Assembly: GCA_902774845.1 (NCBI GenBank)
Contig: CACYJU010000005.1
Location: forward strand, 22,050-86,049
Direction of reading: 5' to 3'
From: an uncultured Bacteroidota bacterium
Lineage (GTDB): Bacteria > Bacteroidota > Bacteroidia > Bacteroidales > P3
Length of the DNA: 64,000 nt
In this document: piece by piece, positions 1 to 64,000 of the stretch
How the letters are laid out: every line of letters begins with the position of its first letter
Position numbering within the stretch: position 1 is the stretch's first letter
Translations under genes and position numbers: made by a program
The notes under the pieces: generated by a model
Seen by the model: the letters and a program-made list of their open reading frames with translations, nothing else
The model's database searches: none
What the model was told of the DNA's origin: nothing

Positions 1-986
1 ATATTTATAGTCCAAAAGAAGTCATGGAATTTGTTTCCAATATAGGAGAGGAATCCAGTTGGAGGGTGTGGCATAGCGTTCCTGCACCTGCACGCGAATT
101 TTTTGACAGAATATTCTGGAACAGTCATACGGAATCAAAAGAGATGCTTTTATATGCTGAACGGGAATACATAAACACCCACTTTGCCAATTATGATCCT
201 GCAAAACAAGATATGTGGGCGGAATACAATCGCCCATGGGATTTTGATCATATTGTTGCACAAATTCGTATCAAAGGAAAGCAAGGGGATTTCCGTGAAT
301 ATGATAAAGTCTGGCTGGATAGCATAGGAAACTTTGCAGCAATATCATATGAATCAAATCGCAGTAAGAGCGATGGGGAGGATTATAGTGAATATTATGC
401 TAATCGTACCTCATTAGATTATAATAGCGATGTGGAGAAATTAAAATATGATTTGACTTATGATGCCTTATCGAGTGTTGAATTTGCGAACATCACCTAT
501 ACCCGTTTCTGTAAAATATATGGCAAAGTGTTTGACTTGATTAGGGAAATTGTTTGTCAGACAACCCTTTCCGATACCCTTTGGGAAAGAAAAGTCTTGT
601 TTGAAGAAGTGAAAAAATTATACCCCAATGCCATATTTCATTTCGCGGCTTCAGATCAAAATGATCACAAATTACAACGCGATCAAGATTGGGCAAGGCA
701 GTGGGTTGGAGTCGGAATCGAGATGGGCAATTATATGGCATGCGTAGAGTGGGCAGCCACTAAGAAAGATGGAAAACCTTCTGGTGTGGAATGTGGCATA
801 AGGAAAGCCCTCGGTACATCTGTAACCCAAGAGAATAAAGACACTCTTGGTGGAGATGATTTGTTGAATGAAGATAATGACTGGTGGTACAAATGTGTTG
901 TGTATGATTCCTTTGAATTAGAAAGCATAAAAATACAGTTAGACAAATATTTACTGGAAATAGAACAAACTAACAAGGCCGTATAA
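1..986 (+). CDS. C-terminal part of a DUF1524 / GmrSD-like His-Me finger nuclease (5' end outside the window)
   Basis: The frame is open from base 3 to the first ATG at 24, so the gene probably starts upstream of the window. WDFDHIVAQ ... IGNFAAISYESNRSKSD fits the DUF1524 (D/E)HIxP ... GN..L....N.SK signature. Confidence 0.6.
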   Translation, partial: IYSPKEVMEFVSNIGEESSWRVWHSVPAPAREFFDRIFWNSHTESKEMLLYAEREYINTHFANYDPAKQDMWAEYNRPWDFDHIVAQIRIKGKQGDFREYDKVWLDSIGNFAAISYESNRSKSDGEDYSEYYANRTSLDYNSDVEKLKYDLTYDALSSVEFANITYTRFCKIYGKVFDLIREIVCQTTLSDTLWERKVLFEEVKKLYPNAIFHFAASDQNDHKLQRDQDWARQWVGVGIEMGNYMACVEWAATKKDGKPSGVECGIRKALGTSVTQENKDTLGGDDLLNEDNDWWYKCVVYDSFELESIKIQLDKYLLEIEQTNKAV

Positions 987-988
987 TC

Positions 989-1105
989 ATGCTCCAATAC
1001 ATAGCCGATAGAGACATTTATACTGAAGTTCTTTTGTGGTGTTGGTCCAGTTGTGCATGACTTGTAGAATATGAATAATAGTTGACTTAAAAAGCAGGAT
1101 TTGCA
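989..1105 (+). pseudogene. Degenerate 5' fragment of a PLD/HKD nuclease gene
   Basis: atgctccaatacatagccgatagagacatttatactgaagt aligns with the start of the intact PLD gene at 2597 (atgctccaatatatagctgatagagatcattatacagaagt). It translates to MLQYIADRDIYTEV and then hits a stop at 1058-1060. Weaker nucleotide similarity continues to about 1105. Confidence 0.7.
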
Positions 1106-1124
1106 ATTTCAAAAAAATGTATAT

Positions 1125-1742
1125 ATGACAATATTGGAAAAATTACAAGCTGATATGCAATACAATGAGCGACATCAGTTGTTTGCTCCATACGATGATG
1201 GAAATATGGGACAAAGGTATGCAGGCCGGTACGAGTTAATTGGAGAGGATGAAGAAGGTGAATATAAGCGTTGGTTTTTTGATAATGGACACAATTATAC
1301 TTTATGTAAAAATTTAAACATGCTATATGAATGTGAACCTTTTCCGGCAGAATATTTTATCCATAAACATATTGAAAAGGCCATATATGATATTGTAACA
1401 AATAATTCTAAAGAGGAACAGCCATTGATTTTCTGCTATGAAAATGAGGTTGGATCCAGCAAAAACCCCGTTGTGTTGATAAAAGTAATTATCAACAGGG
1501 AGTCCCGTAATGTTTGTGTGACCAATATTTTCGTTCAGATGGAGAAAAGGCACCAATGTTACGGTAAACAATTGATTAGTAAAATATATGCTATATGTAA
1601 AATGTTTGGTTATCGATTATTCTTGACAGAAATGGTTGAGTCATTCTACAATAGAATGGTTCGTCGAGGTGCAAGAATAATTGAGGTGGGGAATGTGGTT
1701 GAAATAACAGATGACACAAATCTAACACCGGTTAAAGGCTAA
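1125..1742 (+). CDS. Hypothetical protein, possibly with a GNAT-like C-terminal fold
   Basis: ORF in an AT-rich cassette. ATG at 1125, with an alternative TTG at 1101 inside the PLD fragment. The C-terminal KRHQCYGKQLISKIY ... RLFLTEM weakly resembles the GNAT Q/RxxGxG/A region. Confidence 0.45.
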   Translation: MTILEKLQADMQYNERHQLFAPYDDGNMGQRYAGRYELIGEDEEGEYKRWFFDNGHNYTLCKNLNMLYECEPFPAEYFIHKHIEKAIYDIVTNNSKEEQPLIFCYENEVGSSKNPVVLIKVIINRESRNVCVTNIFVQMEKRHQCYGKQLISKIYAICKMFGYRLFLTEMVESFYNRMVRRGARIIEVGNVVEITDDTNLTPVKG

Positions 1743-1835
1743 AAAGTTCATCACAAGTTTGATGCTTTTATCGACTTTCAATTATCTTGAAGGAGGAAGT
1801 TCTAAAACCATCTTGACTTTAAAAAATAAAAAAAC

Positions 1836-2612
1836 ATGGAAGAGAAAAACCTTAATTGGGAAGAGTTTAATAAAGATAATCCATGGCGCAAAGAGATTTT
1901 TAACATTGACACAAATAATCCGGCTGCAATGAAAGATCTAATAGATGAAATTTGTAGTGGAAAAAGAAAGTTCATTTATTCTAAGGATAAAGGACAGATC
2001 AATGAAAAGCGGTTTGAACTATCTTTGTTGCCAAAACCTTATCGTGGAAATCTAAAAGACCCCAAACTTGTCATCTTGAGCCTTAATCCAGGTTATAATG
2101 AACGGGTGAAAACCAAACTGTTTAAGATGCTTAAATATGAAAATCAAAAAAGATTCATTGAAATATCCAAGAAAAACGCTTTGTTGGAATCCCGATATAT
2201 AATATCCCCAGATGATGAAGTGGACGATGTTATGGATAATGGTTATTGGTCAGATCGCTTATCTGAATTAAAAAATGATGGTGCAGAAATATCTCGGATA
2301 GGATTGATACAATTCGTTCCTTACGCATCGGAACATTTTGGTTCATGGAATAAAAAGGAATTAGAAACTCAAAAGTTTACACGAGAAATCATCATGCGCC
2401 TCTTAACCAAGTCAAAGGACACACTTTTTCTTGTCATGCGCTCAAAGGACAAATGGAAAAAACTGATTCCAGAAATGGATAACAAGGAATACAAAGATAA
2501 GTTTCTCTATAATCAGAATCCTCGTTGCCAAAATCTGTCAAAAAACAATTTGAAGGGCAATTACGAGATAATTCTTGGTAAACTAAAGAAATACCCATGC
2601 TCCAATATATAG
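1836..2612 (+). CDS. Hypothetical protein with MUG/TDG-like (UDG superfamily) motif order
   Basis: PKLVILSLNPGYNE (compare Mug GINPG), IGLIQFVPYASEHFG, DTLFLVMRSKDKW and LYNQNPRCQNLS (compare Mug LPNPSG). The last 16 nt overlap the PLD gene start. The function is an inference from these motifs. Confidence 0.45.
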   Translation: MEEKNLNWEEFNKDNPWRKEIFNIDTNNPAAMKDLIDEICSGKRKFIYSKDKGQINEKRFELSLLPKPYRGNLKDPKLVILSLNPGYNERVKTKLFKMLKYENQKRFIEISKKNALLESRYIISPDDEVDDVMDNGYWSDRLSELKNDGAEISRIGLIQFVPYASEHFGSWNKKELETQKFTREIIMRLLTKSKDTLFLVMRSKDKWKKLIPEMDNKEYKDKFLYNQNPRCQNLSKNNLKGNYEIILGKLKKYPCSNI

Positions 2613-3112
2613 CTGATAGAGATCATTATACAGAAGTCCTCTCGCGCTGCGAGCAGGTTAAGCATGACCTTTGGATTGGGACTGCTGACTTGAAGGATTT
2701 GTATGTTAAGGGCGGTAGGGATGTGGTGCCTTTTCTTTCGGTGCTGGACAAACTGGTGAAACGGGGTGTGGAGGTGCGGTTGCTGCATGCTAAGGAGCCG
2801 GGGGAGAACTTCCGCGAGGACTTCGACAAGTATCCTGGACTCTGGTCTCGCATGGAGCGGAGACTCTGCCCAAGGGTGCATTTCAAGATTATGGTGTTCG
2901 ACTGCTCGGTGGCATATATCGGCTCGGCGAACCTCACGGGTGCCGGCATAGGCATGAAGGGCGAGGGTAACCGTAACTTCGAGGCTGGCATACTGACAGA
3001 CGACCCCATGCTGGTGGATGCCGCCGCCAACCATATCGACAGCGTCTGGCAAGGGGTACATTGCATGAAATGCCGCCGCAAAGACTTTTGCACCGATTGC
3101 GTGAAAGCATAA
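2597..3112 (+). CDS. Phospholipase D-family (single HKD) Nuc-like nuclease with a C-terminal Cys cluster
   Basis: Perfect HxKxxxxD-x6-GSxN motif: HFKIMVFDCSVAYIGSANLT. The C-terminus carries CMKCRRKDFCTDC. At 171 aa it is consistent with a dimeric single-HKD enzyme. Confidence 0.8.
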   Translation: MLQYIADRDHYTEVLSRCEQVKHDLWIGTADLKDLYVKGGRDVVPFLSVLDKLVKRGVEVRLLHAKEPGENFREDFDKYPGLWSRMERRLCPRVHFKIMVFDCSVAYIGSANLTGAGIGMKGEGNRNFEAGILTDDPMLVDAAANHIDSVWQGVHCMKCRRKDFCTDCVKA

Positions 3113-3122
3113 CACCTCTCGC

Positions 3123-3154
3123 TATCAACACATCAACCTATCAACTTATCAACA
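3123..3154. repeat. Four 8-bp tandem units (TATCAACA/CATCAACC/TATCAACT/TATCAACA)
   Basis: Read directly from the sequence. The array starts 11 nt after the PLD stop codon. Confidence 0.9.
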
Positions 3155-3191
3155 TTTAGACACTGTGTCACGATTTGACATACTGGGTTGG

Positions 3192-3199
3192 TATCTTTG
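3192..3199 (+). promoter_or_regulatory. Bacteroidetes -7 promoter box TAtcTTTG
   Basis: ggTATCTTTGcaag lies 27 nt upstream of the ATG at 3226. It is preceded by tgtgtcacgatttgaca, which resembles the repeated hairpin modules at 11955, 12789 and 14121. Confidence 0.6.
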
Positions 3200-3225
3200 C
3201 AAGCGGAACTTAAAACTCAAAAATC

Positions 3226-3795
3226 ATGTTTCACTCAGATTCCAAACCTTACGACCTTGAAGTGGGCGAGTATGCCGGACTGCTGGCCAACCGCGAATAT
3301 TGGGACAGCTACTCGTATGAGTGGAGCGGATTCCATACAATGGACCAAAAACTCATACATTTGGCGGGATTTGTAAATATGGGCGGCGACCTCTTGTGGG
3401 TCATAAAGCACTACGCCAAAGGCCGCTCTCGGGAATACAGGTTCTGCATACACAGCGCCATATCAAGGTATCTGTTTCGCATGATTTCGGAGGGACTGAC
3501 GAAAGAGGAGCGCGCCAAAGACGATTCGGGCGTGAGGATGATGTTCCTCGACAGGGAGGAGCTGGTGGAGCTGCTGACTGAGGAGCTGAAACGCAAGGTG
3601 ACATACGATCTGAAAACCATTCGCACCGCATGTGGCTGCGATGTGGTAAGGAAATGGTATGTGGAAAGCCCCAAGGTGTTTGATGACACCGTGCTGGCGA
3701 AAATAGAGCAGGCCCACAAACAGGCCCATCCCGACGAAACCGTAGAGGACAAACGTCGCTACTATGAACGCTGGCTCCACGAATGTATGTTTTGA
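3226..3795 (+). CDS. Hypothetical protein
   Basis: 189-aa ORF directly downstream of a -7 box. No motif recognised. Confidence 0.5.
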   Translation: MFHSDSKPYDLEVGEYAGLLANREYWDSYSYEWSGFHTMDQKLIHLAGFVNMGGDLLWVIKHYAKGRSREYRFCIHSAISRYLFRMISEGLTKEERAKDDSGVRMMFLDREELVELLTEELKRKVTYDLKTIRTACGCDVVRKWYVESPKVFDDTVLAKIEQAHKQAHPDETVEDKRRYYERWLHECMF

Positions 3796-3837
3796 TTGGA
3801 TTGTGTGAATGTGTTAATTTGTAAGTGTTAAAGATAA

Positions 3838-4338
3838 ATGCAGAACTTTGCAGCCATAGATTTTGAAACCGCCAACGGGTGCCGGTCGAGCGTGTGCAGC
3901 GTGGGTGTGGTGGTTGTGCGTGACGGTGTGATGACGGACAGTTTTTATAGCCTTATCCGACCTGAACCGAACTACTACGCTTGGTTCTGCCAGGAGGTGC
4001 ATGGCCTGTGCCACGAGGATACCGATGATGCCGAGGTGTTCCCGAAAGTGTGGGCGAAGGTGGCTCCGCTGATTGAAGGACTGCCGCTGGTGGCGCACAA
4101 CAAGATGTTCGACGAGGGATGCCTGAGGGCTGTGATGGAGGTCTATCAGATGGACTGGCCCGACTATGAGTTCCAATGCACTCTTCAGGCATCGAGGAGG
4201 ATGCTTCCTCACCTCGAGAACCATCAGCTACATACCGTCTCCGCTGCCTGCGGCTATATCTTAGAAAACCACCATCACGCCTTGGCCGACGCAGAGGCCT
4301 GTGCGGCGATAGCAATACGGTTGGGACTCTGCAAATAG
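3838..4338 (+). CDS. DnaQ-like 3'-5' exonuclease (DEDDh)
   Basis: Exo I AAIDFETAN, Exo II VAHNKMFDEG, Exo III HHALADAEA. Confidence 0.85.
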   Translation: MQNFAAIDFETANGCRSSVCSVGVVVVRDGVMTDSFYSLIRPEPNYYAWFCQEVHGLCHEDTDDAEVFPKVWAKVAPLIEGLPLVAHNKMFDEGCLRAVMEVYQMDWPDYEFQCTLQASRRMLPHLENHQLHTVSAACGYILENHHHALADAEACAAIAIRLGLCK

Positions 4339-4449
4339 AAAGATTTTGATTTGTGAATACCGAGACGGCGGGCATCCTTGCTCGCCGTTTTTTCTTTGAA
4401 AAATATGACACTTTTTATCACTATGACAAGATATGGCATAGTATGTTGT

Positions 4450-4457
4450 TATTTTTG
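4450..4457 (+). promoter_or_regulatory. -7 promoter box TAttTTTG
   Basis: gtTATTTTTGcaagcgg lies 35 nt upstream of the ATG at 4492. Confidence 0.55.
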
Positions 4458-4491
4458 CAAGCGGAAACAAAAAAAGAAAGGAGATAATAAT

Positions 4492-6240
4492 ATGAAAAAA
4501 GATGCTAAGAAAACGGATTCAAGCAAGGAGGAGTTCTTGCAAATGGTAGACGAAGCAATGGGAATTGCAAAGGAGGCAGGATTGGATCTGGTGCCGGCGG
4601 AAGAGGAAGAGCGGGACTTGCTTTCGGAGGTGGAACAGATTGTTGAGCTTGCCAGAGAGTCGAGATTGTCGCAAGAGTTCTATCGTGTTGCGGACAACCA
4701 TATAAGCTATATCGCTGACAAGCTGAATCTGACGAAGAACCAGAGTGTGCTGCTTGCGTTGTTTGTAGACAATAGCGACGACAGCAGTATAGAACTGAGC
4801 GACCTGTCGAGGTATTTGGGTTGCAGCACGACGCGAATGTTACGTCTGTCGACAGAGATAGACGGACTTGTGGAGCGTGATTATATAAGAAAAGGAAAGA
4901 CGAGGGGCGAAGTGAGATATCATGTGCCACAGGAGGTGCTGGAATCCTTGAAAAAGAACCAACCGATAACACGGCGATGTATAGAAAATCTGGACTTGAC
5001 GAAGTTTTTTGACGAGATATCGGAGATATTCGACATGGTGAACGATGACGAGTTGGACATCGAGTCGGCGGAGAGACGCATCGAAGAACTGATGGAAGCC
5101 AACAAGCATCTGTCGTTTGTGGAGAAGGTTAAGGGACAGTATTGCGTTGAAAGACGTGATTTAATCATTCTGTTGATATTCTGCCACCTGTTCATCACGA
5201 ATGCTGACGACCAGATAGGTTTTCACGACTTGGAGTTTATGTTCAGCAGATGGCAGATGCGCAGCATTCGGTCGGAGTTGACGGGGGAATATAGTTCGTT
5301 GCAGCGGGATAAACTGATAGAGTGGAGCAGCAACGGGGGCTTTGCAGACAGGGAGTATTTCAGGCTCACGATGAACGCCAAGCGGGAGCTGCTTGACGAG
5401 CTGAACCTGCCGTCGCTCTCGAAGAATAAGTTGAAGCGCGGAGTGATGAAAGCCAGCGACATCAACGCAAGGAACCTCTTTTATGACACGAAGGTGACGC
5501 ACAGTATAGACGAGCTGGCGAGCCTGCTGGAGGAGGATAACTACCGCGACATACATGCACGGCTGCAGGAGCAGGGTTTCCGCTGCGGTTTCGCCTGCCT
5601 TTTCTACGGTGCTCCCGGAACGGGCAAGACGGAGACGGTGTTGCAGCTGGCACGGCGCACGGGACGTGACATACTTCAGGTGAACATCGCCGAGCTGAAA
5701 AGCATGTGGGTGGGCGAGAGCGAGAAGAACGTGAAGGCGGTGTTCGACTCGTACCGCCAGCAGGTGAAGAGTTCAGCCATCACGCCGATATTGCTTTTCA
5801 ACGAGGCCGACGCCATAATCGGCAAACGACAGGAGGGCGCAGAGCAAGCGGTGGAGAAGATGGAAAACTCCATCCAGAACATCATCCTGCAGGAGATGGA
5901 GACCCTCGACGGCATACTGATAGCCACCACCAACCTGGTGCAGAACATGGACAAGGCGTTTGAGCGCAGGTTCCTGTACAAGATACGGTTTGACAAACCG
6001 ACGGTGGAGGCACGGACGGCGATATGGCATGAGCTGCTTCCGGCATTGGATATGGCAGACGCCACGAAGCTCGCCGAGCGTTACGACTTCAGCGGAGGAC
6101 AGATAGAGAACATCGCCCGCCACTACGCCATCGACGCCATACTGCATGGCCATACTGCACCTACGGCAGAGAACCTGACGGCACACTGCGACTCGGAGAG
6201 GATAAACCAGAAGAATGAGGGGAGGAAGATTGGGTTTTGA
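4492..6240 (+). CDS. AAA+ family ATPase with a long N-terminal (wHTH-like) region
   Basis: Walker A GAPGTGKTE, Walker B ILLFNEADAI, sensor-1 LIATTN, then RRF. The start is placed at the ATG downstream of the -7 box, because the track start at 4378 lies upstream of that promoter. Confidence 0.8.
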   Translation: MKKDAKKTDSSKEEFLQMVDEAMGIAKEAGLDLVPAEEEERDLLSEVEQIVELARESRLSQEFYRVADNHISYIADKLNLTKNQSVLLALFVDNSDDSSIELSDLSRYLGCSTTRMLRLSTEIDGLVERDYIRKGKTRGEVRYHVPQEVLESLKKNQPITRRCIENLDLTKFFDEISEIFDMVNDDELDIESAERRIEELMEANKHLSFVEKVKGQYCVERRDLIILLIFCHLFITNADDQIGFHDLEFMFSRWQMRSIRSELTGEYSSLQRDKLIEWSSNGGFADREYFRLTMNAKRELLDELNLPSLSKNKLKRGVMKASDINARNLFYDTKVTHSIDELASLLEEDNYRDIHARLQEQGFRCGFACLFYGAPGTGKTETVLQLARRTGRDILQVNIAELKSMWVGESEKNVKAVFDSYRQQVKSSAITPILLFNEADAIIGKRQEGAEQAVEKMENSIQNIILQEMETLDGILIATTNLVQNMDKAFERRFLYKIRFDKPTVEARTAIWHELLPALDMADATKLAERYDFSGGQIENIARHYAIDAILHGHTAPTAENLTAHCDSERINQKNEGRKIGF

Positions 6241-6241
6241 T

Positions 6242-6332
6242 GTAAGAAGTAAGATGTAAGAAGTAAGATGTAAGAAGTAAGAGGGAAGAAGTAAGAGGGA
6301 AGAAGTAAGAGGGAAGATGTAAGAAGTAGGAC
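6242..6332. repeat. Thirteen 7-bp tandem units (GTAAGAA/GTAAGAT/GTAAGAG/GGAAGAA)
   Basis: Read directly from the sequence. The array begins 2 nt after the ATPase stop codon. The same heptamer family recurs at 58736-58763. Confidence 0.95.
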
Positions 6333-6390
6333 GTGTCCAGGTTTAATGGGGTTGCTTTGGTTGAAAGTTAAGCAGTAAAAACAATATTTT

Positions 6391-7485
6391 ATGGAACAGA
6401 TTATTTCAAAAACAGGTCCCAGGAAGGTGTGGGACGGGGTGCCGGGATTCAGATCGTTCGATGAGCCCGTCAGCGTCAGGGAAGCGCTGGAAGCCATACA
6501 AGGAGATTTCCTTGTAGAGAAGCAGTCGTTGATGCGAATGCCTGACAGGGTTATGAGTTCGTTGCTCACGTACGGTCATGTGCCATCGGACGTGACGCTT
6601 TCGGATCTGTCGAGGATGATGGTGAAGAGCCATCAGGCTACGGTGAACATGCGAGACGACGAGACGTTGGGCGTGGTAGGTAAAGACTATGGAGTGGTGC
6701 AGAACGCGCAAGCGTTTGAGTTTATCGACTTTCTGTGCAATACCGATGTGGAGGGAGGTAAACCAATCATAGAGGCCTGTGGGCAGATAAACAACGGGGC
6801 TACGATCTATTTCTCGGCCAAGATGCCGACCAACTTCAGGATTAACGGTGATTCGGGCATAGAGGATTATGTGCTGTTCCACACCTCGCATGACGCTACA
6901 TGTGCGGTGACGGTTGCTTTGACACCTATAAGGATGATTTGTCAAAACTGCCTGAGCGGGGCGTTGAAATCGCGGAACAAGATGACCGTGCGGCATTCGA
7001 AGAATGTGATGGACCGCATAGACCTGACCCGCAGCAGCAACAGGGACATAGTCTTGCAGTTGCTGGGGCTTAGGGAGAGGTATACCAAGGAGTTTGTGCA
7101 ATCGTTGGACTACCTGCGGATGCAGCGAGTGAGCCATGAAGATGTGTTGGAGTTTGCCACCAGAGTGATACTTGACGAAGCGCGGCAGGTGGAGCAGGCA
7201 CGGCAGAACAGATGGAACGTGCAGACGGTGGACACCATAGCAGAGCAGACTAAGAGGAGGATATGGGATCTGGAGAACTCGATAGAGAGCGGAGTGGGGC
7301 AGGGCGAGAACCGCGGCACCAAGCTGTGGCTATACAACGGGCTGACGACCTACTACGCCAACGATGTGTTCTGGGGAACGTCGAAAGACCTGCCAGAGGT
7401 GCGAGCCACAAGGAAGTTCAAGTCGATAGTGAGGGGAGCCGCCAACGACAAGGTCCAGAAAGGGTTTGAACTGCTGATGGGATGA
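6391..7485 (+). CDS. DUF932-like protein (phage/plasmid-associated family)
   Basis: Length and the FHTSHDATCAVTVALTPIRMICQNCL segment match the NSHDGS...R.VC.N pattern I associate with DUF932. The assignment is from memory only. Confidence 0.55.
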   Translation: MEQIISKTGPRKVWDGVPGFRSFDEPVSVREALEAIQGDFLVEKQSLMRMPDRVMSSLLTYGHVPSDVTLSDLSRMMVKSHQATVNMRDDETLGVVGKDYGVVQNAQAFEFIDFLCNTDVEGGKPIIEACGQINNGATIYFSAKMPTNFRINGDSGIEDYVLFHTSHDATCAVTVALTPIRMICQNCLSGALKSRNKMTVRHSKNVMDRIDLTRSSNRDIVLQLLGLRERYTKEFVQSLDYLRMQRVSHEDVLEFATRVILDEARQVEQARQNRWNVQTVDTIAEQTKRRIWDLENSIESGVGQGENRGTKLWLYNGLTTYYANDVFWGTSKDLPEVRATRKFKSIVRGAANDKVQKGFELLMG

Positions 7486-7539
7486 GGTGTGGGTGTGTTA
7501 TGATCGTAAAAGTGGTATGATTGTTTATAGTGGTAGGCT

Positions 7540-8220
7540 ATGTATCAAGAGGTGTCAGATATTTTAAGGATTTCCAATGCCGACACTCTTCGCCAGATGC
7601 TTGCGCAATGTGAGGATGAGATTATGCGTATGGCGACGTATTGCGAAAATTGTTATTATTGGCCAAGAGATGTTGAGGACCGTGTTAAGGAAGAGTTGGG
7701 TACGCGTGCATGTATTCTTAACCACATGTTCGCCCTTCATTGTACCCCGGCCGAGGTGATGCGATTTGAAACTGTAAACGCTGCGTTGCTGCGTTTAGAA
7801 CGTATGCATAGGTCATGGCACGATAAGTTGCAAAAACAGTTTTCAGCCATTCATGGGCTTGACGGAGAACCATTCACCGTAAGGACGGTCATAAATGGTG
7901 GTATTGACGAGAATACACCTCTTTACGTCATGGACGAGGATGCCTATTATGGTTCACGCTGGAGAGAGATGATAGATGCGATCAGTGAAACCTCTGTGAT
8001 TGAAGCCATGTGTGATTCATGCGTGGAGATGGAGGACGGTGTCAGCTGGGCAGAGGGACCACTTTGCATTCCACAGTTGGAGCATGTGAAAGTCTGCTAT
8101 CTCTTCCACGCACTTTGCACACACTTGGATTACTCTATCCCAGACGTGCTGAGAATGCAAACTTATCGCTTTGACTACAGCATGGATTGTACGGACTTTG
8201 TGACGTTAGATACAGAATGA
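7540..8220 (+). CDS. Hypothetical Cys-rich protein
   Basis: 226-aa ORF. No motif recognised. Confidence 0.45.
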   Translation: MYQEVSDILRISNADTLRQMLAQCEDEIMRMATYCENCYYWPRDVEDRVKEELGTRACILNHMFALHCTPAEVMRFETVNAALLRLERMHRSWHDKLQKQFSAIHGLDGEPFTVRTVINGGIDENTPLYVMDEDAYYGSRWREMIDAISETSVIEAMCDSCVEMEDGVSWAEGPLCIPQLEHVKVCYLFHALCTHLDYSIPDVLRMQTYRFDYSMDCTDFVTLDTE

Positions 8221-8325
8221 TTAATTGGCAACCTCCTTTTTGGGTAGGCTTATGAAGATACTATGGTGCAGGCATTGCTTTGAAAAAAATGCGTATAATT
8301 GCAAAAAAATTAAGTTTATAGAATA

Positions 8326-8565
8326 TGGATACAAATCTTATCGAAAGGAGAAACGCTGAATATCAACCTCTCATAGAGTCGTTCAAAGAGAGAATTAAAG
8401 GACTTGAGCTTGAAGGGATAACGAGACCGCAATTTCGAAGCTGGCATTCTAACCGACGAACCCAATCTCGTTGACGCCGCCGCCGACCACCTCGACAACG
8501 TCTGGCAAGGCCGCCCCTGCAAGAGCTGCAAGAGGAAAGACTTTTGTGGGGATAGGATTAGGTGA
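8326..8565 (+). pseudogene. Chimeric remnant: 5' end of a UDG-like gene (10768 family) joined out of frame to the 3' end of a PLD gene
   Basis: MDTNLIERRNAEYQPLIESFKERIKGLELEGITRPQF parallels MRKNIIDRRNAEYSPLIDDFKDEVKDLNFKGITGPHF of the 10768 ORF. From about 8424, another frame reads RNFEAGILTDEPNLVDAAADHLDNVWQGRPCKSCKRKDFC, parallel to the PLD C-terminus NRNFEAGILTDDPMLVDAAANHIDSVWQGVHCMKCRRKDFC. Confidence 0.75.
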
Positions 8566-8602
8566 GACTATAACGTCACTTGCATCTATAGTGGAATATT
8601 AG

Positions 8603-8610
8603 TACCTTTG
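8603..8610 (+). promoter_or_regulatory. -7 promoter box TAccTTTG
   Basis: agTACCTTTGcaaac lies 33 nt upstream of the ATG at 8643. Confidence 0.55.
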
Positions 8611-8642
8611 CAAACATTTATAAACCTAAAATCAATACCACT

Positions 8643-9185
8643 ATGAAAAAATACGACATCAGCGAGCTTGAGGCCGAACTGGAAGGCCTGTCCCTTTTGG
8701 AAAAGAAGTCGCATCTTGAGAATGTGCAGAACGATATTGAATCAGAAATAGAGGAACTGGAAACGGCAAAAGACGAAGTGGAAGAACTGTTGAGTGATGT
8801 TGAGAACCAGATCAACGAAGGCTACAAGTCGGAGATAGCCACCGCACTCAAAGGTTTTTCGTCTGATGTGTGCAAGCTTCTTCCCGACAATACGCTCGAC
8901 ATTGAAGGTCTGAAGTTTGAGTTCTATAGGTTCTGCGAAGACGACGACACACTACATATCTCCATCAGTGGTAGAAAAACCATCGTCAATACCGGCGATT
9001 TCAATGCCGAGTTCAAGGCATTCCTGCAGCCGATACTACCCGATGCCAAATACAAGGACATGCAGATATGCATCCACATTGACGACAACAGCGAGGTTGC
9101 AGCTCTGGTCAAAGGAATAGCTGAGAAACTAATCACTGAAGCGCCAAAGATTGTTGAGATGGGTGGGAAGTATAAGTTTGTGTAG
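8643..9185 (+). CDS. Hypothetical protein with an acidic coiled-coil N-terminus
   Basis: 180-aa ORF downstream of a -7 box. The N-terminal 60 aa are rich in E, L and D heptads. Confidence 0.5.
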   Translation: MKKYDISELEAELEGLSLLEKKSHLENVQNDIESEIEELETAKDEVEELLSDVENQINEGYKSEIATALKGFSSDVCKLLPDNTLDIEGLKFEFYRFCEDDDTLHISISGRKTIVNTGDFNAEFKAFLQPILPDAKYKDMQICIHIDDNSEVAALVKGIAEKLITEAPKIVEMGGKYKFV

Positions 9186-9256
9186 GTATAACACCACAAA
9201 AATATGTCTATACAGGGTAATATTGGATGATAACTTATAACAAAACCTAATTAATC

Positions 9257-9973
9257 ATGGAACAATTAAGAGAAAATCTAAAACGTTTGTATCACGATTT
9301 CTTTGTTGACATGAAGATTGATCAACAAACAGGCATTGTCAATGGGACAAATCGAAGGTTCACTGGATACCCATACATCGGGGGCAACTATATAAACGCT
9401 CCTGTTAAAATATTGTTTATACCTTTAGATGTGGGTGTAGATGAAAGAGAAAATGAAAACACATACCATACATTTGAAAGTCGAAAAGACATTTTCCCAT
9501 CAGGCAAGCTTGATTTTAATCCACATATTGCGGGTTTATATGCAACTGCTCTTTATATTCTCAAGGAAAAAATGGGATTACAGGCTGCATGGGATGCTCT
9601 TTGGGGAAATAGAAAATATAATAATGTAAAAGCCATTAATCTGGCTTACGATTCTTTGCCCAAAGATCTTATGTCGTATGTGGCCTATGAAAATCGATTT
9701 CGTTTCGTCACAATTGGTAGAAAAGAAAGAAGTGGAGGCAACGATCGTGTTTGGATTAATCCAAAAAGAGAAGGTCAACTTTTAGTAACTGAAATTAATG
9801 CCTTCTCTCCAGATATTATTGTCTTTCAAGGAAAATATGGATTAGGCAATTGTCATATTGATGAACTAAAGGAGAAATATAAGGTTGTTATTGCATACCA
9901 TCCGTCATGTTGGCAGCATAGGGCTAATAGATTAGAATACATAGTGGATCACATTGGTCCACAATTGTTATAA
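9257..9973 (+). CDS. Hypothetical protein with UDG-superfamily-like motif order (paralog 1)
   Basis: Ordered motifs: VKILFIPLDVGVDE, SYVAYENRFRFV, SPDIIVFQGKYG, VVIAYHPSCWQH. They parallel UDG family-4 elements (hhhhGEAPG, N.VK, IV.LG, HPS). Confidence 0.5.
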   Translation: MEQLRENLKRLYHDFFVDMKIDQQTGIVNGTNRRFTGYPYIGGNYINAPVKILFIPLDVGVDERENENTYHTFESRKDIFPSGKLDFNPHIAGLYATALYILKEKMGLQAAWDALWGNRKYNNVKAINLAYDSLPKDLMSYVAYENRFRFVTIGRKERSGGNDRVWINPKREGQLLVTEINAFSPDIIVFQGKYGLGNCHIDELKEKYKVVIAYHPSCWQHRANRLEYIVDHIGPQLL

Positions 9974-10183
9974 GTGAAAGGCGTCTTTTGTATTTTGTGT
10001 TAGAAACCATGTAATCTAAACATTATTATGAAAACAATAAAAGAACTTTAAAAACTACAATCACAAGTCGTTAATGAAATCTATAACCATGCGAGGAAAC
10101 TAGGATTAAGTAATGATGACCTTGAACCAATAACGGACGGTGTTTGTTCCATTGAAGGCTACATAAATTCATCCCCTAAAATT

Positions 10184-10744
10184 ATGTGGATATTAAAGGA
10201 ACCTTATGATGATTTTGACGAAGATAAACCTAATGGAGGAGGATGGTCCATTACTGAACATTGTTTCGGGGGAAAAGATGATATATGGTCCCAGCGTACG
10301 TGGCAACCGATAATCTATGTCATGTATGGCTATCTACATAGCTTGATGTGGCAAGATATGGACTGGATAAGAGATAACAAGGATATGGCAGACGTTTTAA
10401 AAGACATAGCATATATCAATGTCAGTAAAATGCCTGGATATACTCGTTCAACATGGACCAACATCAGTCACTGTTATTCTTTGTGGAAACCCATTCTTGA
10501 CAAACAATTTGATATATATGACCCCAATGTTATTGTTTGTGCAGGGACACTGTCATTTTTTAAAGAGGACTTTGTTAAAAGCGGTATGTTACAGATTGAT
10601 TCGGTGCAAAGTGCGATAGATGTATATAGATTGGATAAGAAGATTATAATTGACGCATATCATCCGTTACAAACGAAAATAGACAGGAGCTCATATGTGG
10701 ATTCAATTATAAAAATGCTTAACAAGTATTTTCCGAAAAGTTAA
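10184..10744 (+). CDS. UDG-superfamily-like paralog 2, apparently N-terminally truncated by an in-frame TAA
   Basis: MWILKEPYDD, IAYINVSKMPGYT, YDPNVIVCAGTLSFF, IIIDAYHPLQ. The same frame reads MKTIKEL-TAA-KLQSQVVNEIYNHARKLGLSNDDLEPITDGVCSIEGYINSSPKI from the ATG at 10028. Confidence 0.5.
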   Translation: MWILKEPYDDFDEDKPNGGGWSITEHCFGGKDDIWSQRTWQPIIYVMYGYLHSLMWQDMDWIRDNKDMADVLKDIAYINVSKMPGYTRSTWTNISHCYSLWKPILDKQFDIYDPNVIVCAGTLSFFKEDFVKSGMLQIDSVQSAIDVYRLDKKIIIDAYHPLQTKIDRSSYVDSIIKMLNKYFPKS

Positions 10745-10767
10745 TGGAATCGAAATGTTAAAATGGT

Positions 10768-11919
10768 ATGAGAAAAAATATTATTGATAGAAGGAATGCT
10801 GAGTATTCTCCCCTGATTGATGATTTCAAAGATGAGGTAAAGGATTTGAATTTCAAAGGAATCACAGGTCCTCACTTCCCGAGTATTGGCGAATGCTATG
10901 AAGATGCAAAATATAAGTTTGCTTTTTGTGGTATGGAAACGTATGGATGGAACAAAATGCCGTATTTTATGGAACAAAAACCAGACTCATATTTGACTGA
11001 AAGTGATACCCTTCTTAATAATTATGAACATCTGACTTGGGCAGCAAACTGGCATGCAACATTTTGGGGATTTGTCTTCAAGTTTTTAGCCAAATTCTAT
11101 AAGATGGAATTTGAAAAACTAGTCAATGATAAGAACGACTTTAACGCCCGTTCTCTTCTAAAAAGTTTCGTATGGGCAAATTCAAATGCTATTGAACGGT
11201 ATGATGTAACAAGCAAATGGGAAGGTGCTGATCAAGCAGCATGGGAGTCTGTTAAAAGCGCCAGTAAAAGATTTGACGATATTAACCACATACTCAATTC
11301 ATGTGATCCAAAAGTTGTTTTTATCATTTATGGCGGAGCAAATGAAGAATATATGCTGAATGAAAAAACAATAAGTGATATTTATGGCATTGACCCTAAC
11401 CAAAGAAAAGGTTGGTTGCGATTGCGTCATAATAACCCTAAATATGACTATATTTATCTTCGCAGTACATCTACACACATTTTCCACTTGCCTCATCCTA
11501 CCTGGATGGGTTTATATAGCGGTATAGGAATAGACGCTTATGTGGATTCGTTGATTCAAGATATCGAAAACTATCATATTTGGGATAAATTACCAAATTC
11601 GAATGATGACTGGAACATGAATATGGTGGATGAAGTCGAACCTTCAACTATCGATTTCAAATATCGACTGATTGCTTCGGTCGCACATTCTTTGGTTCAG
11701 AATAATGTGGTAATGTGTGGCGGTGATATGGTTAGATTATTCAATATGAACGGAATTCATACGCAAAGAGGTTCTGACTATTCAAACAACATTAGTCAAG
11801 GATCATATAAGCCCATTTCCAGTGCTTGGGCATACTATTATAATAGGGGTGATTATCAGACGGCATACGAAATCGCACGAGCTTTTGTTAATCAAAATGG
11901 AGAATATGCCTACGAATAA
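10768..11919 (+). CDS. UDG-superfamily-like paralog 3 with a roughly 110-aa C-terminal extension
   Basis: KYKFAFCGMETYGWN, SFVWANSNAIERY, CDPKVVFIIYGGANE, THIFHLPHPTWMG. The N-terminus is homologous to the remnant at 8326. Confidence 0.5.
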   Translation: MRKNIIDRRNAEYSPLIDDFKDEVKDLNFKGITGPHFPSIGECYEDAKYKFAFCGMETYGWNKMPYFMEQKPDSYLTESDTLLNNYEHLTWAANWHATFWGFVFKFLAKFYKMEFEKLVNDKNDFNARSLLKSFVWANSNAIERYDVTSKWEGADQAAWESVKSASKRFDDINHILNSCDPKVVFIIYGGANEEYMLNEKTISDIYGIDPNQRKGWLRLRHNNPKYDYIYLRSTSTHIFHLPHPTWMGLYSGIGIDAYVDSLIQDIENYHIWDKLPNSNDDWNMNMVDEVEPSTIDFKYRLIASVAHSLVQNNVVMCGGDMVRLFNMNGIHTQRGSDYSNNISQGSYKPISSAWAYYYNRGDYQTAYEIARAFVNQNGEYAYE

Positions 11920-11954
11920 AAGGCTGTGATTATTTGAAAATCCAATCTTTTGAA

Positions 11955-12038
11955 GGAGTGTCACAATCTGGCACTCCTTTTGTTTTTCTTTGCATCTTGT
12001 AACAGGAAAGCAAAACTTATTTATTTACTTAAAACTTT
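11955..12038 (+). promoter_or_regulatory. Terminator-promoter-leader module, copy 1
   Basis: Hairpin GGAGTGTCAcaatcTGGCACTCC, a T-tract TTTTGTTTTT, a TTTG box (ttctttgcatc), and the leader cttaaaactttatgattatga. It is similar to the modules at 12789 and 14121. Confidence 0.65.
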
Positions 12039-12188
12039 ATGATTATGAGAAATGTATTGCTTACGGGATTGTATTGGTTCTCCAGATTGCTCGGCGGAGA
12101 TTCGCCCATCCGTCTCACTCCGAGAAAAGTACCTGTGGAAAATCATGCCCAGAACCGGAATATGACAAAGCGAAATGAAAAATTCTGA
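12039..12188 (+). pseudogene. N-terminal remnant of a paralog of the 14200 gene
   Basis: MIMRNVLLTGLYWFSRLLGGDSPIRLTPRKV parallels MIMKNVLIAGFEMFLKKLMGIPPIRLNPRAV, then diverges and stops after 49 codons. Confidence 0.6.
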
Positions 12189-12530
12189 AACGAACCAATG
12201 AAACATACAATTATGAATATCGAAAGCATAAAACCAGAATGAACCACAAGAAGAAAACTTTGATATTTTGTGCAATGGCTTGCTTTGTTGCACTATTGGT
12301 TGTGGTTATCTGTCTGAATGCCGAATCACGATGGGTACGGATTCCGTTTGTATGACAAACAATCCGTCACCCGCCTAAGCGATCTCCACACCTGCTGAAT
12401 TTTGCACCGAATTTGACTAAAAAATGACAAAAAAAACAGTAAAAAATCGATGATTTTGGGGCGAGAAAGGGGATGCAGCATGGAAGCCTATAAATTTACA
12501 CACCTATAAACCAACCTGTTATCCTTTCGG

Positions 12531-12606
12531 CCGTTACACCGTTGCACCGTTGCAGTTCGTTTTTCATATAGGGGGATTTTCACTTGGAACTGCAACGGTG
12601 CAACGG
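12531..12606. repeat. Perfect 20-bp inverted repeat built from CCGTTGCA 8-mers (three forward, two reverse)
   Basis: Left side is ccgttaca ccgttgca ccgttgca gttc (12531-12558). A 28-nt spacer follows. Right side is gaac tgcaacgg tgcaacgg (12587-12606). Confidence 0.9.
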
Positions 12607-12788
12607 CAAAAATGCCCTGATTCGTAATCATCTGATTACCAATGGATGTTAAATTCCGTGTGTTGTGGGAGTTGACTGGGAGTTAGTACGGAGTTGGTAC
12701 GGAGCTAAACGAATTTTGAATTCCTAATTTTGAATTATGAATATAGACGGGGACTTTTTCAAGTTGAAAGTTGATTTTTTTTGTGGGA

Positions 12789-12857
12789 GTGTCACGATGT
12801 GGCACACCTTTTGTTTTTCTTTGCAACTTGAAAAAACAAACAAAACGTTTATGCATT
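12789..12857 (+). promoter_or_regulatory. Terminator-promoter-leader module, copy 2
   Basis: GTGTCACgatGTGGCAC hairpin, ACCTTTTGTTTTT, ctttgcaacttgaaaaaacaaac. It lies directly upstream of the ATG at 12858. Confidence 0.65.
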
Positions 12858-14099
12858 ATGAGAAATAAGGGATTAATGCCGAAGCAAGTGGACACTTCGA
12901 TGATTAAGGACTGTATTGGAGTAAAAGAAGGGGTTGATGAGGATGAAATACGTAAAGGGGAATCGCATATACTGGAGACGCTAAATGCTTACGGAATAGG
13001 GGTTGAACGGATAACCGCAGAGCTGCGACTCAGCGTGATTTATTATGAGGTGTTCCCGTCGAAGGATTTTGGCTTTCTGGAATTGAAAAAACATTTGTAT
13101 GATTTTTCCGTTTCGCTTGGCTCGATATACGCACGAATATTAGTGCCTGTTCCTGGCAAGGTGGCGATAGGAATAGAGTTTCCCAGAACTAATCCGCAGT
13201 TGGTCTCGGCTAAAGAGGTCTTCGATAGCGAGGCTTTTAGGGGGAGTGATGCAATCTTGCCCGTTGTTTTCGGGAAAACAGATTTGAACCAATACTATGT
13301 GTCGGACCTTACGAGAATGCATCATATTCTGATTGCAGGAGCCACCGGGATGGGTAAAACCATGTGCCTGAAGTCGATGATAGTTGGCTTGTTGTACAAG
13401 AAACGGAGTCCTGAGTTAAAACTGGTATTAATCGACACCAAGAGAGTGGAATTCAATGTATTTACGTCCCTTGATACAACTTTCTTTGCCAAAGAAAAAA
13501 ACATTGATACCGACATTATTACTGGTACGATGCAATCAATAAGGATGATCAATGCTTTGAAAATGGAGATGGATAAAAGGTATGATCTTCTAAGAGAAAC
13601 AGGTACGAGTAATATTGAGGACTATAATGAAAAACAATTCCAAAATGGAAATGAAGAAGGATGTCACTGTTTGCCATATATCGTGGTTGTAATTGATGAA
13701 TTTGCGGACCTGATGCTTACGTCAAGAAAAGAATTGGAAGAACCCTTGGTAATGCTTGCTACATTAAGTCATAGGGTAGGTATCCATTTGATTATGTCAA
13801 CCCAACGTCCAACAACCAATATTGTGACTGGTTCGATATTGGTCAATTTCCCTATTCGGGTGGCATTTAAAATGGCAATACCATCGGAGTCAAGACGTGT
13901 TATAGGCAGAGATGATGCGGTTTGTCTGATTGGTAATGGAGATATGTTTATCTCCACGCCGTCTGACAATGAACCAATACGTTGTCAAGGGGCTTATGTG
14001 TCCGATTCCGATACTGCAAACATTGTGAGGTTCATTAATGGACAAAATGGATGTTTGGATGATGAATATTATCTGCCAATGATGGGTAAAGAGGAATGA
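12858..14099 (+). CDS. FtsK/SpoIIIE-family DNA translocase ATPase domain protein (no TM segments seen)
   Basis: Walker A IAGATGMGKT, Walker B VVVIDEFADLM, and MSTQRP. The start is set at MRNKGL after the promoter module, because the track start at 12771 runs through that module. Confidence 0.8.
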   Translation: MRNKGLMPKQVDTSMIKDCIGVKEGVDEDEIRKGESHILETLNAYGIGVERITAELRLSVIYYEVFPSKDFGFLELKKHLYDFSVSLGSIYARILVPVPGKVAIGIEFPRTNPQLVSAKEVFDSEAFRGSDAILPVVFGKTDLNQYYVSDLTRMHHILIAGATGMGKTMCLKSMIVGLLYKKRSPELKLVLIDTKRVEFNVFTSLDTTFFAKEKNIDTDIITGTMQSIRMINALKMEMDKRYDLLRETGTSNIEDYNEKQFQNGNEEGCHCLPYIVVVIDEFADLMLTSRKELEEPLVMLATLSHRVGIHLIMSTQRPTTNIVTGSILVNFPIRVAFKMAIPSESRRVIGRDDAVCLIGNGDMFISTPSDNEPIRCQGAYVSDSDTANIVRFINGQNGCLDDEYYLPMMGKEE

Positions 14100-14120
14100 G
14101 TCGTGTGTGTGTTTCGACAT

Positions 14121-14199
14121 GTGTCACGATGTGGCACACCGTTTTTGTTTCTTTGCAACTTGAAAGAACAAACAAACTTAATTATTCACTTAAAACTTA
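14121..14199 (+). promoter_or_regulatory. Terminator-promoter-leader module, copy 3
   Basis: GTGTCACgatGTGGCACAC, CGTTTTTGTTT, ctttgcaacttgaaagaacaaac, and the leader cttaaaacttaatgattatga. Confidence 0.65.
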
Positions 14200-15243
14200 A
14201 TGATTATGAAAAATGTATTGATTGCAGGATTTGAAATGTTTCTCAAGAAGTTGATGGGAATTCCACCGATAAGGCTCAATCCGAGGGCGGTGGTAGTGAC
14301 GGCATGCCTCGCTTTTATGGTTGCAACTCCAGTGGCGGCGCAGAAGACGGTGCGCTACGAGGGCGTGATGATAATGCCAGGAGATCTGGATCAGATGCGG
14401 CAGTTGATGTCGGTGTCTGTCGGTGACAGAGGGGATGGGTACTATGATTATTATGAGAACGCAGACGGTGACAGGGTGAAGCACGGGAAGTTCTTATTTA
14501 TACATAAGTACTCGGCATCGGTCTGGCAAGTACTGTATGGGCAGTATAAGGATGGCAAAAAGACAGGAGTGTGGGTGGTTAAGGACTCGATAGTGACAAA
14601 AGAGCGAATCAAGAAATATGCACTCTATGATGTCCGCGCTACCTATGAGAACGACTTGCTGAATGGGGCTTTTAAGTGCAAGAGATGCAAGTCAGGCAGC
14701 TTTTATATTCTGGAATGTAACTTCGTGAACGGACGTATGATTGGGGATGCAACATTCTCGTATGTTCCCAACGTGTCGTATGAGGTGAAGGCATCGACGT
14801 TGCAGGGCAAGATGGATGAGGCAGGACTGCCGACGGGAGTCTGGACGATGACTGACAAAATTGACGTGGAGGTGATACAGAAGAGGGTGTATGTGCAGGG
14901 AGCGTGCATCTATGTGGAGGAGAGGAACCAAGCTACGGGAGAACGGTATTCGTTATTTGGTGTATTCCCGGACATGAAAAAAGTGTCGGATGCGGATAAT
15001 GTAAAAGTGCTGGAAGAGAGTATTGAATATAATGGACAGGTGGCGAAAAAAGTAAAAGGGTTGAACCGGTCACCGGACGGGTGGTCAAATAGAATCTATC
15101 AGACGCAGGCGAACCAGGCTTCTATAGGAAAATATGAGATTGGGAAGCTGCTGGAGGATGTGCTTCCCAGTGGGTGGCGAGACGAGGAAGATGAACTGGG
15201 CAAGCAGATGAAGGATTGGGAGTGGCACTATGCGGTTGAGTAA
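14200..15243 (+). CDS. Secreted hypothetical protein, possibly MORN-variant/YwqK-like repeats
   Basis: N-terminal hydrophobic segment ending PVAAQ. Repeated G-x-W/G-K motifs: GKKTGVWVVKD, GLPTGVWTM, NGRMIGDATF. Confidence 0.4.
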   Translation: MIMKNVLIAGFEMFLKKLMGIPPIRLNPRAVVVTACLAFMVATPVAAQKTVRYEGVMIMPGDLDQMRQLMSVSVGDRGDGYYDYYENADGDRVKHGKFLFIHKYSASVWQVLYGQYKDGKKTGVWVVKDSIVTKERIKKYALYDVRATYENDLLNGAFKCKRCKSGSFYILECNFVNGRMIGDATFSYVPNVSYEVKASTLQGKMDEAGLPTGVWTMTDKIDVEVIQKRVYVQGACIYVEERNQATGERYSLFGVFPDMKKVSDADNVKVLEESIEYNGQVAKKVKGLNRSPDGWSNRIYQTQANQASIGKYEIGKLLEDVLPSGWRDEEDELGKQMKDWEWHYAVE

Positions 15244-15295
15244 TAGGAGCGTGCTTGCACAATGAAAATGTAAAATATTATTCATCTAGAACTTA

Positions 15296-15523
15296 ATGAT
15301 TATGAGTAAAGTATTCAGAATTACACCCAAGGCGGTGCGCAGGGTTAACGGAACGGTGCTGACACCGGAAATGACGGTTGTGGTCACGACCAAACAACAC
15401 ACATTAGACCCCTTCTATAATGGGGCTGAGGAGGTGCAGGAGGCGTACATGCGGATGTACGGATTCGACTACAAGAAGGCCGGCTGCTGCAAAAGCTACT
15501 TCACGTTTGAGAGGCTTGATTAA
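15296..15523 (+). CDS. Small hypothetical protein (75 aa)
   Basis: ORF preceded by the same leader (gaacttaatgattatga). I recall similar small proteins on Bacteroidales conjugative elements, but I cannot verify this here. Confidence 0.45.
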   Translation: MIMSKVFRITPKAVRRVNGTVLTPEMTVVVTTKQHTLDPFYNGAEEVQEAYMRMYGFDYKKAGCCKSYFTFERLD

Positions 15524-15598
15524 GGGGAATATGGATGAGTTAAACCACTCTGCACAGAAAGTGCAGAGTGGTTCTCTTGGAGAAAAAAGACCAAAGAC

Positions 15599-15862
15599 AT
15601 GGGAACGCTGTATAAATTAAGATGCCCGATATGTGGCCAAGAGTTTGAATGGCATGAGGGGCCTGGGATGCTTACGGAAGTGCTGCATTGCGACAAATGT
15701 GGCAAGGAGATGTGGACAAAGGAGCCGCTGATGGAGTTTGAGCACATACAATGTGCCTGCGGAGGAACCTTCGACAAGGAGGTGCCCTTCATCTGCCCCA
15801 AGTGTGGAAGGGAACTGGAGCATCCAAGGGATTGCGTGTTGGAAGTGAGATGTTGGGATTGA
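15599..15862 (+). CDS. Zinc-ribbon protein (multiple CxxC pairs)
   Basis: CPICG ... CDKCG ... CACGG ... CPKCG. Confidence 0.5.
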   Translation: MGTLYKLRCPICGQEFEWHEGPGMLTEVLHCDKCGKEMWTKEPLMEFEHIQCACGGTFDKEVPFICPKCGRELEHPRDCVLEVRCWD

Positions 15863-15881
15863 AGGAGAATTGAAAAATAGG

Positions 15882-15889
15882 TATCTTTG
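15882..15889 (+). promoter_or_regulatory. -7 promoter box TAtcTTTG
   Basis: ggTATCTTTGcagattagaactta. The next substantial ORF starts at 16053, which implies a long leader. Confidence 0.45.
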
Positions 15890-16052
15890 CAGATTAGAAC
15901 TTACCTTAAAGTATAATGCAAAGGACCACATAGATGAATCCTAGAAAAGACTTTTCCCCCCTTGAAAAAATGAGAAAATGGTAAATGTCCAAGCGCTATT
16001 ATGTCGTAATTGGACAATGCAATAGTATGAGGATTATGGCGTTATAGGTAAT

Positions 16053-17054
16053 ATGGAGAATATCAACGACAAGATAGTCATTTATCAGACGGAGGATGGG
16101 CAGACCGCTATTGATGTGCGGTTGGAACAGGAAACGGTTTGGCTGACAGCCAACCAAATGGCCTTCCTTTTTGACAGAGATGATAAAACAATTAGAAAGC
16201 ACATTGACAATGCAATAAAGGAGGAATTGTCCGATTCAGTGGTTGTCGCAAAATTTGCGACAACCACTCCGCATGGTGCCATTGAAGGCAAAACACAAAC
16301 ACGTTTGGTCAATTACTACAACCTCGATGTCATTATTTCTGTGGGTTATCGGGTTAAGTCTAAAAGAGGTGTGGATTTTAGACGTTGGGCAAACCGCGTG
16401 TTGAAGGATTATCTCGTCAAAGGATACGCCATTAACGAGAAACTGCGCAAGGAACAGATAGGTGAGCTGCGCCAGCTGGTGGGGATGCTGGGGCGTACAC
16501 TTCAGAGCCAACCGCTGCTTTCGAACGATGAGACCACTGCGCTGTTCGATGTGGTGACCGATTACACATACGCCCTCGACACTCTCGACAGCTACGACTA
16601 CCAGCGGTTGACCGTGAACGGTACCACTAACGAGGCTGCTTTTCATGCCACCTACGAAAACGCTGTGCAAGCCATAAACTCGCTGAAGGAACGCTTCGGC
16701 GAAAGTAGCTTGTTCGGAAACGAGAAAGATGATTCGTTCAAAAGTTCAATCGGGCAGATATACCAGACGTTCGACGGCGCAGAGCTTTATCCCAGCACCG
16801 AGGAAAAGGCAGCCATGCTACTATACCTCGTCACCAAGAACCATTCGTTCAGCGACGGCAACAAGCGTATCGCCGCCACTTTGTTCCTGTGGTTTTTGAA
16901 CAACAACCATATCCTTTATCGCGAGGACGGCAGCAAGCGCATTGCCGACAATACACTTGTCGCTCTCACGCTGATGATTGCGGAGAGTCGTCCGGAAGAG
17001 AAGGACGTCATGGTGAAAGTGGTGGTAAACTTAATAAACAAGAATAACTTATGA
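16053..17054 (+). CDS. RhuM-family N-terminal domain fused to a Fic/Doc domain (Doc-type motif)
   Basis: The N-terminus IVIYQTEDGQTAIDVRLEQETVWLTANQMAFLFDRDDKTIRKHI is typical of RhuM proteins. The C-terminal HSFSDGNKRIAA matches the Doc motif HxFx(D/N)(A/G)NKR. Confidence 0.8.
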   Translation: MENINDKIVIYQTEDGQTAIDVRLEQETVWLTANQMAFLFDRDDKTIRKHIDNAIKEELSDSVVVAKFATTTPHGAIEGKTQTRLVNYYNLDVIISVGYRVKSKRGVDFRRWANRVLKDYLVKGYAINEKLRKEQIGELRQLVGMLGRTLQSQPLLSNDETTALFDVVTDYTYALDTLDSYDYQRLTVNGTTNEAAFHATYENAVQAINSLKERFGESSLFGNEKDDSFKSSIGQIYQTFDGAELYPSTEEKAAMLLYLVTKNHSFSDGNKRIAATLFLWFLNNNHILYREDGSKRIADNTLVALTLMIAESRPEEKDVMVKVVVNLINKNNL

Positions 17055-17986
17055 ATCCATTGAAGAAATACATCTGGCTGGTGGATACTGTGATGAGGGC
17101 AGGGGAGAAGGGGGCTACTTTAAACCAGATCTCAAACGCCTACGCCTATGACGACGAGATAGGCGGCGGAGGGGAGTATAACCAGCGGTCGTTTCATAGA
17201 CACCGCAAGGAGGTGCAGGAACTGTTTGGCATCGAAATCGAGTGCTACAGTGACGGCAGTCAGTTCCGCTACCGTGTGGCCGACAGCGGCAAGGAGGGAT
17301 ATTTCCGTCGCTGGCTGCTTGACTCGATAGCCGTGAACCGCATTTTGTGGACTGCGACCATAGGGAGCGACCCGCAAAAAAGCGACAGCAAGGATGTAGC
17401 GCCATATATAGCCATCGAAGAAACGAGGTCGGAGCCGTTGCCGATAGTGCTGCAGGCGTTGAAACAGCAGCAGATGGTGCAGTTTGACTACCAGCCATAC
17501 TGGAGCAAAGAGGCTGTCCACTATTTCAACTTCCAGCCTCATGCGTTGAAGATGTTCGAGCGGAGGTGGTATCTCATAGGCCGCTATAAAGAAGAGATGC
17601 CGCATATCATACTGGCGTTGGACAGGGTCTCTGGAATGGAGCTGCAGGAAGAATCGTATGAGAGGGATCCGGATTTCGACGTGGAGGAGATGTTCCGCGA
17701 CAGCTACGGTATCATCCTTAAAGCCGACGAGGTTGCTGTGGAAGAGGTGTGGCTGAAGGTGGATCCTTATCAGGCGAACTATGTGCGGTCGTTGCCGCTG
17801 CATCACTCGCAGTTCGAGGTGAAGCAGACGGACGAGTTCTCTGTGTTTTGTATGAGGTTGCGTCCGACGTTGGATTTCATTCAGAAGCTGCTGTCGTTGG
17901 GAAGTACGGTGGAGGTGATGAAACCAGAATGGTTGAGAGATGAGATGCGGAAGGAAATAAAAAGTATGCTGGGAAAATACAAATGA
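17051..17986 (+). CDS. WYL-domain transcriptional regulator
   Basis: N-terminal wHTH-like KKYIWLVDTVMRAGEKGATLNQIS, and a literal FERRWYLIGRY. A 4-nt ATGA overlap with the upstream gene indicates an operon. Confidence 0.75.
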   Translation: MNPLKKYIWLVDTVMRAGEKGATLNQISNAYAYDDEIGGGGEYNQRSFHRHRKEVQELFGIEIECYSDGSQFRYRVADSGKEGYFRRWLLDSIAVNRILWTATIGSDPQKSDSKDVAPYIAIEETRSEPLPIVLQALKQQQMVQFDYQPYWSKEAVHYFNFQPHALKMFERRWYLIGRYKEEMPHIILALDRVSGMELQEESYERDPDFDVEEMFRDSYGIILKADEVAVEEVWLKVDPYQANYVRSLPLHHSQFEVKQTDEFSVFCMRLRPTLDFIQKLLSLGSTVEVMKPEWLRDEMRKEIKSMLGKYK

Positions 17987-18178
17987 AGTCACAAAAGAGA
18001 CAGACTAAAACACCTGCTTGATTGCGTTAAAGCGTGAGTGGTAATAAGATATGGAAATAGGTGGGAATTAAGAACTATCCTGCTCACACCTTAGCACATG
18101 CCTATATTAGCACTCTCACTTATGTAATGACCCTGTGAAATGTTAATTTTCGTGCAAGAACGAGAGCAGTGATAAATA

Positions 18179-18186
18179 TTATCTTT
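18179..18186 (+). promoter_or_regulatory. Orphan -7 promoter box TAtcTTTG
   Basis: aatatTATCTTTGccgag. No ORF longer than 17 codons follows on this strand before the terminator-like hairpin at 18546. Confidence 0.5.
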
Positions 18187-18384
18187 GCCGAGTCGTAGCC
18201 GAAAATGACACCACCCGTCGGTGGCAACTTGGGCGAAAGCGGCGTTAAAAAATCTTAATTTTGATATTTGGTAAGGTTGATGTCTTGACTTTACTATGAC
18301 TTAACTATGACTTTACCATAACGTAACGAAGGAAGAAGGAAAAATTATGATGGAGGATGTCCTGCACTGAAGGTGGTATGGGTG

Positions 18385-18528
18385 GTGTATACAAAGTGTA
18401 TAGAAGGTGTATACAAAGTGTATAGAGGGTGTATACAAAGTGTATAGAGGGTGTATACAAAGTGTATAGGGGACTGTACACAAACTGTATAGAGGACTGT
18501 ATACAAACTGTATACAAATTGTATGAAA
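18385..18528. repeat. Thirteen tandem 11-bp units (GTGTATACAAA alternating with GTGTATAGAGG, degenerating to ACTGTATACAA)
   Basis: Read directly from the sequence. The period is 11 bp (22-bp super-unit), and each unit contains a TGTATA core. Confidence 0.95.
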
Positions 18529-18545
18529 AATAATATGAATCAGTA

Positions 18546-18587
18546 ATTTATGATTAGATTTGGGTGTTTATCATAAATGCTTTTTTT
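18546..18587 (+). terminator. Weak AT-rich hairpin plus T-run
   Basis: ATTTATGAT (18546-54) pairs with ATCATAAAT (18570-78), followed by gcttttttt. Confidence 0.4.
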
Positions 18588-18634
18588 CTCACGATAAATA
18601 ACCTTCCAGTACCTTTGTAGCCGAAATCAATCGT

Positions 18635-19546
18635 TCAACTGTCTTCATACATGGAAGCCATATTCAGCAGAGTCGATTTGATTTGAGTTCTTAGAGATTT
18701 TGGTTTAAGGATTTCGACTTTGTTGTCGTAGGTGAGCAGTTCATGTATGAAATCCGGTGTGGGACGAAGAAAAAGGCGGAAAATACTATAGTCGTCGGTA
18801 GTGGTGATTTCTTCCTGACTATCGTGCAAAGGCAGCGATCGCAGATATTTGGCCGAGACGTTGTTAACCTTGAGTTCTATGATTTGCGGGGGAATCTTGG
18901 CATCAAGGAAAACACCGAAGAAACTGCCAAAGAAGTCGGTCGGGTTGAAGTTGTCTGGTAGTCCAAATGTGTCAGCTTGGAGCTTCAAGTCTGACATGCG
19001 GTCGAGGGCATATATCTTGCACTTGTCGAGAGTCTTTCCGCCGTAGAGGTACCAGCGTCGTTTGTACATCTTTAGACATACTGGCATGAAGTCATTGTAA
19101 TACAGCTCATCTTGTTTTTGGAAACGAGTGTATAGGAAGCTTATTTTGTGGTTCTGCTGTATGGCTTGAAGGCATAGTGTGAGGTTTGGCTCCGACGACG
19201 GAACCTCTTCGAGGATAATGCGGTCGCGGATTTTGTCGTTCTCCGAAAGCAGGTTGTTGAGCGAGATCGACTCAAGCAGCCATTTGCGGAATGGCGAGGT
19301 GTGGCGTATTGAGTCGTTATCGGCGATATAGTATCGATAATTGTCGCTGTGGCAAAGAATTTCTATATCAAATATTTCGGCAATATCGTGACGGTGGTTG
19401 TGGAAAGTCCGGATGTTGTATTGTCCGCCACCCGAGATAAAGTCAGATTTTGTATATTTGTTGCTGATTTCTTCAAACGTAAGTCCATATTCTCCAGCAT
19501 GTGAAAGTGTGTCAATCAGCCATATATATTTGTTTAGGATATTCAT
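18635..19546 (-). CDS. WYL-domain transcriptional regulator (paralog of 17051-17986)
   Basis: MNILNKYIWLIDTLSHAGEYGLTFEEIS parallels the 17051 protein, and YKRRWYLYGGK is present. The start is set at 19546, downstream of a minus-strand TAttTTTG box (plus-strand caaaaata at 19568-19575). Confidence 0.75.
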   Translation of the reverse strand: MNILNKYIWLIDTLSHAGEYGLTFEEISNKYTKSDFISGGGQYNIRTFHNHRHDIAEIFDIEILCHSDNYRYYIADNDSIRHTSPFRKWLLESISLNNLLSENDKIRDRIILEEVPSSEPNLTLCLQAIQQNHKISFLYTRFQKQDELYYNDFMPVCLKMYKRRWYLYGGKTLDKCKIYALDRMSDLKLQADTFGLPDNFNPTDFFGSFFGVFLDAKIPPQIIELKVNNVSAKYLRSLPLHDSQEEITTTDDYSIFRLFLRPTPDFIHELLTYDNKVEILKPKSLRTQIKSTLLNMASMYEDS

Positions 19547-19618
19547 GATAAGGAGTTTTCTTCTTTTGCAAAAATAATATTTTTCTGTGGTATGAAACAG
19601 ATTTGCACACCTCAGGTG

Positions 19619-19626
19619 TATCTTTG
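19619..19626 (+). promoter_or_regulatory. -7 promoter box TAtcTTTG for the zinc-ribbon/nuclease operon
   Basis: gtgTATCTTTGcaaaaaa lies 29 nt upstream of the ATG at 19655. It is divergent from the WYL gene promoter. Confidence 0.6.
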
Positions 19627-19654
19627 CAAAAAATTCAAAACGATTAACAAACAA

Positions 19655-19861
19655 ATGGAAAGATGCAAATGGTGTGGCCGTCCGATTCAAGGAATCGGCG
19701 TGTCCGACGGATTCATAAGCTTCAGCGGACGTTACTGCTCAGAGAAATGCAAAGAAGAACATCGTCAAAGCAAAGCCGCAAAAGGCAAATCCGGCAAATC
19801 AAGCCTAATCTGGTGGATAATAGCCGCAATAGCGCTAGCAATCCTCTTTATGGCAAAATGA
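19655..19861 (+). CDS. Small zinc-ribbon protein with a C-terminal TM helix (68 aa)
   Basis: MERCKWCGRPIQ ... YCSEKCKEEH, then SLIWWIIAAIALAILFMA. Confidence 0.55.
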   Translation: MERCKWCGRPIQGIGVSDGFISFSGRYCSEKCKEEHRQSKAAKGKSGKSSLIWWIIAAIALAILFMAK

Positions 19862-19888
19862 ATTAATAATCAATAAAATACAAGTATT

Positions 19889-20611
19889 ATGGCACAAATT
19901 GGACGTGGTTACGGTAGCGAGTTTCAGTTGTTGAGATTTATTGGACGACACAGAAATATGCTCGAAAAACTTATTTCCGAACAAATAGGTGTAACGGGAA
20001 CTTTCAATTGGCAGGATTTTGAATACGCTAATCCCGAGTCAAGCATCGCGTGTGACTCCGAACTCAAAGGATTGTCGTTTCTTAAGGGTCATCCCAAGTA
20101 TGATGAGGTATATTCTGAATATCTCAAATATAACATAAATCGATGTGACTCATGGCAGAGTTGGGACGCGGTATTTACCCTAAATGGTGTGATTTATCTC
20201 GTTGAAGCAAAGGCGTACGCAAAAGAGATAGGCCCTAAAGATAAGATGCATGGTGACAATTCCAAGGAAGCAATCAGGAAATTTATGGAGGACATGCTGC
20301 CCGATCTCCCGGTTTCGGAAAAGTGGATGCGACGTTACTATCAGTTAACTAACCGTCTTGCCACAACTGCGTTACTGCAAAAACATGGGGTAGAAGCTAA
20401 AACACTCTGCATTTACTTCGTGAATGGCTATAGGAAAAGAATCGAGGTTTCGCGTAAACTAATAGAGGTGGATAACAAGAATACATCCAAAGAAGAGTTT
20501 CAGCAAGCCATAAAAACAGAGCTATTCGAGTTGGATGTTAAAGAATCACAGGTATCAAACCTTTTAGCCCCACCGGTTTTTATAGACGCTGAACGCGACT
20601 ATTCAAAATAG
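19889..20611 (+). CDS. PD-(D/E)xK nuclease-like protein A
   Basis: WDAVFTLNGVIYLVEAKAY gives D-x12-E-x-K. AT-rich gene. Confidence 0.5.
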   Translation: MAQIGRGYGSEFQLLRFIGRHRNMLEKLISEQIGVTGTFNWQDFEYANPESSIACDSELKGLSFLKGHPKYDEVYSEYLKYNINRCDSWQSWDAVFTLNGVIYLVEAKAYAKEIGPKDKMHGDNSKEAIRKFMEDMLPDLPVSEKWMRRYYQLTNRLATTALLQKHGVEAKTLCIYFVNGYRKRIEVSRKLIEVDNKNTSKEEFQQAIKTELFELDVKESQVSNLLAPPVFIDAERDYSK

Positions 20612-20648
20612 CATTAATAAAATTATTAACCATCAAAATACAAGTGTT

Positions 20649-21371
20649 ATGGAAATATTCGCAAAAAATGAAAAAATTCAAAGTCTTGAGAATTGGAAAA
20701 ATAACATCTCCATCAGTCAGTGGAAAGAGGGTCGTAGTGCATATTCGCTTGCGAAGTATTTTATTAGTCATAAGAAAGATGCAGAAGACCTTATACAGTC
20801 GATGTTAGAATTTGTGTCGGAAAGGGAAAATAAAGAATTAAGCATTAAAGATGTTGTCGCAGAGATTGAACATGCTTCTAAATTCGATGACTATAGGAGG
20901 GATAGAATGCAGGATTTAGCCATTTACAATAATAAGGGGGGCTACTTTCCTTTTTTTATGGGCATTGAAGCTAAAGTTGATGAACCGTTTGGTGATACGA
21001 TTAAGGTTGCAAAGAAAAAAATAAAATCACCCAGAGTAGTTGACTTGATATCCAAGTATGTCCCTGGAAAAAATAGTGATGGTTATCGATATCAACTTCT
21101 GCATTACCTGGCAGGTTCCGTTTGCGAGAATTCGGATTTGATATTGATGCCTATTTTGGTGTTCAAAACGCATTTATACAGTAATATGCGTGGAAAAAAA
21201 AACAAAGAAGAATACGATAAATTCTTTGGCGAGTTAATGGATTTTAACAGAATTGAAAGCGAAGAAGATTGGAATGTTTATTATGTAGAGTTGGGTGTCA
21301 AGCATGTTTACACCTTTTACATTGAAATAAACTACGAAGATATGGATGGTAATAACAAACTTATCAAATGA
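20649..21371 (+). CDS. PD-(D/E)xK nuclease-like protein B
   Basis: QDLAIYNNKGGYFPFFMGIEAKVDE gives D-x17-E-x-K, with an upstream helix Glu (AEIEHASKFD). Confidence 0.5.
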   Translation: MEIFAKNEKIQSLENWKNNISISQWKEGRSAYSLAKYFISHKKDAEDLIQSMLEFVSERENKELSIKDVVAEIEHASKFDDYRRDRMQDLAIYNNKGGYFPFFMGIEAKVDEPFGDTIKVAKKKIKSPRVVDLISKYVPGKNSDGYRYQLLHYLAGSVCENSDLILMPILVFKTHLYSNMRGKKNKEEYDKFFGELMDFNRIESEEDWNVYYVELGVKHVYTFYIEINYEDMDGNNKLIK

Positions 21372-22273
21372 TGAACAGGGATTTTTATTACGCAGAAAGA
21401 AAACGGCAGATAGAGTATATGCGTAAATACGAATTTGCCGAAACGAATTGTATATTGTGCAGTCGCGATTGTATCAACAATCTTTACTCAAAGATTCAAG
21501 AGGATGCCATAGAATATTTTAAACGGTACGATATTGCTTGGTGGCAATGTAAAGGCGAGAACAATATCCCATCTGGACATATAGTTTCTTCTCAAATTCA
21601 TTGCCTCAACCATCTGTTTGATATCCGCACAGATAAGGATGCGGTGAAACTTATCTCAGAAAAGGCAACAAGTATGCAGTTCGACGAGATATTGCCATCT
21701 CTCATTGACAACAAAGAAAAAAATTCATATATCACGTTTGAGTTTGCATTGGATAACGATAAGCTGCTTTGTGAAAATGATAAGGGAAGGAAAAGGGGTA
21801 CGTTATGTACTTCTATTGACGTGATGATTATGGCTCGAAAGGGAGATAGAAAATGGCTGATTCCAATCGAGTGGAAATATACAGAAACTTATAAAAGGGA
21901 AGATAAGACAAATGAAACACGCGAGTCAAGGTATTCAAAATTAATAGAAACCTCGAAAAGACTCAGAATGCCAGAAGATGGCATCCCTCATTCCGTCTAT
22001 TTCATAGAGCCAAACTACGAGCTGATGCGTCAAACTCTCTTGTGCGAGCAGCTGGTGGCAAACGGCTATGCTGACGATTTCTTCCATATAAATGTGATTC
22101 CAGCTGGCAACACAGAGTTGAGAGACGCGGTAGAAAAGGAGTTTATTCCTATGCTTAAAGACGATTCGAAATTCAAAATTATCGATCCGCAGGACTTGCT
22201 TTCTCCGCTTGAGGAAAAGAATATGCACCCGGAACTGATAGAGTACCTCAAAAAAAGGTATTGGTATAGATGA
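21368..22273 (+). CDS. PD-(D/E)xK nuclease-like protein C (restriction-endonuclease-like)
   Basis: SIDVMIMARKGDRKWLIPIEWKYTE gives D-x16-E-x-K, plus an N-terminal GHIVSSQIHCLNHLF segment. A 4-nt ATGA overlap links it to the preceding gene. Confidence 0.5.
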   Translation: MMNRDFYYAERKRQIEYMRKYEFAETNCILCSRDCINNLYSKIQEDAIEYFKRYDIAWWQCKGENNIPSGHIVSSQIHCLNHLFDIRTDKDAVKLISEKATSMQFDEILPSLIDNKEKNSYITFEFALDNDKLLCENDKGRKRGTLCTSIDVMIMARKGDRKWLIPIEWKYTETYKREDKTNETRESRYSKLIETSKRLRMPEDGIPHSVYFIEPNYELMRQTLLCEQLVANGYADDFFHINVIPAGNTELRDAVEKEFIPMLKDDSKFKIIDPQDLLSPLEEKNMHPELIEYLKKRYWYR

Positions 22274-22351
22274 ACTCTGTACCTCAGTCAGCGCTAATGT
22301 GCGTTTGAGAAAGTTGAATTGTAGGTTATTTCGACATTAGGTTAGGAATTT

Positions 22352-23545
22352 ATGACAGAACAGGATTATAGAAATTATTTGATAGGACGGACATTTGAAG
22401 AGCCTGCAGGGTGGATGAATGACTTGGTTGCGTCAACTGATTGGCGGCATCGGTGGTTCGCAGCAAGGATGCGCTGCGGTTTGAATCGACTTGCGTCCGA
22501 CTCCTCTGCCGATGTGCGGGTGGAGGTCGCTTGGCAGAAATTCAGATTGGACGAATTGTCCAAAGACCCCGACCCTCGAGTCAGCTGGGCCGCAAAGCGG
22601 TGCGAGGCGATGAGCTGGGAGGAGGTGTATGATAGATACACAACCTTCGAGATGGATTATGAGGGGTTGCTCGAGTTGTTGAATAACGTCCATATCGGTG
22701 GACTTGTGAGTTCCGACGAGCGCAATCGTGCGTTCAGACGTCTGTTCGACGAAGGTTGGCCGCTCGATGGGGGTAACATGCGGATATGGATAGAAAAAAC
22801 CTGCTGCCCCGAACTGGTTTGTGCGACTCTGAAACGGGAAAAATGCAACTTGGAGAGAACGCTGATCCTGACTTCTCATAACAGAAACGGTCGGGAAATA
22901 AGGGGTGTGGTTGCGGAGCAACTCGGTTTAGAACGGAGTGAGATCACATCCTCAACCCCTGAAGATCTCAGCGTTATGCTGCTACGCAAATATGCCGACA
23001 AGGTCGGATTGAACCCGTTGTTCACCATAGTGGAGGACTCTGCCGACGATGATGAAGTGTGCAGAAAAGACCTTATCGACAGTGCGTTCGCATTGATGCT
23101 TGATCATCGTGATGCGATGGGAGATGCAAATTCTTTGTTCGACTGGATCATCGATGAGGAGGGAAACGCCTTTTGGACGAGTGGCGTAAGGGTATGCGAT
23201 ATGCTGTATTACTACAAAATCACCGACGAAACAAAGCGGCGATGGCTGATAAAAAGCAACTGCTGGATGTCGCAATGGCGTGATCGTATCGACGAAATCT
23301 ACCGTTGCGGTGATGAGTCGGAACAGGAACGCTTGGAGCGCGACCTTCTCGCCTACCGTAATCCGAGAAAAGCCGCCAACGCATTCAAAAACAGATGGTG
23401 GATAACGGATGCCTTGGATGCGATTGTCGCATGGGAACCTGAATTGGCCGATGCTCCGAAAAGCCAGCAGTTCGAAATCGTAAAATATGCGGTGGAACAA
23501 ATGAGAAAGAACGAACTTGACAACATGTTTGATATCGAACTATGA
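22352..23545 (+). CDS. Hypothetical protein with HEAT/PBS-lyase-like repeats at the N-terminus
   Basis: Repeats STDWRHRWFAA, DSSADVRVEVAW and DPDPRVSWAAK. The GC content returns to the core level here. Confidence 0.4.
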   Translation: MTEQDYRNYLIGRTFEEPAGWMNDLVASTDWRHRWFAARMRCGLNRLASDSSADVRVEVAWQKFRLDELSKDPDPRVSWAAKRCEAMSWEEVYDRYTTFEMDYEGLLELLNNVHIGGLVSSDERNRAFRRLFDEGWPLDGGNMRIWIEKTCCPELVCATLKREKCNLERTLILTSHNRNGREIRGVVAEQLGLERSEITSSTPEDLSVMLLRKYADKVGLNPLFTIVEDSADDDEVCRKDLIDSAFALMLDHRDAMGDANSLFDWIIDEEGNAFWTSGVRVCDMLYYYKITDETKRRWLIKSNCWMSQWRDRIDEIYRCGDESEQERLERDLLAYRNPRKAANAFKNRWWITDALDAIVAWEPELADAPKSQQFEIVKYAVEQMRKNELDNMFDIEL

Positions 23546-24147
23546 AGATTATTCACATATCTGACACTCACGGCAAACACCGCGACCTCGCCCCTCTGCC
23601 CGACGGCGACGTGCTGGTACACAGCGGCGACTGCTCCTTTGCGGGCAGCGACAACGAGGCACTTGATTTCCTCAACTGGTTCTGCGGCCAACCGCACAAG
23701 CACAAAGTCTTCGTTGCAGGAAACCATGATGTTGCGATGTGGGACGCAAAAATCGAAGGCCTTCCCGATAACGTGCATGTTCTCTCGGACAGCAACATCA
23801 GCATCGATGGCAAACTCTTCTACGGTGCTCCAATGCAGATGGGAGTTAAGAACGGCAAGCTTAAGGTCGTCGAGCAATACGATCTGATTCCCCGAGGCGT
23901 TGACGTTCTGATAACTCATCGACCGCCAATGGGCATTCTTGATCTCGACAGCGCTGGGCGTCATTTCGGTAGCACAAAACTATTCGAGCGAGTTTCTGAA
24001 CTGAAGCCCCAGCTGCATCTTTTCGGTCACGTCCACAGCGCGTATGGAACAACGTTGTGGAAAGACATCACCTTCGTCAACGGAAGCGTGGTTGACGACC
24101 ACTATTCCCTAATGACAAATCAACCAGTGCAAGTGATAGAAATCTAA
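23542..24147 (+). CDS. Metallophosphoesterase (calcineurin-like)
   Basis: IHISDTHGKH, HSGDCSF, AGNHD, ITHRPP, GHVH. A 4-nt overlap links it to the upstream gene. Confidence 0.8.
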   Translation: MKIIHISDTHGKHRDLAPLPDGDVLVHSGDCSFAGSDNEALDFLNWFCGQPHKHKVFVAGNHDVAMWDAKIEGLPDNVHVLSDSNISIDGKLFYGAPMQMGVKNGKLKVVEQYDLIPRGVDVLITHRPPMGILDLDSAGRHFGSTKLFERVSELKPQLHLFGHVHSAYGTTLWKDITFVNGSVVDDHYSLMTNQPVQVIEI

Positions 24148-24249
24148 TGTGTTACAATTGCTGACAAGTTGTGAATAACTTCATGTCTCACAATTGGGAT
24201 TTTTAATCTATCTTTACACTCTCAAAACATCATCAAAAAGTAGCACACT

Positions 24250-27200
24250 ATGCCGTATTTCACCCATTTACACGTTCACTCGCACTACTCGATTCTGGAC
24301 GGCATGTCCAAAATACCTGACCTTATCAAAAAATGCAAGGCTAACGGGATGTATGCTATGGCTCTCACGGACCACGGCAACATGTTTGGCATCAAGGACT
24401 TGGTGGATACTGTGAATAAGGAGAACGGTAAGGTTAAAGACAAGATAAAAGAACAGGAGGCTATCCTGCAGAACGACGGGGCCAGCACTGAAGAGAAGCA
24501 GGAGGCGGAGGCGAAGATGGAGTTGCTGAAAGAGCAGATATTCAAACCGATACTGGGGATTGAGACCTACTGTGCCCGCCGCACTCTCTACGACCACGAC
24601 AAGAACGTGACGGAGGTGAACGCCGAGAACGGAAAGGTGCGTATTGTGGACCGCAGCGGATGGCACCTGATCCTGCTGGCGAAGAACAAGCAGGGCTACA
24701 AGAACCTCTGCAAGCTGAGCTCGATAGCCTATATGGACGGCTTCTACGGCACTCCGAGGGTGGACCACAACGTGCTGGAACAATACCACGAGGGCATCAT
24801 CTGTTGCTCGGCCTGTCTGGGTGGCGAGGTGCCGCAGAAGATACTGGCGGGTGACCTGGAAGGGGCTGAACAGAGTGTGCTGTGGTTCAAGAACCTCTAC
24901 GGCGACGACTACTATATCGAGCTGCAACGCCACAAGACCGACAAGCAGGGTGCTGCCACCGACACCTACGAGAAGCAGGTGAGGGTGAACGAGGTGCTTA
25001 TTGGGCTGGCGAGGAAACACAACATCAAGATCGTGGCTACCAATGACGTGCACTTCGTGGAGGAGTCGCACGGCGACGCTCACGACCACCTGATTTGCAT
25101 CAGCACACAGTCGGACTTCAACGACCCGAACCGCATGCGATACACCAAGCAGGAGTGGCTGAAGAGCCCTGATGAGATGGCTGCCATCTTCGACGACCTG
25201 CCGGAGGCGCTGGAGAACACGCGTGAGGTGGTGGACAAGGTGGAGGTCTATAGTATCGACTCTGACCCGCTGATGCCCATGTTCGACATACCTGAGAGTT
25301 TCGGAACGGAGTTGCAGTGGCGTGAACGCTTCACGGAGGAGGACCTCTTCAACGAGTTCACCCAGAACGAGAAGCACGAGGTGGTGATGTCGCAGGAGGC
25401 GGCGGAGAAGAAGATAAAGAAGCTGGGCGGCTACGAGAAGCTGTACCGCATCAAGTTTGAGGCCGACTACCTGGAGAAGCTGGTGTGGGACGGCGCTCAC
25501 ATGCGCTACGGCGAAAACCTGACGGACGAGCAGAAGGAGCGCATCATCTTCGAGCTGCACACCATCAAGACGATGGGATTTCCGGGATACTTCCTCATAG
25601 TGAGCGACTACATACGTGCCGCCCGCGAGGAGCTGGGTGTGAGCGTGGGACCGGGACGTGGCAGCGCCGCCGGTAGCGTGGTGGCCTACTGTCTGAAGAT
25701 CACCGACGTTGACCCGCTGAAATACGACCTCCTGTTTGAGCGTTTCCTCAACCCCGACCGTATCTCGCTGCCCGATATCGACGTGGACTTCGACGACGCG
25801 GGTCGTGGTAAGGTGCTGGATTGGATTACGGAGAAATACGGCAAAGAGAAGGTGGCTCATATCATCACCTACGGCAAGATGGCCACCAAGTCGGTGATAG
25901 CCGACGTGGGACGTGTGGAGGGTGTGTCGCTGGACACGGTGAACCGCATCAAAAGCTATATCCCCGACAAATTCCCCGACGGCATGAAGGACGCAAGCGG
26001 CAAGGTGCTGGAGAAGGCTCCCAAGGTGAACCTGGAAAACTGCTACAAGTATGTGCCGGAGCTGAAAGCCATTATGGAAGGCACCTCCAACCCGATGGAC
26101 AACGAGTTGAAGTCGATGCTGGAGTATGCCGAAGAGCTGGAAGACACCAACCGCCAGATAGGCATCCACGCCTGTGGCGTGATCATAGGTGCAGATGACC
26201 TGACGAAGTTCGCTCCGATATGCACCATCAAGGACAAAGACACTGGGCAGGATGTGGTGGTGACTCAATATGACGGTCATGTGGTGGAGAACGTGGGTCT
26301 TATCAAGATGGACTTCCTCGGGCTCAAGAACCTGACCATCATCAAGGACGCCCTCGCCAACATCAAACGGCGCCACGGGATTGATATAGACATCGACCAC
26401 ATTCCTATCGACGACGAGAAGACCTATAAGCTCTTCAGTGAGGGCAACACCGTAGGCACGTTCCAATTTGAGTCGCCCGGAATGCAGAAATACCTGCGTG
26501 AGCTGGAGCCTCATGTCTTTGAGGACCTTATCGCTATGAACGCTCTCTACCGTCCGGGCCCGATGGACTATATCCCCGACTTCATCGAGCGCAAGCAGGG
26601 CCGCAAGCCTATCACCTATGACATACCCTGCATGGAGAAGTACCTGAAGGACACCTACGGCATCACGGTCTATCAGGAGCAGGTCATGCTACTGAGTCGC
26701 CAGCTGGCGGGTTTCACGAGGGGTCAGAGCGACACCCTGCGCAAGGCGATGGGTAAGAAGCAGATTGACAAGATGAACGAGCTGGAACAGCTCTTCTACG
26801 AGGGGGGTGAGAAGAACGGTCATCCGCACGAAGTGCTGCATAAGATCTGGGAGGACTGGAAGAAATTCGCCGCCTACGCCTTCAATAAATCGCACGCCAC
26901 CTGCTACTCGTGGGTGGCCTACCAGACGGCTTACCTGAAAGCCAACTACCCGGCTGAATATATGGCTGCGGTGCTGACCAGCGGTCAGGACGATATAACC
27001 CGCACCACTCAGATAATCGAGGACTGCCGCAAGCATGGGATAGACGTGCTGCTGCCGTCGGTGAACGAGTCGGAGAAGAACTTCGCCGTGAACAGCAACG
27101 GACAGATAAGGTTCGGCCTGCAGGCCATCTCAGGTATGGGTGAGGCCGCCGCGGAGGTGATCATAAAAGAGAGAGAAGAGAACGGTCCTTATGTCGACAT

Positions 27201-28149
27201 CTTCGACTTCCTGGCACGCGTTGACCTGCACACCATAAACAGGAAGAACGTGGAGGTGCTTGTGAAAGCTGGTGCTTTCGACGGACTGGGTACGATGCAC
27301 AGGGCTCAGTATTTCCACAGGGAGATAGACAACGAGAACTGTCCGACGTATCTGGAAAAACTGGTGCGCTGGGCGGTGAGGAACCAAGAGAACGCCGACT
27401 CGTCGCAGATGTCGATATTCGACATGTCGGACGAGATAAAGGAAGAGCAGCATCCCGACGCACCTCAGTGTGAGCCGTGGAGCACCATAGAGCAGTGCCG
27501 CAACGAGAAAGAGGTGATCGGCTTCTACCTCAGCGCCCACCCGCTCGACGAGTTCATGTACGAGATGAAGAACTTCGTCAACACCCAGGTCTCGGCTCTG
27601 AATGAATACGAAAAGATAAAGCTGACGAAGATAACCTTCGGCGGCATGGTGGCTGACATCAAAACCGGCATCTCGCAAAAGAACGGCAACCCCTACGGGA
27701 GGATGACGATAGAGGACTACTCTGGCACCTACGAGATAGCGCTCTGGGGTAAGGACTACCAGCGCCTGAAACTCTATTTCGAGAAGGGTCTGTTCGTCTA
27801 CTGCACAGCTTCGGTGAAGAGTTACAAGCGGAAGAACGATGACGGGACCTTCACAGAGTCGCCCCCGAAACTGAACATAGAGGACATCATGCTGCTGGGC
27901 GACACGATGGCTCGCTTCGCCAGAGGTCTGAACATCGCGATACCGCTGAGCTGCGTGAATAAGGAATTCTGCTCCAAGATGTCGAAAATACTTGCCGACA
28001 GCAAGGGTTCGATACCGCTCAAGGTGTTCGTGACGCATAACGACATGTCGCTTACGATGATGCCGAGAGGTCAGAAGGTCGACGCGAAGAAATTCCTAAA
28101 AGCCATAAGCGGCATGGATTGCATATATAACGTCAAAATAAACCAGTGA
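24250..28149 (+). CDS. dnaE: DNA polymerase III alpha subunit
   Basis: PHP domain HLHVHSHYSILDG ... LTDHGNMFG, polymerase core GPGRGSAAGS ... PDIDVDF, 1299 aa. Confidence 0.97.
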   Translation: MPYFTHLHVHSHYSILDGMSKIPDLIKKCKANGMYAMALTDHGNMFGIKDLVDTVNKENGKVKDKIKEQEAILQNDGASTEEKQEAEAKMELLKEQIFKPILGIETYCARRTLYDHDKNVTEVNAENGKVRIVDRSGWHLILLAKNKQGYKNLCKLSSIAYMDGFYGTPRVDHNVLEQYHEGIICCSACLGGEVPQKILAGDLEGAEQSVLWFKNLYGDDYYIELQRHKTDKQGAATDTYEKQVRVNEVLIGLARKHNIKIVATNDVHFVEESHGDAHDHLICISTQSDFNDPNRMRYTKQEWLKSPDEMAAIFDDLPEALENTREVVDKVEVYSIDSDPLMPMFDIPESFGTELQWRERFTEEDLFNEFTQNEKHEVVMSQEAAEKKIKKLGGYEKLYRIKFEADYLEKLVWDGAHMRYGENLTDEQKERIIFELHTIKTMGFPGYFLIVSDYIRAAREELGVSVGPGRGSAAGSVVAYCLKITDVDPLKYDLLFERFLNPDRISLPDIDVDFDDAGRGKVLDWITEKYGKEKVAHIITYGKMATKSVIADVGRVEGVSLDTVNRIKSYIPDKFPDGMKDASGKVLEKAPKVNLENCYKYVPELKAIMEGTSNPMDNELKSMLEYAEELEDTNRQIGIHACGVIIGADDLTKFAPICTIKDKDTGQDVVVTQYDGHVVENVGLIKMDFLGLKNLTIIKDALANIKRRHGIDIDIDHIPIDDEKTYKLFSEGNTVGTFQFESPGMQKYLRELEPHVFEDLIAMNALYRPGPMDYIPDFIERKQGRKPITYDIPCMEKYLKDTYGITVYQEQVMLLSRQLAGFTRGQSDTLRKAMGKKQIDKMNELEQLFYEGGEKNGHPHEVLHKIWEDWKKFAAYAFNKSHATCYSWVAYQTAYLKANYPAEYMAAVLTSGQDDITRTTQIIEDCRKHGIDVLLPSVNESEKNFAVNSNGQIRFGLQAISGMGEAAAEVIIKEREENGPYVDIFDFLARVDLHTINRKNVEVLVKAGAFDGLGTMHRAQYFHREIDNENCPTYLEKLVRWAVRNQENADSSQMSIFDMSDEIKEEQHPDAPQCEPWSTIEQCRNEKEVIGFYLSAHPLDEFMYEMKNFVNTQVSALNEYEKIKLTKITFGGMVADIKTGISQKNGNPYGRMTIEDYSGTYEIALWGKDYQRLKLYFEKGLFVYCTASVKSYKRKNDDGTFTESPPKLNIEDIMLLGDTMARFARGLNIAIPLSCVNKEFCSKMSKILADSKGSIPLKVFVTHNDMSLTMMPRGQKVDAKKFLKAISGMDCIYNVKINQ

Positions 28150-29081
28150 TGACCATTGCACTACAGACCCCTGTGACCATCCCGGCGACAAAGCTGAGAA
28201 TCGACCATAAGTGTCGACTGATGCTTATGGGCAGCTGCTTCAGCGACGCCATAGGCGCACGTATGGAGGAATGTGGGTTTGACGTGCTGTCCAATCCGTT
28301 CGGCACGTTGTATAATCCGCTGTCGATAGAACAGTGCCTGAACCGCAGTATGGAACCTAAGCCGCTGGATGCCGACGATGTGGTGTTCCACAACGGCCTG
28401 TGGCACTCGTGGCTCCATCATGGCAAATACTCCAATTCGGATCGCAACGCTCTCCTTGCCAACTGTCTGGACTCGATGCATAAGGTGCATAACCATATCC
28501 AGCGGCCTTCGGTTTTGCTGTTCACCTTTGGCACCGCATACGTCTTCAAGCACGACGGGAGGGTGGTGAGCAACTGCCACAAGCTGCCTTCGTCGCTCTT
28601 TGAACGTACAAGGCTGACTGTCGACGAGATCGTTGCCGTGTGGAGGCCGCTGTTGCGGAGGTTTGCTGACGAGGGACATCGGGTGGTGATGACCGTCAGC
28701 CCCATAAGACATTTGGCTGACGGTGCCCACGGGAATCAGATAAGCAAGTCTACGCTGCTGCTGGCTGTGGAACGCTTGTGCGAGGATGGGTTGGCAGAAT
28801 ACTTCCCGGCTTATGAAATTCTCCTCGACGAACTGCGCGACTACCGTTTCTATGCTGACGATATGACACACCCGTCGGAGTTGGCGGAAGAAATTGTGTG
28901 GCAACGGTTCCAGGAGACCTATATGTCGAAAGAGACCATAGATCGTTGTCTGAAATATCAGAAGCTCGACAGGATGAAAAAACATCGTGCTATGCATGGC
29001 GACTCAGCGGAATATGAGAAATATGAGAAGAAACTGGCAGAACTGGAGTCCGAACTTGGCAATCAAGCACTAACACACTAA
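28146..29081 (+). CDS. GSCFA-family protein
   Basis: N-terminal LMLMGSCFSDAIG, the family's name-giving motif. A 4-nt overlap links it to dnaE. Confidence 0.75.
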   Translation: MMTIALQTPVTIPATKLRIDHKCRLMLMGSCFSDAIGARMEECGFDVLSNPFGTLYNPLSIEQCLNRSMEPKPLDADDVVFHNGLWHSWLHHGKYSNSDRNALLANCLDSMHKVHNHIQRPSVLLFTFGTAYVFKHDGRVVSNCHKLPSSLFERTRLTVDEIVAVWRPLLRRFADEGHRVVMTVSPIRHLADGAHGNQISKSTLLLAVERLCEDGLAEYFPAYEILLDELRDYRFYADDMTHPSELAEEIVWQRFQETYMSKETIDRCLKYQKLDRMKKHRAMHGDSAEYEKYEKKLAELESELGNQALTH

Positions 29082-29107
29082 CACATTAACACAATAACGC
29101 ATTCAAA
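29068..29107. repeat. Five 8-bp tandem units (CACTAACA x2, CATTAACA, CAATAACG, CATTCAAA)
   Basis: Read directly from the sequence. The GSCFA stop codon TAA (29079-81) lies inside unit 2. Confidence 0.9.
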
Positions 29108-29122
29108 CATATCTAATAAATC

Positions 29123-30112
29123 ATGAAAAACATAGCAATAGTAATGGGTGGCTACTCAGGTGAGCACGACATCTCAATCAACAGCGGCACTCAGGTATAC
29201 AACACTCTCGGAAAGGAAAAATACAACGTGGTGCGTGTGGTTATCGAGCGCGACGGCTGGTATGGCCTCGACGACAACGACAACCGCCTGCCGCTGGACA
29301 AGAACGACTTCAGCGTGATGATGAACGGGGAAAAAATCTCCTTCGACCTCGCTTTCATACTCATACATGGCAATCCAGGTGAGAACGGCGTGCTGCAGGG
29401 CTATTTCGACATGCTGGGCATACGCTATACCACCTGCGGTTTCTACACCTCGTCGCTGACTTTCCACAAGGGATACTGCAACGCGCTGGTGCGGAGCTTG
29501 GATGTGGTGAATGTGGCCAAGTCGGTGCTGCTCTACAAAGGGCAGGATGTCGATGCAAAAGCGATAATCGGTCAGCTGGGATTGCCCGTGTTTGTGAAGC
29601 CTGCCACGGGCGGAAGCAGCGTGGCTACGACGAAGGTGAAGAGCGAAGAGGCGTTGCTGCCTGCCATAAAGGAGGCTTTCACTGAAGCCGACGAGGTGAT
29701 GGTGGAGCAGTTCGTCAAAGGGCGTGAGTTCGACTGCGGTGTCTTCCGTTCGACGGACCGCAAGTATGTCTTTCCGATAACCGAGATTGTGCCTAAGGGT
29801 GATCATGAGTTCTTCGACTACGACGCGAAATACAATGGATTCTCCAACGAGATAACGCCAGCCGAAGTGGAGGAAGATGTTGCGGCGCTGATTCAGCAGA
29901 CCTCGGACAAGCTCTATGATATGATTAACTGCAGCGGCATTGTACGTTTCGACTACATCTACGACACCGAGCGGAAGATGCTCTATTTCCTCGAGGTGAA
30001 CACCATACCGGGTCAGAGTGCCGAAAGCATCGTGCCGAAACAGGCCCGTGCAATGGGCATCAGCACGAAAGAACTGTACGAGATGGCAATAGAGACTGCG
30101 CTGGCGAACTAA
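29123..30112 (+). CDS. ddl: D-alanine--D-alanine ligase
   Basis: IAIVMGGYSGEHDISINSG, an ATP-grasp core, and FLEVNTIPG. Confidence 0.93.
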   Translation: MKNIAIVMGGYSGEHDISINSGTQVYNTLGKEKYNVVRVVIERDGWYGLDDNDNRLPLDKNDFSVMMNGEKISFDLAFILIHGNPGENGVLQGYFDMLGIRYTTCGFYTSSLTFHKGYCNALVRSLDVVNVAKSVLLYKGQDVDAKAIIGQLGLPVFVKPATGGSSVATTKVKSEEALLPAIKEAFTEADEVMVEQFVKGREFDCGVFRSTDRKYVFPITEIVPKGDHEFFDYDAKYNGFSNEITPAEVEEDVAALIQQTSDKLYDMINCSGIVRFDYIYDTERKMLYFLEVNTIPGQSAESIVPKQARAMGISTKELYEMAIETALAN

Positions 30113-30157
30113 AATCAAGCTGTCAAACGTAGTTTTGTAAGTTTATAATTCACAAAT

Positions 30158-30931
30158 ATGTTATTTGAAAACTCGATAGTAGGACCTATACATAGTCGGA
30201 GGCTCGGCTCCTCGTTGGGGGTGAATCTGCTGCCTCTCAAACATAAATACTGCTCGTACGACTGCATCTATTGCGAATGTGGATGGAACAAGGAGTCGGA
30301 AGCACAGGAGAAGGTATTCGCTACACCGCAGGAACTGAGAGAGCTGTTGCAACGACGCTTGGAACAGCTGAAGAAAGACAATGCACAGGTGGACTCGTTC
30401 ACCTTTGCGGGCAATGGCGAGCCGACACTCTATCCTCAGTTTCCAGAGATGGTGGATATGGTCATCGAGATGCGTGACCGCTACTACCCCGATGCCGTCA
30501 CCACCTTGCTCACCAACGCCACACAGTTGAAGCACAAGGCAATATTCGATGCGGTACAGAGGCTCGACAATCCGGTGCTGAAGCTCGATGCGGGTACGGA
30601 ACGTATGCGTCAGCTCATCAACAAGAACAACGATATGGGCTGCACTTGGGACGAGTTGCTCTCAAACCTTATCGCCTTTGGAAAGAAGGGGATAATCCAG
30701 ACGTTGCTTTTCGACGGACGCAGCGACGGGGTGACTGTGAGCAACATCATCCCTGAGGAGTTTAACCCCTATCTGGAACACCTGAAAAAGATAAGGCCAA
30801 GGTATGTGATGTTGTATGCTTTGGACCGTGCGACACCAGAAAAAGACTTGCGGAAACTCAATGTGGAAGAACTGGAAAGGTATGCACAAATGATTAGAAG
30901 AGAGGGAATTGAGGTGAAGGTGTATGGCTGA
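30158..30931 (+). CDS. Radical SAM protein
   Basis: CSYDCIYCECG is a CxxxCxxC cluster near the N-terminus. Confidence 0.75.
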   Translation: MLFENSIVGPIHSRRLGSSLGVNLLPLKHKYCSYDCIYCECGWNKESEAQEKVFATPQELRELLQRRLEQLKKDNAQVDSFTFAGNGEPTLYPQFPEMVDMVIEMRDRYYPDAVTTLLTNATQLKHKAIFDAVQRLDNPVLKLDAGTERMRQLINKNNDMGCTWDELLSNLIAFGKKGIIQTLLFDGRSDGVTVSNIIPEEFNPYLEHLKKIRPRYVMLYALDRATPEKDLRKLNVEELERYAQMIRREGIEVKVYG

Positions 30932-30967
30932 GAAATAAAAAATATTTGCTAATTGACAGAAAAGATG

Positions 30968-30975
30968 TATCTTTG
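30968..30975 (+). promoter_or_regulatory. -7 promoter box TAtcTTTG for tRNA-Cys
   Basis: gTATCTTTGcatcg lies 21 nt upstream of the tRNA 5' end. Confidence 0.6.
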
Positions 30976-30995
30976 CATCGTGGTTTGATAAAAAA

Positions 30996-31066
30996 GGTCG
31001 TTTGGCCGAGGGGCTAGGCACAGGTCTGCAAAACCTGCTACTCCGGTTCAAATCCGGAAGCGACCT
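30996..31066 (+). tRNA. tRNA-Cys (GCA)
   Basis: Acceptor GGTCGTT/AGCGACC, anticodon arm CAGGT-CTGCAAA-ACCTG, T arm TCCGG-TTCAAAT-CCGGA. Folded by hand. Confidence 0.85.
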
Positions 31067-31073
31067 CAAAAAG

Positions 31074-31101
31074 AAAAAGGACTTCAACTGAAGTCCTTTT
31101 T
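31074..31101. terminator. Bidirectional Rho-independent terminator
   Basis: aaaaaggactt-caactg-aagtccttttt lies between tRNA-Cys (+) and uvrB (-). Confidence 0.75.
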
Positions 31102-31156
31102 CTTTTCTTGGAATTAGAAGCTGTTTAAATTTGATTGATGAAATAGAAACAGATTT

Positions 31157-33292
31157 TCACTTTCCCCTTGCGTCGTTCAGCACTTCCTGCATCGCTTTTA
31201 TCTCATCTCGATAGCGTGCCGCCGCCATAAAGTCCATCTCCTTCGCGGCGAGCTGCATCTTGCGTTGTGCCTCGCGGATGTCTTTGCGCAGTTGTTCTTT
31301 GCTGCGAGGGTCAATCTTGACTGCCTGCTGTCCGCTATCCGCAGCCTGCTTCCCATACTCCTGTCCATCTTCTGCTACCTTCGTTGTGGGTACCGCTGGT
31401 GTGTTCAGGGCATACGGCGACGCCGCTATATTGGGCACGTTGGGTGGCTCGGGGGCTTTGTATTCGTCTCGCTCTTCAGCGGCTCTCTCTATCACCGAGG
31501 TGCTGCCCATTATCGCCTCCGTGCTTTTCACTATCTGGCGTGGCACGATATGGTGTTCGAGGTTATAGCGTATCTGTTTTTCGCGATGACGGTTGGTTTC
31601 GTCTATGGCTCGTTGCATACTTCCGGTTATCGTGTCGCCATAGAGGATGGCCTTGCTGTGCACGTTACGTGCTGCACGGCCTATGGTCTGAATCAACGCT
31701 CGGTCGCTGCGTAGGAATCCCTCCTTGTCGGCATCGAGTATCGCCACCAGCGACACTTCGGGCAGGTCGAGTCCTTCTCTCAGGAGGTTGACTCCCACCA
31801 GTACGTCGAACACACCCATACGCAGATCTCTCATTATCTCCACACGTTCAAGTGTGTCCACGTCGGAGTGGATGTATTTGGTGCGTATGCCGAGGTTTAT
31901 CAGGTATGACGATAGCTCCTCTGCCATACGCTTGGTCAGGGTGGTGACGAGCACACGCTCTTTCTTATATACGGTCTTCTCTATCTCGTCAAGCAGGTCG
32001 TCGACTTGGTTTATAGCCGGTCGTACCTCCACCACGGGGTCGAGCAGTCCTGTGGGTCGTATCACCTGCTCCACGACCACACCTTCGGCCTCCGCCAGCT
32101 CGTATTCGGCTGGGGTCGCACTGATGTATATCGTTTGGTGGGTAAGGTTGTAGAACTCGTCGTAGGTGAGAGGACGGTTGTCTAATGCCGACGGTAGGCG
32201 GAACCCATACTCGACCAGAGAGGTCTTGCGGCTTCTGTCGCCTCCATACATGGCTCGAATCTGAGGTATGGTGACATGACTCTCGTCGACCACCAGCAGG
32301 AAGTCGTCTGGGAAATAGTCAATCAGACAGAATGGACGGCTGCCTTCGCGTCGTCCGTCGAAATATCGCGAGTAGTTCTCGATGCCGCTGCAGTAGCCCA
32401 GTTCGGCAATCATCTCGATGTCGTAGTTGACCCTCTCTTCAAGGCGGGCGGCTTCGAGGTTGCGTCCTTGCTCTTTGAACCAATCACGGCGCTCGAACAT
32501 GTCTGTCTGTATCTGATGCAGCACCTCGGACATGCTGTCTTTCGAGGTTATGAAGTTGCTGGCAGGGTAGATGTAAGCATCTTTAAGTCTTTCGATACGG
32601 TTGCCGCTAACGGGGTCAAAACTCTCGATGCTCTCTATCTCATCATCCCAGAAGCAGACGCGATAACAGAAGTCGGCAAACGACGGAAAGATGTCTACGG
32701 TGTCGCCCTTCACACGGAACCGTCCGTTGACGAACTCTATCTCATTGCGCACATATTGGGCATCAAGCAGCGAGGCGAGCAGGTGGTCTCGCACCAGCTT
32801 GTCGCCTACTTTGATATGTATGGTGCTCTCTTTGAAGCTTTCGGGATTTCCTATGCCGTAGATGCAGCTCACCGAGCAGACCACTATCACGTCCCTGCGT
32901 CCACTCAGCAACGCTGATGAGGCGCGCAGACGGAGTTTGTCCAGCTCGTCGTTTATGGCGAGGTCTTTTTCTATGTAGGTGTTTGTCGAGGGTATATAGG
33001 CTTCGGGTTGATAGTAGTCGTAGTAGCTCACGAAATACTCCACCGCATTGTTTGGGAAGAATTGTTTGAACTCTCCGTAGAGCTGCGCCGCAAGTGTCTT
33101 GTTGTGGCTCATCACCAGTGTCGGACGGTTCAGCTTCGCAATAACGTTAGCTACGGTGAACGTCTTGCCCGAACCGGTGACGCCGAGCAGTACCTGAGCC
33201 CGCTGGCCAGCGTTGATGCCGTCTACCAGTTGCTGTATGGCTTCTGGTTGGTCGCCCATAGGCGCAAAGTCCGATCTCAGTTCAAAGTCCAC
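31157..33292 (-). CDS. uvrB: Excinuclease ABC subunit B
   Basis: GVTGSGKTFT, YYDYYQPEAY, helicase motifs, and the C-terminal UVR domain MDFMAAARYRDEIKAM. A low-complexity linker precedes the UVR domain. Confidence 0.96.
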   Translation of the reverse strand: MDFELRSDFAPMGDQPEAIQQLVDGINAGQRAQVLLGVTGSGKTFTVANVIAKLNRPTLVMSHNKTLAAQLYGEFKQFFPNNAVEYFVSYYDYYQPEAYIPSTNTYIEKDLAINDELDKLRLRASSALLSGRRDVIVVCSVSCIYGIGNPESFKESTIHIKVGDKLVRDHLLASLLDAQYVRNEIEFVNGRFRVKGDTVDIFPSFADFCYRVCFWDDEIESIESFDPVSGNRIERLKDAYIYPASNFITSKDSMSEVLHQIQTDMFERRDWFKEQGRNLEAARLEERVNYDIEMIAELGYCSGIENYSRYFDGRREGSRPFCLIDYFPDDFLLVVDESHVTIPQIRAMYGGDRSRKTSLVEYGFRLPSALDNRPLTYDEFYNLTHQTIYISATPAEYELAEAEGVVVEQVIRPTGLLDPVVEVRPAINQVDDLLDEIEKTVYKKERVLVTTLTKRMAEELSSYLINLGIRTKYIHSDVDTLERVEIMRDLRMGVFDVLVGVNLLREGLDLPEVSLVAILDADKEGFLRSDRALIQTIGRAARNVHSKAILYGDTITGSMQRAIDETNRHREKQIRYNLEHHIVPRQIVKSTEAIMGSTSVIERAAEERDEYKAPEPPNVPNIAASPYALNTPAVPTTKVAEDGQEYGKQAADSGQQAVKIDPRSKEQLRKDIREAQRKMQLAAKEMDFMAAARYRDEIKAMQEVLNDARGK

Positions 33293-33306
33293 GGTTTATT
33301 AAGGTG

Positions 33307-34824
33307 TTAATCGTTTGATGCTAAATGATCCACTGCGTTGATTCCGTCCATGGCCGACGAGACTATTCCGCCGGCGTAACCTGCCCCTTCGCCACAGGGA
33401 TAGAGTCCTCGCAGTTGCGGGTGCTGGAAGTCGGCGCCACGTGGTATCCTGACTGGCGATGAGGTGCGGCTTTCTACCGCCAGCAGTGAGGCATCGGTGG
33501 TATAGAATCCATGCATCTTGCGGTCGAAGTCTTTGAACGCCTGCTGCAGGCTTTTGACCACAAAGGCTGGCATCAGCTCGTGTAATGGGGCCGACATGCT
33601 CTCTCCCATATAGTTGTTCTTACCAAGTCTTGATGTTACTCGTCCTTCGCAGAAGTCTGTGAGACGCTGTGCCGGCGCGACTGCGTCCTTTCCGGTCGCT
33701 GCAAACATATTCTTTTCTACATCCTCTTGGAATCGTAGCAAGGCCAGCTCTCCGTATTGTGCGTATTCCGGCACGTCGTTCATAGAGACGGTAACCGCTA
33801 TTCCGCTGTTGGCAAAGGGCGAGTTGCGTTTCGAGTTGCTCATGCCGTTCACCACCTGATGCCCTTCGGCGGTGGTGGCTGGCACGATGATGCCACCCGG
33901 ACACATGCAGAACGAGAACACTCCGTGTCCCTCCACCTGTGTTGTGAGGCTGTACGCCGCAGGCGGTAGGAGAGGGGAGTAGTGTTTTGTGTGATACTGT
34001 ATCGAGTTTATCAGTTCCTGTGGGTGTTCCACCCTTACGCCCAGGGCAAATGGTTTGGCTTCGAGCTGCCATCCTCGCTCATGGAACAGGTGATAGATGT
34101 CGCGTGCCGAATGGCCGGTGGCGAGTATCACGGCTTTGCCCTCATAGCGGTTGCCGTGCTGGTCAACTACGCCGGTGATTTGCTGACTGGCGCCTACTGC
34201 CTGCTGCCTGCTAACCAAATCCGTCACGCGGCAGTCGAAATGGTATTCGCCCCCGTGTTCCACTATGGTCTCTCGCATACGTGCTATGATGGGGCTCAGC
34301 TTATCTGTGCCTATATGGGCGTGGGCGTCGATGAGGATCTTCTCGTCGGCACCGTGTTCGATGAATTTCTTTAAGACGAGGCTGATGTCGCCGCGTTTGG
34401 TGCTGCGGGTGTAGAGTTTGCCGTCGCTGTAGGTGCCTGCGCCGCCCTCTCCGAAACACCAGTTGCTGTCGGGGTTCACCTGATGTTCCTTGGTCAGCTT
34501 GGCTATGTCGTATTTGCGGTCCGTAACCGCCTTGCCGCGTTCAATTATTATGGGTTTCAAGCCCAACTCCAACGCACGCAATGCGGCGAACAGACCTGCT
34601 GGTCCGGCTCCGACGATGACTACGGGCTCTGCGTTGCGACAGTCTTTATAGTCGGAGCGGTAGTCTGGCTGCGGTACCGTCTCGCCTGTGTCATAGACCT
34701 CCATCACCGTGTGGTATCTCACCCCACGGCGCGAGTCGAGGCTGCGCTTCACAATACGCACGCGCTCGTCCAGTTCCGCCTCGCGGTACTGTTCAGGTGT
34801 CAGGTCAACATTCAGCAGTTTCAT
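33307..34824 (-). CDS. NAD(P)/FAD-dependent oxidoreductase (COG2509-like)
   Basis: Rossmann motif VVIVGAGPAGLFAA, and the C-terminal YPCGEGAGYAGGI. Confidence 0.7.
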   Translation of the reverse strand: MKLLNVDLTPEQYREAELDERVRIVKRSLDSRRGVRYHTVMEVYDTGETVPQPDYRSDYKDCRNAEPVVIVGAGPAGLFAALRALELGLKPIIIERGKAVTDRKYDIAKLTKEHQVNPDSNWCFGEGGAGTYSDGKLYTRSTKRGDISLVLKKFIEHGADEKILIDAHAHIGTDKLSPIIARMRETIVEHGGEYHFDCRVTDLVSRQQAVGASQQITGVVDQHGNRYEGKAVILATGHSARDIYHLFHERGWQLEAKPFALGVRVEHPQELINSIQYHTKHYSPLLPPAAYSLTTQVEGHGVFSFCMCPGGIIVPATTAEGHQVVNGMSNSKRNSPFANSGIAVTVSMNDVPEYAQYGELALLRFQEDVEKNMFAATGKDAVAPAQRLTDFCEGRVTSRLGKNNYMGESMSAPLHELMPAFVVKSLQQAFKDFDRKMHGFYTTDASLLAVESRTSSPVRIPRGADFQHPQLRGLYPCGEGAGYAGGIVSSAMDGINAVDHLASND

Positions 34825-34952
34825 CGTCGTTAGCGTTAGCCGTAGTAAGTTGTATAACGGAAAAATTGGCTATTTATTGACAGATTTGTTGATTTTATGT
34901 ACTTTTGCACCTAATATAAAACCTACTAAACTCAAATAGCAGACAGTAATCC

Positions 34953-35008
34953 CACTAATACATTCAAGCAATCAAGCAATAACGCATTCAAGCATTTAAA
35001 CGTATTAA
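34953..35008. repeat. Seven 8-bp tandem units (CACTAATA, CATTCAAG, CAATCAAG, CAATAACG ...)
   Basis: Read directly from the sequence. It lies in the divergent intergenic region. Confidence 0.9.
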
Positions 35009-35017
35009 CATATCATC

Positions 35018-35866
35018 ATGAGACAACTGAAACTTACTGCGGCGCTTTTGGCCGTGACGATTGTGGCTGCCGGATGTGGCGGCTCGAAGAACGAGACTCC
35101 TCAGAAGGAGACTCCCAAGACATTGGTGCTCTACTATTCTTTGACCAATAACACCAAGCAGGTGGCGGAGGAGATAGCATCTCTCATGGGCGCTGACATA
35201 GAGCGTATCGAGGCTGTCGAGCCTTATGACACTGCCTTCCAACCCACGATAGAGCGTTGCATGAAAGAACGTGAGCAGGGTGTTTTGCCACAGATTCAGC
35301 CTTTGAATGCTGATTTGTCGCAATACGATGTCATCTTCATCGGCTATCCTGTCTGGTTCGGCACCTACGCTCCGCCGGTGATCACCTTCCTCACCAACAA
35401 CGACCTGAGCGGAAAGAAGATCGTCCCTTTCTGCACCTTCGGCAGTGGTGGACTTGAGTCGAGTATGAGAGACCTCGAGGCGGCTCAGCCCAATGCGGAG
35501 ATACTGCCTGGCTACGGTGTGCGTGCTGCACGTCTGGAGGCTATGCCTAAAGAGGTGGAGCAGTTCCTTGTCGCTGGCGGCTTCATCGAGGGCGAATACA
35601 CCGCACCTGAACCGTTCGGCGAGATACATGAGGTAAGCGAAGAAGAGACCGCCGTCTTCAACACTGCCGTAGACGGCTATCCGATGCTCAACGCAGAGGC
35701 CAAGACCGTAGCATCTCGTCCCATCGCCGACGGAACAGAATATCTCTTCATCGCCGTTGACAAACCCCGCAAAGCCAAACCCAAGATGTCACCAGGAAAT
35801 GAAGTCCAAGTCTACGTGACCGTCATAAACGGCCAGTCACCGGTCTTCACCAGAGTGGTGCGATAA
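35018..35866 (+). CDS. Flavodoxin-like lipoprotein
   Basis: Lipobox LAVTIVAAGCGG, and a flavodoxin-like LVLYYSLTNNTKQVAEEIA. Confidence 0.6.
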   Translation: MRQLKLTAALLAVTIVAAGCGGSKNETPQKETPKTLVLYYSLTNNTKQVAEEIASLMGADIERIEAVEPYDTAFQPTIERCMKEREQGVLPQIQPLNADLSQYDVIFIGYPVWFGTYAPPVITFLTNNDLSGKKIVPFCTFGSGGLESSMRDLEAAQPNAEILPGYGVRAARLEAMPKEVEQFLVAGGFIEGEYTAPEPFGEIHEVSEEETAVFNTAVDGYPMLNAEAKTVASRPIADGTEYLFIAVDKPRKAKPKMSPGNEVQVYVTVINGQSPVFTRVVR

Positions 35867-35871
35867 AAAGC

Positions 35872-36579
35872 CTAGCCTTCAAACGTGAAGCTGAACATCA
35901 GGGTTCTTGTTTTGAGGTAGTCGGCGGAACGGCTGTAGATATCGTCGTCTTCAACCCAGAGGTTGATGATGCCGAATCCGGCTTTGACGTCGATGGCGAA
36001 CTTCACATATTTGAGGAAGAAGTCTAATCCAAACCCTATGGTATAGTGCACTTCGTGCGGGTTGAGTCGCACGATGGCTTCGTCGTTGTTGTTCTTGTTC
36101 TTACGCAAGGAGGCGAAGTCGAAGCCGTAGGTGATGCCTCCCGTCACGTATGGACGGAAATTACGCCAACGCATGGCTCGGTAGCGGAACTCAAGTGGTA
36201 TCTCGCCATAGACGCTTTCGACGTTGCGGCGTATGTCGAGGTGTGGATGGGCGTCGAAGAAGGCGCTCTCCCACGAGTAGCTGAGCTCTCGGTTGATGAT
36301 GGTCACGCCTGGCAACAGGCGCAGGTTGAAGTACTTCCAGATGCGCAGGTCGCCTATGACGGCAATATGGAAGCCGGCGTTGTAGTAGGAGGTGACACCC
36401 TGCATCGAATCCCTCAAAGCGCTGTTCTCCGAGAACTTCAGGTCGAACTTCGACTGTGTGTAGCCTACCTGTATGCCGTAGTGCAGCAGTCGTCCGTCGA
36501 ACGAACTGAGGTTCGAAATCTGACTGTGAGCCGTAAGGCCGAAACAGCAGCAGAGGATTATGATCAGTAGCCTTTTCAA
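35872..36579 (-). CDS. Outer-membrane beta-barrel protein (PorT-like)
   Basis: Signal peptide KRLLIIILCCCFGLTAHSQ, alternating beta-strand pattern, terminal F-x-F-E-G. It has a TTG start immediately after an in-frame stop. Confidence 0.5.
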   Translation of the reverse strand: MKRLLIIILCCCFGLTAHSQISNLSSFDGRLLHYGIQVGYTQSKFDLKFSENSALRDSMQGVTSYYNAGFHIAVIGDLRIWKYFNLRLLPGVTIINRELSYSWESAFFDAHPHLDIRRNVESVYGEIPLEFRYRAMRWRNFRPYVTGGITYGFDFASLRKNKNNNDEAIVRLNPHEVHYTIGFGLDFFLKYVKFAIDVKAGFGIINLWVEDDDIYSRSADYLKTRTLMFSFTFEG

Positions 36580-36580
36580 T

Positions 36581-36684
36581 TATTCAAGCATTCAGGCAAT
36601 CAAGCATTCAAGCAATCAAGCAATCAGACATTCAGGCAATCAAGCATTCAAGCAATCAAGCAATCAGGCAATCAGGCAATCAAG
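36581..36684. repeat. Thirteen 8-bp tandem units (plus strand CAAGCATT/CAAGCAAT/CAGGCAAT, which is TTGAATGC/TTGATTGC/CTGATTGC on the minus strand)
   Basis: Read directly from the sequence. The ansA stop codon (36680-82) is the first TGA of the array on the gene strand. Confidence 0.95.
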
Positions 36685-37705
36685 CGTTCTCAACCTGTTC
36701 CATCTCGCCGCGGAGCGGGGTTTCGAGCATCCGCTTGACGATGTCTGGGTTGTCGCCGTAGTTGCCTAGGATGTGCATCATCTTGGTGACGGCGGCTTCG
36801 ATGGTGATGTCGTGTCCGCTGATGACGCCTATGCGCTCCATGTCGCAGCTGGCGGCATACTGGCGCAGCTTGACCGAGCCTGCCTTGCATTGGGTGACGT
36901 CGATAAGTACGATGCCGCGGTGGATGGCATCTTGTAGCGAGTTGATGAACCAATCCTCGGTGAGGGCGTTGCCAGAACCGTAGGCCTCGATGATGGCACC
37001 TTTGAGGCCTGGTGTGTGGAGGATGCTGTCAACCAGCTCTTTGGTTATTCCGGGAAAGAGCTTCAATACGGCTATATGCTCGTCGAACTGCTTCCATACC
37101 TTCAGCTCTCCTTCCGGTTGCGGCATGAAGAGGTGTTTCTTGTAGGTGAGCGTGATGCCTGCTTTGGCGAGTGAGGGGTAGTTGTACGATTTGAAGGCGT
37201 CGAAGTTCTCGGCGCTTACCTTCGTGCTGCGGTTGCCGCGGTAGAGGCGGTTCTCGAAGAAGACGCATACTTCGGGGATGACCACCTCCTTGCAGGCGGC
37301 TATTTCTAAGGCGCATACGATGTTCTCACGTCCGTCGCTGCGCAGCATGCCGAGTGGCAGCTGGCTGCCGGTGAGCACCACCGGCTTGCCAAGGTTCTCG
37401 AGCATAAAGCTCAGAGCCGAGGCGGTGTAGGCCATGGTGTCGGTGCCGTGGAGTACGACGAAGCCGTCATATTTATCGTATTCACGCTTGATTATCTCCG
37501 CGATGTCGACCCACACGCGGGGGGTCATGTTGGAGGAGTCTATGATATTGTCCAGCTGGCAGGAGTCGATGGTGTAGTCGCAGAGCTCGAGCTGCGGTAC
37601 CGCCTCGAAGATGCCCTTCAGGGCGAAAGGATGGAGCGATCCGTCCTTGCCTTGCACCATTCCGATGGTGCCGCCGGTATAGATTATCAGAACTTTGTTT
37701 TGCAT
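36680..37705 (-). CDS. ansA: Type I L-asparaginase
   Basis: LIIYTGGTIGM and VLHGTDTMAYTAS active-site motifs. Confidence 0.9.
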   Translation of the reverse strand: MQNKVLIIYTGGTIGMVQGKDGSLHPFALKGIFEAVPQLELCDYTIDSCQLDNIIDSSNMTPRVWVDIAEIIKREYDKYDGFVVLHGTDTMAYTASALSFMLENLGKPVVLTGSQLPLGMLRSDGRENIVCALEIAACKEVVIPEVCVFFENRLYRGNRSTKVSAENFDAFKSYNYPSLAKAGITLTYKKHLFMPQPEGELKVWKQFDEHIAVLKLFPGITKELVDSILHTPGLKGAIIEAYGSGNALTEDWFINSLQDAIHRGIVLIDVTQCKAGSVKLRQYAASCDMERIGVISGHDITIEAAVTKMMHILGNYGDNPDIVKRMLETPLRGEMEQVENA

Positions 37706-37918
37706 CGGTTACGTATTGAACACCATAAAGTAACGCCTTTAGTCGCCTTTTATTTTAGATGAATTCTTTATAAATGTTAAAATGATCTGGCGACTAGTGT
37801 TGGAAATCCGCATGGAGAAATTTCTGATTTATGGTGCCGCAGGTGCTATAAAGGCTGAACAATGAAATGTATATATGGCTCGTTTACTGGGGTGGTTCGA
37901 TGTTTCGATTTTTATTCG

Positions 37919-37926
37919 TATCTTTG
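37919..37926 (+). promoter_or_regulatory. -7 promoter box TAtcTTTG
   Basis: cgTATCTTTGcagtc lies 29 nt upstream of the ATG at 37955. Confidence 0.55.
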
Positions 37927-37954
37927 CAGTCGCTTACGAGAGTTACGTTATTAT

Positions 37955-38224
37955 ATGGAGAGTAAAGTAATGGAAACTGCACACAGAACAAGCCCGCAGA
38001 TGCGCGACACATTGATTGCATTGCGTAGCAGAGCAACCGAACTTGCCGCCAAGTCGGAAGACGAGTTCCTTTTGGCTGATATAGTCGCAATGCTTAGTGG
38101 TATTAAGTTGCCGTGTACTTACACAAAAGAGGAGTTCTCGACCATATTAAAAGAGGCAGACGAGGATTACAAGACTGGTCGATTTGTCGTACAAGATGAA
38201 CTTCGCGAAAAATATGACATATAA
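37955..38224 (+). CDS. Small hypothetical protein (89 aa)
   Basis: ORF following a -7 box. The track start at 37862 lies upstream of that box. Confidence 0.45.
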   Translation: MESKVMETAHRTSPQMRDTLIALRSRATELAAKSEDEFLLADIVAMLSGIKLPCTYTKEEFSTILKEADEDYKTGRFVVQDELREKYDI

Positions 38225-38262
38225 AATCCACAGGTTACAATAAATCAAAAATCTATATCACA

Positions 38263-41184
38263 ATGAAACAACGTTTGTCATTAGTCCTGATGCTGTTCGT
38301 CCTCTTTGCCGGGACGGTGTCAGCACAGAAGTATTCGTACAAAACCTATCCTAACGACCCGCTGGGTGTACGCGAGTATACCCTTGACAACGGTCTGAAG
38401 GTGTTTATGAGCGTGTATAAGGACGCTCCGAAGGTGCAGACCTATATCGCCGTACGTGCTGGCTCTCGCAACGACCCGCACGAGACCACCGGTTTGGCTC
38501 ACTACCTGGAACACATGATGTTCAAGGGCACCCAGAAACTCGGTACCACCGACTGGGAGAAAGAGAAGGTTCTCATCCAGAAGATTGAAGACCTCTTTGA
38601 GGCATATCGTATGTTTGACGACGCCACCACCCGTGCCGCTATCTACCACAAGATCGACAGCCTGAGCTACGAGGCTTCGAAGCTGGCTGTCGCCAACGAG
38701 TACGACAAGGCCATGACCGCCATCGGCTCGACAGGCACCAACGCTTTCACCTCGAACGACTACACGATGTATGTGGAGAACATACCGAGCAACCAGATTG
38801 AGACCTGGTGCGAGGTGCAGGCCGACCGCTTCCAGAACCTGGTGCTGCGTCTCTTCCATACCGAGCTGGAGACCATCTACGAGGAGAAGAACATGAGCCT
38901 CACCAAGGACAACCGCAAGGCTAACGAGGCTATGTTCGCTGCCCTCTTCCCGCACCACCCCTACGGCACCCAGACCACCCTCGGCGAGCAGGCTCACCTG
39001 AAGAACCCGTCGATGCGCAACATACGCAACTTCGTCGCCACCTACTATGTGCCGAACAACATCTGCATCAGCATGGCCGGTGACTTCGACCCCGACGAGG
39101 CAATAAAGATTATCGACAAATACTGGGGCAACATGAAGCCCGGCAATGTGCCTGAGCTGAAGTTCGAGCGTGAGCAGCCCATCACCTCTGTCATCACCAA
39201 GACCGTCACGGGTCTGGATGCTGAGAACACCATCCGTGCCTACCGTCTGGACAGCGGCAACGGCAGCCACGACGCTATGCTGGCTGACCTGCTGGAGAGC
39301 GTGCTGAACAACGGCAAATGCGGTCTTATAGACCTGAACGTGAACCAGCAGCAGCGCTGCATGGGTGCCTACGCTGGCACTTATACTCTCAACGACTACG
39401 GTGCATTCATGTTCGGCGGCCAGCCCATGCAGGGTCAGACCCTCGAGCAGGTGCAGGCTCTCTTCGACGAGCAGATCGCTCTCGTGAAACAGGGCAAGTT
39501 CGACGACTGGATGCTGGAAGCTGCCATCAACAATATGAAGCTCGCCATCATGAAACGCGCCGAGAGCAACAACAGCCGCGCCAGCCAGATGGCCTACGCC
39601 TTCGTGGAGCACCGCAACTGGGGCGATGTCTGCAACGAACTGAACGAGCTCTCCAAGATAACCAAGAAAGAACTGGTTGACTTCGCCAACCGCCTGTTCA
39701 AGGACAACAACTATGTTATCGTGAACAAGCTGCAGGGCGAGCCCGAGCCTATACTGAAGGTCTCCAAGCCTCCTATCACTCCGATTGAGGTGGGTCGCGA
39801 CAACGAGAGCGCTTTCTTGAAAGAGATAAAAGCTCGTCAGGTGACTCCTATAGAGCCTGTGTTTGTCGACTTTTCGAAAGACCTGACCAAACGTAAGCTC
39901 TCCAACGGCACCGAGATGCTCTATGTGCAGAATAAGGAAAACAAGACCTTCAACCTCATCTATCGTTTCGACTTCGGCGAGAGAGCTGGCCAGTTAGGAA
40001 AGACCCTCGACCTGGCTGCCGACGTGCTCGACTACCTCGGCACCTCGAAACATACTCCTGAGCAGCTGCAGGAGGAGTTCTATAAGCTTGCCTGCAACTA
40101 CAGTGTGAGCGTGGGATCTGAGAATATCAACGTCAGCATCAGCGGCTTGAGCGAGAATATGGAAGCTGCTATGAGACTCGTTGAGGAGGTGCTCTCTGAC
40201 GCTCAGCCCAACGACCAGGCTCTGCAGATGCTCGTGGCTCGTATACTCAAAGGCCGTGAGAACGCAAAACACAACCAGCAGAGCTGTTTCCGCGCTCTGG
40301 GCAACTATGGTATCTACGGCGAGGATTCGCCGAGCCTCGATATGCTCAGCGCCGATCAGCTGAAAGCTATGAAATGCAGCCAGCTCACCGACGCCCTGCA
40401 TTCGCTCTGCGGCTATCAGCACCGCGTGCTCTTCTATGGTCCTGAACCTGACGACGTCATCGCCAAGACTATCGCAGGCATACACAAGACTCCTGCCAAG
40501 CTGCAGAAGGCTCCTGCCAACAAGAAAATCACCCCGAAGGCTGTGTCTGAGAATACCGTCTATTTCGTTGACTACAACGCTAACCAGACCTACATGCGCG
40601 AGCACTTCCGCGGTGAGAAGTTCAACACCAAGAACGAGGCTGTGATGGACATCTTCAACGAGTACTTCGGTGGCTCTATGAACGCCATCGTCTTCCAGGA
40701 GATGCGAGAGAAACGCTCGCTGGCTTACAGTGCTCAGAGCTACTACATCACCCCGAGCGACAAGGACGGCTATTTCACCAACGCTGCCATCATCGCCACT
40801 CAGAACGACAAGCTCATCGATGCCATGAACGCTTTCAACGAGCTGTTCGACCAGATGCCTGTGGCCGAGGCTAACTTCGCTATGGCTAAGGATGCTGAGA
40901 TTAGCGGCATACGCACCTCGCGCACCACCAAGATGGGCATCATCAACAGCTACCTCTACTATGAGAAGATGGGCTTCGACCCCAAGAAACCGCGCGCCAA
41001 GATACTCTTCGAGGCCTACCCGAAGGTGACCATGCAGAACGTCATCGACTTCAACAAGAAGTACATCAAGGGCCAGAAGAAGGTCTATATGTGCCTCGGT
41101 AAGGAAGCTGAGATGGACTTCAACGCTCTCGGCAAGTTCGGCAAGGTGAAGAAACTGAAGCTGGAAGACATCTTCGGATACTAA
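38263..41184 (+). CDS. M16-family (insulinase-like) zinc peptidase, secreted
   Basis: Signal peptide, and the inverted zinc motif HYLEHMMFKG (HxxEH). 973 aa with two M16 modules. Confidence 0.9.
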   Translation: MKQRLSLVLMLFVLFAGTVSAQKYSYKTYPNDPLGVREYTLDNGLKVFMSVYKDAPKVQTYIAVRAGSRNDPHETTGLAHYLEHMMFKGTQKLGTTDWEKEKVLIQKIEDLFEAYRMFDDATTRAAIYHKIDSLSYEASKLAVANEYDKAMTAIGSTGTNAFTSNDYTMYVENIPSNQIETWCEVQADRFQNLVLRLFHTELETIYEEKNMSLTKDNRKANEAMFAALFPHHPYGTQTTLGEQAHLKNPSMRNIRNFVATYYVPNNICISMAGDFDPDEAIKIIDKYWGNMKPGNVPELKFEREQPITSVITKTVTGLDAENTIRAYRLDSGNGSHDAMLADLLESVLNNGKCGLIDLNVNQQQRCMGAYAGTYTLNDYGAFMFGGQPMQGQTLEQVQALFDEQIALVKQGKFDDWMLEAAINNMKLAIMKRAESNNSRASQMAYAFVEHRNWGDVCNELNELSKITKKELVDFANRLFKDNNYVIVNKLQGEPEPILKVSKPPITPIEVGRDNESAFLKEIKARQVTPIEPVFVDFSKDLTKRKLSNGTEMLYVQNKENKTFNLIYRFDFGERAGQLGKTLDLAADVLDYLGTSKHTPEQLQEEFYKLACNYSVSVGSENINVSISGLSENMEAAMRLVEEVLSDAQPNDQALQMLVARILKGRENAKHNQQSCFRALGNYGIYGEDSPSLDMLSADQLKAMKCSQLTDALHSLCGYQHRVLFYGPEPDDVIAKTIAGIHKTPAKLQKAPANKKITPKAVSENTVYFVDYNANQTYMREHFRGEKFNTKNEAVMDIFNEYFGGSMNAIVFQEMREKRSLAYSAQSYYITPSDKDGYFTNAAIIATQNDKLIDAMNAFNELFDQMPVAEANFAMAKDAEISGIRTSRTTKMGIINSYLYYEKMGFDPKKPRAKILFEAYPKVTMQNVIDFNKKYIKGQKKVYMCLGKEAEMDFNALGKFGKVKKLKLEDIFGY

Positions 41185-41196
41185 ACTACCAAGGGA

Positions 41197-44139
41197 TTGA
41201 ATCTTATCAAGCTCAAAAAGACAGAACGCAACGGCAGCATCATTGCTGCCGTTGCTATTATTGCGCTTTCTCTTCTGCTCGGATTGCGTACCATTAACGA
41301 CTATCCGGCTCACATACATGCTTGGGCTCAGGGCGACTGGTACGCCATTTCGTTAGGCTTCCAGAACAACGGCTTCGACCTTTTCCACCCTGAGACAAAT
41401 ATTTACAACAAGCAGTTTCCTGGTTGGTGGAAGGTCGACTATGGCAATACCGTCACCTCTGTCGATTTTCCGATACACGGTTATATCATTGCTCTGCTGA
41501 TGAAGTTCTTCGGCACGTCGGCTCCGTGGGTCTATCGTGGCTGGACTCTGCTCTGCAGCGTCTTGGGTCTCTGGTTCCTCTTCCTTCTGGGACGACGGCT
41601 CACTTCGAGGACGGTGAAGTCTCTGCTGGTGGTTATGCTGGCGGCCACATCGCCTCTCTTCGTCTACTACTTCAACAACTACCTCGTCTCGGCACCTGCG
41701 CTGGAGTTGGTGTCGGCCGGTCTCTGGGCATACGTGAAATACTACCAGACCGACAAAGGCAGAAGCTGGAACCTATCTATAGCGTTCCTTACGCTCGCCA
41801 CCATGATGCGCACATCACATGCGGTGGTCCTCATAGCGGTCTTTTCGTTTGAATTGCTGCGGGTGTTCCGTAAAGAGAGTCCTTTCCTTAAACGTCTGCC
41901 TGCGGTGGTGGTGTCGCTGCTTCTTATCATCGGATATATGTTGTGGAATGCCCATCTGCGGAGTCTCAACGGTTCGCTGTTCCTTAACGAATTGGAGCTG
42001 CCTCGTGGGTGGGATGATGTGGTCAATGTACACAACAATGTGCGTGAGCGTTGGATGTACCGCTATTTCAGCAAGCTGCAGCAGATCATTATGGCATGCA
42101 TTGCAGGTTTGGCGTTGATTGGCATACTATTGAGGAGAAGAGGTCGGATGAGGATACAGCCAGAAAAACTGAACATCGGATTTCTGCTGCTTATCTGGTT
42201 TGTAGGTGAAGTGGCTTTCTGTGTGGCTATGATGCGTCAGTTCGTCGACCACGACTATTATTTTCTCGACAGCCTCTTCCTGCCTGTCCTGTTTCTGATG
42301 TTTCTCGCCTTGCGGCAGCTGCCGCAACTGCGCAGACTGCTGGCTCCGGTCGGTTGGGTTGCGCTGATTCTGCTCGCTGGTACGATGTACAACAACGCAA
42401 AGCATGAGCTGATAAAGTCTAAGGCTGAAAAAGACCGCAGTGTGGAGTGCTTCGCCAACTATGATGAGTCGGACGTCTGGCTCGACGAACAGGGGGTTCA
42501 GCGCGATGCTCGAATACTCTCGCTCTTCTCCTATCCTCAAAACACTCCTTTCATACAGATGGGCCGCAAGGGGTACAGCATGATGTGGTTGGATGATGAT
42601 ATTGTCCAGCAGGCTGTAAGCTTCCCGTACGACTATATCGTGGTCGAAGACTGCAAGGTGCGGGAGCTGTTTGACATCAAGGTATGCGGCTTTATGAAAT
42701 ATATGCGACGTATCTCTGGCAACGGACGTGTCTCGCTGGCTGTCATGGAAGATACTGTGGTCAACCGCACCGTCGACGACTTCTTCTATGAGCCTGACTA
42801 TGTACAACTTTACAACGGACACTTCGCTGTCAACCGCTCGGAGTGGTTCCCTCTGATGCTTAACTATCGTGCCGAGTTCCGTGAGAAGGATGGCCGTCTG
42901 CGTGTCGTCCCTATGAAATACTATGGTGGCGACGATATCACATCTCATTTCGACACTATCGCCTCCTGGGGCTTCAACGCTGTGAGGGTCTGCCTCGATG
43001 TGATGGATGAAACTCTTGACACCGCAGAGGCTTATGCCGCCACCCGTCGTATGGTCCAGCAGGCTGCCGATGCAGGACTGCGGGTCATGCTGCTAATAAA
43101 ACCTCCATTGGATGACTATTGGCGCTCTTACACCATTGGGCTGCTGAAACGGCTTGCCGACTTGCCCGCTCTCTGGGCTTACGACTTTTTGAACGAGCCG
43201 CTCTATTTCGACCCTGTTGTCGACCGACCAAAGGAGGATGCGATTAAGATAGTACGGGAATGGCGTGACATGGTACGCCGTTATGCTCCGCACCAGCTTT
43301 TCACTGTGGCCACAGCTGAGCCTATAGAGGTGTTTGAATGGGACCCTTCGATGCTGCCTGTCGATTTCATAGAGATGCATACTTACCATCCGCTGCGTGT
43401 GCAATCGGAGATGTGGTGGTACAGTCACTACTGTGGCAAGCCCTGGATGGTGGGTGAGACTGGTCTTCCTGCCGACGGCGACAGAGTAAGCTATGTCGAG
43501 CAGGAACGGTTTATGAAAGAGACCTATATCTATGCACGGGCAAACGGTGCTATAGGTTACGGCTGGTGGGAGTTTCAGGATTGCCTTTCGGGAGTCAACT
43601 TCGAGGCTCAGTATACAGGGCTGCGTGACGTAAAGGGACACCGCAAGCCGGCTGCCAGTTTGGCTGCGTCGCTTCGTTCCCTCTCTTTCGGTCAGGATGA
43701 ATGTATCATGCCAGTAAACTATTACAATATGCTCGCCTACCGCAATCTCGCCATCACGGGTGCGGTGGTGGATGAACATGGACACCCTGTCGAGGGGGCT
43801 GTGATACGAGGGTGGAACGACGACTGGAGCGTGGGGGTGAACACTTACTCTGACGGTAAGGGTCGGTTCCGCCTGGTGTCCAACGACATTTGTACCCATT
43901 TTGAGGTATCGGCTTCTGGATGCAGCAGGGTGAAGTTCGACAACTCAAACCTCTTCCCGACAAACCTCTCGCTTCCTGACCGTCATAGGGAGTATCAGTC
44001 GATACCGCTTACAGGATGGGACCTATGGTATTATAGTGAACCGATAAATGAAGGCTGTATGCCGTCGAATAAAAAAGACTTCGCGGCGGAGAAAGCGCTA
44101 TCACGAAGTCTTGGAAACGTCAAGTTAAAACGGCTGTAA
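41197..44139 (+). CDS. Polytopic membrane domain (GT39/ArnT-like) fused to a GH5 glycoside hydrolase and a CarboxypepD_reg-like domain
   Basis: About 400 aa with at least 9 hydrophobic segments. GH5 acid/base YDFLNEP and nucleophile PWMVGETG. Then GAVVDEHGHPVEGAVIRG...SDGKGRFRL. TTG start. Confidence 0.65.
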   Translation: MNLIKLKKTERNGSIIAAVAIIALSLLLGLRTINDYPAHIHAWAQGDWYAISLGFQNNGFDLFHPETNIYNKQFPGWWKVDYGNTVTSVDFPIHGYIIALLMKFFGTSAPWVYRGWTLLCSVLGLWFLFLLGRRLTSRTVKSLLVVMLAATSPLFVYYFNNYLVSAPALELVSAGLWAYVKYYQTDKGRSWNLSIAFLTLATMMRTSHAVVLIAVFSFELLRVFRKESPFLKRLPAVVVSLLLIIGYMLWNAHLRSLNGSLFLNELELPRGWDDVVNVHNNVRERWMYRYFSKLQQIIMACIAGLALIGILLRRRGRMRIQPEKLNIGFLLLIWFVGEVAFCVAMMRQFVDHDYYFLDSLFLPVLFLMFLALRQLPQLRRLLAPVGWVALILLAGTMYNNAKHELIKSKAEKDRSVECFANYDESDVWLDEQGVQRDARILSLFSYPQNTPFIQMGRKGYSMMWLDDDIVQQAVSFPYDYIVVEDCKVRELFDIKVCGFMKYMRRISGNGRVSLAVMEDTVVNRTVDDFFYEPDYVQLYNGHFAVNRSEWFPLMLNYRAEFREKDGRLRVVPMKYYGGDDITSHFDTIASWGFNAVRVCLDVMDETLDTAEAYAATRRMVQQAADAGLRVMLLIKPPLDDYWRSYTIGLLKRLADLPALWAYDFLNEPLYFDPVVDRPKEDAIKIVREWRDMVRRYAPHQLFTVATAEPIEVFEWDPSMLPVDFIEMHTYHPLRVQSEMWWYSHYCGKPWMVGETGLPADGDRVSYVEQERFMKETYIYARANGAIGYGWWEFQDCLSGVNFEAQYTGLRDVKGHRKPAASLAASLRSLSFGQDECIMPVNYYNMLAYRNLAITGAVVDEHGHPVEGAVIRGWNDDWSVGVNTYSDGKGRFRLVSNDICTHFEVSASGCSRVKFDNSNLFPTNLSLPDRHREYQSIPLTGWDLWYYSEPINEGCMPSNKKDFAAEKALSRSLGNVKLKRL

Positions 44140-44142
44140 GAG

Positions 44143-44625
44143 CTAATATATTTCTTTAATCGTCTGCGTCAATCCGTTGATGGTTATCGTGTCGCCTGGT
44201 TTCTTGCCTTTCAGGGCTATGTATACAGGTGTTTGGGCGGAGATGGCGTAGTAGTCTTCTTTCTTGCCGTCTGTCTCCACCTGGAATTTTCCTAAGCCTA
44301 TGCTCATGAAGAAGCGCTGGCGGTCGGTGATGACGATAGCGCCGTGGTCGGCGGTGTCTGAAGGCTGCATTTTCAGCAGGTCACCCAGCACCCGCAGGCC
44401 GGCGTTGGCGTTAGCAAGCTGTTTGGCATACATGTCGCGCGAGTGCATCATCTTGGTGCGGTACGAGTCGTAACGGTCCACGTTGGCGCCGTAGTCGTTG
44501 CTTTGCTGCTGTGCCGAGTCCATCTCCTGCTTTGCCACAAAAGCAATCTGCTCCTGATGTTTGATGCAGGAGCAGATCACTTGTTGCCTATGCTCTTCCC
44601 TAGTCATACTAGTTTCCCTAGTCAT
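44143..44625 (-). CDS. GreA/GreB-family protein (C-terminal FKBP-like domain)
   Basis: ISAQTPVYIALKGKKPGDTITINGLTQTIKEIY matches the GreA C-terminal SP.G.AL.GKK.GD pattern. Confidence 0.55.
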   Translation of the reverse strand: MTRETSMTREEHRQQVICSCIKHQEQIAFVAKQEMDSAQQQSNDYGANVDRYDSYRTKMMHSRDMYAKQLANANAGLRVLGDLLKMQPSDTADHGAIVITDRQRFFMSIGLGKFQVETDGKKEDYYAISAQTPVYIALKGKKPGDTITINGLTQTIKEIY

Positions 44626-44631
44626 ACTAGT
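44596..44631. repeat. Perfect 18-bp tandem duplication (ttccctagtcatactagt x2)
   Basis: Read directly from the sequence. It duplicates the start-codon region, giving MTRETS-MTRE. Confidence 0.95.
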
Positions 44632-45848
44632 TATCTGGTTCTACCAGGATAGACTTTCAGGGCCTCTTCGAGGCATTTGATTGCAGCCTTGAGGTCTTCG
44701 ATGCAGATGCAGTAGGTGATACGAGCCTGATGACGTCCGCGCTCGGGGTTCTCATAGAATCCGGTGGCGGGAGCCAGCATCACGGTGGCACCGTTATAGT
44801 TGAAGTCTGTCAGCAGCCACTGGCAGAACTTGTCGCTGTCGTCAATGGGCAGGTCTATCACTGTGTAGAACGCACCTTTCGGCATCGGGCAGAAGCAGCC
44901 TGGTATCTTGTTGATGCCGTCCACGATGACGTTGCGGCGTGCCACATACTCCGACTGCACTTTGTCGAAATACTCCTGCGGGGTGTCTACGGCAGCCTCG
45001 CCAAATATCTGTCCAAAGCTCGGGGGCGAAAGACGGGCTTGTGCCAGACGCATTGCTATGGCGTAGACCTCGCTGTTGCGAGTCACCATGCAGCCCACGC
45101 GGGCGCCGCAGGCACTGTAGCGTTTCGACACCGAGTCGAACAGGATGGTGTTGCGCTCCAGACCTTCCAGCTGCATCACGCTGAAATGGGAGTGTCCGTC
45201 ATAGCAGAACTCGCGGTACACCTCGTCGGCAAACAGGTAAAGGTCATATTTCTTCACCAAGCCGGCCACTTTCAGCAGCTCGTCTTTGGTGTAGAGGTAA
45301 CCCGTCGGGTTGTTGGGGTTGCAGATCATGATAGCCTTCGTGCGAGGGGTGATGACCTTCTCAAAATCCTCAATCGGAGGCAGTGCGAAACCAGAGCGGA
45401 TGTCGCTCGGGATGGTGACGATCTTTGCGTCGCACAGCTTGGCGAAGGTGTTGTAGTTGGTGTAGTAAGGCTCGGGGATGATGATTTCGTCGCCGGGGTT
45501 GAGACAGACGGTGAAGGCCATCTGCAGGGCCTCGCTGCCGCCGGTGGTGACGATAATCTGGTTGGGGGTCACGTCGATGCCGTGCTTGTGGTAGTAGTTG
45601 CACAGGGCTCTGCGGTAGGAGGGGATACCTGCCGAATGGCTGTACTCCAGGACTCCCTTCCACTGTGGCAGCTCGCGGGCGGTGTCGGCCAGTGCTGCCA
45701 GCGCACCTTTCGGGGTCTCGATGTCGGGCTGGCCGATATTCAGGTGATAGACGTGTATTCCGCGGCTCTTCGCCTCGTCGGCGAAAGGAACCAGCTTGCG
45801 GATTGCCGACTGCGGCAGTTCGTAACCTTTGTTGGATATTTGTGGCAT
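44631..45848 (-). CDS. PLP-dependent (class I/II) aminotransferase
   Basis: PLP-lysine motif SVSKRYSACGARVG, plus NPNNPTG. Confidence 0.88.
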   Translation of the reverse strand: MPQISNKGYELPQSAIRKLVPFADEAKSRGIHVYHLNIGQPDIETPKGALAALADTARELPQWKGVLEYSHSAGIPSYRRALCNYYHKHGIDVTPNQIIVTTGGSEALQMAFTVCLNPGDEIIIPEPYYTNYNTFAKLCDAKIVTIPSDIRSGFALPPIEDFEKVITPRTKAIMICNPNNPTGYLYTKDELLKVAGLVKKYDLYLFADEVYREFCYDGHSHFSVMQLEGLERNTILFDSVSKRYSACGARVGCMVTRNSEVYAIAMRLAQARLSPPSFGQIFGEAAVDTPQEYFDKVQSEYVARRNVIVDGINKIPGCFCPMPKGAFYTVIDLPIDDSDKFCQWLLTDFNYNGATVMLAPATGFYENPERGRHQARITYCICIEDLKAAIKCLEEALKVYPGRTR

Positions 45849-45902
45849 AATATTAATTATTGATTTTGAATTTGATTCGGGTTATCCTTTGAAGAGAAAA
45901 GT

Positions 45903-45942
45903 GACAGTGCGGCATCGGATTTCGGTCCAATTCCGCACTGTC
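45903..45942 (-). terminator. Rho-independent terminator of the DUF1573 gene
   Basis: Perfect 10-bp inverted repeat GACAGTGCGG ... CCGCACTGTC, followed on the minus strand by acttttctcttc. Confidence 0.65.
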
Positions 45943-45987
45943 GTCTATTTAAATGTCAGAATGCCTAACGCACTCACGCATTGTTTC

Positions 45988-46413
45988 TTATTTCTTTTCT
46001 TCTACGGGGTTTGACGGGGCTTCAACGGTGCCTTTGATCTTCAGCACCAGGCGCGGGTTGTCTACTGCGTTCGAGGTGACGGTGATGGTCTTGTTGAATC
46101 CGCCCACGTTGTTGGTGTTGTATTTCACCTGGATGGTCTGTGATTTGCCGGGCATGACGGGCTCTTTTGGCCAGATGGGTACGGTGCAGCCGCAGGAGGC
46201 TTTCACGTTCGAGAGGATAAGGGGCTCGTTGCCGGTGTTGGTGAACTTGAACTCGCAGGCGCCGTCGCCACCCTTCTGTATCGTACCGTAGTTGTGTTCC
46301 ATCTCGGTGAACGAAATCTTCGCACCCGACACGTTCTCGGGTTGTGCATCCTGTGCTTTGGCCACGCCGAAAGTCAGTACGGCGACAAGGCTCAATAAAA
46401 ACAGTTTCTTCAT
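45988..46413 (-). CDS. DUF1573 domain protein, secreted
   Basis: Signal peptide, then FKFTNTGNEPLILSNVKASCGCTVP. Confidence 0.8.
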   Translation of the reverse strand: MKKLFLLSLVAVLTFGVAKAQDAQPENVSGAKISFTEMEHNYGTIQKGGDGACEFKFTNTGNEPLILSNVKASCGCTVPIWPKEPVMPGKSQTIQVKYNTNNVGGFNKTITVTSNAVDNPRLVLKIKGTVEAPSNPVEEKK

Positions 46414-46642
46414 GGTTATGATTTTACTTTTAGTGATTTACTTGTGTTATGTTTTTATAAAACGATTCTTCTTTAATTTTGTTGCATCCGAGGTGCAAAA
46501 TTACATTTTTTTTAGTTTTTGTGTCTTTGGGGATTTCTTTCCCTCGACTATTCTTTTGTAACGCAGAGGTCGATTTTATTGCAAAAATCTCTCAAAAGAC
46601 AATCTTTTTCATCATTACTTTTCACATTTTCATTTTTATTTG

Positions 46643-46650
46643 TACTTTTG
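46643..46650 (+). promoter_or_regulatory. -7 promoter box TActTTTG for tRNA-Gln
   Basis: tgTACTTTTGcagcc lies 37 nt upstream of the tRNA. Confidence 0.5.
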
Positions 46651-46686
46651 CAGCCGTTTTCAGAACCGAAAGAAGTTCTAAAATGC

Positions 46687-46757
46687 TGTCCCATGGTGTA
46701 ATGGTAGCACATCAGATTTTGGTTCTGCTTGCCCAAGTTCGAATCTTGGTGGGACAA
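46687..46757 (+). tRNA. tRNA-Gln (UUG)
   Basis: Acceptor TGTCCCA/TGGGACA, D arm GTGT-AATGGTA-GCAC, anticodon loop TTTTGGT, T arm CCAAG-TTCGAAT-CTTGG. Folded by hand. Confidence 0.85.
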
Positions 46758-46760
46758 CGA

Positions 46761-46791
46761 AGAGCATCCGATTGAGGATGCTCTTTTTTTG
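46761..46791 (+). terminator. Rho-independent terminator
   Basis: AGAGCATCC-gattga-GGATGCTCT followed by TTTTTTT. Confidence 0.8.
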
Positions 46792-46992
46792 TGGCTTCTT
46801 TTGAACACGGATCTCTCGACTCACGAAGTGACGGTGAGCTCCGCTGAATCGAATAAAATGTAGCGAACAATTTTCACGGATTCTTTGATTCTGGTCGCTT
46901 CGCTCAAAATCTTTCGAAAATCTATCTTAAAATCCATAGAAAACCATTGACGTAATCGGATGAGCCGTTAACCATTTACTCCGAAGGAGGCA

Positions 46993-47030
46993 ACCATTAA
47001 CCACTAACCGTTAACCACTAACCATTAACC
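46993..47030. repeat. Five to six 7-bp tandem units (AACCATT/AACCACT/AACCGTT)
   Basis: Read directly from the sequence. Confidence 0.9.
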
Positions 47031-47096
47031 AAAAAAGTCACCACCTCGAAGGTGCCCTACGGTTGGTTTGGTAGCAGAAAAAGTGTAATTGTTGTT

Positions 47097-47861
47097 TCAT
47101 ATTGTACTACTTGTGCTACCACAAACTCCAAATACACCGGATTTGTCCTCCCAGATTTTTTCCCCCTTGTTGTTGAAATACACCACATGACCGTTAAGAC
47201 GAGAGGTCACGAATTGTAATTCGTAATCAACAGCAGCAGCTTCAAAATATTCAGTGAAAGGTGTCTCGTAAATAACAGGTGCCAAAGTATTGCCATAGAT
47301 GTCCACCAAGCCATACTTCTCATTAAGTTTCGTATCTTTAAGTTCAACCATAAATACATCATCAAAGATGGATTTCAATTCATCATATTGAGGGTAAATG
47401 GCAATTCCTTTTTTGTTAGCCAAGCCCTTTTCCCAACCTTGGTGAAGAACGAACCCGCTGCCACACTTCTCAATAAAATCAAATTGAGGCTCTACAATAA
47501 TAGTGTCTCCAAAAATGAGTCCATATTTAAAAACATCCCAATCCTTTTTTTCACTAATAAGCCAAATTCCATCACCCAATTCGCGTAGTCGTCTATATGA
47601 ATGCGGCGTTTTATTGACAAAAACTTTCCAGTATTCGTCCGTAACTTGCTCGAACGGATAATTGCATGGGATTACTGTTTCCCCAATTTTGTTTATAAAT
47701 CCATATTTTCCGTCAATCATAACACATGCAATTCCATCGGAGAATAAGTACGCTTCGTCATACTGTGGAGGTATCACAACCTCGCCCTTAAGGTTAATGT
47801 AGCCCCATTTTTCTCCCATGGGTACGGAAAGTAACTCGTTGTCATTGTATTCTTCTTTCAT
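47097..47861 (-). CDS. WG-repeat (KWG) protein
   Basis: EKWGYINLKGEVVIPPQYDEA, GKYGFINKIGETVIP, EKYGLVDIYGNTLAP. Confidence 0.75.
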   Translation of the reverse strand: MKEEYNDNELLSVPMGEKWGYINLKGEVVIPPQYDEAYLFSDGIACVMIDGKYGFINKIGETVIPCNYPFEQVTDEYWKVFVNKTPHSYRRLRELGDGIWLISEKKDWDVFKYGLIFGDTIIVEPQFDFIEKCGSGFVLHQGWEKGLANKKGIAIYPQYDELKSIFDDVFMVELKDTKLNEKYGLVDIYGNTLAPVIYETPFTEYFEAAAVDYELQFVTSRLNGHVVYFNNKGEKIWEDKSGVFGVCGSTSSTI

Positions 47862-47862
47862 G

Positions 47863-48555
47863 TTATTGGATGTTTAAGTATTCGCATAATTGGGTTATTT
47901 CGTCTCGGTGTATTCTCTCCTCGGATTTCAAACGGCTCTGCATTGAGCATACAAAAAGATGCGACCCCTCAAGTTTGGTTTTGCTGTCATCACCGTAGTT
48001 AATTCTTCTGTTATCATTCAACAATCCATTGATGCGATAAAGTGTTCCCTTTTCTCCAAGTCGTCTCGGCAGTTCAACTCGTTCCAAATCATAGCCCATC
48101 CACGGTGCATCCGGTTTTGTCCCATAATAGAACGCCGATGATTTGTTGGCATGGATTATCAGTTGGGGCTTCAGCCGTTCTAATTCACGCTGAGTTACCC
48201 TGAGTATTTCTGCTTTTAGCTTTAATGGAACGTACTTTTCAAATTCGTGTTTCTGTTTCGTTACCCGTAGGGGGAAGAGGTCAATGTAGCCAGCATCGTA
48301 AAACGCAAGATTTCTTTTCCACAGGTTCCAGTATCTGCCAGAGCAATCATGAAAAGGGATTGGTTCAGCCTTTTCTTTCCCATCGAACGACGGATTGACA
48401 CCTGAAAGCAAAATTCCGCCACCTTTATTGCCGATACAAAGCCAAAAGCCTCGCTTCAAAATATCTTCAAGTTCAGGATACCGTTTTTTCCAAGATTCTC
48501 CTTGATCGTTTTTCCAGCGGTCTATTGCCGCATTATATTCTTTTTCTAATCTCAT
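47863..48555 (-). CDS. Hypothetical protein with MUG/TDG-like motif order (same family as 1836-2612)
   Basis: GGGILLSGVNPSFDGKE, YWNLW, AGYIDLFPLRVTKQ, KPQLIIHANKSSAF. It sits in an AT-rich islet with a 1-nt spacer to the WG-repeat gene. Confidence 0.4.
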   Translation of the reverse strand: MRLEKEYNAAIDRWKNDQGESWKKRYPELEDILKRGFWLCIGNKGGGILLSGVNPSFDGKEKAEPIPFHDCSGRYWNLWKRNLAFYDAGYIDLFPLRVTKQKHEFEKYVPLKLKAEILRVTQRELERLKPQLIIHANKSSAFYYGTKPDAPWMGYDLERVELPRRLGEKGTLYRINGLLNDNRRINYGDDSKTKLEGSHLFVCSMQSRLKSEERIHRDEITQLCEYLNIQ

Positions 48556-48751
48556 ATTGTTGCATTTTTGTTGTTAAACTATGTCGAAATGCAAAAGACA
48601 GAAAAAATTTTGAACCGACCAAATCTACGAACAACTTTTTTCAGAAATAATGCCGTTTTAACAAAGAACCGTCAAAATTCAGAGATGCTTAGGAAATCTT
48701 TTAACATTTCAACCTTTTAAGCGAAGCAAACCTTTTTTAGCTTCATCCACC

Positions 48752-48791
48752 CACTCAAGCACTCAAGCACTCAAGCATTCACGCACTCCCC
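48752..48791. repeat. Five 8-bp tandem units (CACTCAAG x3, CATTCACG, CACTCCCC)
   Basis: Read directly from the sequence. The stop codon of the minus-strand gene (48771-73) lies inside unit 3. Confidence 0.9.
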
Positions 48792-49508
48792 CACAATCCC
48801 ATGTATCCGGCAATCCTTCTTGCCCAGCCCTTCTAACAGCTTGTAGTAGTTGCCTTCCTTTTTCTTCTTTGTCACCTCTCCGCTCACCTCGCCTTCTGGC
48901 CCTTTCCATTCCGCTCCGTTGCAGAGCGTCACGTTGAACGCTATGATTTCATACTTCCTCACTTCTCCTTTCCTGTCCACAGGCAGCACCACATCCCGCA
49001 TCTCTCCGTCCGACACAAACACCTCTGTCTTCATACATCTCATCACTCCCTTCTCGTCAAACCCTACAATCTGGTAAACCACCACCTCTCCCGTAGCTGC
49101 TCCTATCTTGTGTTCCGTCTCGTTGAACACCATCCTTAGCTCTGTCGACACATGCCTGCCGCTCTTCTCGTTTAACACCCTCTCAAACAAATTCATGTCC
49201 ACTCCCTTTAGCTTCCCTCCCACAACAGTTTGGCTCATCATCGCCGACGAGCATATTATCGTCCTCACCTTGAATGCGTCGTTCTCCACCTTCATTAGGT
49301 TCGCCTTCAGCACGGGCAGCCACAAGCCCGTAAACTGCGTGGCCTGAGTGAATCTCTCTCTAGTCCTCTTTTGCTTTTTCGTGTTAGGGTTCCTCATCTT
49401 GCTTATCGCACTTGTGATCACCTGCCTCCCTCTCACCACTCTGTATTGGTGGCCGCCTACCTGCCCGTGCCACAGCGTCGTCACCGGATTATGTTCTACG
49501 TATGCCAT
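48771..49508 (-). CDS. Hypothetical protein with a basic N-terminal region
   Basis: The start is set at MAYVEHNP (49508), downstream of a minus-strand TAtcTTTG box (plus-strand caaagata at 49535-42). No motif assigned. Confidence 0.45.
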   Translation of the reverse strand: MAYVEHNPVTTLWHGQVGGHQYRVVRGRQVITSAISKMRNPNTKKQKRTRERFTQATQFTGLWLPVLKANLMKVENDAFKVRTIICSSAMMSQTVVGGKLKGVDMNLFERVLNEKSGRHVSTELRMVFNETEHKIGAATGEVVVYQIVGFDEKGVMRCMKTEVFVSDGEMRDVVLPVDRKGEVRKYEIIAFNVTLCNGAEWKGPEGEVSGEVTKKKKEGNYYKLLEGLGKKDCRIHGIVGECVNA

Positions 49509-49710
49509 AACTCTTATTTTATGATTACCTCCGCAAAGATACAGATTTTCCATCAATCTACCAGATGAAAATCATTCACAATCTCCCAAACTCCTATCTC
49601 TCAATCACTTCGACACCAGTTGTCCTCCTCTTGCCAAGCCTCTATGAAGCCTTCAGCCCCCATCCGTTACCTCCTTTTGACCCCTTTCTGATAGTATATT
49701 CTACCAAGAA

Positions 49711-49746
49711 CCTCCCTAATACCTCCCTAATAGCTCCCTAATACCT
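49711..49746. repeat. Three 11-bp tandem units (CCTCCCTAATA x2, GCTCCCTAATA)
   Basis: Read directly from the sequence. Confidence 0.85.
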
Positions 49747-49947
49747 ACCATATATAATGGTGATTATAAGCACTTTGCTTAGTGTTGGCAAGCAGTTGTC
49801 TTAGATTTTCTTTCGCACTGTTAATGAGTTGTTTACCTCCTTGCTATGTAAGTAATATGCCTCCTCTCGCTCTACATCCGCAAGTTATGAGTTGGGTGGT
49901 GTTGAAAAATGATTGTCGGTGATGGGGTTGGGCTTTCGGGATATTCG

Positions 49948-49955
49948 TATTTTTG
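49948..49955 (+). promoter_or_regulatory. -7 promoter box TAttTTTG
   Basis: cgTATTTTTGcacttt lies 21 nt upstream of the ftsE ATG. Confidence 0.55.
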
Positions 49956-49975
49956 CACTTTGAAAAAATAGTACT

Positions 49976-50653
49976 ATGGAAGAAGAGATAATCCACCTGA
50001 AGGATGTGCTGATAAGCTACGACGAGGAGGCACCTATACTGTCGCATGTGAACCTTTCGCTGAAGAAGGGCGAGTTTGCCTACCTGATTGGCAAGAGCGG
50101 TGCCGGCAAGACGTCGCTCCTGCGGTCGCTCTATGCGCAGCAGTCGATAGAGGGGCTGGAGGCCAATGTGTGCGGCTTCGACCTGCTGAAGATGAAGCGT
50201 CGCCGTCTGCCGCTCCTGCGGAGGAAGATTGGCATCGTGTTCCAGGATTTCAACCTGCTGAACGACCGCAACGTGTATGACAACCTCTACTTCGTGCTGC
50301 GTGCCACTGGATGGAAGAAACGCAAGATGATTGACCAGCGTATCATGGAGACGCTGGAGTCGGTGGGGTTGGGCGGCAAGGCCTCGTCGCGCACCTACCA
50401 GCTGTCCGAAGGTGAGCAGCAGAGGGTGGGCATAGCGCGTGCGCTGATAAACAACCCCGAGCTGATTCTCGCCGACGAGCCGACGGGCAACCTCGACCCC
50501 ATCACGTCGTCGGAGATCATGCAGCTGCTCACGGACATAAACAAGAACTCGGGCATCCCCATGCTCATCTCCACCCACGACTTCATGATGATCGACAAGT
50601 TCCAGGCGAGGGTGATATGCTGCGAGAACGGGACGGTGGTCGATCCGGAGTGA
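49976..50653 (+). CDS. ftsE: Cell-division ABC ATP-binding protein FtsE
   Basis: Walker A GKSGAGKTS, signature LSEGEQQRV, Walker B LILADEPTGNLDP. About 225 aa. Confidence 0.8.
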   Translation: MEEEIIHLKDVLISYDEEAPILSHVNLSLKKGEFAYLIGKSGAGKTSLLRSLYAQQSIEGLEANVCGFDLLKMKRRRLPLLRRKIGIVFQDFNLLNDRNVYDNLYFVLRATGWKKRKMIDQRIMETLESVGLGGKASSRTYQLSEGEQQRVGIARALINNPELILADEPTGNLDPITSSEIMQLLTDINKNSGIPMLISTHDFMMIDKFQARVICCENGTVVDPE

Positions 50654-50657
50654 GGGG

Positions 50658-50705
50658 GTGATTGCTTGAATGCTTGATTGCGTTATTGCTTGAATGCTTG
50701 AGTTG
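50658..50705. repeat. Six 8-bp tandem units (GTGATTGC, TTGAATGC, TTGATTGC, GTTATTGC ...)
   Basis: Read directly from the sequence. The array starts 5 nt after the ftsE stop. Confidence 0.9.
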
Positions 50706-50765
50706 GTTGGACAATAAAAAACGATTAATCACGTTTGTAGATTTGTTCTTTTTAAACTTTCGACT

Positions 50766-51704
50766 ATGAAAAAGCTACTCTTAATAATCCTCGCAGTATT
50801 GCTTGCGGCACCGGTGGTGTCGGCTCAGAACAAGGATAAGAAGGGCAAGAAAGAGGTGTCGCCCATAATAGAAGGACGCCAGAAGGTGAGAGAAACCGAC
50901 TACGACTCGGTGTGGAAATTCACCACCTTCGACAACAAGAAGAAATACTACTGCAACTTCGACTACAGGACGATAGTCGATATCGTGGCGCAGAAAAACG
51001 CCGAGAAACTGCAGGTCTGGGGCGCGTTCCAGCCGGTGATGAACTACCTGCAGACGGTGCCGCGTGCCCCGCTGAAGATGTGCGCTGTCTTCGCCATCAA
51101 CCCCAACATCACCGACGAGAACCACCGCAACGCACTGGTGGAGGCCGCCCGCGAGGACGCGCAGTCGGCTTACGTCATCTTCACCGACTGGGCTCAGGAG
51201 AAAGAGATGAAGAACAAGTTCTCTTTCAACGTGGCACAGGTGGACTACCGCTACTGGAAAGGCAACGCCTACTTCCTGCAGGAACCTCCGACCGACGACA
51301 TCATCGTGCTGGGCTATGTCCTCTATTTCGGCACTAAGAAAATAAACCTCTTCCCCAACGCTACCGAAGGGGCTCAGACTTTCAACGACATCAAGTTCTT
51401 CCCCAACGACGCCACCATCATGGATTCGTACATACCGCTCATCGACCAGCTGGCAAACTACCTCAAGGAGAACGACAGCTTCGAGGTGCTGCTCACCGGA
51501 TATACCGACAACCAGGGCACTAACGCCTACTGCACGGGTTTGGCTCGTCAGCGTGCCACCGAGGTGAAAAAGCAGCTGCTCAAACGTGGCATCGCCGACT
51601 ACAAGATAGAGATAGACCCCAAGGGTGCCGCCGACCCCATAGGCGACAACAGCACCTACGAGGGCCGTATAGCCAACAACCGCGTGTCGATAAAGATTCA
51701 GTAG
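50766..51704 (+). CDS. OmpA-family protein
   Basis: Signal peptide, and the C-terminal OmpA-like LTGYTDNQGTNAYCTGLARQRATEVKKQL ... NRVSI. Confidence 0.8.
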   Translation: MKKLLLIILAVLLAAPVVSAQNKDKKGKKEVSPIIEGRQKVRETDYDSVWKFTTFDNKKKYYCNFDYRTIVDIVAQKNAEKLQVWGAFQPVMNYLQTVPRAPLKMCAVFAINPNITDENHRNALVEAAREDAQSAYVIFTDWAQEKEMKNKFSFNVAQVDYRYWKGNAYFLQEPPTDDIIVLGYVLYFGTKKINLFPNATEGAQTFNDIKFFPNDATIMDSYIPLIDQLANYLKENDSFEVLLTGYTDNQGTNAYCTGLARQRATEVKKQLLKRGIADYKIEIDPKGAADPIGDNSTYEGRIANNRVSIKIQ

Positions 51705-51711
51705 TTGGAGA

Positions 51712-51756
51712 CTTGTCTAACCTGTCCGACCTGTCCGACTAGTCCGACTAGTCAGA
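51712..51756. repeat. Five 9-bp tandem units (CTTGTCTAA, CCTGTCCGA x2, CTAGTCCGA, CTAGTCAGA)
   Basis: Read directly from the sequence. Confidence 0.9.
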
Positions 51757-51838
51757 CAAAAAACAATCAACCACCATCACAAATAAAGAGACATACAGAC
51801 AGTTATGCGAGACAGAGGGCGAGAAGATCCCTCTGTTT

Positions 51839-52738
51839 TTGCAATATTGGTGGATGGAGACCGTCTGTGAGGGCAAGGAGTGGGATGTGGCGCTGGCTCG
51901 CGACGAGGGCGGTCGCCTCCTGGCCGCTCTCCCTTATCTCATAAGACGGCGTATGGGCATGCGCTATGTGCTGGAACCTCTGCTCACCCAGTTCTCCGGT
52001 CCTTACTTCTGCTTCCCGTCGGATATGTCGGAGCGCCGCCGTACTGACTACGCCCACCGCGCCGCCGACAAACTGATTGACAGCCTCGCCGAGCTGAAGC
52101 TCGACTACTTCCTCCAGCGGTTCTCGCCCGAGGTGACCGACTGGCTCCCGTTCTACTGGCGCGGCTTCAAGCAGACCACCCGCTACACCTACCGCCTCGA
52201 CGACATAAGCGACCCCGACCGTGTGTTCGAGAACTTCGACCGCACCAAAGAACGGCAACGCCGGATAAGGCAGATCGCCGACCTCTATAGTGTCGACACC
52301 CAGCTTGACGCCGCTACCTTCGTGCGCTTCCACGCTAACTACTGGCGCTCTCGCGGAGAGAAAGATCTCCTGCCCGAAAGCTTCATGCGACGTGTGATAG
52401 AGACGGCCTCCTCGCGTGGAGAGGGAATGACCCTCGCCCTGCGTGACTGCAAGGGTGAGCTGGCAGTCGCCTGGTTCGCTGTCTACGACCGGAACTGCGC
52501 CCACGCGCTCCTCTCGGCGAAGGCTCCGTCGGTGAAGTCGGCCGACGTGAGCGCCCTGCTCGTGTGGCATCTCATAAAAAGCCTCTCGGCTCACACCAAG
52601 GCATTCGACTTCGAGGGCAGCATGGAACCTTCGCTGGAGTATTTCTACCGCTCCTTCGGAGCCCGTCAGGTGCCGCTGATGGAGGTGACGCGTGTGGGTA
52701 ACCCGCTCTTCCCGTTACTCTTAAAGCTGCGCCGATGA
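51839..52738 (+). CDS. FemAB-like / GNAT-superfamily protein (start uncertain)
   Basis: The overall pattern (WD...LP...R, ...F..FH..Y...G) resembles FemAB/Acetyltransf_6 proteins. Possible starts are TTG at 51839 or ATG at 51854. Confidence 0.4.
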   Translation: MQYWWMETVCEGKEWDVALARDEGGRLLAALPYLIRRRMGMRYVLEPLLTQFSGPYFCFPSDMSERRRTDYAHRAADKLIDSLAELKLDYFLQRFSPEVTDWLPFYWRGFKQTTRYTYRLDDISDPDRVFENFDRTKERQRRIRQIADLYSVDTQLDAATFVRFHANYWRSRGEKDLLPESFMRRVIETASSRGEGMTLALRDCKGELAVAWFAVYDRNCAHALLSAKAPSVKSADVSALLVWHLIKSLSAHTKAFDFEGSMEPSLEYFYRSFGARQVPLMEVTRVGNPLFPLLLKLRR

Positions 52739-53208
52739 ACATAAAGCTCATAGTTGTAGGCAAGACCAACGTGGCATACGTGCAGCAGGGGCTCGACGAC
52801 TATATGGCACGCTTGAAACACTACATCCCCTTTGAGATGGTGGTGATACCGTCGCTGAAGAACGCCGCCACGCTGAGTGCCGACGAGCTGAAAGAGAGGG
52901 AGGGTCAGCTGATACTGAAACAGACGGAGAAGGCCGACATGACCGTGCTGCTCGACGAGCACGGCAAAGAGCACACGTCGGTGGGGTTCTCGGAATATCT
53001 GCAGCGACAGTTGAACTCAGGCATACGCACGCTGGCCTTCGTCATAGGCGGGGCCTACGGCTTCTCGCCGGAGGTGTACAAAGCCGCCAACGGCAAGATC
53101 TCGCTCTCGCAGATGACCTTCAACCACCAGATGGTGCGCCTCTTCTTCACAGAACAGCTCTACCGCGCCTTCACCATCCTCAACCACGAGAAATACCATA
53201 ATGAGTAG
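52735..53208 (+). CDS. rlmH: 23S rRNA (pseudouridine1915-N3)-methyltransferase
   Basis: 157 aa, SPOUT C-terminus FVIGGAYGFSPEV ... LSQMTFNHQMVRLFFTEQLYRAF. Confidence 0.88.
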   Translation: MNIKLIVVGKTNVAYVQQGLDDYMARLKHYIPFEMVVIPSLKNAATLSADELKEREGQLILKQTEKADMTVLLDEHGKEHTSVGFSEYLQRQLNSGIRTLAFVIGGAYGFSPEVYKAANGKISLSQMTFNHQMVRLFFTEQLYRAFTILNHEKYHNE

Positions 53209-53281
53209 GCGTCGAAATTCATAAAACTTTTTTGAGGGGAAGTACAATAATAAAACCAATAGTGAGTTTATATAAGAGATT

Positions 53282-53354
53282 GCGACAGTAGCTCAGTTGG
53301 TAGAGCGGCGGCTTCCCAAGCCGCAGGTCGCGGGTTCGAGCCCCGTCTGTCGCT
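53282..53354 (+). tRNA. tRNA-Gly (CCC)
   Basis: Acceptor GCGACAG/CTGTCGC, D arm GCTC-AGTTGGTA-GAGC, anticodon arm GCGGC-TTCCCAA-GCCGC, T arm GCGGG-TTCGAGC-CCCGT. Confidence 0.9.
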
Positions 53355-53357
53355 CAA

Positions 53358-54449
53358 GTGAAACCTCTCTTCCTTTTCCTTCTTTCGTTATTCTGCCTGC
53401 AGGCTTCAGCCCAAAGGCTGGATGTCATATCCCAAAAACGACTTTTTGCGCCTGGTGACGAGGGTTGCTTTTGGAGGATACCTGCTGTGCTCTGTCTCGA
53501 CGACGGCACCCTTATCGCCACCTGCGATAGAAGGAAGGCAGACGAGGGAGACCTGCCTCACGATATCGATGTGGTGATGATACGCAGCTGCGACAACGGA
53601 GCTACCTGGAGCAAGCCTGTGACCATCGCTGAAGGCAAGGGTTTAGGCAAAGGGTATGGAGACGCTGCGTTGGTGCAGTGTGCCGACGGCGAGGTGGTAT
53701 GTACCTTCGCTGGAGCGGCAGGCTTCTGGGAGTCGACAGAAGAGAACCCTATAAGGACCTACGTGTGTCGCAGTGCCGACAGAGGCATCACCTGGAGCGA
53801 GCCGGAGGATATCACCTCCACGCTGTGGGGCAGCCAGGCAGTACAGTCGCAGGCACGTGGCTATCGAGGCTCGTTCAACGCCTCGGGCAACGGACTCTGT
53901 CTGACGAAAGGCAGGCATAAAGGACGCATCATGTTCGTCGCTGCCATGAGGCGTAACGTCGTGTGGGCTGCTGACAACTTCGTGGTCTACTCAGACGACA
54001 ACGGTCATACATGGCAGGTCTCGGAACGAGCATTCGAGGGTGGTGACGAGGCGAAGGTGATAGAGCTGCCCGGCGGCAGGGTGCTGATGAGCATACGTCA
54101 GAATGGCGCCAGGGGATATGCTCTCTCCGACGATGGGGGAGAGACGTGGTACGGCCAGGGTCATTGGGATGAGATGAGAACCAACGCCTGCAACGGCGAG
54201 ATGTTGAAGGTAAAGAAAGGGAAGAAGGACATCCTGTTACATTCACTTCCCAACTCGATGCAGCGAGAGGATGTCACGCTGTTCGTAAGCCGGGATGGCG
54301 GCGCAACCTGGCCAGAGAGCCATCTGATCATGCCAGGCCCGTCGGCTTATAGCTCCATGACGCAGCTCAAAGACGGCTCCATAGGCATGTTCGTAGAGAA
54401 ACTTTTAGAAGGAAAGACGGAACTTTGGTGGGCGGTGATTAGTGAATAG
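53358..54449 (+). CDS. BNR-repeat exo-alpha-sialidase-like (GH33-like) protein, secreted
   Basis: Five Asp-boxes: SCDNGATW, SADRGITW, SDDNGHTW, SDDGGETW, SRDGGATW. Signal peptide KPLFLFLLSLFCLQASAQ. The GTG start is 4 nt after the tRNA. Confidence 0.8.
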   Translation: MKPLFLFLLSLFCLQASAQRLDVISQKRLFAPGDEGCFWRIPAVLCLDDGTLIATCDRRKADEGDLPHDIDVVMIRSCDNGATWSKPVTIAEGKGLGKGYGDAALVQCADGEVVCTFAGAAGFWESTEENPIRTYVCRSADRGITWSEPEDITSTLWGSQAVQSQARGYRGSFNASGNGLCLTKGRHKGRIMFVAAMRRNVVWAADNFVVYSDDNGHTWQVSERAFEGGDEAKVIELPGGRVLMSIRQNGARGYALSDDGGETWYGQGHWDEMRTNACNGEMLKVKKGKKDILLHSLPNSMQREDVTLFVSRDGGATWPESHLIMPGPSAYSSMTQLKDGSIGMFVEKLLEGKTELWWAVISE

Positions 54450-54469
54450 TGAATAGACAATAGAATTTA
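54435..54469. repeat. Five 7-bp tandem units (GTGATTA, GTGAATA x2, GACAATA, GAATTTA)
   Basis: Read directly from the sequence. It contains the sialidase-like stop codon TAG (54447-49). Confidence 0.85.
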
Positions 54470-54475
54470 TTAGCT

Positions 54476-55954
54476 CTATTTAAGTAATTGCCCAGTCCGG
54501 GCACGGACCCAGGTGGCTATTATTTCTAAGGCCTCCTGAGAAAAGGTTTCTTCTATCAGCATGTATTCAGAGGGGAGGCCTTTGTCGCAATGCTGGAAGA
54601 GGTGGTTGAGGCCGTCAAGTTGTCTGACTGTGAGCAGGTCCGGCTTGACTGACTTTGTGATTGCGGCGAGGTTCTCGATGGCAGAGACCTGCAGGTCTTT
54701 CGAGCCGTTGAGAGCCAGCACTGGGCACTTCACTTTCTTAAGGTATGGGGTTGGGTCGAGCTGTACAAAACGACGCATCCAAGGTATCTTCATCTGGGCG
54801 GCCATCTGTGAGGCTTCGAAGGCGGAGAGGCTGATTTTCTTGCGGTCGGCTTTGGAGAGCCATTGGGAATAGTGGCTGGCGAGGGCTTTGTAGAGGGAGT
54901 CCAGTTCGCTTTCTCTGTATTTCCCGACAGCGTCGAAGCACTCTTTAAGGAAAGCGTCGCGGATGGAGACCAGCGAGCTGTCGACGCCGCCGGCAAGGAA
55001 GAGGTCGCGGTTCTGCTGACGCAATATTGAAGCACCGTCAACACCAGGTCCGGCGAGCATCACTATGAAGGCCACGTGGCGGTTGCGCGTGGCGATGATG
55101 GGAGCTATCGAGCCCCCTTCGCTGTGACCGATGATGCCCACCCGCTTGCGGTCGATGCCAGGCTGCTTGCGCAGCCAGTTGAAAAGCCACTCAGCGTCGT
55201 CGGCGAGGAGGTCGGTGGTCACGTTGGCCACGTCGCCAGTGCTTTCACCTGTGCCGCGGTCGTCGTAGCGCAGCGAGGCGATGCCGCACCTTGCCAGATA
55301 GTCGGCGAGGACCAAGAAAGGCTTATGTCCCATCAGCTCCTCGTCGCGGTTCTGCATGCCCGAGCCAGAGATGAGGAGGACGCAGGGAACGTGTGAATTT
55401 TGGAGGGTGGAGCTATCAGGGATGGTCAAGGTTACGCCGATGTTGACCTGCTCACCGCGGCTGTCCTTGTGTTTGAGTACCATCCGTTTTTCGCTGTAGG
55501 GGAAAGGTTGCTTCGGCTCCTGAGGACGGACGGGGGTATAAAGACCCAGCGACGGCTTGAGGGAGATGTCGGTGTTGAGCAGACCTTGGTGGAAACGGCC
55601 AGAGAAGGAGGAGTCGGAGGCAGCGTAGCGGAGGGTCATCTTCACTCCGAGAGACTTTATCTGCAGGCGCAGGGTGTCGTTAGAGAAACTCCAGGAGGAG
55701 GGATGCATAGGCTCGGTGCTCTGCATGGGACTGTACAATACCGGCGACAAGGCACCTGTGGAGTCTTGGTCGAAGGAGAGGTTGAGTGGCAGCGAGGCCT
55801 CTTCGATCATGCCCAGCCACCATTGTCCGCCAAAGTGCGACGGCAGCTGAGCCTGCGACGTCACCGCGAGGGCGCAGGCGAGGATGAGGGGCAGGAGCTT
55901 GTGGGTGAGTTGAAAATTGAAAGTTGAAAATTGAGAATTTGTGTGTGTTTTCAT
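54476..55954 (-). CDS. Secreted alpha/beta-hydrolase
   Basis: Nucleophile elbow IIGHSEGGS, plus a signal peptide. Confidence 0.75.
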   Translation of the reverse strand: MKTHTNSQFSTFNFQLTHKLLPLILACALAVTSQAQLPSHFGGQWWLGMIEEASLPLNLSFDQDSTGALSPVLYSPMQSTEPMHPSSWSFSNDTLRLQIKSLGVKMTLRYAASDSSFSGRFHQGLLNTDISLKPSLGLYTPVRPQEPKQPFPYSEKRMVLKHKDSRGEQVNIGVTLTIPDSSTLQNSHVPCVLLISGSGMQNRDEELMGHKPFLVLADYLARCGIASLRYDDRGTGESTGDVANVTTDLLADDAEWLFNWLRKQPGIDRKRVGIIGHSEGGSIAPIIATRNRHVAFIVMLAGPGVDGASILRQQNRDLFLAGGVDSSLVSIRDAFLKECFDAVGKYRESELDSLYKALASHYSQWLSKADRKKISLSAFEASQMAAQMKIPWMRRFVQLDPTPYLKKVKCPVLALNGSKDLQVSAIENLAAITKSVKPDLLTVRQLDGLNHLFQHCDKGLPSEYMLIEETFSQEALEIIATWVRARTGQLLK

Positions 55955-56871
55955 GCTTCGTCCTCTTGTATTTGACTCAATATGCCGAGGTAGTTGGTGT
56001 AGCGTTCATCCGAGATGGAGCCGTCGTCCACCGCCTCTTTCACTGCGCAGCCTGGCTCGTGGGTGTGGGTGCAGGTGTTGAAGCGGCAGCCGTGGAGGCG
56101 AGAGCGGATCTCAGGGAAGAAGTGGCCCAGCTCCTCAGGCTTGATGTCCACCATGCCGAACTCCTTGATGCCAGGCGTGTCTATGAGGAAAGCGTCAGAC
56201 GAAGGCAGAGGGAAGATCTCAGCGAAGGTGGTGGTGTGCTTCCCTTTCTCGCTCCACTCGGAAACCTCGCCCATACGCAGGTTGAGCGACGGCTCTATGG
56301 CGTTGAGGAGGGCCGACTTGCCCACGCCGCTGTGTCCGCTGAAGAGGACTGTCTTGCCGTGGATGCTCTTTTTCAGTTGCCCGATGCCTGTGCCTTCCAA
56401 AGCCGAGGTGACGAGCACAGGATAACCTATCTTCTCGTAGAGGTTTTTTAGAGAAGATAGCATGTCCATCAGTTCGATGTCATAGAGGTCTGCTTTGTTG
56501 AAGATGATGCAGGCAGGTATATGGTAGGCCTCTGCGGTGACGAGCAGGCGGTCGATGAAGCCGGTCGAAGTGCGAGGCAGCGCCAGCGTCGCGACTATGC
56601 AAAGCTGGTCGATATTCGAGGCTATGACGTGAGTCTGCTTGGAGAGCTTGGTGGCTTTGCGCACTATGTAGTTGCGGCGGTCGAGCACGTTGTTTATCAT
56701 GCCCGTGCCGTCGTCCTGAAGCAGGAATTCCACCTGGTCGCCCACGGCCACGGGGTTGGTCTGTTTGTTACCTCGCAGACGGTAGTTGCCTCGCAGACGG
56801 CAGTCGAACGAAGACCCGTTGGAGAGCACCTTATACCAACTACCCGTGGTGCGTGTTACCAAGCCCTGCAT
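55951..56871 (-). CDS. rsgA: Ribosome small-subunit-dependent GTPase A
   Basis: Circularly permuted GTPase: NKADL ... GHSGVGKSALLN, and zinc knuckle CRFNTCTHTHEPGCAV. Confidence 0.9.
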   Translation of the reverse strand: MQGLVTRTTGSWYKVLSNGSSFDCRLRGNYRLRGNKQTNPVAVGDQVEFLLQDDGTGMINNVLDRRNYIVRKATKLSKQTHVIASNIDQLCIVATLALPRTSTGFIDRLLVTAEAYHIPACIIFNKADLYDIELMDMLSSLKNLYEKIGYPVLVTSALEGTGIGQLKKSIHGKTVLFSGHSGVGKSALLNAIEPSLNLRMGEVSEWSEKGKHTTTFAEIFPLPSSDAFLIDTPGIKEFGMVDIKPEELGHFFPEIRSRLHGCRFNTCTHTHEPGCAVKEAVDDGSISDERYTNYLGILSQIQEDEA

Positions 56872-56872
56872 T

Positions 56873-58336
56873 TTATCCTACTTTCACGGGGTCGGTGGTG
56901 AACTGGATGCCGAGGCGTTTGAAGATCTTCCTGTCCACCTCGCTGAGCATCTTTGTGGCGTGCACCTGGCACCCTTCGAGCTGAGGCAGGCAGTCGAGAG
57001 CCTTGCGGCAGTTAGGGTCGGAGAGGCTGAGGATGGAGAGGGTGACGAGCACCTCGTCGCTGTGGAGGCGCGGCGCTTTGCTGTGCAGCATGTCGACCTT
57101 GGTTTTCTGTATTGGGGCGATGGTCTGCTGAGGAATGAGCTGTAGCGAGTGGTCTATGCCAGCGAGGTGTTTCAGGGCGTTGATGAGGAGTGCGGCGCTT
57201 GCTGAGAGGAGGTCGCTCGAGTGGGCAGTTAATATGGTGTTGTCGTCTAGCTGAATTGCAGTCGAGGGTGCCTTTTCCTGTTCCTCGCGTTTGTGAGCTG
57301 CTACGGTGGTCGGGCGGTCATCGGTGGAGAGTTTCAGCTGCTTCATCAGCAGTTTTATCTTGTTTATCTCGTCCTCTGTGGCTCGTCCGTCAGCGAAGTT
57401 ACAGAGGGTGTTGTAGTAACGGCGTATTATCTCGTCCTTCGACGCCTGACTGCAGACATCGTCGTCGGAGATGCAGAAGCCTGCCATGTTGACCCCCATG
57501 TCGGTGGGCGACTTGTAGGGGTTCTCACCATAGATGCTCTCGAAGATGGCGTTGAGGACAGGGAATATCTCTATGTCGCGGTTGTAGTTGACTGCGGTCT
57601 TGCCGTAGGCCTCAAGGTGGAACGGGTCGATCATGTTGACGTCGTTGAGGTCGGCAGTGGCTGCTTCGTAGGCGACGTTGACGGGGTGTTTCAGTGGGAT
57701 GCTCCAGATGGGGAAGGTCTCGAATTTGGCGTATCCGGCCTTCACACCGTGCTTGTTTTCCAGGTAGAGCTGGCTGAGACATACTGCCATCTTGCCGCTT
57801 CCGGGGCCAGGAGCCGTCACCACCACCAGAGGGTGGGAGGTCTCGATATACTCGTTGCGTCCGAATCCCTCGTCTGAGCAGATGAAATCGACATCGGTAG
57901 GATAGTTTTTTATAAGGTGTAGGTAAGCCACCTTGATGCCCATGCGCTCCAGACGCTCGCGGTAGGCTACGGCGCCGCTCTGTCCGTTGAAATGAGTTAT
58001 GGCCACAGCACCTACCTGCAAGCCACGGCTCTGGAACTCGTCGCGCAGACGTAGCACGTCGGCGTCGTAGGTGATGCCCAGGTCTGCGCGAACCTTGTTT
58101 TTCTCGATATCCTCGGCGTTGATGGCGATGATGATTTCGAGTTGGTTGCTGAGCTGCATGAGCATGCGCAGCTTGCTGTCGGGCTGAAAACCCGGGAGGA
58201 CACGACTGGCGTGGTAGTCGTCGAAAAGTTTACCGCCAAATTCAAGATAGAGTTTGTTCCCGTACTGCGAGATGCGCTCACGGATGTGCTCTGACTGTAT
58301 CCGAAGATACTTGTCGTTGTCGAAACCTTGTTTCAT
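56873..58336 (-). CDS. DUF1846 (UPF0371) family protein
   Basis: The N-terminus GFDNDKYLRIQSEHIRERI ... LYLEFGGKLFDDYHASRVLPGF is characteristic of this family. Confidence 0.8.
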   Translation of the reverse strand: MKQGFDNDKYLRIQSEHIRERISQYGNKLYLEFGGKLFDDYHASRVLPGFQPDSKLRMLMQLSNQLEIIIAINAEDIEKNKVRADLGITYDADVLRLRDEFQSRGLQVGAVAITHFNGQSGAVAYRERLERMGIKVAYLHLIKNYPTDVDFICSDEGFGRNEYIETSHPLVVVTAPGPGSGKMAVCLSQLYLENKHGVKAGYAKFETFPIWSIPLKHPVNVAYEAATADLNDVNMIDPFHLEAYGKTAVNYNRDIEIFPVLNAIFESIYGENPYKSPTDMGVNMAGFCISDDDVCSQASKDEIIRRYYNTLCNFADGRATEDEINKIKLLMKQLKLSTDDRPTTVAAHKREEQEKAPSTAIQLDDNTILTAHSSDLLSASAALLINALKHLAGIDHSLQLIPQQTIAPIQKTKVDMLHSKAPRLHSDEVLVTLSILSLSDPNCRKALDCLPQLEGCQVHATKMLSEVDRKIFKRLGIQFTTDPVKVG

Positions 58337-58581
58337 GATGTTGCTTATTTGAATGATTATTAAAAATATATGGTGGTTTAATCAGTCAATTAAGCGAGCA
58401 AAGATAGGATAAAAAAATGAAAGGTGCAAATTTGGGGTTGCGGAAAAGGTTAAAAGAAGATTCCAAATGTTGGAATATGAAATATTTTCGGAAACGACAG
58501 GCGGTCTTATAAGATAATCCTAAATAAATACCCCGTTAACTGAATTCAGTTGCAAGTCATAGAAGTGACGACTAGAATCGG

Positions 58582-58919
58582 CAACCACATAGAGAGATGA
58601 TAGAGAAACCATATAGAGATGATAGAGAAACCATAAAGAAGACATAAAGAAACCATAAAGAAACCATAAGCAAACCATAAAGAAACCATAAAGAAACCAT
58701 AAGCAAACCATAAGCAAACCATAAAGAAACCATAGAGGGAAGATGTAAGATGTAAGAATGAATTGCCTGAATGTGTGAATGCTTGAATTTGTGAATGTGT
58801 TAGTGGGGCTGGCGCGGGTGTAATGATGTATTGGTGTTAATGCGTTAGTGGGGGGAAGAGGGATTCGCGGATCTACGGATTAATGGATCTACAGAAGATG
58901 TTAGATGTTAGATGTGTGC
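58582..58919. repeat. Composite block of at least four different short-period tandem arrays
   Basis: Fourteen 11-mers (AGAAACCATAA family, 58582-58735). 7-mers ATGTAAG (58736-63). 8-mers TGxxTGAA (58764-58811). Then GGATCTAC and GATGTTA repeats up to 58919. Confidence 0.9.
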
Positions 58920-58995
58920 TCGTGGGTTTGGGAGAATGTTTTTTGTGGGAATATGCTAATATAGGGGGATTTTTGTCTGTTTTTGCGAAATTGTG

Positions 58996-59003
58996 TATCT
59001 TTG
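58996..59003 (+). promoter_or_regulatory. -7 promoter box TAtcTTTG upstream of rpoN
   Basis: gtgTATCTTTGcagac. Confidence 0.55.
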
Positions 59004-59058
59004 CAGACTAAAACAAAGGTACGTAACGTTCTTTATAGGTGCGTAAAACAACCATATA

Positions 59059-60453
59059 ATGATTGGTCAACGGCAGATAATGAAGCAACAGCAGAAGCTG
59101 ACACCGCAACAGGTGATGGTGCTGAGACTGCTTCACATGCCTATGCACGAGCTGATGAAAGCCATAAAAGAGGAGGTGGAGAAGAACCCTCTGCTCGAGG
59201 CAGAGTCGATGCAGATGGAGTCGCTGTCGGACTTTGTGGACAGAGACCGAGGGGAGGTGGATGACGACGACTTCGACACCCGCGCCTATTCGGCTGGGAA
59301 CGGCGAGCGCGAGGAGAGGGAATGGCAGGTGGCGAGCGAGCCGACCTTTGCCGAGACCCTACATTCGCAGCTGGACATGAAGCAGCTGAGTGAGACGGAA
59401 TCCGTGATAGGACATGAGCTGATAGGAAGCCTGGATGACAGCGGATACCTGACGAGGGACCTCGGAATCGTGGCGAACGACATAGCACTGTATAAGGGGC
59501 TGGATGTGGAGCCGAAGGAGGTGGAGAGGGTGCTGAAGATAGTACAATCGATGGATCCGGCAGGCATAGGGGCGAGGAGTCTTCAGGAGTGCCTCTCGCT
59601 GCAGCTGCACAGGATAGAGAGTCCGAACGCAAGCGAACGGCTGGCTACGGAGATAGTGGACCGATGGTTCGCTGCCTTCACACAGCATAAGTATGACCTG
59701 ATAGAGAAGAAGACGGGTGCGGAAGAGGGGGCTCTGAGAGAGGCGCTGACGGTGATACAGAGGCTCAACCCGAAGCCAGGGGAGTCGTCGGACAGCATGG
59801 GCGGCAAGGCGGCTGCGGTGATGGCGGACATGACGGTATACGTGCAGGACGGCAACGTGACATTCCAGATAAACGACAAGTATATACCCAAGCTGAGGGT
59901 GGACAGCAGCTATCTGAGCATGCTGGACACGATAGAGGCAGGGGGAGCCAAGACGAAAGAGTCGGAGCAGACGGCAGAATTCATAAAGAGCAACGCCGAA
60001 GAGGCTACGTCGTTCATCGAGGCGCTGGATCTGCGGCACAGCACGATGGTGAAGGTGATGAAAGAGATAGTGAAACGTCAGAAACGCTATTTCCGGAGCG
60101 GGTCGATGGGAGACCTGGAGCCGATGTTGCAGAAAGAAGTGGCAGAGGCTACTGGACTGGACGAGTCGACGGTGTCGAGGATGGTGAACAGCAAATATGT
60201 GAAGACGCCCTACGGTATGATGCAGCTGAAGGAGCTGTTCAGCAACGCGATAAAGACAGACGAGGGCGAGGAGGTCTCGTCGCGTGCGGTGAAGGAGGCT
60301 CTGAAAGAGGCTGTGGAGAACGAAGACAAGAAGAAACCGCTGTCGGACGAGGAGCTTTCGGCATTGCTGAAGACGAAAGGGTTTCCTACAGCCCGCAGGA
60401 CGGTGGCAAAATACAGAGAGGCGATGGGAATACCGACGGCACGACTGAGAAGA
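59059..60453 (+). CDS. rpoN: RNA polymerase sigma-54 factor (no stop codon of its own; the frame continues into the next gene)
   Basis: N-terminal QQKLTPQQVMVLRLL, and the RpoN box ARRTVAKYREAMGIP near the end. The ORF remains open to 61326. Confidence 0.85.
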
Positions 60454-61326
60454 ATGATAATAGGCGTGGTGCTGTTCTGCATGACCACCCTCGCAACAAG
60501 CTTGAACGCCCAGAGTGCGGGCGACCAGAAACCGGCAGAGCCGAACAAAGAACGCTCACAGATGCCTGCGGTGTTGTGGTATGGCAACAATATGTCGGAT
60601 GCTAAGGTGAGGCTGAAAGAAATGCCGCTGGACTCGCTGCCAGATGAGATAAACATAAGGCTCCTGAGAAAAGGTGAGCAGTTTGTATTTCCCGTGAAAT
60701 GCCAGAAGTCGTCACCTTACGGATGGCGGTGGGAGAGACCGCACCGCGGAGTGGATATAGCATTGAAGACGGGCGAGCCTATACACTGTGTGTTTGACGG
60801 CGTGGTGAGGATAGCAAAGCCGATGGGAGGATATGGAAACCTGGTGGTGGTGAGACATTATAACGGACTGGAGACGGTCTATGGACACCTTTCGAAGATA
60901 AACGTGAAGCCACGCCAGGAGCTGAAAGCGGGCGACGTGCTGGGATTGGGTGGCAGCACGGGCCATTCGACAGGTCCGCACCTGCATTTCGAAGTGAGGT
61001 TCCAATATGAGACGTTTGACCCGGAGTGGCTGTTGGATTTCTCGAACTACTCGCTGAGGACACAGCGGCTGCATCTGGACAAGTCGTACTTCGGTATCAA
61101 GAAGCCGAGAGGACGCAAGGGTGAGAGCATCGCCTATAAGGCAGACAAGAGTTTTATTAAAGAGCCGGAGAGACGGGGCCCCAAGGAGATGTACTACGTG
61201 ATAAAGAGCGGCGACAGCCTGGTGGAGATAGCCCACAGGTACAGCACTACGGTGGAGAAGATAAGGATGCTGAACGACGGACTGCCCAAGAAACCTAAGC
61301 CGGGAACGAAGATAAGGGTGAGGTGA
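60454..61326 (+). CDS. M23-family metallopeptidase with a C-terminal LysM domain
   Basis: Signal-peptide-like MIIGVVLFCMTTLATSLNAQ, HRGVDIALKTGEPI (HxxxD), GHSTGPHLHFEV (HxH), and LysM YYVIKSGDSLVEIAHRYSTTVEKIRMLN. Confidence 0.8.
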   Translation: MIIGVVLFCMTTLATSLNAQSAGDQKPAEPNKERSQMPAVLWYGNNMSDAKVRLKEMPLDSLPDEINIRLLRKGEQFVFPVKCQKSSPYGWRWERPHRGVDIALKTGEPIHCVFDGVVRIAKPMGGYGNLVVVRHYNGLETVYGHLSKINVKPRQELKAGDVLGLGGSTGHSTGPHLHFEVRFQYETFDPEWLLDFSNYSLRTQRLHLDKSYFGIKKPRGRKGESIAYKADKSFIKEPERRGPKEMYYVIKSGDSLVEIAHRYSTTVEKIRMLNDGLPKKPKPGTKIRVR

Positions 61327-61327
61327 T

Positions 61328-61415
61328 GAGATTGCTTGAATGCTTGAATGTGTGAATTCGTGAATGTGTTAATGCGTGAATTTGTGAATTTGTGAATGCC
61401 TAAGTGTGTTAGTGC
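61328..61415. repeat. Eleven 8-bp tandem units (TTGAATGC/GTGAATGT/GTGAATTT family)
   Basis: Read directly from the sequence. The array starts 2 nt after the stop at 61326. Confidence 0.95.
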
Positions 61416-61438
61416 TTTAGCTTGTTAATTTGTAAACC

Positions 61439-61927
61439 ATGGAAAATAAGAAAACGAACCTTTCGGATTATGACCCCAACAGGATTCCTGACGGGGGACA
61501 GTATAGGATAGCCATAGTGGCGGCAGAATGGAACGCAGAGATAACTGACGCGATGCTGAACGGAGCATACGAGACGCTGCTGAAACACGGTGTGACGGAA
61601 GACAATATAACAGTAAGGAGAGTGCCCGGCACGTTCGAGCTGACATCGGCGGCAGATATACTGCTTACGAAACGCTGCGACCTGGATGCGGTTATATGCA
61701 TAGGATGTGTGATACAGGGAGAGACGAGGCATTTCGACTTTATCTGCGAGTCAGTGGCCAACGGACTGGCGAACGTGTCAGTGAAACACACGCGGCCTGT
61801 GATATTCAGCGTGCTTACGACGAACAACATTGAGCAGGCACGGGAGCGAGCTGGCGGAAAGCATGGGAACAAAGGAGTGGAAGGAGCCGTGACCGCGTTG
61901 AAGATGTGTGAGTTTATGAATGCGTGA
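61439..61927 (+). CDS. ribH: 6,7-dimethyl-8-ribityllumazine synthase
   Basis: RIAIVAAEWNAEIT, VPGTFEL, HFDFICESVANG. Confidence 0.92.
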   Translation: MENKKTNLSDYDPNRIPDGGQYRIAIVAAEWNAEITDAMLNGAYETLLKHGVTEDNITVRRVPGTFELTSAADILLTKRCDLDAVICIGCVIQGETRHFDFICESVANGLANVSVKHTRPVIFSVLTTNNIEQARERAGGKHGNKGVEGAVTALKMCEFMNA

Positions 61928-61975
61928 ATGCGTGAGTGATTGAATGCGTGGGTGCATGAGTGAAAGATTGAATAT
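61912..61975. repeat. Eight 8-bp tandem units (ATGCGTGA/GTGATTGA/GTGCATGA family)
   Basis: Read directly from the sequence. The ribH stop TGA (61925-27) lies in unit 2. Confidence 0.9.
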
Positions 61976-61999
61976 TGGAAATTTAAACTGGAAGCTGAT

Positions 62000-62947
62000 T
62001 TGAAACCTAGAGTTGTTTTTATGGGGACACCCGATTTCGCGGTGTTGTCGCTGGAGGCGATAGTCAAGGCTGGGTATGAGGTGGCAGCGGTGGTGACGGT
62101 TCCTGACCGCAAGGTGGGCAGAGGCCAGAAGGTGGCCTTCTCGCCGGTGAAGAACTATGCGTTGGAACATAACCTCCCGCTGTTGCAGCCAGAAAAGCTG
62201 CGGGATGAGGATTTCATAGGACGGCTGAGGGAGATAGGTGCAGACCTTTTTGTCGTGGTAGCGTTCAGGATGTTGCCACAGGTGGTGTGGAGCATGCCGA
62301 AGATGGGGACATTCAACCTGCACGCCTCCTTGTTGCCACAATACCGAGGAGCGGCACCCATAAACTGGGCAATAATAAATGGAGAGAAAGAGACGGGTGT
62401 GACCACCTTCTTGCTGAACGAGAGAATCGACGAAGGGGGCTTGCTGATGCAGAGGAGTACGCCGATAAGTGAGAACGAGACAGCGGAGACGCTGCATGAC
62501 AGGCTGGCAGAGATGGGTGCGGAGATGGTGGTGGAGACCATCAAAGGATTGGAAGATGGGAGCTTGAAGGCACGCCCGCAAGTTGAATGCGACAACCTGA
62601 AGCCGGCACCTAAGATATTTAAGGAAGACTGTGTGATAGACTGGAGCAGAGGAGGAGAGGATATAGAAAGGTTCGTGAGAGGGTTGAGTCCATATCCGTC
62701 GGCGATGACGGTGATGAGTGACGAAGGAGGGGGAGTCCACTCATTTAAGATATATGAAGTGAGCTATGAGAAAGCCGTGGGATACGTTGAAGGAGCGGTT
62801 GAAAGTGATGGAAAAACATGTTTAAAGGTAGGTTGCAAAGACGGATGCATCAGTATTTTGAGCCTTCAGATAGAGGGAAAACGCAGAAATTCGATAGAAG
62901 AATTCTTGAGAGGTAGCCGTGTAAATAGCTGGAAAATAGTAAAATAG
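62000..62947 (+). CDS. fmt: Methionyl-tRNA formyltransferase
   Basis: VVFMGTPDFAV, and NLHASLLPQYRGAAPINWAIINGE. The TTG start preserves the conserved N-terminal strand. Confidence 0.92.
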   Translation: MKPRVVFMGTPDFAVLSLEAIVKAGYEVAAVVTVPDRKVGRGQKVAFSPVKNYALEHNLPLLQPEKLRDEDFIGRLREIGADLFVVVAFRMLPQVVWSMPKMGTFNLHASLLPQYRGAAPINWAIINGEKETGVTTFLLNERIDEGGLLMQRSTPISENETAETLHDRLAEMGAEMVVETIKGLEDGSLKARPQVECDNLKPAPKIFKEDCVIDWSRGGEDIERFVRGLSPYPSAMTVMSDEGGGVHSFKIYEVSYEKAVGYVEGAVESDGKTCLKVGCKDGCISILSLQIEGKRRNSIEEFLRGSRVNSWKIVK

Positions 62948-63013
62948 AGAAGATTGTTAATTTCGTGTGAAAATATTTTATTTTTTTTCTTGCATGATAA
63001 TCAAACATTTTCA

Positions 63014-63021
63014 TATATTTG
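63014..63021 (+). promoter_or_regulatory. -7 promoter box TAtaTTTG upstream of hup
   Basis: tcaTATATTTGcaagcg. Confidence 0.55.
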
Positions 63022-63068
63022 CAAGCGAAAAAGAATACAATTATTAACCATTTAAAAAACAAAATCAA

Positions 63069-63332
63069 ATGAACAAAACTGAACTCATCAGCGCAATCGC
63101 AGCAAAAGGTGGTCTGACAAAGACCGATGCTAAAAAAGCTTTGGACGCTTTCGTAGAGGTTACCAAAGGTGGTCTGAAAAAAGGTGACAAAATCGCTATC
63201 CTTGGTTTCGGTACCTTCAGCGTAGCTCAGCGTAAAGCTCGCACCGGTATCAACCCCGCTACCGGCAAGAGCATGAAGATCAAAGCTAAGAAAGTTGCTA
63301 AATTCAAACCCGGTAAGGGCCTCGCTCTCTAA
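63069..63332 (+). CDS. hup: HU-family DNA-binding protein
   Basis: MNKTELISAIA ... GFGTFSVAQRKARTGINPATG. Confidence 0.93.
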   Translation: MNKTELISAIAAKGGLTKTDAKKALDAFVEVTKGGLKKGDKIAILGFGTFSVAQRKARTGINPATGKSMKIKAKKVAKFKPGKGLAL

Positions 63333-63353
63333 GCTAAATCTTAATCAAAAAAG

Positions 63354-63383
63354 AAAAGCCTGTTGGTTATCCAGCAGGCTTTT
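63354..63383. terminator. Bidirectional terminator between convergent hup and DUF4159 genes
   Basis: AAAAGCCTGTTGG-ttat-CCAGCAGGCTTTT. Confidence 0.7.
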
Positions 63384-63384
63384 C

Positions 63385-64000
63385 TTAGTTTTTGTTGAAT
63401 ACAAATTGTAGTATGTTGGCACCCATCTGAAGGGCTTTGAGGTGGGATGCCGGACTGTCGTTGTGGACATCGATATCCTCCCAGCCGTCGCCCAGGTCGC
63501 ACTCCCAGGTGAAGAGGCAAACCATCCGACCTTCATGGAAGATGGCGAAGGCTTTGGGCGGCATGTTGTCATGCTCGTGTATCTTAGGCAGTCCGTGAGG
63601 GAAGTCGTATTTCTGATGGAAGATAGGGTGGGAGTATGGCAGCTCGACCCATTTCTCTTCGGGGAACACTTTCTGCATCTGAGCCATGGCGAACTCCTTG
63701 AGGCCGTAGTTGTCGTCGATATGCAGGAATCCGCCGCTGACAAGATAGGTGCGGAGGTTGTCTATGTCTTGAGGAGAGAAGACGATATTGCCGTGTCCGG
63801 TGATATGGACGAAAGGGTAGTTGAGTATGTCGGCGCTGCCTACATCGATGGTGGCATACTGAGGGTTGAGGTTCATGTTGAGTTGAGAGTTGCAGAACCC
63901 TATGAGGTTTGTGAGGGAAGTGGGGTTGGCATACCAGTCGCCGCCACCATTATATTTAAGAAGCGCAATCTGAGTCTGGGCGTGAGCGGAGCAGGAGCAG
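63385..64000 (-). CDS. DUF4159-like protein (5' end beyond the window edge)
   Basis: The frame stays open upstream of the M at 63876: ...IALLKYNGGGDWYANPTSLTNLIGFCNSQLNMNLNPQ. GGGDWY and HITGHGNIVFS fit my recollection of DUF4159. Confidence 0.6.
   Translation of the reverse strand, partial: CSCSAHAQTQIALLKYNGGGDWYANPTSLTNLIGFCNSQLNMNLNPQYATIDVGSADILNYPFVHITGHGNIVFSPQDIDNLRTYLVSGGFLHIDDNYGLKEFAMAQMQKVFPEEKWVELPYSHPIFHQKYDFPHGLPKIHEHDNMPPKAFAIFHEGRMVCLFTWECDLGDGWEDIDVHNDSPASHLKALQMGANILQFVFNKN

Follow-up and report, generated by a model that had tools for sequence, protein, structure and literature searches.

The two partial PLD genes near the left end of the window (the whole 64,000-nt stretch of DNA analysed) are most probably the scars of two separate rearrangements that affected two different PLD genes. 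The 5′ fragment (f5) is an older, decayed remnant of a PLD gene that formerly stood directly 3′ of a GmrSD-like gene. The 3′ fragment (f3) derives from a second backbone gene, PLD2. Parental states, breakpoints, the independence of the two fragments and the recurrence of PLD junctions are directly observed. For the coordinates of all features see Table 1.

Organization of the island

Both fragments lie in the left part of a strain-variable, defence-type genomic island (about 27 kb) carried by a rumen Bacteroidales bacterium. Peptidase M3 and RNase R genes flank the island on one side and dnaE on the other; neither an integrase nor a phage or conjugation backbone was observed inside it. It comprises a conserved backbone broken up by strain-variable slots, the variable parts being AT-rich stretches. 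The backbone can be subdivided into three parts: PLD1, exonuclease and AAA genes with or without DUF932-o226; PLD2 followed by o180; and the FtsK-like, o347, RhuM-Fic and WYL genes.

Table 1. Features in the left part of the island (window coordinates).
Feature	Position	Strand	Basis or remark
GmrSD-like gene, 3′ part (320 codons of 791 aa)	24..986	+	variable cassette DNA, ~37% GC
f5, decayed 5′ PLD remnant, ~codons 1-35	989..1105	+	shuffle-tested alignment to PLD
AT-rich cassette, two genes of unknown function	1125..2612	+	ORF list
o213	1101/1125-1742	+	ORF in AT-rich cassette
o258	1836-2612	+	ORF in AT-rich cassette; final 5 codons are PLD1 sequence
PLD1, intact gene for a predicted 171-aa single-HKD PLD-superfamily (Nuc-like) nuclease	2597..3112	+	Pfam, relatives
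Operator-/promoter-like element (TGTCACGATTTGACA ... TATCTTTGCAA)	3152..3215	+	repeat families D4, D5, D8
Further copies of this element	4410-4473, 11948-12014, 12779-12845, 14108-14177
o189	3226..3795	+	occupant of variable slot between PLD1 and exonuclease gene
Backbone block	3838..8220	+	Pfam matches; identity to L100 and L097
DEDDh exonuclease	3838-4338	+	Pfam
AAA ATPase	4492-6240	+	Pfam
DUF932 gene	6391-7485	+	Pfam
o226	7540-8220	+	member of backbone block
o383′, first 37 codons of UDG-fold-like gene, truncated at junction	8325..8436	+	paralogue of 10768-11919
f3, 3′ third of PLD2 (codons 119-171), out of frame with o383′	8408..8565	+	alignment
Junction patch, 29 nt	8408..8436	+	aligns to o383′ codons 28-37 and PLD codons 119-128
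o180, native downstream neighbour of PLD2	8643..9185	+	PLD-o180 adjacency in L021, L095
o383, intact paralogue of o383′, 383 aa	10768..11919	+	ORF list; 132 homologues

The comparators of the window are metagenome assemblies throughout. Positions 3827–8436 are 96.7% identical to strain L100 and positions 4404–9094 are 95.7% identical to L097, and the DNA upstream of the window (w-7403..-2062) matches L100 at 97% identity. The block of PLD1, exonuclease, AAA, DUF932 and o226 is found at the same chromosomal site in L099 and L100–L102 with 94–97% identity, and in these strains the slot upstream of PLD1 contains neither GmrSD nor a 5′ fragment. The contigs of L100–L102 stop short of the position of f3, where L099 has an intact PLD2; in L095 and L097 the contig breaks off within or close to the AAA gene.

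The variable left slot extends from w-2061 to 2585 and holds a gene for 186 aa, the GmrSD-like gene, f5, o213 and o258. In L099, L100 and L104 a DUF4268 gene takes the place of this content, and the GmrSD-like gene was not found at the same site in the sister strains L099 and L100. Homology between strains restarts at position 2586, 11 nt 5′ of the PLD1 start codon. The part of the GmrSD-like gene inside the window gives a weak Pfam match to GmrSD_C, and its full-length counterpart in L001 matches GmrSD_N. For o213 and o258 there was no match in Pfam or NCBIfam, and no donor of the pair among the relatives.

PLD1 is a backbone gene and probably a recombination anchor. Positions 2586–3091 are present at the same site in L099–L102 with 89–94.5% nucleotide identity, and the overlap of 16 nt with the upstream reading frame o258, reported in the first-pass annotation, was reproduced from the ORFs. 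The protein matches PLDc_2 with 45.4 bits (cut-off 27) and PLDc with 31.2 bits (cut-off 21.9), and has more than 8000 relatives at 64–98% identity; a sequence relative in the PDB was not found. Within the motif HxK(x)4D(x)6G(S/T)xN, 14 relatives all keep residues H95, K97, D102, G109, S110 and N112. On this basis we predict a single-HKD, Nuc-like nuclease of the PLD superfamily.

Between PLD1 and the exonuclease gene, homology to L100 ends at 3091 and restarts at 3827. In this slot o189 is swapped for a gene of 337 aa in L100–L103. The operator-/promoter-like element stands at the head of the next module and recurs at the 5′ ends of modules (7 matches in a motif scan, 2.85 expected). In L001 a copy also borders the variable slot on its left.

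The two PLD remnants

Both stretches are genuine PLD remnants, with alignment scores far above those of shuffled controls. In f5, positions 989–1032 are identical to PLD nt 1–44 at 38 of 44 positions with two compensating 1-nt indels (local score 56 versus 17.0 ± 2.3 in 500 dinucleotide shuffles, z = 17). For the distal part, 1033–1105, a free local search was not significant (z = 1.1); aligned in register with PLD nt 45–110, its score was reached by 2 of 2000 shuffles (z = 3.5). Plausibly, therefore, f5 extends as far as the GGATTTG near 1103, roughly PLD codon 35, compared with ~37 in the initial assignment. The score of f3 was 93 versus 17.8 ± 2.2 for the shuffles (z = 35). It had been described as starting at 8424, near codon 125; the copy is real, but it starts at 8408 with codon 119. 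It corresponds to PLD nt 356–513, ends with a stop codon at 8563–8565 and is 73% identical to the PLD gene of the window in an ungapped alignment. The catalytic HxK(x)4D(x)6G(S/T)xN motif is absent from both fragments. Decay is unequal: f5 has stop and indel damage (frameshifts, 4- and 5-nt insertions, a stop), whereas f3 has a single in-frame stop at 8419–8421 and no indels.

As originally noted, the start codon of f5 follows the stop codon of the GmrSD-like gene (984–986) by 2 nt. An analogous PLD remnant lies 2 nt after the GmrSD stop in L091 and L092. In L009, L068 and L056 a GmrSD-like gene is followed by an intact PLD gene at gaps of 3–31 nt, and the gene of L009 is 80% identical in nucleotides to that of the window. 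In no relative does an intact PLD1 come directly after GmrSD at this chromosomal site, as it would in the immediate precursor of the left junction. The fragment is closest to the PLD1 of the window in its first 44 nt only; gene conversion instead of ancestry could account for this likeness. The left joint lies in GGATTTG/CAA (the slash marks the joint), which reads like the TTTGCAA end of the Bacteroidetes -7 promoter box. In L010 an inverted 5′ fragment stops at this GGATTTG as well, and a promoter/operator element comes next.

The f3 sequence is 87% identical to the L021 allele (11 synonymous and 3 non-synonymous codon differences, no indels) and 98.2% identical to the 3′ end of PLD2 in L095, to which window positions 8408–12053 as a whole are 98.2% identical. 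In L095, PLD2 is full-length, carries a nonsense codon and is preceded by the 3′ end of the AAA gene, a gene for 176 aa and DUF6140; this AAA gene is 92.5% identical to that of the window over the last 67 nt before the contig ends. L099 contains intact PLD1 and PLD2 3.7 kb apart, the latter again downstream of AAA. Since PLD2 is full-length downstream of AAA in both strains, the missing 5′ part of f3 never adjoined GmrSD.

On its left side f3 is fused to o383′. The proposed out-of-frame fusion near 8430 to the 5′ end of a gene, putatively UDG-like, was confirmed: codons 1–37 of this gene are present, and in L100 it runs on beyond codon 37. The encoded residues are 56% identical to the N-terminus of o383. 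An AF2 model of o383 (pLDDT 87) has as its top 8 PDB fold matches only members of UDG family 4, UdgX, SMUG1 or UNG, at low TM values of 0.25–0.46; a sequence match was not found in Pfam, NCBIfam or the PDB. Homology to L100 stops at 8436 and homology to L095 begins at 8408. Here an L100-type left arm with o383′ meets an L095-type right arm, within a 29-nt patch of imperfect homology. The identical right fusion is present in the independent assemblies L097 and L098, and the left junction in L001, L002 and L107. Both junctions therefore are not assembly artefacts.

PLD genes as junctions and possible routes

The view of PLD as a recurrent rearrangement junction is borne out by its many neighbour families, 52 upstream and 48 downstream (as clusters) in about 80 genomes. 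Extra PLD fragments or copies occur at 13 of 82 further loci (80 genome loci plus L091 and L092, genome and metagenome), five of the 13 being one Paludibacteraceae lineage. Two intact copies are present in L070, as well as in the near-isogenic L099, and L019 has a truncated copy of 115 codons adjoining an intact one. In an unrelated Paludibacteraceae lineage, 5′ and 3′ fragments of a resident PLD gene bracket X-PLD′-Y. Comparison with the uninterrupted loci (L063 and L057 versus L050) documents internal replacement of the resident gene. Direct partial PLD repeats flank each of the units X and Y, whose presence varies independently; all four states were seen, with resident-type and incoming-type PLD alleles. 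In independent lineages the breakpoints cluster: 5′ fragments end at nt 100–115 and 3′ fragments start at nt 322–363. Random illegitimate recombination alone does not explain this clustering.

We propose the following two events for the window. In one of them, the PLD gene behind GmrSD (2-nt spacer) would have been cut at about codon 35 when o213-o258 joined upstream of PLD1, with PLD coding sequence across the joint as homologous anchor. The GGATTTG/CAA sequence where f5 ends points to illegitimate joining at a microhomology, which is short and only suggestive. In the other, AAA-DUF932-o226-o383′ from an L100-type left arm would have been joined to PLD2-o180 and the following genes of an L095-type right arm, where o383′ codons 28–37 and PLD2 codons 119–128 share 29 nt of imperfect homology. 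A deletion could have produced the joint, or else homology-facilitated illegitimate recombination with the shared AAA gene as anchor. Loss of PLD2 would be tolerable because PLD1 remains. Typical features of homology-facilitated illegitimate recombination are present: near-isogenic relatives have the parental arrangements with homology ending at the joint (L100/L095 on the right, L099/L100 for the left slot), and microhomology is found at the illegitimate joint in the 29-nt patch and, more weakly, in GGATTTG/CAA. The enzymatic route (a RecA-dependent anchor plus a microhomology join), the order of the events and the cause of breakpoint clustering are what we infer.

According to the first-pass annotation, both fragments belonged to the PLD gene of one ancestral GmrSD-PLD operon, whose codons 38–124 were replaced by about 7.3 kb of incoming DNA (the AT-rich cassette, a new PLD gene, the exonuclease/AAA/DUF932 block and the UDG-like 5′ end). 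The fragments indeed do not overlap in PLD coordinates and have the correct order and orientation, GmrSD-PLD operons do exist, and the same topology is real in Paludibacteraceae. Nevertheless, such a split is highly improbable here. The intervening block is conserved backbone at the same site in strains without GmrSD (L099, L100–L102), PLD2 as the parent of f3 is complete elsewhere (L095, L099), the fragments differ in age, and f3 fits the L021/L095 allele whereas f5 fits PLD1. The suggested search for an uninterrupted GmrSD-PLD locus yielded the intact pairs of L009, L068 and L056, but no GmrSD...o180 relative matching both fragments. The fragments come from independent PLD genes that share no junction, the situation named at the outset as contradicting the proposal. 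Tandem accretion followed by trimming, with the PLD-bearing modules GmrSD-PLD0, o213-o258-PLD1-... and o383′-PLD2-o180 gathered side by side by homologous (Campbell-type) integration and redundant copies later eroded by simple deletions, is unlikely as well. It would account for the paired copies of L099, L070 and L019, for the nonsense codon of L095 PLD2, which looks like early decay, and for the f3 junction, which a plain deletion between o383′ and PLD2 could have produced. However, a full-length o383′ upstream of PLD2 was found at no locus; PLD2 is preceded by the 176-aa gene and DUF6140 in L095 and by AAA in L099. Accretion also overlaps largely with two separate scars and differs in the route alone.

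The clustered breakpoints, the independently present or absent Paludibacteraceae units and the tandem-repeat insertions which some PLD alleles carry exactly after codon 37 would also fit a dedicated cassette-capture system. In such a system the PLD gene ends would be attachment sites and partial PLD copies the att-like arms of cassettes, comparable to islands that restore tRNA genes or prfC, with a site-specific recombinase in trans or nuclease breaks, possibly made by PLD itself, as the agent. We consider this improbable. No integrase or recombinase family was found with Pfam in the window ORFs scanned (24–37705) or upstream in L001, nor among the 25 most frequent families listed for 94 PLD-neighbour representatives. 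The PLD breakpoints are imprecise and differ by 2–40 nt, the sequences joined to PLD there have no relation to one another (a promoter box, the interior of a UDG-like gene, an ORF 3′ end), and homologous loop-out between repeats explains independent presence and absence equally well. It is similarly doubtful that the PLD gene ends are preferred, perhaps actively made break-and-join sites focused at about nt 100–115 and 322–363. A trans-acting recombinase, a Chi-like hotspot or PLD-nuclease-linked cleavage may focus breakage there; alternatively, random illegitimate recombination may be filtered by selection. If the ends were such sites, the PLD gene would be a self-marking landing pad for defence cassettes across Bacteroidales.

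Comparison with known systems

The two scars resemble a known type, in which modules are displaced by anchored plus illegitimate recombination. Arrays of orphan or displaced modules at Rhs, CDI and T6SS effector-immunity loci have been attributed to homology-facilitated illegitimate recombination (PMC5361080, referring to de Vries & Wackernagel 2002 and Prudhomme et al. 2002). Common to both are a conserved gene as homologous anchor, probable in the island, resident sequence pushed out by incoming modules, truncated remnants left beside their old neighbours, joints at short microhomologies and sister strains with alternative states. Here, however, the probable anchor is a small HKD nuclease gene in a defence island instead of a toxin gene, remnants are found to either side, 5′ fragments being upstream and 3′ fragments downstream, and the cargo swapped is defence-type genes rather than immunity genes.

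The P2/P4 hotspots and SXT ICE hotspot 5 are defence-gene hotspots in mobile elements. They have conserved core-gene flanks; the defence-like cargo in between is AT-rich, varies strongly and is not the same in near-identical strains. The island shares conserved flanks around such cargo, but a mobile-element backbone is not seen and the flank, PLD, is itself duplicated and fragmented. Integron gene cassettes resemble those of the island in being small, promoter-proximal, limited to one or two genes and inserted at a recurrent site. In the island, by contrast, neither an integrase nor attC-like imperfect inverted repeats were found, junctions are imprecise and cassettes bring their own promoter-like element.

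The best matches of PLD1 in the defence libraries are DrmC models, those of PADLOC being partial only. An assignment as DISARM DrmC was rejected (NF038319, 43.6 bits versus an equivalog cut-off of 133), and a Pfam and PADLOC scan of island proteins revealed none of the DISARM partners DrmA, DrmB and methylase. PLD1 shares the HxK(x)4D(x)6GSxN motif and the PLDc_2 domain with Nuc/BfiI-type nucleases and DrmC, and differs from them by a Cys-rich tail at its C-terminus.

The island, its PLD gene and two PLD remnants

The exact protein encoded by the intact PLD gene of the window (PLD1) was found on a 150-kb contig, L001, where genes for RNase R and peptidase M3 precede the window. With these genes on one side and dnaE on the other, the region is a chromosomal island of ~27 kb. 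Island proteins matched defence-type models for GmrSD, DrmC-like PLD, a DEDDh exonuclease (Exo; PDC-S48), an IetA-like AAA ATPase (AAA), RhuM-Fic (PDC-S23), WYL/WCX and REase-ARP; there was no integrase among those scanned. The GC content is ~50% over 2600–8250 and 32–38% over 1–2600 and 9150–12300.

PLD1 encodes a 171-aa, single-HKD protein of the PLD superfamily (PLDc_2, 45.4 bits). A PDB sequence search with it gave zero matches, and PHROGs contained no match for PLD, o189, o226, o180, o258 or o383. The 5' remnant (f5) starts 2 nt past the GmrSD-like stop codon, the spacing already given in the first-pass annotation. Its segment 989–1032 is identical to the first 44 nt of PLD1 at 38 of 44 positions (score 56 versus 17.0 ± 2.3 for dinucleotide shuffles, z = 17). 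The weaker continuation to ~1103 did not reach significance when searched freely (z = 1.1) but did so in an in-register test, its score being reached by 2 of 2000 shuffles. f5 contains frameshifts, small insertions and a stop. The 3' remnant (f3) corresponds without gaps to PLD nt 356–513, with 73% identity to the window's own PLD (z = 35). Directly upstream of it, in a different frame, a paralogue of the o383 gene (o383') is represented by its first 37 codons. Scores this far above shuffled controls bear out the proposed PLD origin of 989–1105 and 8424–8565, although f3 really begins at 8408 and not at 8424.

Origin of the remnants

Look-ups of close relatives of PLD1 and of o180 yielded islands from other samples with a backbone 94–98% identical. 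At the same chromosomal site, L099 has the order 286 aa, DUF4268, PLD1, o189, Exo, AAA, a second PLD gene (PLD2), 277 aa and an o180-like gene. L100–L102 have 286 aa, DUF4268, PLD1, 337 aa, Exo, AAA, DUF932, o226 and o383'. Alignments of these comparators by BLASTN against the window, extended upstream by L001, are listed in the table.

Features of the island (window coordinates; w-, upstream extension via L001)
Position	Feature	Observation
up to w-2062	Upstream chromosome	97% identity with L100
w-2061 to 2585	Variable slot: 186 aa, GmrSD, f5, o213, o258	DUF4268 instead in L099, L100
989–~1105	f5	
1125–2612	o213, o258	AT-rich cassette
2586–3091	PLD1 (gene 2597–3112)	89–94.5% identity between strains
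3092–3826	Second variable slot, o189 (3226–3795)	
3827–8436	Left arm, with o226 at 7540–8220	96.7% identity with L100, whose o383' gene runs on beyond 8436
6220–6334	7/14-nt tandem repeats (GTAAGAAGTAAGATGTAAGAA...) between AAA and DUF932	L095 and window diverge here, past AAA
8325–8436	o383'	
8408–8565	f3	
8408–12053	Right arm	98.2% identity with L095
8643–9185	o180	
10768–11919	o383	
12771–15243	FtsK/SpoIIIE-type ATPase, conserved 347-aa partner	Best defence-library matches of the ATPase SspH and mad8 models; promoter/operator element before each gene; possible roles DNA translocation, mobility or defence
3152–3215, 4410–4473, 11948–12014, 12779–12845, 14108–14177	Operator/promoter-like element	
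L001 5297–5340	Operator/promoter-like element	Left edge of variable slot
18365–18531	~8 tandem 11/22-nt repeats (GTATACAAAGTGTATAGARGG)	Beside minus-strand WYL/WCX gene
24250	dnaE	
L095 1260–1775	Full-length PLD2	TAA at codon 11 (normally Tyr)
L001 5374–5934	o180-like gene (186 aa) directly upstream of GmrSD, left slot	45% identity with o180
L097 4219–8546	o180*-GmrSD_N-GmrSD order	

The match to L100 extends to 8436 and that to L095 starts at 8408, so the window combines an L100-type left arm with an L095-type right arm, joined within a 29-nt interval alignable to both parents. In L095 the full-length PLD2 is followed by o180 and preceded by the 3' end of AAA, a 176-aa gene and DUF6140; L097 and L098 contain the identical o383'-f3 fusion. 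Judged from the L100, L095 and L099 alignments, f3 is a remnant of the second backbone gene PLD2, and the PLD1-Exo-AAA-DUF932-o226 block is resident backbone. This block, part of the ~7.3 kb between the fragments, had been read as incoming DNA, which these alignments contradict. Within PLD1 the strain comparison shows scattered differences and no clear breakpoint of a mosaic crossover. The stop codon in the PLD2 of L095 suggests that the redundant second copy is starting to decay there too.

An uninterrupted GmrSD-PLD locus, sought in relatives, is present in L009, L068 and L056, where an intact PLD directly follows a GmrSD-like gene; the L009 GmrSD is 80% identical to that of the window at the nucleotide level. 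One metagenome scan with the GmrSD C-terminus returned only four short loci, two of them useful (L091, L092; GmrSD 76–79% identical in amino acids). Both have a decayed PLD 5' remnant 2 nt past the GmrSD stop (z = 11 versus the L009 PLD), followed in L092 by 290 nt and an intact PLD. Neither o180 nor the GmrSD C-terminus had a match in viral-contig scans. On the evidence of these operons and remnants, f5 is a relic of a PLD formerly following GmrSD. The L092 spacer aligned with o213-o258 no better than shuffles (z = 0.8), and we therefore claim no shared junction. Nor do we claim a single ancestral truncation for f5 and the L091 remnant, since they have no detectable mutual similarity (z = 0.5).

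The two remnants differ in decay. Relative to the L021 allele, f3 has 11 synonymous and only 3 non-synonymous codon differences and no indels. By its stops and indels f5 is evidently old and f3 young, an independent argument against one single event.

The PLD gene as a recurrent junction

We compared 80 genome loci with PLD relatives of 64–86% amino acid identity. Around PLD the Exo, AAA, WYL, RhuM-Fic, o226, o238, o383, GmrSD, DUF932 and FtsK modules occur in shuffled order. The immediate upstream gene falls into 52 clusters (79 loci) and the downstream gene into 48 (77 loci); among the neighbours are GmrSD, McrBC, Fic and DUF4143 ATPases as well as housekeeping genes. Extra PLD fragments or copies were present in 11 of the 80 loci (five from one Paludibacteraceae lineage) and in L091 and L092. 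These counts support the earlier suggestion that PLD is a recurrent recombination anchor. With ~50 different neighbours per side, this small HKD nuclease gene very frequently forms a junction in rumen Bacteroidales, which makes it a useful bait in searches for new defence or anti-defence cassettes.

The splitting of one PLD by an insertion, a plausible reading of a single sequence, is refuted at the window locus but is a real scenario in Paludibacteraceae, where loci with common flanks represent all four states. A single, uninterrupted PLD of the "resident type" is present in L063 and L057. In L050 and L062 the order is a 5' fragment (nt 1–115), X (DUF4143 ATPase), an intact PLD' of the "incoming type", Y (191 aa, on the minus strand) and finally a 3' fragment (nt 322–513). 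L041 has the X side alone; L048 and L072 have the Y side alone, their PLD ends being chimeric, as loop-out between the direct repeats would produce. The fragments are 88–93% identical to resident alleles and slightly less (83–89%) to L050's own intact copy. The distinction between allele types is sharpest in the middle segment, where PLD' of L050 and L062 is 80–84% identical to the resident type.

The mechanism we favour is anchor-plus-illegitimate recombination (HFIR-type), microhomology-mediated deletion or both, acting in an island whose PLD copies are redundant; derivatives would then arise through homologous loop-out. The same logic has been put forward to explain orphan modules of Rhs, CDI and T6SS loci (PMC5361080). 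Since each of the two junctions was seen again in independent samples, an assembly chimaera is ruled out. Breakpoints cluster, 5' fragments stopping at nt 100–115 and 3' fragments beginning at nt 322–363. Possible causes are microhomology to promoter boxes, selection against HKD-retaining fragments (presumably dominant-negative in a putative dimeric enzyme) or a specific process. A dedicated system behind cassette exchange at PLD is improbable, since the scanned island proteins include no recombinase and the joints are imprecise. A phase-variable shufflon was rejected: the window fragments are direct, not inverted, repeats and an invertase is absent.

Under the favoured recombination, conserved backbone genes and promoter elements would serve as anchors between which AT-rich cassettes are exchanged, redundant anchor copies remaining as datable scars. 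Recombination scars of this type are known from conserved anchors of variable defence islands. The locus is a clean natural case of island rebuilding among strains that are nearly identical, and both parental arrangements were recovered.

Some PLD alleles (P0110, P0120, also L037 and L058) carry in-frame tandem-repeat insertions after codon 37, exactly at the 5'-fragment ends, and in L050 the 5' fragment is followed by three copies of CTCGCCCGAAAAAGTGT. In L083–L090 a PLD relative (P0019, 85–87% identical) ends an accessory operon of DnaB, HTH, amidoligase, GATase, NUDIX, ADP-ribosylglycohydrolase and HD genes, facing convergent large genes on phage-like contigs; the PLD gene therefore travels on phages too.

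Repeated elements and paralogous genes

Several island modules are headed by an operator-like inverted motif (TGTCACGATNTGRCA) with a Bacteroidetes -7-type box (TAnnTTTGCAA) after it. The f5 end, GGATTTG-CAA, resembles the TTTGCAA end of these elements; in L010 an independent, inverted 5' fragment has the same GGATTTG end, with such an element following. The motif could be the site of a common regulator, perhaps for WYL proteins, and could also be a second kind of recombination anchor. The repeats beside the WYL/WCX gene resemble iterons or an operator array. The o180-like genes directly upstream of GmrSD hint at an o180-GmrSD module moving as a unit.

The label "UDG-like", tested on o383, is supported at the fold level only: the top 8 PDB fold matches of its AF2 model (pLDDT 87) all belong to the UDG superfamily (TM 0.25–0.46). 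Sequence-level matches for o383 were absent, and a PDB search with the o238-family profile gave zero matches. A full-length o383' allele was not recovered, the closest protein (P0153, on a 2-kb contig) sharing 27 of the 37 N-terminal residues. The neighbouring o238, o186, o383 and possibly o258 (9257–11919 and 1836–2612) appear to be divergent paralogues without a database family and look like UDG-type folds. In L095 the same place holds a different set, of 238, 238 and 383 aa.

Follow-up and report, generated by a model that had tools for sequence, protein, structure and literature searches.

Anti-phage DNA glycosylases, namely Brig1, Brig2, Brig3, Dag1 and Dag2, were described between 2024 and 2026 from soil metagenomes and integrons. 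Brig1 is an anti-phage alpha-glucosyl-hmC DNA glycosylase that acts as a single gene (Hossain et al., Nature 2024, PMC11078745), and ADP-ribosyl glycohydrolase neighbours were reported for both Brig1 and Brig3 (PMC11078745; bioRxiv 10.64898/2026.02.25.707755). We analyzed a Bacteroidales locus for which a reading of the sequence alone had proposed a different arrangement: a MUG/TDG-like glycosylase translationally coupled to a phospholipase D (PLD)-type nuclease as a co-travelling pair. The locus lies near the start of the window, the whole 64,000-nt stretch of DNA that was analyzed. We found that the glycosylase-like protein is a distant relative of Brig1 and that the two genes are neighbours, not a dedicated two-gene system. 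A literature search found no glycosylase-PLD system described, in agreement with the earlier reading, although several of the "PLD" text matches were possibly just "pLDDT". A search for a described PLD hotspot in Bacteroidales also found none.

Fold and family of the 258-aa protein

Both open reading frames named by the sequence-only reading were recovered on the + strand, with lengths of 258 and 171 aa and an overlap of 16 nt (Table 1). The first is a genuine gene with 52 homologues at 28-98% identity, and a search with its family profile reached 1,264 cluster representatives (clusters at 50% identity). The glycosylase motifs quoted for it proved to lie in the best-conserved stretches of the family, with an invariant LILSLNPG and conserved P229, C231, Q232 and N238. 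The invariant residues N84-P85, Y137-W138, Y163 and Q232 are compatible with a UDG-type pocket. Motif A was defined as a strand followed by a G/S-x-[NDE]-P-G loop near the N-terminus of the core, and motif B as the loop after the last core strand. In the 258-aa protein, strand 78-82 leads into the invariant L-N-P-G (81-86), and N-x-N-P-R-C-Q, in which P229, C231 and Q232 are conserved, comes after strand 223-225. Across more than 100 diverse family members, the motif A Asn-Pro-Gly and the motif B loop are invariant or nearly so.

Table 1. Features of the locus and of the neighbouring island within the window
Feature	Position	Strand	Remarks
GmrSD/DUF262-DUF1524-type gene (type IV restriction-like), 3' ~40%	1..986	+	Continues beyond the window start; frame open to base 3
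PLD 5'-end remnant	983..1041	+	59 nt; MLQYIADRDIYTEVL... then decays; starts 2 nt after the GmrSD-like stop
orf213, GNAT-like (acetyltransferase-like) cargo	1101/1125..1742	+	205/213 aa; weak Acetyltransf_7 match
AT-rich, recently exchanged cassette (orf213 and most of the glycosylase gene)	1112..2533	+	~1.4 kb
258-aa Brig1-like, UDG-superfamily protein, putative DNA glycosylase	1836..2612	+	34% GC
171-aa single-HKD PLD-family (Nuc/DrmC-like) protein	2597..3112	+	54% GC
Promoter-like repeat, Bacteroidetes -7 box	3152..3215	+	TATCTTTGCAAGC; before orf189; repeat D4 with 4410-4473
orf189, conserved island gene	3226..3795	+	From tblastn maps of glycosylase and PLD loci
orf383-family (UDG-fold) 5' remnant, ~36 codons	8325..8432	+	MDTNLIERRNAEYQPLIESFKERIKGLELEGITRPQF aligns with orf383 N-terminus MRKNIIDRRNAEYSPLIDDFKDEVKDLNFKGITGPHF
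Second PLD gene, 3' remnant, ~46 codons	8408..8565	+	Translation RNFEAGILTDEPNLVDAAADHLDNVWQGRPCKSCKRKDFCGDRIR*; out-of-frame fusion to the orf383-family remnant
orf238, candidate UDG-superfamily gene, separate family	9257..9973	+	Via relatives
orf186, candidate UDG-superfamily gene, separate family	10184..10744	+	TIGR00758 UDG_fam4, E 0.064
orf383, N-terminal UDG-fold domain (further family) and extra C-terminal domain	10768..11919	+	AF2 pLDDT 88.7

At the structural level, a UDG fold was taken to be an alpha/beta fold with a central parallel sheet that is structurally closest to known UDGs. The AF2 model of the 258-aa protein reached a pLDDT of 88.5. Its first-ranked Foldseek match in the PDB was the UDG 5gn2 (prob 0.99, E 7.9e-3, TMq 0.42), followed by UdgX at ranks 2-6, and in the viral library BFVD a phage UDG ranked first (prob 0.99). 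With UDGs as the best matches in both libraries, the protein belongs to the UDG superfamily as had been proposed, its likeness to UDG structures being modest (TM 0.40-0.42, E about 7e-3). The narrower assignment to MUG/TDG (family 2) had to be given up. The nearest structures were BdiUNG and the family-4-like UdgX, and neither Mug nor TDG appeared in the top 50 Foldseek matches. Aligning the family profile with an approximate sequence of E. coli Mug by hhalign gave a probability of 0.3%, a pairing too shallow to inform, and the motif A Asn is all that the protein has in common with the Mug/TDG motifs (GINPG, NPSGLS).

A Pfam scan of the 258-aa protein gave no match, the gathering score of PF03167 UDG not being reached, nor did PF03167 figure in the family listing of 120 relatives. 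Searching PADLOC and the PDB sequences with the protein or with the profile of its family yielded nothing useful; PDB sequence matches to the family, for example a fimbrial subunit at E 0.036, were spurious. The NCBIfam Brig1 model (NF047634) scored the protein at 17.7 bits (E 0.0019) over residues 59-88 only, the region of the LNPG motif. Because the equivalog cut-off of this model is 230 bits, the protein is not a Brig1 orthologue. Within the family, however, 52 of the 120 profile members tested matched the same model, "anti-phage DNA glycosylase Brig1", with a best E of 8.2e-14 and with model coverage of positions 18-152 (P0258) and 39-151 (P0299). Homology to Brig1 is thus transitive through these members, and the 258-aa protein represents a distant Brig1-like branch of the UDG superfamily, not specifically MUG/TDG. 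At the position of Brig1 E147 the family carries an apparently invariant Tyr, which suggests a substrate other than that of Brig1. As this mapping derives from spacing only, the substrate is not predictable from it and catalysis is not assured.

The PLD gene and its mosaic surroundings

The HKD motif of the 171-aa protein is complete, as the earlier reading had it (HxK(x)4D(x)6GSxN, HFKIMVFDCSVAYIGSAN), and the protein scored above the Pfam thresholds of PLDc_2 (45.4 vs 27 bits, 9e-12) and PLDc (31.2 vs 21.9 bits, 2e-7). Together with sub-threshold PADLOC/NCBIfam matches to the defence-associated PLDs DrmC, DpdK and MkoB, this bears out a nuclease-like, single-HKD PLD of the DrmC-like kind. 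The DrmC model itself gave 43.6 bits against a cut-off of 133 bits. PADLOC detected no further DISARM component among 10 neighbouring proteins, and Pfam scans of ORFs at 12.8-29 kb revealed no DrmA/B-like genes. Membership in DISARM was rejected since no partners are present and the score lies under the cut-off. The search gave no close solved structure for the PLD. The C-terminal Cys cluster noted earlier (HCMKCRRKDFCTDC) is real in the window PLD, but its fourth Cys is absent in some relatives, among them L002 and L010, and L001 retains two only.

The coupled, co-travelling pair of the sequence-only reading was not supported. That the glycosylase moves without the PLD is shown by GC content, by the gene trees, by neighbourhood surveys started from either gene and by a cassette that is 99.4% identical in another contig while its flanks have diverged. 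GC content was discordant in every locus examined (glycosylase 34%, PLD 54%). The gene trees conflict as well: compared with L010 the PLD is 84% identical but the glycosylase 46%, while compared with L002 both are 79% identical. Seen from the PLD, which occurs in 79 Bacteroidales species genomes at 58-87% identity, the expected co-occurrence failed to appear, as the glycosylase adjoins it in none of the 79. Its upstream neighbours (n = 62) were spread over 45 unrelated clusters, among them GmrSD, HAD hydrolases and glycosyltransferases, and the Pfam families found upstream at 57 loci included GmrSD_N (6), HAD (4) and GT9 (4), with SusD and Sel1 proteins also present. Seen from the glycosylase, about 14 lineages carried the PLD directly downstream (4), directly upstream (2), nearby but non-adjacent (2) or not at all (at least 5), and it was also absent from all four distant lineages sampled. 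A dedicated partner is conserved and co-inherited, as in Brig3-BapA, a combination that glycosylase and PLD did not show. Even the 16-nt overlap is particular to the window lineage, other lineages having gaps of +3 to about +47 nt.

The conserved island gene orf189 adjoins the glycosylase at least as often as the PLD does, judged from the tblastn maps. It had no family match in Pfam, NCBIfam or PADLOC scans and has a TAnnTTTG box 34 nt 5' of its start. No such box was found upstream of the PLD, which is nearly always co-stranded with its upstream gene at a distance of -8 to +70 nt. A PLSDB search returned one Segatella megaplasmid, on which the PLD belongs to a comparable mosaic that also contains an exonuclease, an AAA ATPase, a PD-(D/E)XK nuclease and a WYL protein.

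Upstream of the glycosylase the order of genes also differs from that proposed. The GmrSD-like gene, said to lie immediately upstream, ends at 986, and a PLD 5' remnant and the GNAT-like ORF intervene. Only the C-terminal part of this gene is within the window; it matched GmrSD_C at 16.8 bits (E 0.006, cut-off 23) and shares 78% identity over 315 aa with the C-terminal third of a 789-aa L025 ORF. The PLD 5' remnant forms direct repeat D5, 78% identical to 2591-2649, and the same 39-codon remnant was called in L125 and L126. Homologues of orf213 (n = 33) include some carrying PF13508/PF00583 and adjoin GmrSD genes in L127-L130; in the window lineage orf213 was co-transferred with the glycosylase. 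The cassette that holds both differs from L125/L126 at 9 of 1,422 nt (99.4% identity), whereas its flanks are 73% (left, 986-1111) and 88% identical (PLD, 2597-3091). In L125 the PLD is frameshifted beside an intact, ~99%-identical glycosylase; as the frameshift is possibly an assembly error, we used it as supporting evidence only. Compared with L099, the PLD contains an 89%-identical patch (2632-3011) between flanks of 99-100% identity. An integron-like site-specific cassette mechanism was weighed as well; the graded identity patterns favour homologous recombination.

The proposed second copy of the gene pair at 8326-8565 was confirmed in part. A PLD 3' remnant is present (repeat D2; 8408-8546 is 73% identical to 2952-3090), but the 5' part derives from an orf383-family gene instead of the 258-aa gene. 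The orf383 family is itself UDG-fold: the top 11 Foldseek matches of orf383 in the PDB were all UDG or UdgX (1ui0, E 8e-4, prob 1.00), and it has 132 homologues. Two further candidate families lie between this remnant and orf383. An orf238 relative (L040:6529-7260) had a sub-threshold PF03167 UDG match (E 0.032), and orf238 relatives stand directly 3' of the PLD in L040 and L052. Relatives of orf186 matched PF03167 at E 0.0017 and 0.08 and abut the PLD start in L021, L036, L038, L052 and L098. Comparing the 258-aa family profile with the single sequences of orf238, orf186 and orf383 by hhalign gave probabilities below 1%, pairings too shallow to inform.

Possible roles of the two genes

We consider it fairly probable that the 258-aa protein serves defence as a stand-alone glycosylase of the UDG superfamily, a distant Brig1 relative carried as cargo, and that the PLD is a resident gene and recombination anchor. 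Glycosylase and GNAT-like ORF are AT-rich cargo in a variable island with mosaic structure in a rumen Bacteroidales genome. Its same slots also house enzymes of the GmrSD type, restriction genes and members of at least three or four further UDG-like families. By analogy with Brig1, Brig2 and Brig3, the protein may act as a glycosylase in defence, flipping out and excising a non-canonical (modified) base of invading phage DNA. Replication would stall at the abasic sites left behind and the strands would break, no dedicated partner nuclease being required. The PLD, with its backbone-like GC content, is a conserved resident of the island. As it lacks a promoter of its own, it would be expressed by read-through from any upstream cargo, and its copies and remnants would offer homology for cargo-swapping recombination. 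Such a use of the PLD copies would account for the close abutment or overlap as well as for the PLD fragments at 983-1041 and 8408-8565.

A modular two-component defence would generalise the idea of the earlier reading. Here the PLD is a shared downstream effector degrading DNA that was marked or nicked by an interchangeable upstream modified-base module, be it a Brig1-like glycosylase, another UDG-fold protein or GmrSD, so that swaps alter specificity while the effector stays. The missing promoter box and the mostly co-stranded position at -8 to +70 nt fit this proposal, as does the role of PLD nucleases as accessory effectors in DISARM, Dpd and Mokosh, given the matches to DrmC, DpdK and MkoB. 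GmrSD is moreover the commonest Pfam family 5' of the PLD (6 of 57 loci). At least four sequence-unrelated UDG-like families abut the PLD start, namely the 258-aa family (window, L002, L010, L106), orf186 (the five loci given above), a 202-aa ORF in L020 and orf383 (remnant 8325-8565), and different UDG-like genes do so tightly, at -16, -4, -4, -4 and +1 nt. A pure "hotspot" model does not obviously predict abutment this frequent. However, HAD hydrolases, glycosyltransferases, SusD and Sel1 proteins precede the PLD too, and the glycosylase occurs without the PLD in at least five close and four distant lineages and downstream of it in two. The discordant GC content and phylogeny and the frameshifted PLD beside a 99%-identical glycosylase in L125 argue in the same direction. 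GmrSD, being a nuclease itself, makes an effector unnecessary, and Brig1 acts alone (PMC11078745). We therefore regard a shared effector as unlikely.

Quite unlikely, in our estimate, is a bolder form, in which Bacteroidales of rumen and gut would have a swap-in array built around the PLD as its fixed core. At least five unrelated UDG-fold families and GmrSD would be exchanged on either side of it by recombination within PLD copies, and the PLD would finish abasic DNA as their common effector. Such a "base-excision restriction hub", if true, would have its specificity reprogrammed through cassette exchange.

The surroundings of the locus bear on whether host or mobile element is served. They are defence-like, as the earlier reading had recognized, with GmrSD, REase-ARP, WYL and Fic in the window. 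An 80%-identical glycosylase homologue is adjoined by an Eco29kI R-M system and a Schlafen-like ATPase, and divergent WYL/WCX regulators stand alongside distant relatives. There is also a resemblance between the island and the early or leading regions of mobile elements, in which anti-defence genes gather. The glycosylase-like protein might accordingly serve a mobile element by anti-defence or DNA processing in the early or leading region of a phage or conjugative element, by removal of host-inflicted adducts (ADP-ribosylated bases) or by attack on competitor DNA, the PLD being another gene of the element. In favour of this, the 49%-identical homologue P0036 and the PLD share a phage-like contig with a capsid-like gene and a run of amidoligase, GATase, NUDIX, ADP-ribosyl-glycohydrolase and HD genes. 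The window backbone (3'-5' exonuclease, AAA ATPase, DUF932, FtsK-like) is typical of mobile elements, and one relative lies in a viral contig of IMG/VR, where the search returned 1-2 loci only. Phage GenBank records yielded one weak glycosylase relative (26% identity) and no PLD relative. Element service nevertheless appears improbable to us: bona fide defence genes (GmrSD, R-M systems, REase-ARP) occupy the same slots, the WYL regulators flanking distant relatives are typical of defence loci, the characterised relatives Brig1, Brig2 and Brig3 are all defence enzymes, and defence cargo is common in prophages and ICEs.

That the protein has a UDG-like fold without being a DNA glycosylase, as a non-catalytic DNA binder or an enzyme for another substrate at a locus without base excision, would fit the missing Pfam UDG match, TM-scores of only about 0.4 and a residue not conserved as Glu/Asn at the approximately mapped E147 position, but is highly improbable given the near-invariant motif A and motif B across the family, UDGs as top structural matches in two libraries and a homology chain that reaches Brig1.

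The locus indicates that a large family remotely related to Brig1, its 1,264 clusters lying outside any Pfam or above-threshold NCBIfam model, is present in rumen and gut Bacteroidales, in an island that stacks several UDG-fold families beside GmrSD enzymes. If these UDG-fold proteins are active, the DNA base modifications of phages of these anaerobes would be more varied than now known, and the proteins would be new enzymes recognising modified bases. The locus further illustrates that an overlapping frame and adjacency to a nuclease gene do not suffice to define a system if one of the partners is a resident gene that anchors recombination.

Comparison with described systems

The PLD shares with Nuc, DrmC, DpdK and MkoB a single HKD motif and a small size fitting a Nuc-like homodimer, and its best profiles are those of defence-associated PLDs. 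In contrast to these proteins, it stays below all family cut-offs and has no DISARM, Dpd or Mokosh partners in the examined parts of the window; unlike secreted Nuc, it carries no signal peptide when the sequence is read by eye. The island as a whole invites comparison with the P2/P4 defence hotspots of mobile elements, which are reportedly bracketed by conserved genes. Here, too, a conserved backbone brackets fast-exchanged, compositionally foreign defence cargo, with exchange via recombination in the flanks. The difference is that the anchor gene, the PLD, is repeated with truncated copies inside the array and that the cargo is unusually rich in UDG folds.

Among the defence glycosylases, the Brig3-BapA operon (Mejia-Pitta et al., bioRxiv 10.64898/2026.02.25.707755) resembles the locus in that a UDG-superfamily glycosylase overlaps a partner gene, which in Brig3 widens the range. 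BapA, however, is an ASCH-type glucosyl hydrolase that acts before the glycosylase and not a nuclease acting after it, and here the glycosylase lacks the PLD as a conserved partner. Brig2 and other integron-borne UDG-like defence proteins (Getz et al., bioRxiv 10.1101/2025.10.29.685425) are likewise highly divergent UDG folds found mainly by structure, and their AT-rich cassettes, acquired recently and located near mobile elements, hold many sequence families next to one another. Their carrier is an integron, whereas here, compared by description, it is a Bacteroidales island recombining at conserved resident genes. Brig1 differs in coming mostly from Actinobacteria, the 258-aa protein being a Bacteroidota protein of putative function. 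The two nevertheless have in common the UDG-superfamily fold, nearly the same length (254 aa in Brig1 vs 258 aa), a defence-island or mobile-element setting with ADP-ribosyl-glycohydrolase neighbours in some lineages of the 258-aa family, and a single-gene architecture.

A distant relative of Brig1

The 258-aa protein matched no entry in Pfam or PADLOC. The NCBIfam model "anti-phage DNA glycosylase Brig1" matched it weakly (residues 59-88, E 0.0019). In a collection of 5.8 billion proteins 52 homologues were found, in whose alignment LILSLNPG, Y137-W138, M201-R202, Q232 and N238 are invariant. For the AlphaFold2 model built from this alignment (pLDDT 88.5, pTM 0.88), the top Foldseek match in the PDB was the uracil-DNA glycosylase (UDG) 5gn2 (prob 0.99, TM 0.42), followed by UdgX entries; in the viral library a phage UDG came first, ahead of further UDGs and a number of DNA polymerase I-type proteins. 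The predicted structural likeness to UDGs is modest and consistent. UDGs thus ranked first in both libraries, which bears out the UDG-superfamily membership proposed in an earlier sequence-only reading; its specific MUG/TDG assignment found no support, the closest structures being 5gn2 and UdgX.

When 1.84 billion cluster representatives were searched with a family profile, 1,264 relatives were found at E<=1e-3. The Brig1 model was matched by 52 of the 120 relatives tested (best E 8e-14), and the alignments of two relatives covered its positions 18-152. By its fold and the transitive Brig1 matches the protein therefore belongs to the Brig1-like part of the UDG superfamily, as a distant branch. 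Among the 120 members scanned, no Pfam family turned up repeatedly. Many remote relatives (P0173-P0257, 390-460 aa) are longer at the N-terminus, by about 150-190 aa. Y121 and E147 are functionally important residues of Brig1. By spacing through the homologue P0299, E147 maps approximately to the invariant Tyr163 (PYAS motif) of the 258-aa family, which, if the mapping is right, suggests that the substrate differs from that of Brig1.

The glycosylase gene and the PLD gene

The glycosylase ORF and the 171-aa PLD ORF had been read as a coupled two-gene module. Both are present on the + strand and share 16 nt, and the complete HKD motif of the PLD protein (HFKIMVFDCSVAYIGSAN) was confirmed. The Pfam models PLDc_2 and PLDc both match this protein above threshold; its top profile matches, all under the family cut-offs, are the defence-associated PLDs DrmC, DpdK and MkoB, and no close solved structure was found. 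The GmrSD-like gene does not directly precede the glycosylase ORF as had been supposed, because a PLD remnant and the GNAT-like orf213 intervene. The remnant begins two nt past the GmrSD-like stop and reads MLQYIADRDIYTEVL before decaying. Homologues of orf213 at loci L127-L130 lie directly 3' of, or close to, GmrSD genes; this suggests a GmrSD-associated accessory gene, not a glycosylase partner.

Features of the island by window position
Feature	Position	Strand	Remarks
GmrSD-like gene	stop at 986		5' part beyond window start
PLD 5'-end remnant	983-1041		59 nt, 78% identity to 2591-2649
orf213	1125-1742		GNAT-like
258-aa glycosylase ORF	1836-2612	+	open reading frame
171-aa PLD ORF	2597-3112	+	open reading frame
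orf189	3226-3795
Repeated promoter-like elements	3152-3215; 4410-4473; 8570-8640; 11948-12014; 12779-12845		60-70 nt
Purine-rich array	6220-6334		GTAAGAAGTAAGATGT..., 14/21-nt periodicity; between AAA ATPase and DUF932 genes
PLD remnant	8408-8546		repeat match
orf238; orf186	9257-9973; 10184-10744		tandem with orf383; relatives match UDG models, sub-threshold
orf383	10768-11919		intact
Perfect 20-bp inverted repeat	12539-12606		CCGTTGCACCGTTGCAGTTC / GAACTGCAACGGTGCAACGG, spacer 28 nt; just 5' of FtsK/SpoIIIE-family gene (12771-14099)
Defence-like genes	16053-23545		Fic/RhuM, then WYL/WCX regulator, DUF6946, REase-ARP (PDDEXK_13), UvrD-like ORF

Six lines of evidence speak against a unit. The GC content is 34-37% for the glycosylase gene and 49-59% for PLD at every compared locus; in the window it steps from ~33-35% to ~53% exactly at the PLD start. 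The identities are discordant: the window PLD has 84% aa identity to the PLD at locus L010 and 79% to the one at L002, and the glycosylase identities run in the opposite order (46% and 79%). PLD was found at 58-87% identity in 79 Bacteroidales species genomes, none of which carried the 258-aa family within 6 kb of it. The gene 5' of PLD is mostly on the same strand at a spacing of -8 to +70 nt, and 62 such genes fell into 45 clusters, with GmrSD_N (6/57), HAD hydrolases, family-9 glycosyltransferases, Sel1, SusD and RNase_T among their Pfam families. Seen from the glycosylase, in about 14 lineages, PLD lies directly downstream in four (window group, 80% group, P0036 group, L106/L112), directly upstream in two (L108-111, L115-116), and near but not adjacent in two; it is absent from at least five (P0035 group, P0013 group, L102/103, L118-120, L100/L105). 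It was also missing from all four distant lineages sampled, two of which have a divergent WYL/WCX regulator instead. The unrelated, conserved orf189 adjoins the glycosylase at least as often as PLD does.

The fifth line is a cassette. Window 1112-2533, comprising orf213 and most of the glycosylase gene, differs from L125/L126 at 9 of 1,422 positions (99.4% identity); the left flank is 73% identical and then unrelated (another GmrSD pair), and the PLD flank is 88% identical. At L125 (9495-10011) and L126 the PLD frame is split near codon 68 with the glycosylase intact; PLD may be decaying there, or the assembly may be wrong. Finally, PLD itself is mosaic: against L099, 1892-2631 is 99%, 2632-3011 89% and 3012-3167 100% identical. 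This genomic behaviour therefore points to a glycosylase gene that moves on its own, without PLD, and to a resident PLD gene that, through its copies, provides homology for recombination.

Two full PLD copies flank cargo in several related islands (L025 2697-7697, L036 3224-6501, L001 2045-6836; in L025 the order is PLD - GmrSD - PLD - orf383), which fits PLD as a repeated recombination anchor. As for orf189, it adjoins the Brig1-like gene, 5' or 3', in about nine lineages, is often 3' of PLD, and belongs to no detectable family.

Further UDG-like genes and the surrounding island

A second copy of the pairing had been placed at 8326-8565. Its 3' part is indeed a PLD remnant; the 5' part is not a copy of the 258-aa gene but codes for the N-terminal ~36 residues of a protein of the orf383 family, fused out of frame. 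In the orf383 model (pLDDT 88.7) a UDG-fold domain at the N-terminus is joined by a further domain at the C-terminus, and the eleven best PDB matches consist entirely of UDG and UdgX entries (1ui0, E 8e-4, prob 1.00). The remnant thus records a different UDG-fold gene once 5' of a PLD copy. The tandem ORFs at 9257-11919 (238, 186 and 383 aa) apparently represent three further, mutually unrelated UDG-superfamily families. Counting the 258-aa gene, the number of UDG-like genes in the island is therefore at least four, and a fifth copy survives as a remnant. This dense stacking of UDG-fold families round a repeated PLD gene is the feature most deserving further attention.

Different UDG-like genes repeatedly precede PLD (the orf383-family remnant; orf186 relatives abutting the PLD start in L021, L036, L038, L052 and L098). 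It is mainly this recurrence that keeps alive another explanation, in which PLD is a shared effector, modular with interchangeable upstream genes. We consider this explanation unlikely.

The Bacteroidetes -7 box TAnnTTTG lies 5' of orf189, the AAA gene and orf180, where the repeated elements carry it as a perfect TAnnTTTGCAA 34-40 nt before the start; the D3 repeat pair (11948-12014, 12779-12845) has a TTTGCA-like core only. These elements look like portable promoters marking module boundaries. No TAnnTTTG box was found in front of PLD, the glycosylase or orf213, which points to probable transcription of PLD by read-through. The purine-rich array may have a regulatory or iteron-like role. Island genes encode a 3'-5' exonuclease, AAA ATPase, DUF932, FtsK-like, Fic/RhuM, WYL, DUF6946 and REase-ARP proteins, and the island appears to end before dnaE at 24.25 kb (24250). 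Relatives were found in rumen MAGs, on a phage-like contig that also bears a capsid-like gene, in a chromosomal spot beside ribosomal protein genes and on a Segatella 317-kb plasmid. That the 258-aa protein serves a mobile element or anti-defence seems less probable still than the shared-effector explanation.

A putative Brig-type defence gene

We rather favour the 258-aa gene as a single-gene, Brig-type defence. What the analysis shows is its fold, homology and genomic behaviour; glycosylase activity, substrate and defence role are inferred. The enzyme would remove a modified base from the DNA of a phage, leaving abasic sites at which replication would stall and the DNA would break, in the way shown for Brig1 (PMC11078745). 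A non-catalytic UDG-like protein is very improbable. Composition, neighbourhood and cassette evidence lend no support to a new glycosylase-PLD two-gene system.

Antiviral UDG-fold glycosylases are already a known kind, represented by Brig1, Brig2 and Brig3. The 258-aa family is a new one, remotely related and putatively antiviral, and the element that carries it is of a new type. ADP-ribosyl glycohydrolase genes have been reported adjoining Brig1 and Brig3, and the P0035 and P0036 lineages likewise have such a neighbour.

Follow-up and report, generated by a model that had tools for sequence, protein, structure and literature searches.

Divergent UDG-Fold Genes in an AT-Rich Defence Island of a Rumen Bacteroidales Bacterium: Candidate Antiviral DNA Glycosylases

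Known Anti-Phage Glycosylases

Brig1, Brig2 and Brig3 are divergent anti-phage glycosylases of the UDG fold, encoded in AT-rich loci linked to mobile elements (PMC11078745; 10.1101/2025.10.29.685425; 10.64898/2026.02.25.707755). Brig1 is an alpha-glucosyl-hmC DNA glycosylase and is represented by the NCBIfam model NF047634 (PMC11078745). Brig2 is a UDG-like glycosylase directed against phages with hypermodified thymidine (10.1101/2025.10.29.685425). The third system, Brig3-BapA, joins a 5hmC glycosylase to a deglucosylating partner; this helper widens the range of the glycosylase, and the operon sets an example of glycosylase modules built from several genes (10.64898/2026.02.25.707755).

The DNA analysed here, referred to as the window, is a stretch of 64,000 nucleotides from an uncultured Bacteroidota bacterium. 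It carries three tandem genes, A, B and C, preceded by a gene F, and a further gene, D, upstream. A, B and C are most likely antiviral DNA glycosylases that resemble the Brig enzymes and differ from one another in specificity, and thereby new families within an already known kind. Like C, Brig1 has a UDG fold with the S. tokodaii family-4 UDG as its best structural match, and it too is a single-gene effector of defence islands. At the sequence level, no link was detected between A, B or C and either Brig1 or the D family. Base recognition in Brig1 is by a Glu (PMC11078745), whereas A, B and C keep an Asn, and the hosts of Brig1 are Actinobacteria rather than rumen Bacteroidales. By analogy with Brig2, this Asn would fit uracil- or thymine-type substrates. 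Going by its description, Brig2 resembles A, B and C in having a highly divergent UDG fold that is recognised from structure and not from sequence, and homologues of Brig2 occur where the DNA is AT-rich, close to mobile elements and defence genes, Bacteroidota included (10.1101/2025.10.29.685425). However, Brig2 is solitary and comes from Vibrionaceae integron cassettes, whereas several different UDG-fold genes share one transcription unit here. Compared by description with Brig3-BapA, the candidate partner in this locus is a PLD nuclease, a DUF6140 protein or the acidic F protein, and not a BapA-like hydrolase.

The Tandem Gene Cluster

The original prediction described three ORFs, A (9257-9973), B (10184-10744) and C (10768-11919), sharing four ordered motifs within an AT-rich block. 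This description holds: the ORFs are present on the + strand, their translations contain all of the quoted motif strings in the same order, and the GC content is 0.35-0.37 at 9-12 kb vs a background of ~0.52. The proteins were also said to be highly diverged, and pairwise BLASTP of A, B, C, D and a more distant ORF, E, detected no significant similarity (best E 0.066). The set comprises three or four separate families that share a fold, and not recognisable duplicates. Orthologues that are 50-80% identical exist elsewhere for each of A, B and C. The idea that paralogs had diversified side by side is thus not upheld, as the cluster has the look of unrelated cassettes that accumulated next to each other.

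Gene F (8643-9185, + strand, 180 aa) encodes a protein with a very acidic coiled-coil N-terminus, for which searches returned coiled-coil noise matches only. F opens the F-A-B-C unit. TAnnTTTG is the consensus of Bacteroides promoters, and a predicted -7 box of this Bacteroidetes type, TACCTTTG, is located 33 nt upstream of F (8603-8610, + strand), within a degenerate version of the operator/promoter element that is repeated in the island. No box-like promoter was found between A and B or between B and C. Another copy of the element (11948-12014, + strand) lies just 3′ of gene C and contains a terminator-like hairpin with a 12-bp stem (11952-11980). It belongs to the repeat family D4/D5, with copies at 3152, 4410, 11948, 12779 and 14108, and is probably where the A-B-C transcript ends and the next cassette begins.

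The ORF predicted for B, with its motifs, is real but represents only part of the gene. Intact B has ~238 codons and starts at 10028 (10028-10744, + strand), where the reading frame (MKTIKEL*KLQSQ) is interrupted at codon 8 by a TAA at 10049-10051. The annotated ORF of 186 aa is the leftover tail and begins just before beta1, while full-length homologues of 232-242 aa align across the upstream extension. The same TAA was found in three independent contigs. With B reduced to a pseudogene, this strain has no more than two working genes in the tandem set of three.

Predicted Fold and Conserved Residues

The AlphaFold2 model of A (238 aa) has a pLDDT of 92.1 and a pTM of 0.90. Its first Foldseek match in the PDB is SMUG1 (5h98, E 1.3e-4, prob 1.0), followed by UdgX, TDG and family 4, and Pfam PF03167 is matched by 15 of the 22 A-family members (best 1.1e-5). 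For C (383 aa, model pLDDT 86.1), the top 42 PDB matches all belong to the UDG superfamily, the first being 4zby (E 2.8e-4, prob 1.0). The predicted structures of A and C thus match the UDG superfamily (SMUG1, family 4, TDG, UdgX) and essentially nothing else at high probability, so that unrelated folds are not indicated. The Foldseek TM-scores of both are modest (0.4-0.5) because of large insertions. In C, the UDG-fold domain covers approximately residues 1-270 and is followed by a conserved helical domain (~285-383) with no Pfam or PDB match, which is absent from some homologues (L041, L043). None of the profile searches pointed to an unrelated family that has been characterised, and PADLOC, PHROGs and NCBIfam recognise none of A, B or C.

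B is assigned to the UDG superfamily through profile links to A and to the S. tokodaii family-4 UDG. An hhalign comparison of the B and A families gave a probability of 89.6% (E 1.9e-6), and the B profile retrieved 4zbx from the PDB (E 0.0035). The match to TIGR00758 was marginal (E 0.1; 12.3 bits vs a cut-off of 125). The stretch AYINVSKMPG of B, which lies outside the region aligned to 4zbx, resembles the Asn motif of the family 4 consensus.

The motif order had been proposed to mirror the UDG layout, and the secondary structure of the two AlphaFold2 models agrees with this. Strand beta1 (A 52-56, C 51-55) precedes motif 1, and beta2 (A 142-144, C 134-138) precedes motif 2, whose Asn is N146 in A and N140 in C. 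Motif 3 coincides with beta3 (A 187-191, C 183-187), and motif 4 (HP[ST]) comes after beta4 (A 209-213, C 236-241). The motif residues are invariant inside each family over orthologues of 37-80% identity, which confirms, at the level of sequence, that the shared motifs are more than chance. The invariant residues are D58, G60, E63 (motif 1), N146 (motif 2) and H215, P216, S217 (motif 4) in the A family; K49, E50, N123, K126, P128, Y203, H204 and P205 in the B family; and G55, E57, T58, W61, N140, P242, H243 and P244 in the C family.

Each family therefore retains an acidic residue in motif 1 (A D58/E63, B E50, C E57), an Asn after beta2 (N146, N123, N140) and a His in motif 4 (H215, H204, H243). 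These are the positions that serve water activation, base recognition and leaving-group stabilisation in family 1/4 UDGs. The description of N82/F55 in the Brig1 paper was also used for the comparison of catalytic positions (PMC11078745). With all three residues kept throughout each family, A, B and C are likely to be catalytically competent. The motif 1 sequences (LDxGxDE, KEP, GMET) are unlike those of every characterised UDG family, and for this reason the activity of A, B and C is something that we infer.

The closest known enzymes are the family 4 UDGs (S. tokodaii 4ZBX/4ZBY and T. maritima TM0511), with family 4 the best structural match for C, and SMUG1, of family 3, the best match for A. 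The order of strands and motifs is shared with these enzymes: beta1-catalytic loop, beta2-Asn, beta3, beta4-HP[ST]. However, A, B and C lack the GEAPG and GMNPG motifs as well as a set of four conserved Fe-S cysteines, contain large insertions and score far below the family cut-offs. They reside in accessory AT-rich islands and not as core repair genes.

Gene D and ORF E

Two further ORFs had been counted among the UDG-like set, and only the first can be retained. Gene D (1836-2612, + strand, 258 aa; motif LSLNPGY) is located 7 kb upstream of the A-B-C cluster. The Brig1 model NF047634 matches D itself (E 0.0019) and 28 of the 47 D-family members (best 1.8e-13), which identifies D, on profile evidence, as a distant relative of this anti-phage glycosylase. 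As D scores 17.7 bits vs a cut-off of 230 bits, it is not a Brig1 equivalog. ORF E (47863-48555, - strand, 230 aa), claimed as the fifth UDG-like gene, is not established as a member. An hhalign comparison with the D family covered motif 1 only (prob 2.8%), and E has no PDB or Pfam matches. BLASTP against E. coli MUG gave E 2e-4 over 64 aa, a match that was not reproduced by a 33%-identical homologue of E.

The C-Family Remnant and PLD Nucleases

The fourth member predicted at 8326 is a genuine remnant of the C-family N-terminus, with its start at 8325. In this ORF (8325-8474, + strand, 49 aa), codons 1-37, MDTNLIERRNAEYQPLIESFKERIKGLELEGITRPQF, align to the C-family HMM over its positions 1-37 (E 1.6e-9 in a search of 1127 window ORFs), and the remainder is out-of-frame junk. 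At the DNA level it shares only ~66% identity with the start of gene C, which speaks against recent copying from C. Joined to it is the 3′ fragment of a PLD nuclease gene (8422-8565, + strand), comprising the last 47 codons and the stop; its peptide, RDRNFEAGILTDEPNLVDAAADHLDNVWQGRPCKSCKRKDFCG, aligns to the PLDc C-terminus. Repeat D3 pairs 2952-3090 with 8408-8546 (73% identical over 139 nt). Together, remnant and fragment (8325-8565) are what is left of a C→PLD gene pair after an internal deletion.

The intact PLD-family nuclease gene (2597-3112, + strand, 171 aa; Pfam PLDc_2 9e-12, PADLOC DrmC 1.3e-8) is overlapped at its start by the 3′ end of D. Such genes often directly adjoin UDG-like genes, and C and PLDc are neighbours, ≤31 bp apart, in L011, L026, L033, L036 and L040. 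This raises the possibility that the UDG-fold proteins are non-catalytic sensors, which would bind and flip a modified base and, as specificity subunits, recruit or license the PLD nuclease or other effectors. The adjoining or overlapping of C or D with a PLD nuclease gene in six independent arrangements, the relic of a former C→PLD pair, the non-canonical motif 1 of all three families and the extra conserved C-terminal domain of C are in its favour. It is nonetheless improbable, since the acidic residue, Asn and His are invariant at the catalytic positions, PLD is often missing beside homologues of A and B, and Brig1, Brig2 and Brig3 act alone.

Island Content and Regulation

The island encodes GmrSD, a DrmC-like PLD nuclease, an IetA-like ATPase (AAA), a PDC-S48-like DEDDh exonuclease, WYL, RhuM/Fic and REase-ARP proteins. 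GmrSD is a type IV (modification-dependent) restriction enzyme; its 791-aa gene is cut by the window edge so that the C-terminal part remains (24-986, + strand), and the GmrSD_N domain was found on the full-length gene in L001. A WYL-WCX transcription regulator (17051-17986, + strand) is the candidate regulator of the island, and there is a second one (18635-19690, - strand). WYL genes occur within 10 kb of 12 of the 21 C-family genome loci. The WYL regulators, the RNase T-like exonuclease and the polymerase genes in the vicinity would be equally at home in a DNA-damage regulon, an observation that counts against a role in defence.

The genes might accordingly be accessory repair glycosylases for host DNA, belonging to a WYL-controlled damage-inducible regulon like that of PafBC or DriD and not to immunity, which we consider unlikely. 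WYL-WCX regulators and an RNase T-type exonuclease stand at the head of most islands, this island adjoins dnaE, Y-family polymerase genes lie near the cassettes in L015 and L047, a more distant B-family homologue is two genes from an MGMT-like PF01035 gene, and repair enzymes of the uracil type show this Asp/Glu-Asn-His pattern. On the other side, the AT-rich genes are patchily distributed as cassettes shuffled among genomes, and their neighbours include GmrSD, the DrmC-like nuclease, the IetA-like ATPase, REase-ARP and BREX. That a single strain contains both a pseudogene and deletion relics indicates that the cassettes are dispensable. WYL is itself matched in PADLOC, and such regulators also control BREX, CBASS and CRISPR loci. 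The prediction of defence rather than housekeeping is thus backed by context, through the defence island genes, the BREX neighbour and the Brig precedents.

Distribution of the Gene Families

The cassettes recur in different combinations. One C-family homologue is directly downstream of BREX genes, and in L046 and L026 GmrSD is a neighbour of genes of the B and C families. The slot after a small DUF6140 gene is occupied by an A-family gene in L004 and by B-family genes in L046 and L047, showing that the two are interchangeable in one slot of a recurring island; C-family genes lie directly 5′ of DUF6140 in L014 and L015. Other pairings are A→C (L011-13), C→D (L029) and C with a B-like gene (L044). 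The GC content of C-family genes is at or below that of the surrounding locus in 21 of 21 genome loci, and most are clearly AT-richer. The family is patchy across Bacteroidales, with occasional members in Lachnospiraceae, Fibrobacteres and Leptospirales. Low GC and patchy distribution suggest horizontal acquisition.

A function for a mobile element, in which UDG-fold proteins would clean transferred DNA of uracil or modified bases, exclude competitors or counter host defence, has little probability. DUF932 and FtsK/SpoIIIE-like translocase genes flank the cluster, five iteron-like 22-nt tandem repeats are present at 18386-18497, and the cassettes carry common promoter heads and recombination scars, all of which would suit such an element. 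The B family was found once in the IMG/VR viral contigs by pattern scan, in a 54-kb UViG, and an E homologue is located in an unverified phage contig. However, the island genes examined included no integrase, relaxase or phage structural gene, islands that lack DUF932 or FtsK contain the same cassettes, and the exclusion of competitors is a defence function anyway. A pattern scan of the 2.9 million viral contigs of IMG/VR, which distant phage copies could escape, detected no member of the A or C family. With B found once, the counter-defence option of the original prediction is disfavoured.

Proposed Mode of Action

It is reasonably probable that A, B, C and D are monofunctional UDG-superfamily DNA glycosylases that serve as anti-phage effectors within a stack of cassettes. 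The UDG fold and the location in an anti-phage island make enzymes that excise modified bases from invading phage DNA the most likely interpretation. Each glycosylase would scan DNA and flip a non-canonical base into its pocket, the target being a hypermodified pyrimidine that is absent from the host and incorporated by some phages. Hydrolysis of the N-glycosidic bond would leave abasic sites that block phage replication, and these may become breaks through host AP endonucleases or the neighbouring PLD nuclease. Self DNA would be spared because host DNA lacks the modified base.

The cluster would then have arisen not by local duplication but as a stack of unrelated cassettes, which probably differ in base specificity and were gathered alongside GmrSD in an island under putative WYL regulation. 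In this strain, the nonsense codon has knocked out B, and deletion has left only a relic of a former C→PLD pair.

Composition of the Cluster and the Interrupted Gene B

Three genes follow one another on the plus strand, namely gene A (9257–9973, 238 aa), gene B, annotated as an ORF of 186 aa (10184–10744), and gene C (10768–11919, 383 aa). The four ordered motifs attributed to them in the original prediction are all found in the translations. The AT-rich block in which they were said to lie is equally evident, with a GC content of 0.35–0.37 at 9–12 kb of the window versus roughly 0.52 elsewhere.

The annotated ORF of B is the tail of a longer gene. From an ATG at 10028 the sequence reads MKTIKEL, meets a TAA at codon 8 (10049–10051) and continues as KLQSQVVNEIY... 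in frame into the annotated ORF. Homologues of B are 232–242 aa long and align over this upstream extension, with the full-length ones having a sense codon (E or K) at about the position of the TAA. The stop is consistent with a single-base nonsense change. An alternative genetic code was rejected, as the neighbouring genes terminate normally and a sense codon stands there in the homologues. As the same stop recurs in three independent metagenome contigs, B is truncated or inactive in this strain lineage.

Fold and Conserved Motifs

AlphaFold2 models of A (pLDDT 92.1, pTM 0.90) and C (pLDDT 86.1, pTM 0.72), built with family alignments, show the alpha/beta architecture of solved uracil-DNA glycosylases (UDGs), the central parallel sheet having four strands. 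In Foldseek searches of the PDB, A retrieved SMUG1 (5h98) first (E 1.3e-4, probability 1.0), followed by UdgX, TDG and family 4 UDG. The top 42 matches of C all belong to the UDG superfamily, led by the family 4 UDG of S. tokodaii (4zby; E 2.8e-4, probability 1.0). The TM-scores of 0.4–0.5 for both proteins are consistent with a conserved core carrying large insertions. At the profile level, 15 of the 22 A-family members match Pfam PF03167 (best 1.1e-5). B is placed in the superfamily by its hhalign match to A and by a match of its family profile to 4zbx in the PDB (E 0.0035), the alignment running through YHP, and weakly by a match of B to TIGR00758; the corresponding evidence for gene D is the HMM of Brig1, a published UDG-fold anti-phage glycosylase. 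Profile searches of the PDB gave a best E of 1.2 for A, to T. maritima UDG, and no match for C and D. Single-sequence searches returned nothing from Pfam, PADLOC and PHROGs and weak hints at most from NCBIfam, and the viral structure library BFVD yielded distant phage UDG domains and nothing else.

The predicted UDG-like motif order is confirmed on the models of A and C, where the four motifs map exactly to beta1 and its loop, beta2 with its Asn, beta3, and beta4 with HP[ST]. The superfamily arrangement is thus present: a catalytic loop follows beta1, an Asn follows beta2 and a loop of HP[S/T/A] type follows beta4. In each of families A, B and C, motif 1 keeps an invariant acidic residue, motif 2 an invariant Asn and motif 4 an invariant His, which argues for retained catalysis. 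The base-contacting residue is Asn and not the Glu of Brig1, whose target is alpha-glucosyl-hmC (PMC11078745), and this hints at uracil- or thymine-derived substrates.

Families A, B and C fit neither the definition of family 4 UDG nor that of SMUG1. Family 4 UDG (TIGR00758/NF040953) was defined by an HMM score above the curated cut-off, a GEAPG motif and the four Cys ligands of a 4Fe-4S cluster. B reaches 12.3 bits, where the cut-off is 125.3, and A and C have no match; motif 1 reads KEP, LDxGxDE or GMET instead of GEAPG, and the four invariant cysteines are absent from the A, B and C family alignments. A resembles SMUG1 (family 3) in fold only, at 8–14% identity, and carries FIPLDVGVDE and YHPSCW, not the GMNPG and HPSPRN of sequence-level members. 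Against the Brig1 equivalog level of at least 230 bits (NF047634), D scores 17.7 bits and A, B and C do not match.

Relationships Among the Families

All-against-all BLASTP of ORFs A to E and their neighbours found nothing significant (best E 0.066). A, B and C each belong to a well-populated family of their own, whose orthologues in metagenome assemblies of Bacteroidales and Prevotella are 40–80% identical. Comparison of the families by hhalign aligned B with A at 89.6% (E 1.9e-6) over motifs 2–4, so that these two families are related. The alignments of A with C (10.8%, covering the N-terminal helix, hairpin and motif 1) and of B with C (7.7%, motifs 2–4 in register) are weak; at probabilities of 8–11%, such in-register matches are consistent with a common fold but do not prove it. 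No relation of the D family to A, B or C was detected by hhalign. “Paralogs”, the word of the earlier description, is therefore too strong for A, B and C, which are three distinct families with a common fold and motif plan. Scanning the whole window with HMMs of the four families brought up no other UDG-like ORF.

Beyond its UDG fold, gene C carries a conserved helical domain at the C-terminus (about residues 285–383), for which Pfam and the PDB gave no match. A match of this domain to baculovirus VP80 (E 0.009) was judged to be chance. Some C homologues (loci L041 and L043) are without the domain, and the gene is frameshifted in L038 (3926–5091) and truncated in L045 (9980–10453). Such frameshifted, truncated and domain-less copies indicate rapid turnover of the family.

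ORFs D and E

The assignment of D (1836–2612, plus strand) as a UDG-like ORF is supported by its family, as 28 of 47 aligned members match the NCBIfam Brig1 model; the best of them (1.8e-13) is still under equivalog level, and D itself has an E of 0.0019. Relatives of D number 379 among the 50%-identity cluster representatives of the library. D is thus a distant Brig1-like protein of the UDG superfamily and not a Brig1 orthologue.

The remaining candidate, ORF E (47863–48555, minus strand), is found in an AT-rich islet of its own beside tRNA-Gln. It was set against the definition of MUG/TDG (family 2), i.e., the UDG fold with a GINPG-type motif 1 and RFW farther downstream. E has GVNPSF and GRYW, and both motifs are conserved in a homologue of 33% identity. 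BLASTP with an approximate E. coli MUG sequence gave an E of 2e-4 over 64 aa of the MUG N-terminus; the homologue, at an E of 7.5 against that sequence, does not reproduce the match. No support came from phmmer against the PDB, Pfam, a three-sequence profile, hhalign or the D-family HMM (151 sequences). This homologue, the only distant one of E, sits next to a tail-fibre-like gene on MT835917.1, an unverified, human-faecal phage contig. The islet (46687–49556) also encodes a WG-repeat protein (47097–47861) and a 261-aa ORF without assigned function.

The Island and Its Counterparts in Other Genomes

On the source contig, a metagenome contig of 150.6 kb from ENA, the 24 kb upstream of dnaE begin with GmrSD, H213, D, a PLD nuclease, u189, an RNase T-like exonuclease, an AAA ATPase, DUF932 and G226. 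These are followed by a relic of a C gene fused to a PLD gene, then F, A, B and C. The last block consists of an FtsK-like gene, u347, DUF6140, a Zn-ribbon gene, RhuM/Fic, WYL, a second WYL on the minus strand, VATC, u240, DUF6946, REase-ARP, u397, u201 and DnaE. The GmrSD gene that opens the island (24–986, continuing upstream of the window) encodes a 791-aa modification-dependent type IV restriction enzyme. PADLOC called the PLD nuclease as DrmC-like, the exonuclease as PDC-S48-like and the ATPase as IetA-like, in addition to a WYL protein. The setting is that of Brig-type genes: an AT-rich, horizontally acquired region with known defence genes.

Related loci combine the same components in different orders. 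These include WYL, RNase T, AAA, A, C and PLD (L011-13); WYL, RNase T, RhuM/Fic, ..., DUF6140, A, ..., PLD and DnaE-like (L004); WYL, RNase T, RhuM/Fic, DUF6140 and B (L047); DUF6140, B, ... and GmrSD (L046); GmrSD, PLD, C, AAA, RhuM/Fic and WYL (L026); and C, u189, D, RhuM/Fic and WYL (L029). In L014 the order is PglX-like methylase, PglZ, BrxL, HNH, ..., REase-ARP, ..., C and DUF6140, so that BREX genes stand beside a C homologue. GmrSD adjoins a B-family gene in L046 and a C-family gene in L026, and different UDG families are often paired. In these orders the slot directly after DUF6140 is taken by the A or B family, and the C family stands directly before it (A/B side: L004 9768–10738, L046 3968–4912, L047 3594–4532; C side: L014 10001–11506). 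The DUF6140 gene, of 72–78 aa, is immediately 5′ of the A/B-family genes, overlapping them by 4 bp or separated from them by 7 bp; in the window it is located at about 15302–15523, away from the A-B-C cluster. Its product is a possible small partner, or the gene a possible cassette marker.

Divergent UDG-fold proteins in AT-rich loci linked to mobile elements are known to excise modified phage bases (PMC11078745; 10.1101/2025.10.29.685425; 10.64898/2026.02.25.707755). Besides Brig1, these comprise Brig2, which targets hypermodified thymidine (10.1101/2025.10.29.685425), and Brig3, which targets 5hmC with the helper BapA (10.64898/2026.02.25.707755). The present genes are like them in fold, conserved catalytic positions and island context, their own activity being predicted. 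Together with the co-occurrence of GmrSD and the near-absence from the viral contigs scanned by pattern, these features point to proteins of the Brig kind. By this analogy, A, B, C and D are probably antiviral DNA glycosylases of differing specificities, stacked by cassette accretion. Repair enzymes of a damage regulon could share the fold and the catalytic residues, and are an unlikely reading of genes that keep company with GmrSD and other defence genes. Functions of a mobile element have a still smaller chance. The GC content of the C-family gene is at or below that of its 20-kb surroundings in 21 of 21 genome loci and clearly lower in most, and its carriers are mostly rumen Bacteroidales MAGs with sporadic ones in other phyla; in pattern-based scans of 2.9 million viral contigs, A and C had no relatives and B had one.

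Antiviral glycosylases, the kind of protein proposed, are already known; neither Pfam nor NCBIfam has a model for family A, B or C. The Brig papers cited above contain no description of three families stacked in one unit with a Brig1-like fourth, of the C-terminal domain of C, or of the recurrent adjacency to PLD and DUF6140 genes. Anti-phage DNA glycosylases have been recognised only in 2024–2026, with a small number of families characterised. A further three, stacked in one predicted transcription unit of a lineage that is abundant in gut and rumen, would add to this repertoire and would suggest that phages of Bacteroidales carry DNA hypermodifications not yet known. The enzymes would also be candidates for detecting or mapping modified bases.

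Scars at the PLD Gene

The remnant upstream of the cluster (ORF 8325–8474), which starts MDTNLIERRNAEYQPLIESFKERIKGLELEGITRPQF, was correctly recognised as a fourth member, as its first 37 codons correspond to the C-family N-terminus (HMM positions 1–37, E 1.6e-9 among 1127 window ORFs). It shares only about 66% identity with the DNA of gene C and therefore stems from a different allele. Fused to it in another frame (8422–8565) are the final 47 codons of a PLD-nuclease gene; across 139 nt this fragment is 73% identical to the PLD gene that is intact (2597–3112, plus strand). As C-family genes immediately adjoin the PLD gene in several other genomes, 8325–8565 is the scar of a former C-to-PLD pair after internal deletion.

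A second scar, comprising the first 14–15 codons of the PLD gene at 989–1035 with a dead start (MLQYIADRDIYTEVL...), lies directly after GmrSD. It belongs to a pair of 59-nt direct repeats (983–1041 and 2591–2649, 78% identical), each with the PLD 5′ end, that bracket the H213-D segment. The repeats suggest cassette insertion or exchange via recombination at the PLD gene. The stop codon of D overlaps the start of the intact PLD gene. Given this recurrent pairing, the UDG-fold proteins might be non-catalytic sensors serving the nuclease; with the motif residues invariant in A, B and C, this too is improbable, and catalytic antiviral glycosylases are the preferred reading. The PLD pairing and the swapping of UDG families into one slot offer leads on how effectors are combined and exchanged.

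Transcription and Repeated Elements

An element of 65 nt recurs at the head of several cassettes (3152–3215, 4410–4473, 11948–12014, 12779–12845 and 14108–14177). In it, an imperfect palindrome (GTGTCAC-N3-GTGGCAC) precedes TAnnTTTG, the Bacteroidetes -7 promoter box. A degenerate copy (about 8560–8625) carries TACCTTTG 33 nt 5′ of gene F (8643–9185, plus strand), and a further -7 box is found at 9173, 5′ of A. The A–B and B–C intervals have none. This placement suggests that F-A-B-C, or at least A-B-C, would form a single transcript. A strong hairpin after C (11952–11980) falls within the next 65-nt element; it was rejected as a plain terminator since it is part of the repeated operator/promoter element, which makes its role ambiguous.

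The palindrome is a shared candidate operator, possibly for the WYL proteins. In a bolder and rather doubtful extension, the island would be a cassette system. UDG-fold “modified-base readers” of at least four unrelated families (A, B, C and D) would be exchangeable within a common WYL-controlled promoter/operator framework and work with a dedicated PLD nuclease, perhaps also with the DUF6140 protein or the acidic F. Glycosylases of several specificities and the nuclease would together make up one immune module, to which family C brings a new C-terminal domain. If true, this would go beyond the single-gene Brig paradigm.

F itself encodes 180 aa, of which the N-terminal 65 form an extremely acidic coiled coil, and had no homologues in the related loci examined. 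It could be a DNA mimic or a regulator.

Further repeats were observed in the island. Besides the 65-nt element, the 5′ UTR with the first codons (MIM[KR]NVL) recurs at 12013, 14174 and 15277. The 850-bp gap between C and the FtsK-like gene contains a perfect 20-nt inverted repeat (12539–12606, CCGTTGCACCGTTGCAGTTC ... GAACTGCAACGGTGCAACGG) with a 28-nt spacer. A tandem purine-rich repeat of 7/14 nt (GTAAGAA/GTAAGAG) occupies 6220–6334, between the AAA ATPase and DUF932 genes. Between the two convergent WYL genes (17051–17986, plus strand; 18635–19690, minus strand), a tandem array at 18365–18531 is built of 11/22-nt units, TGTATACAAAGTGTATAGAGGG, with about five 22-mers, and is iteron-like or a predicted regulator-binding array.
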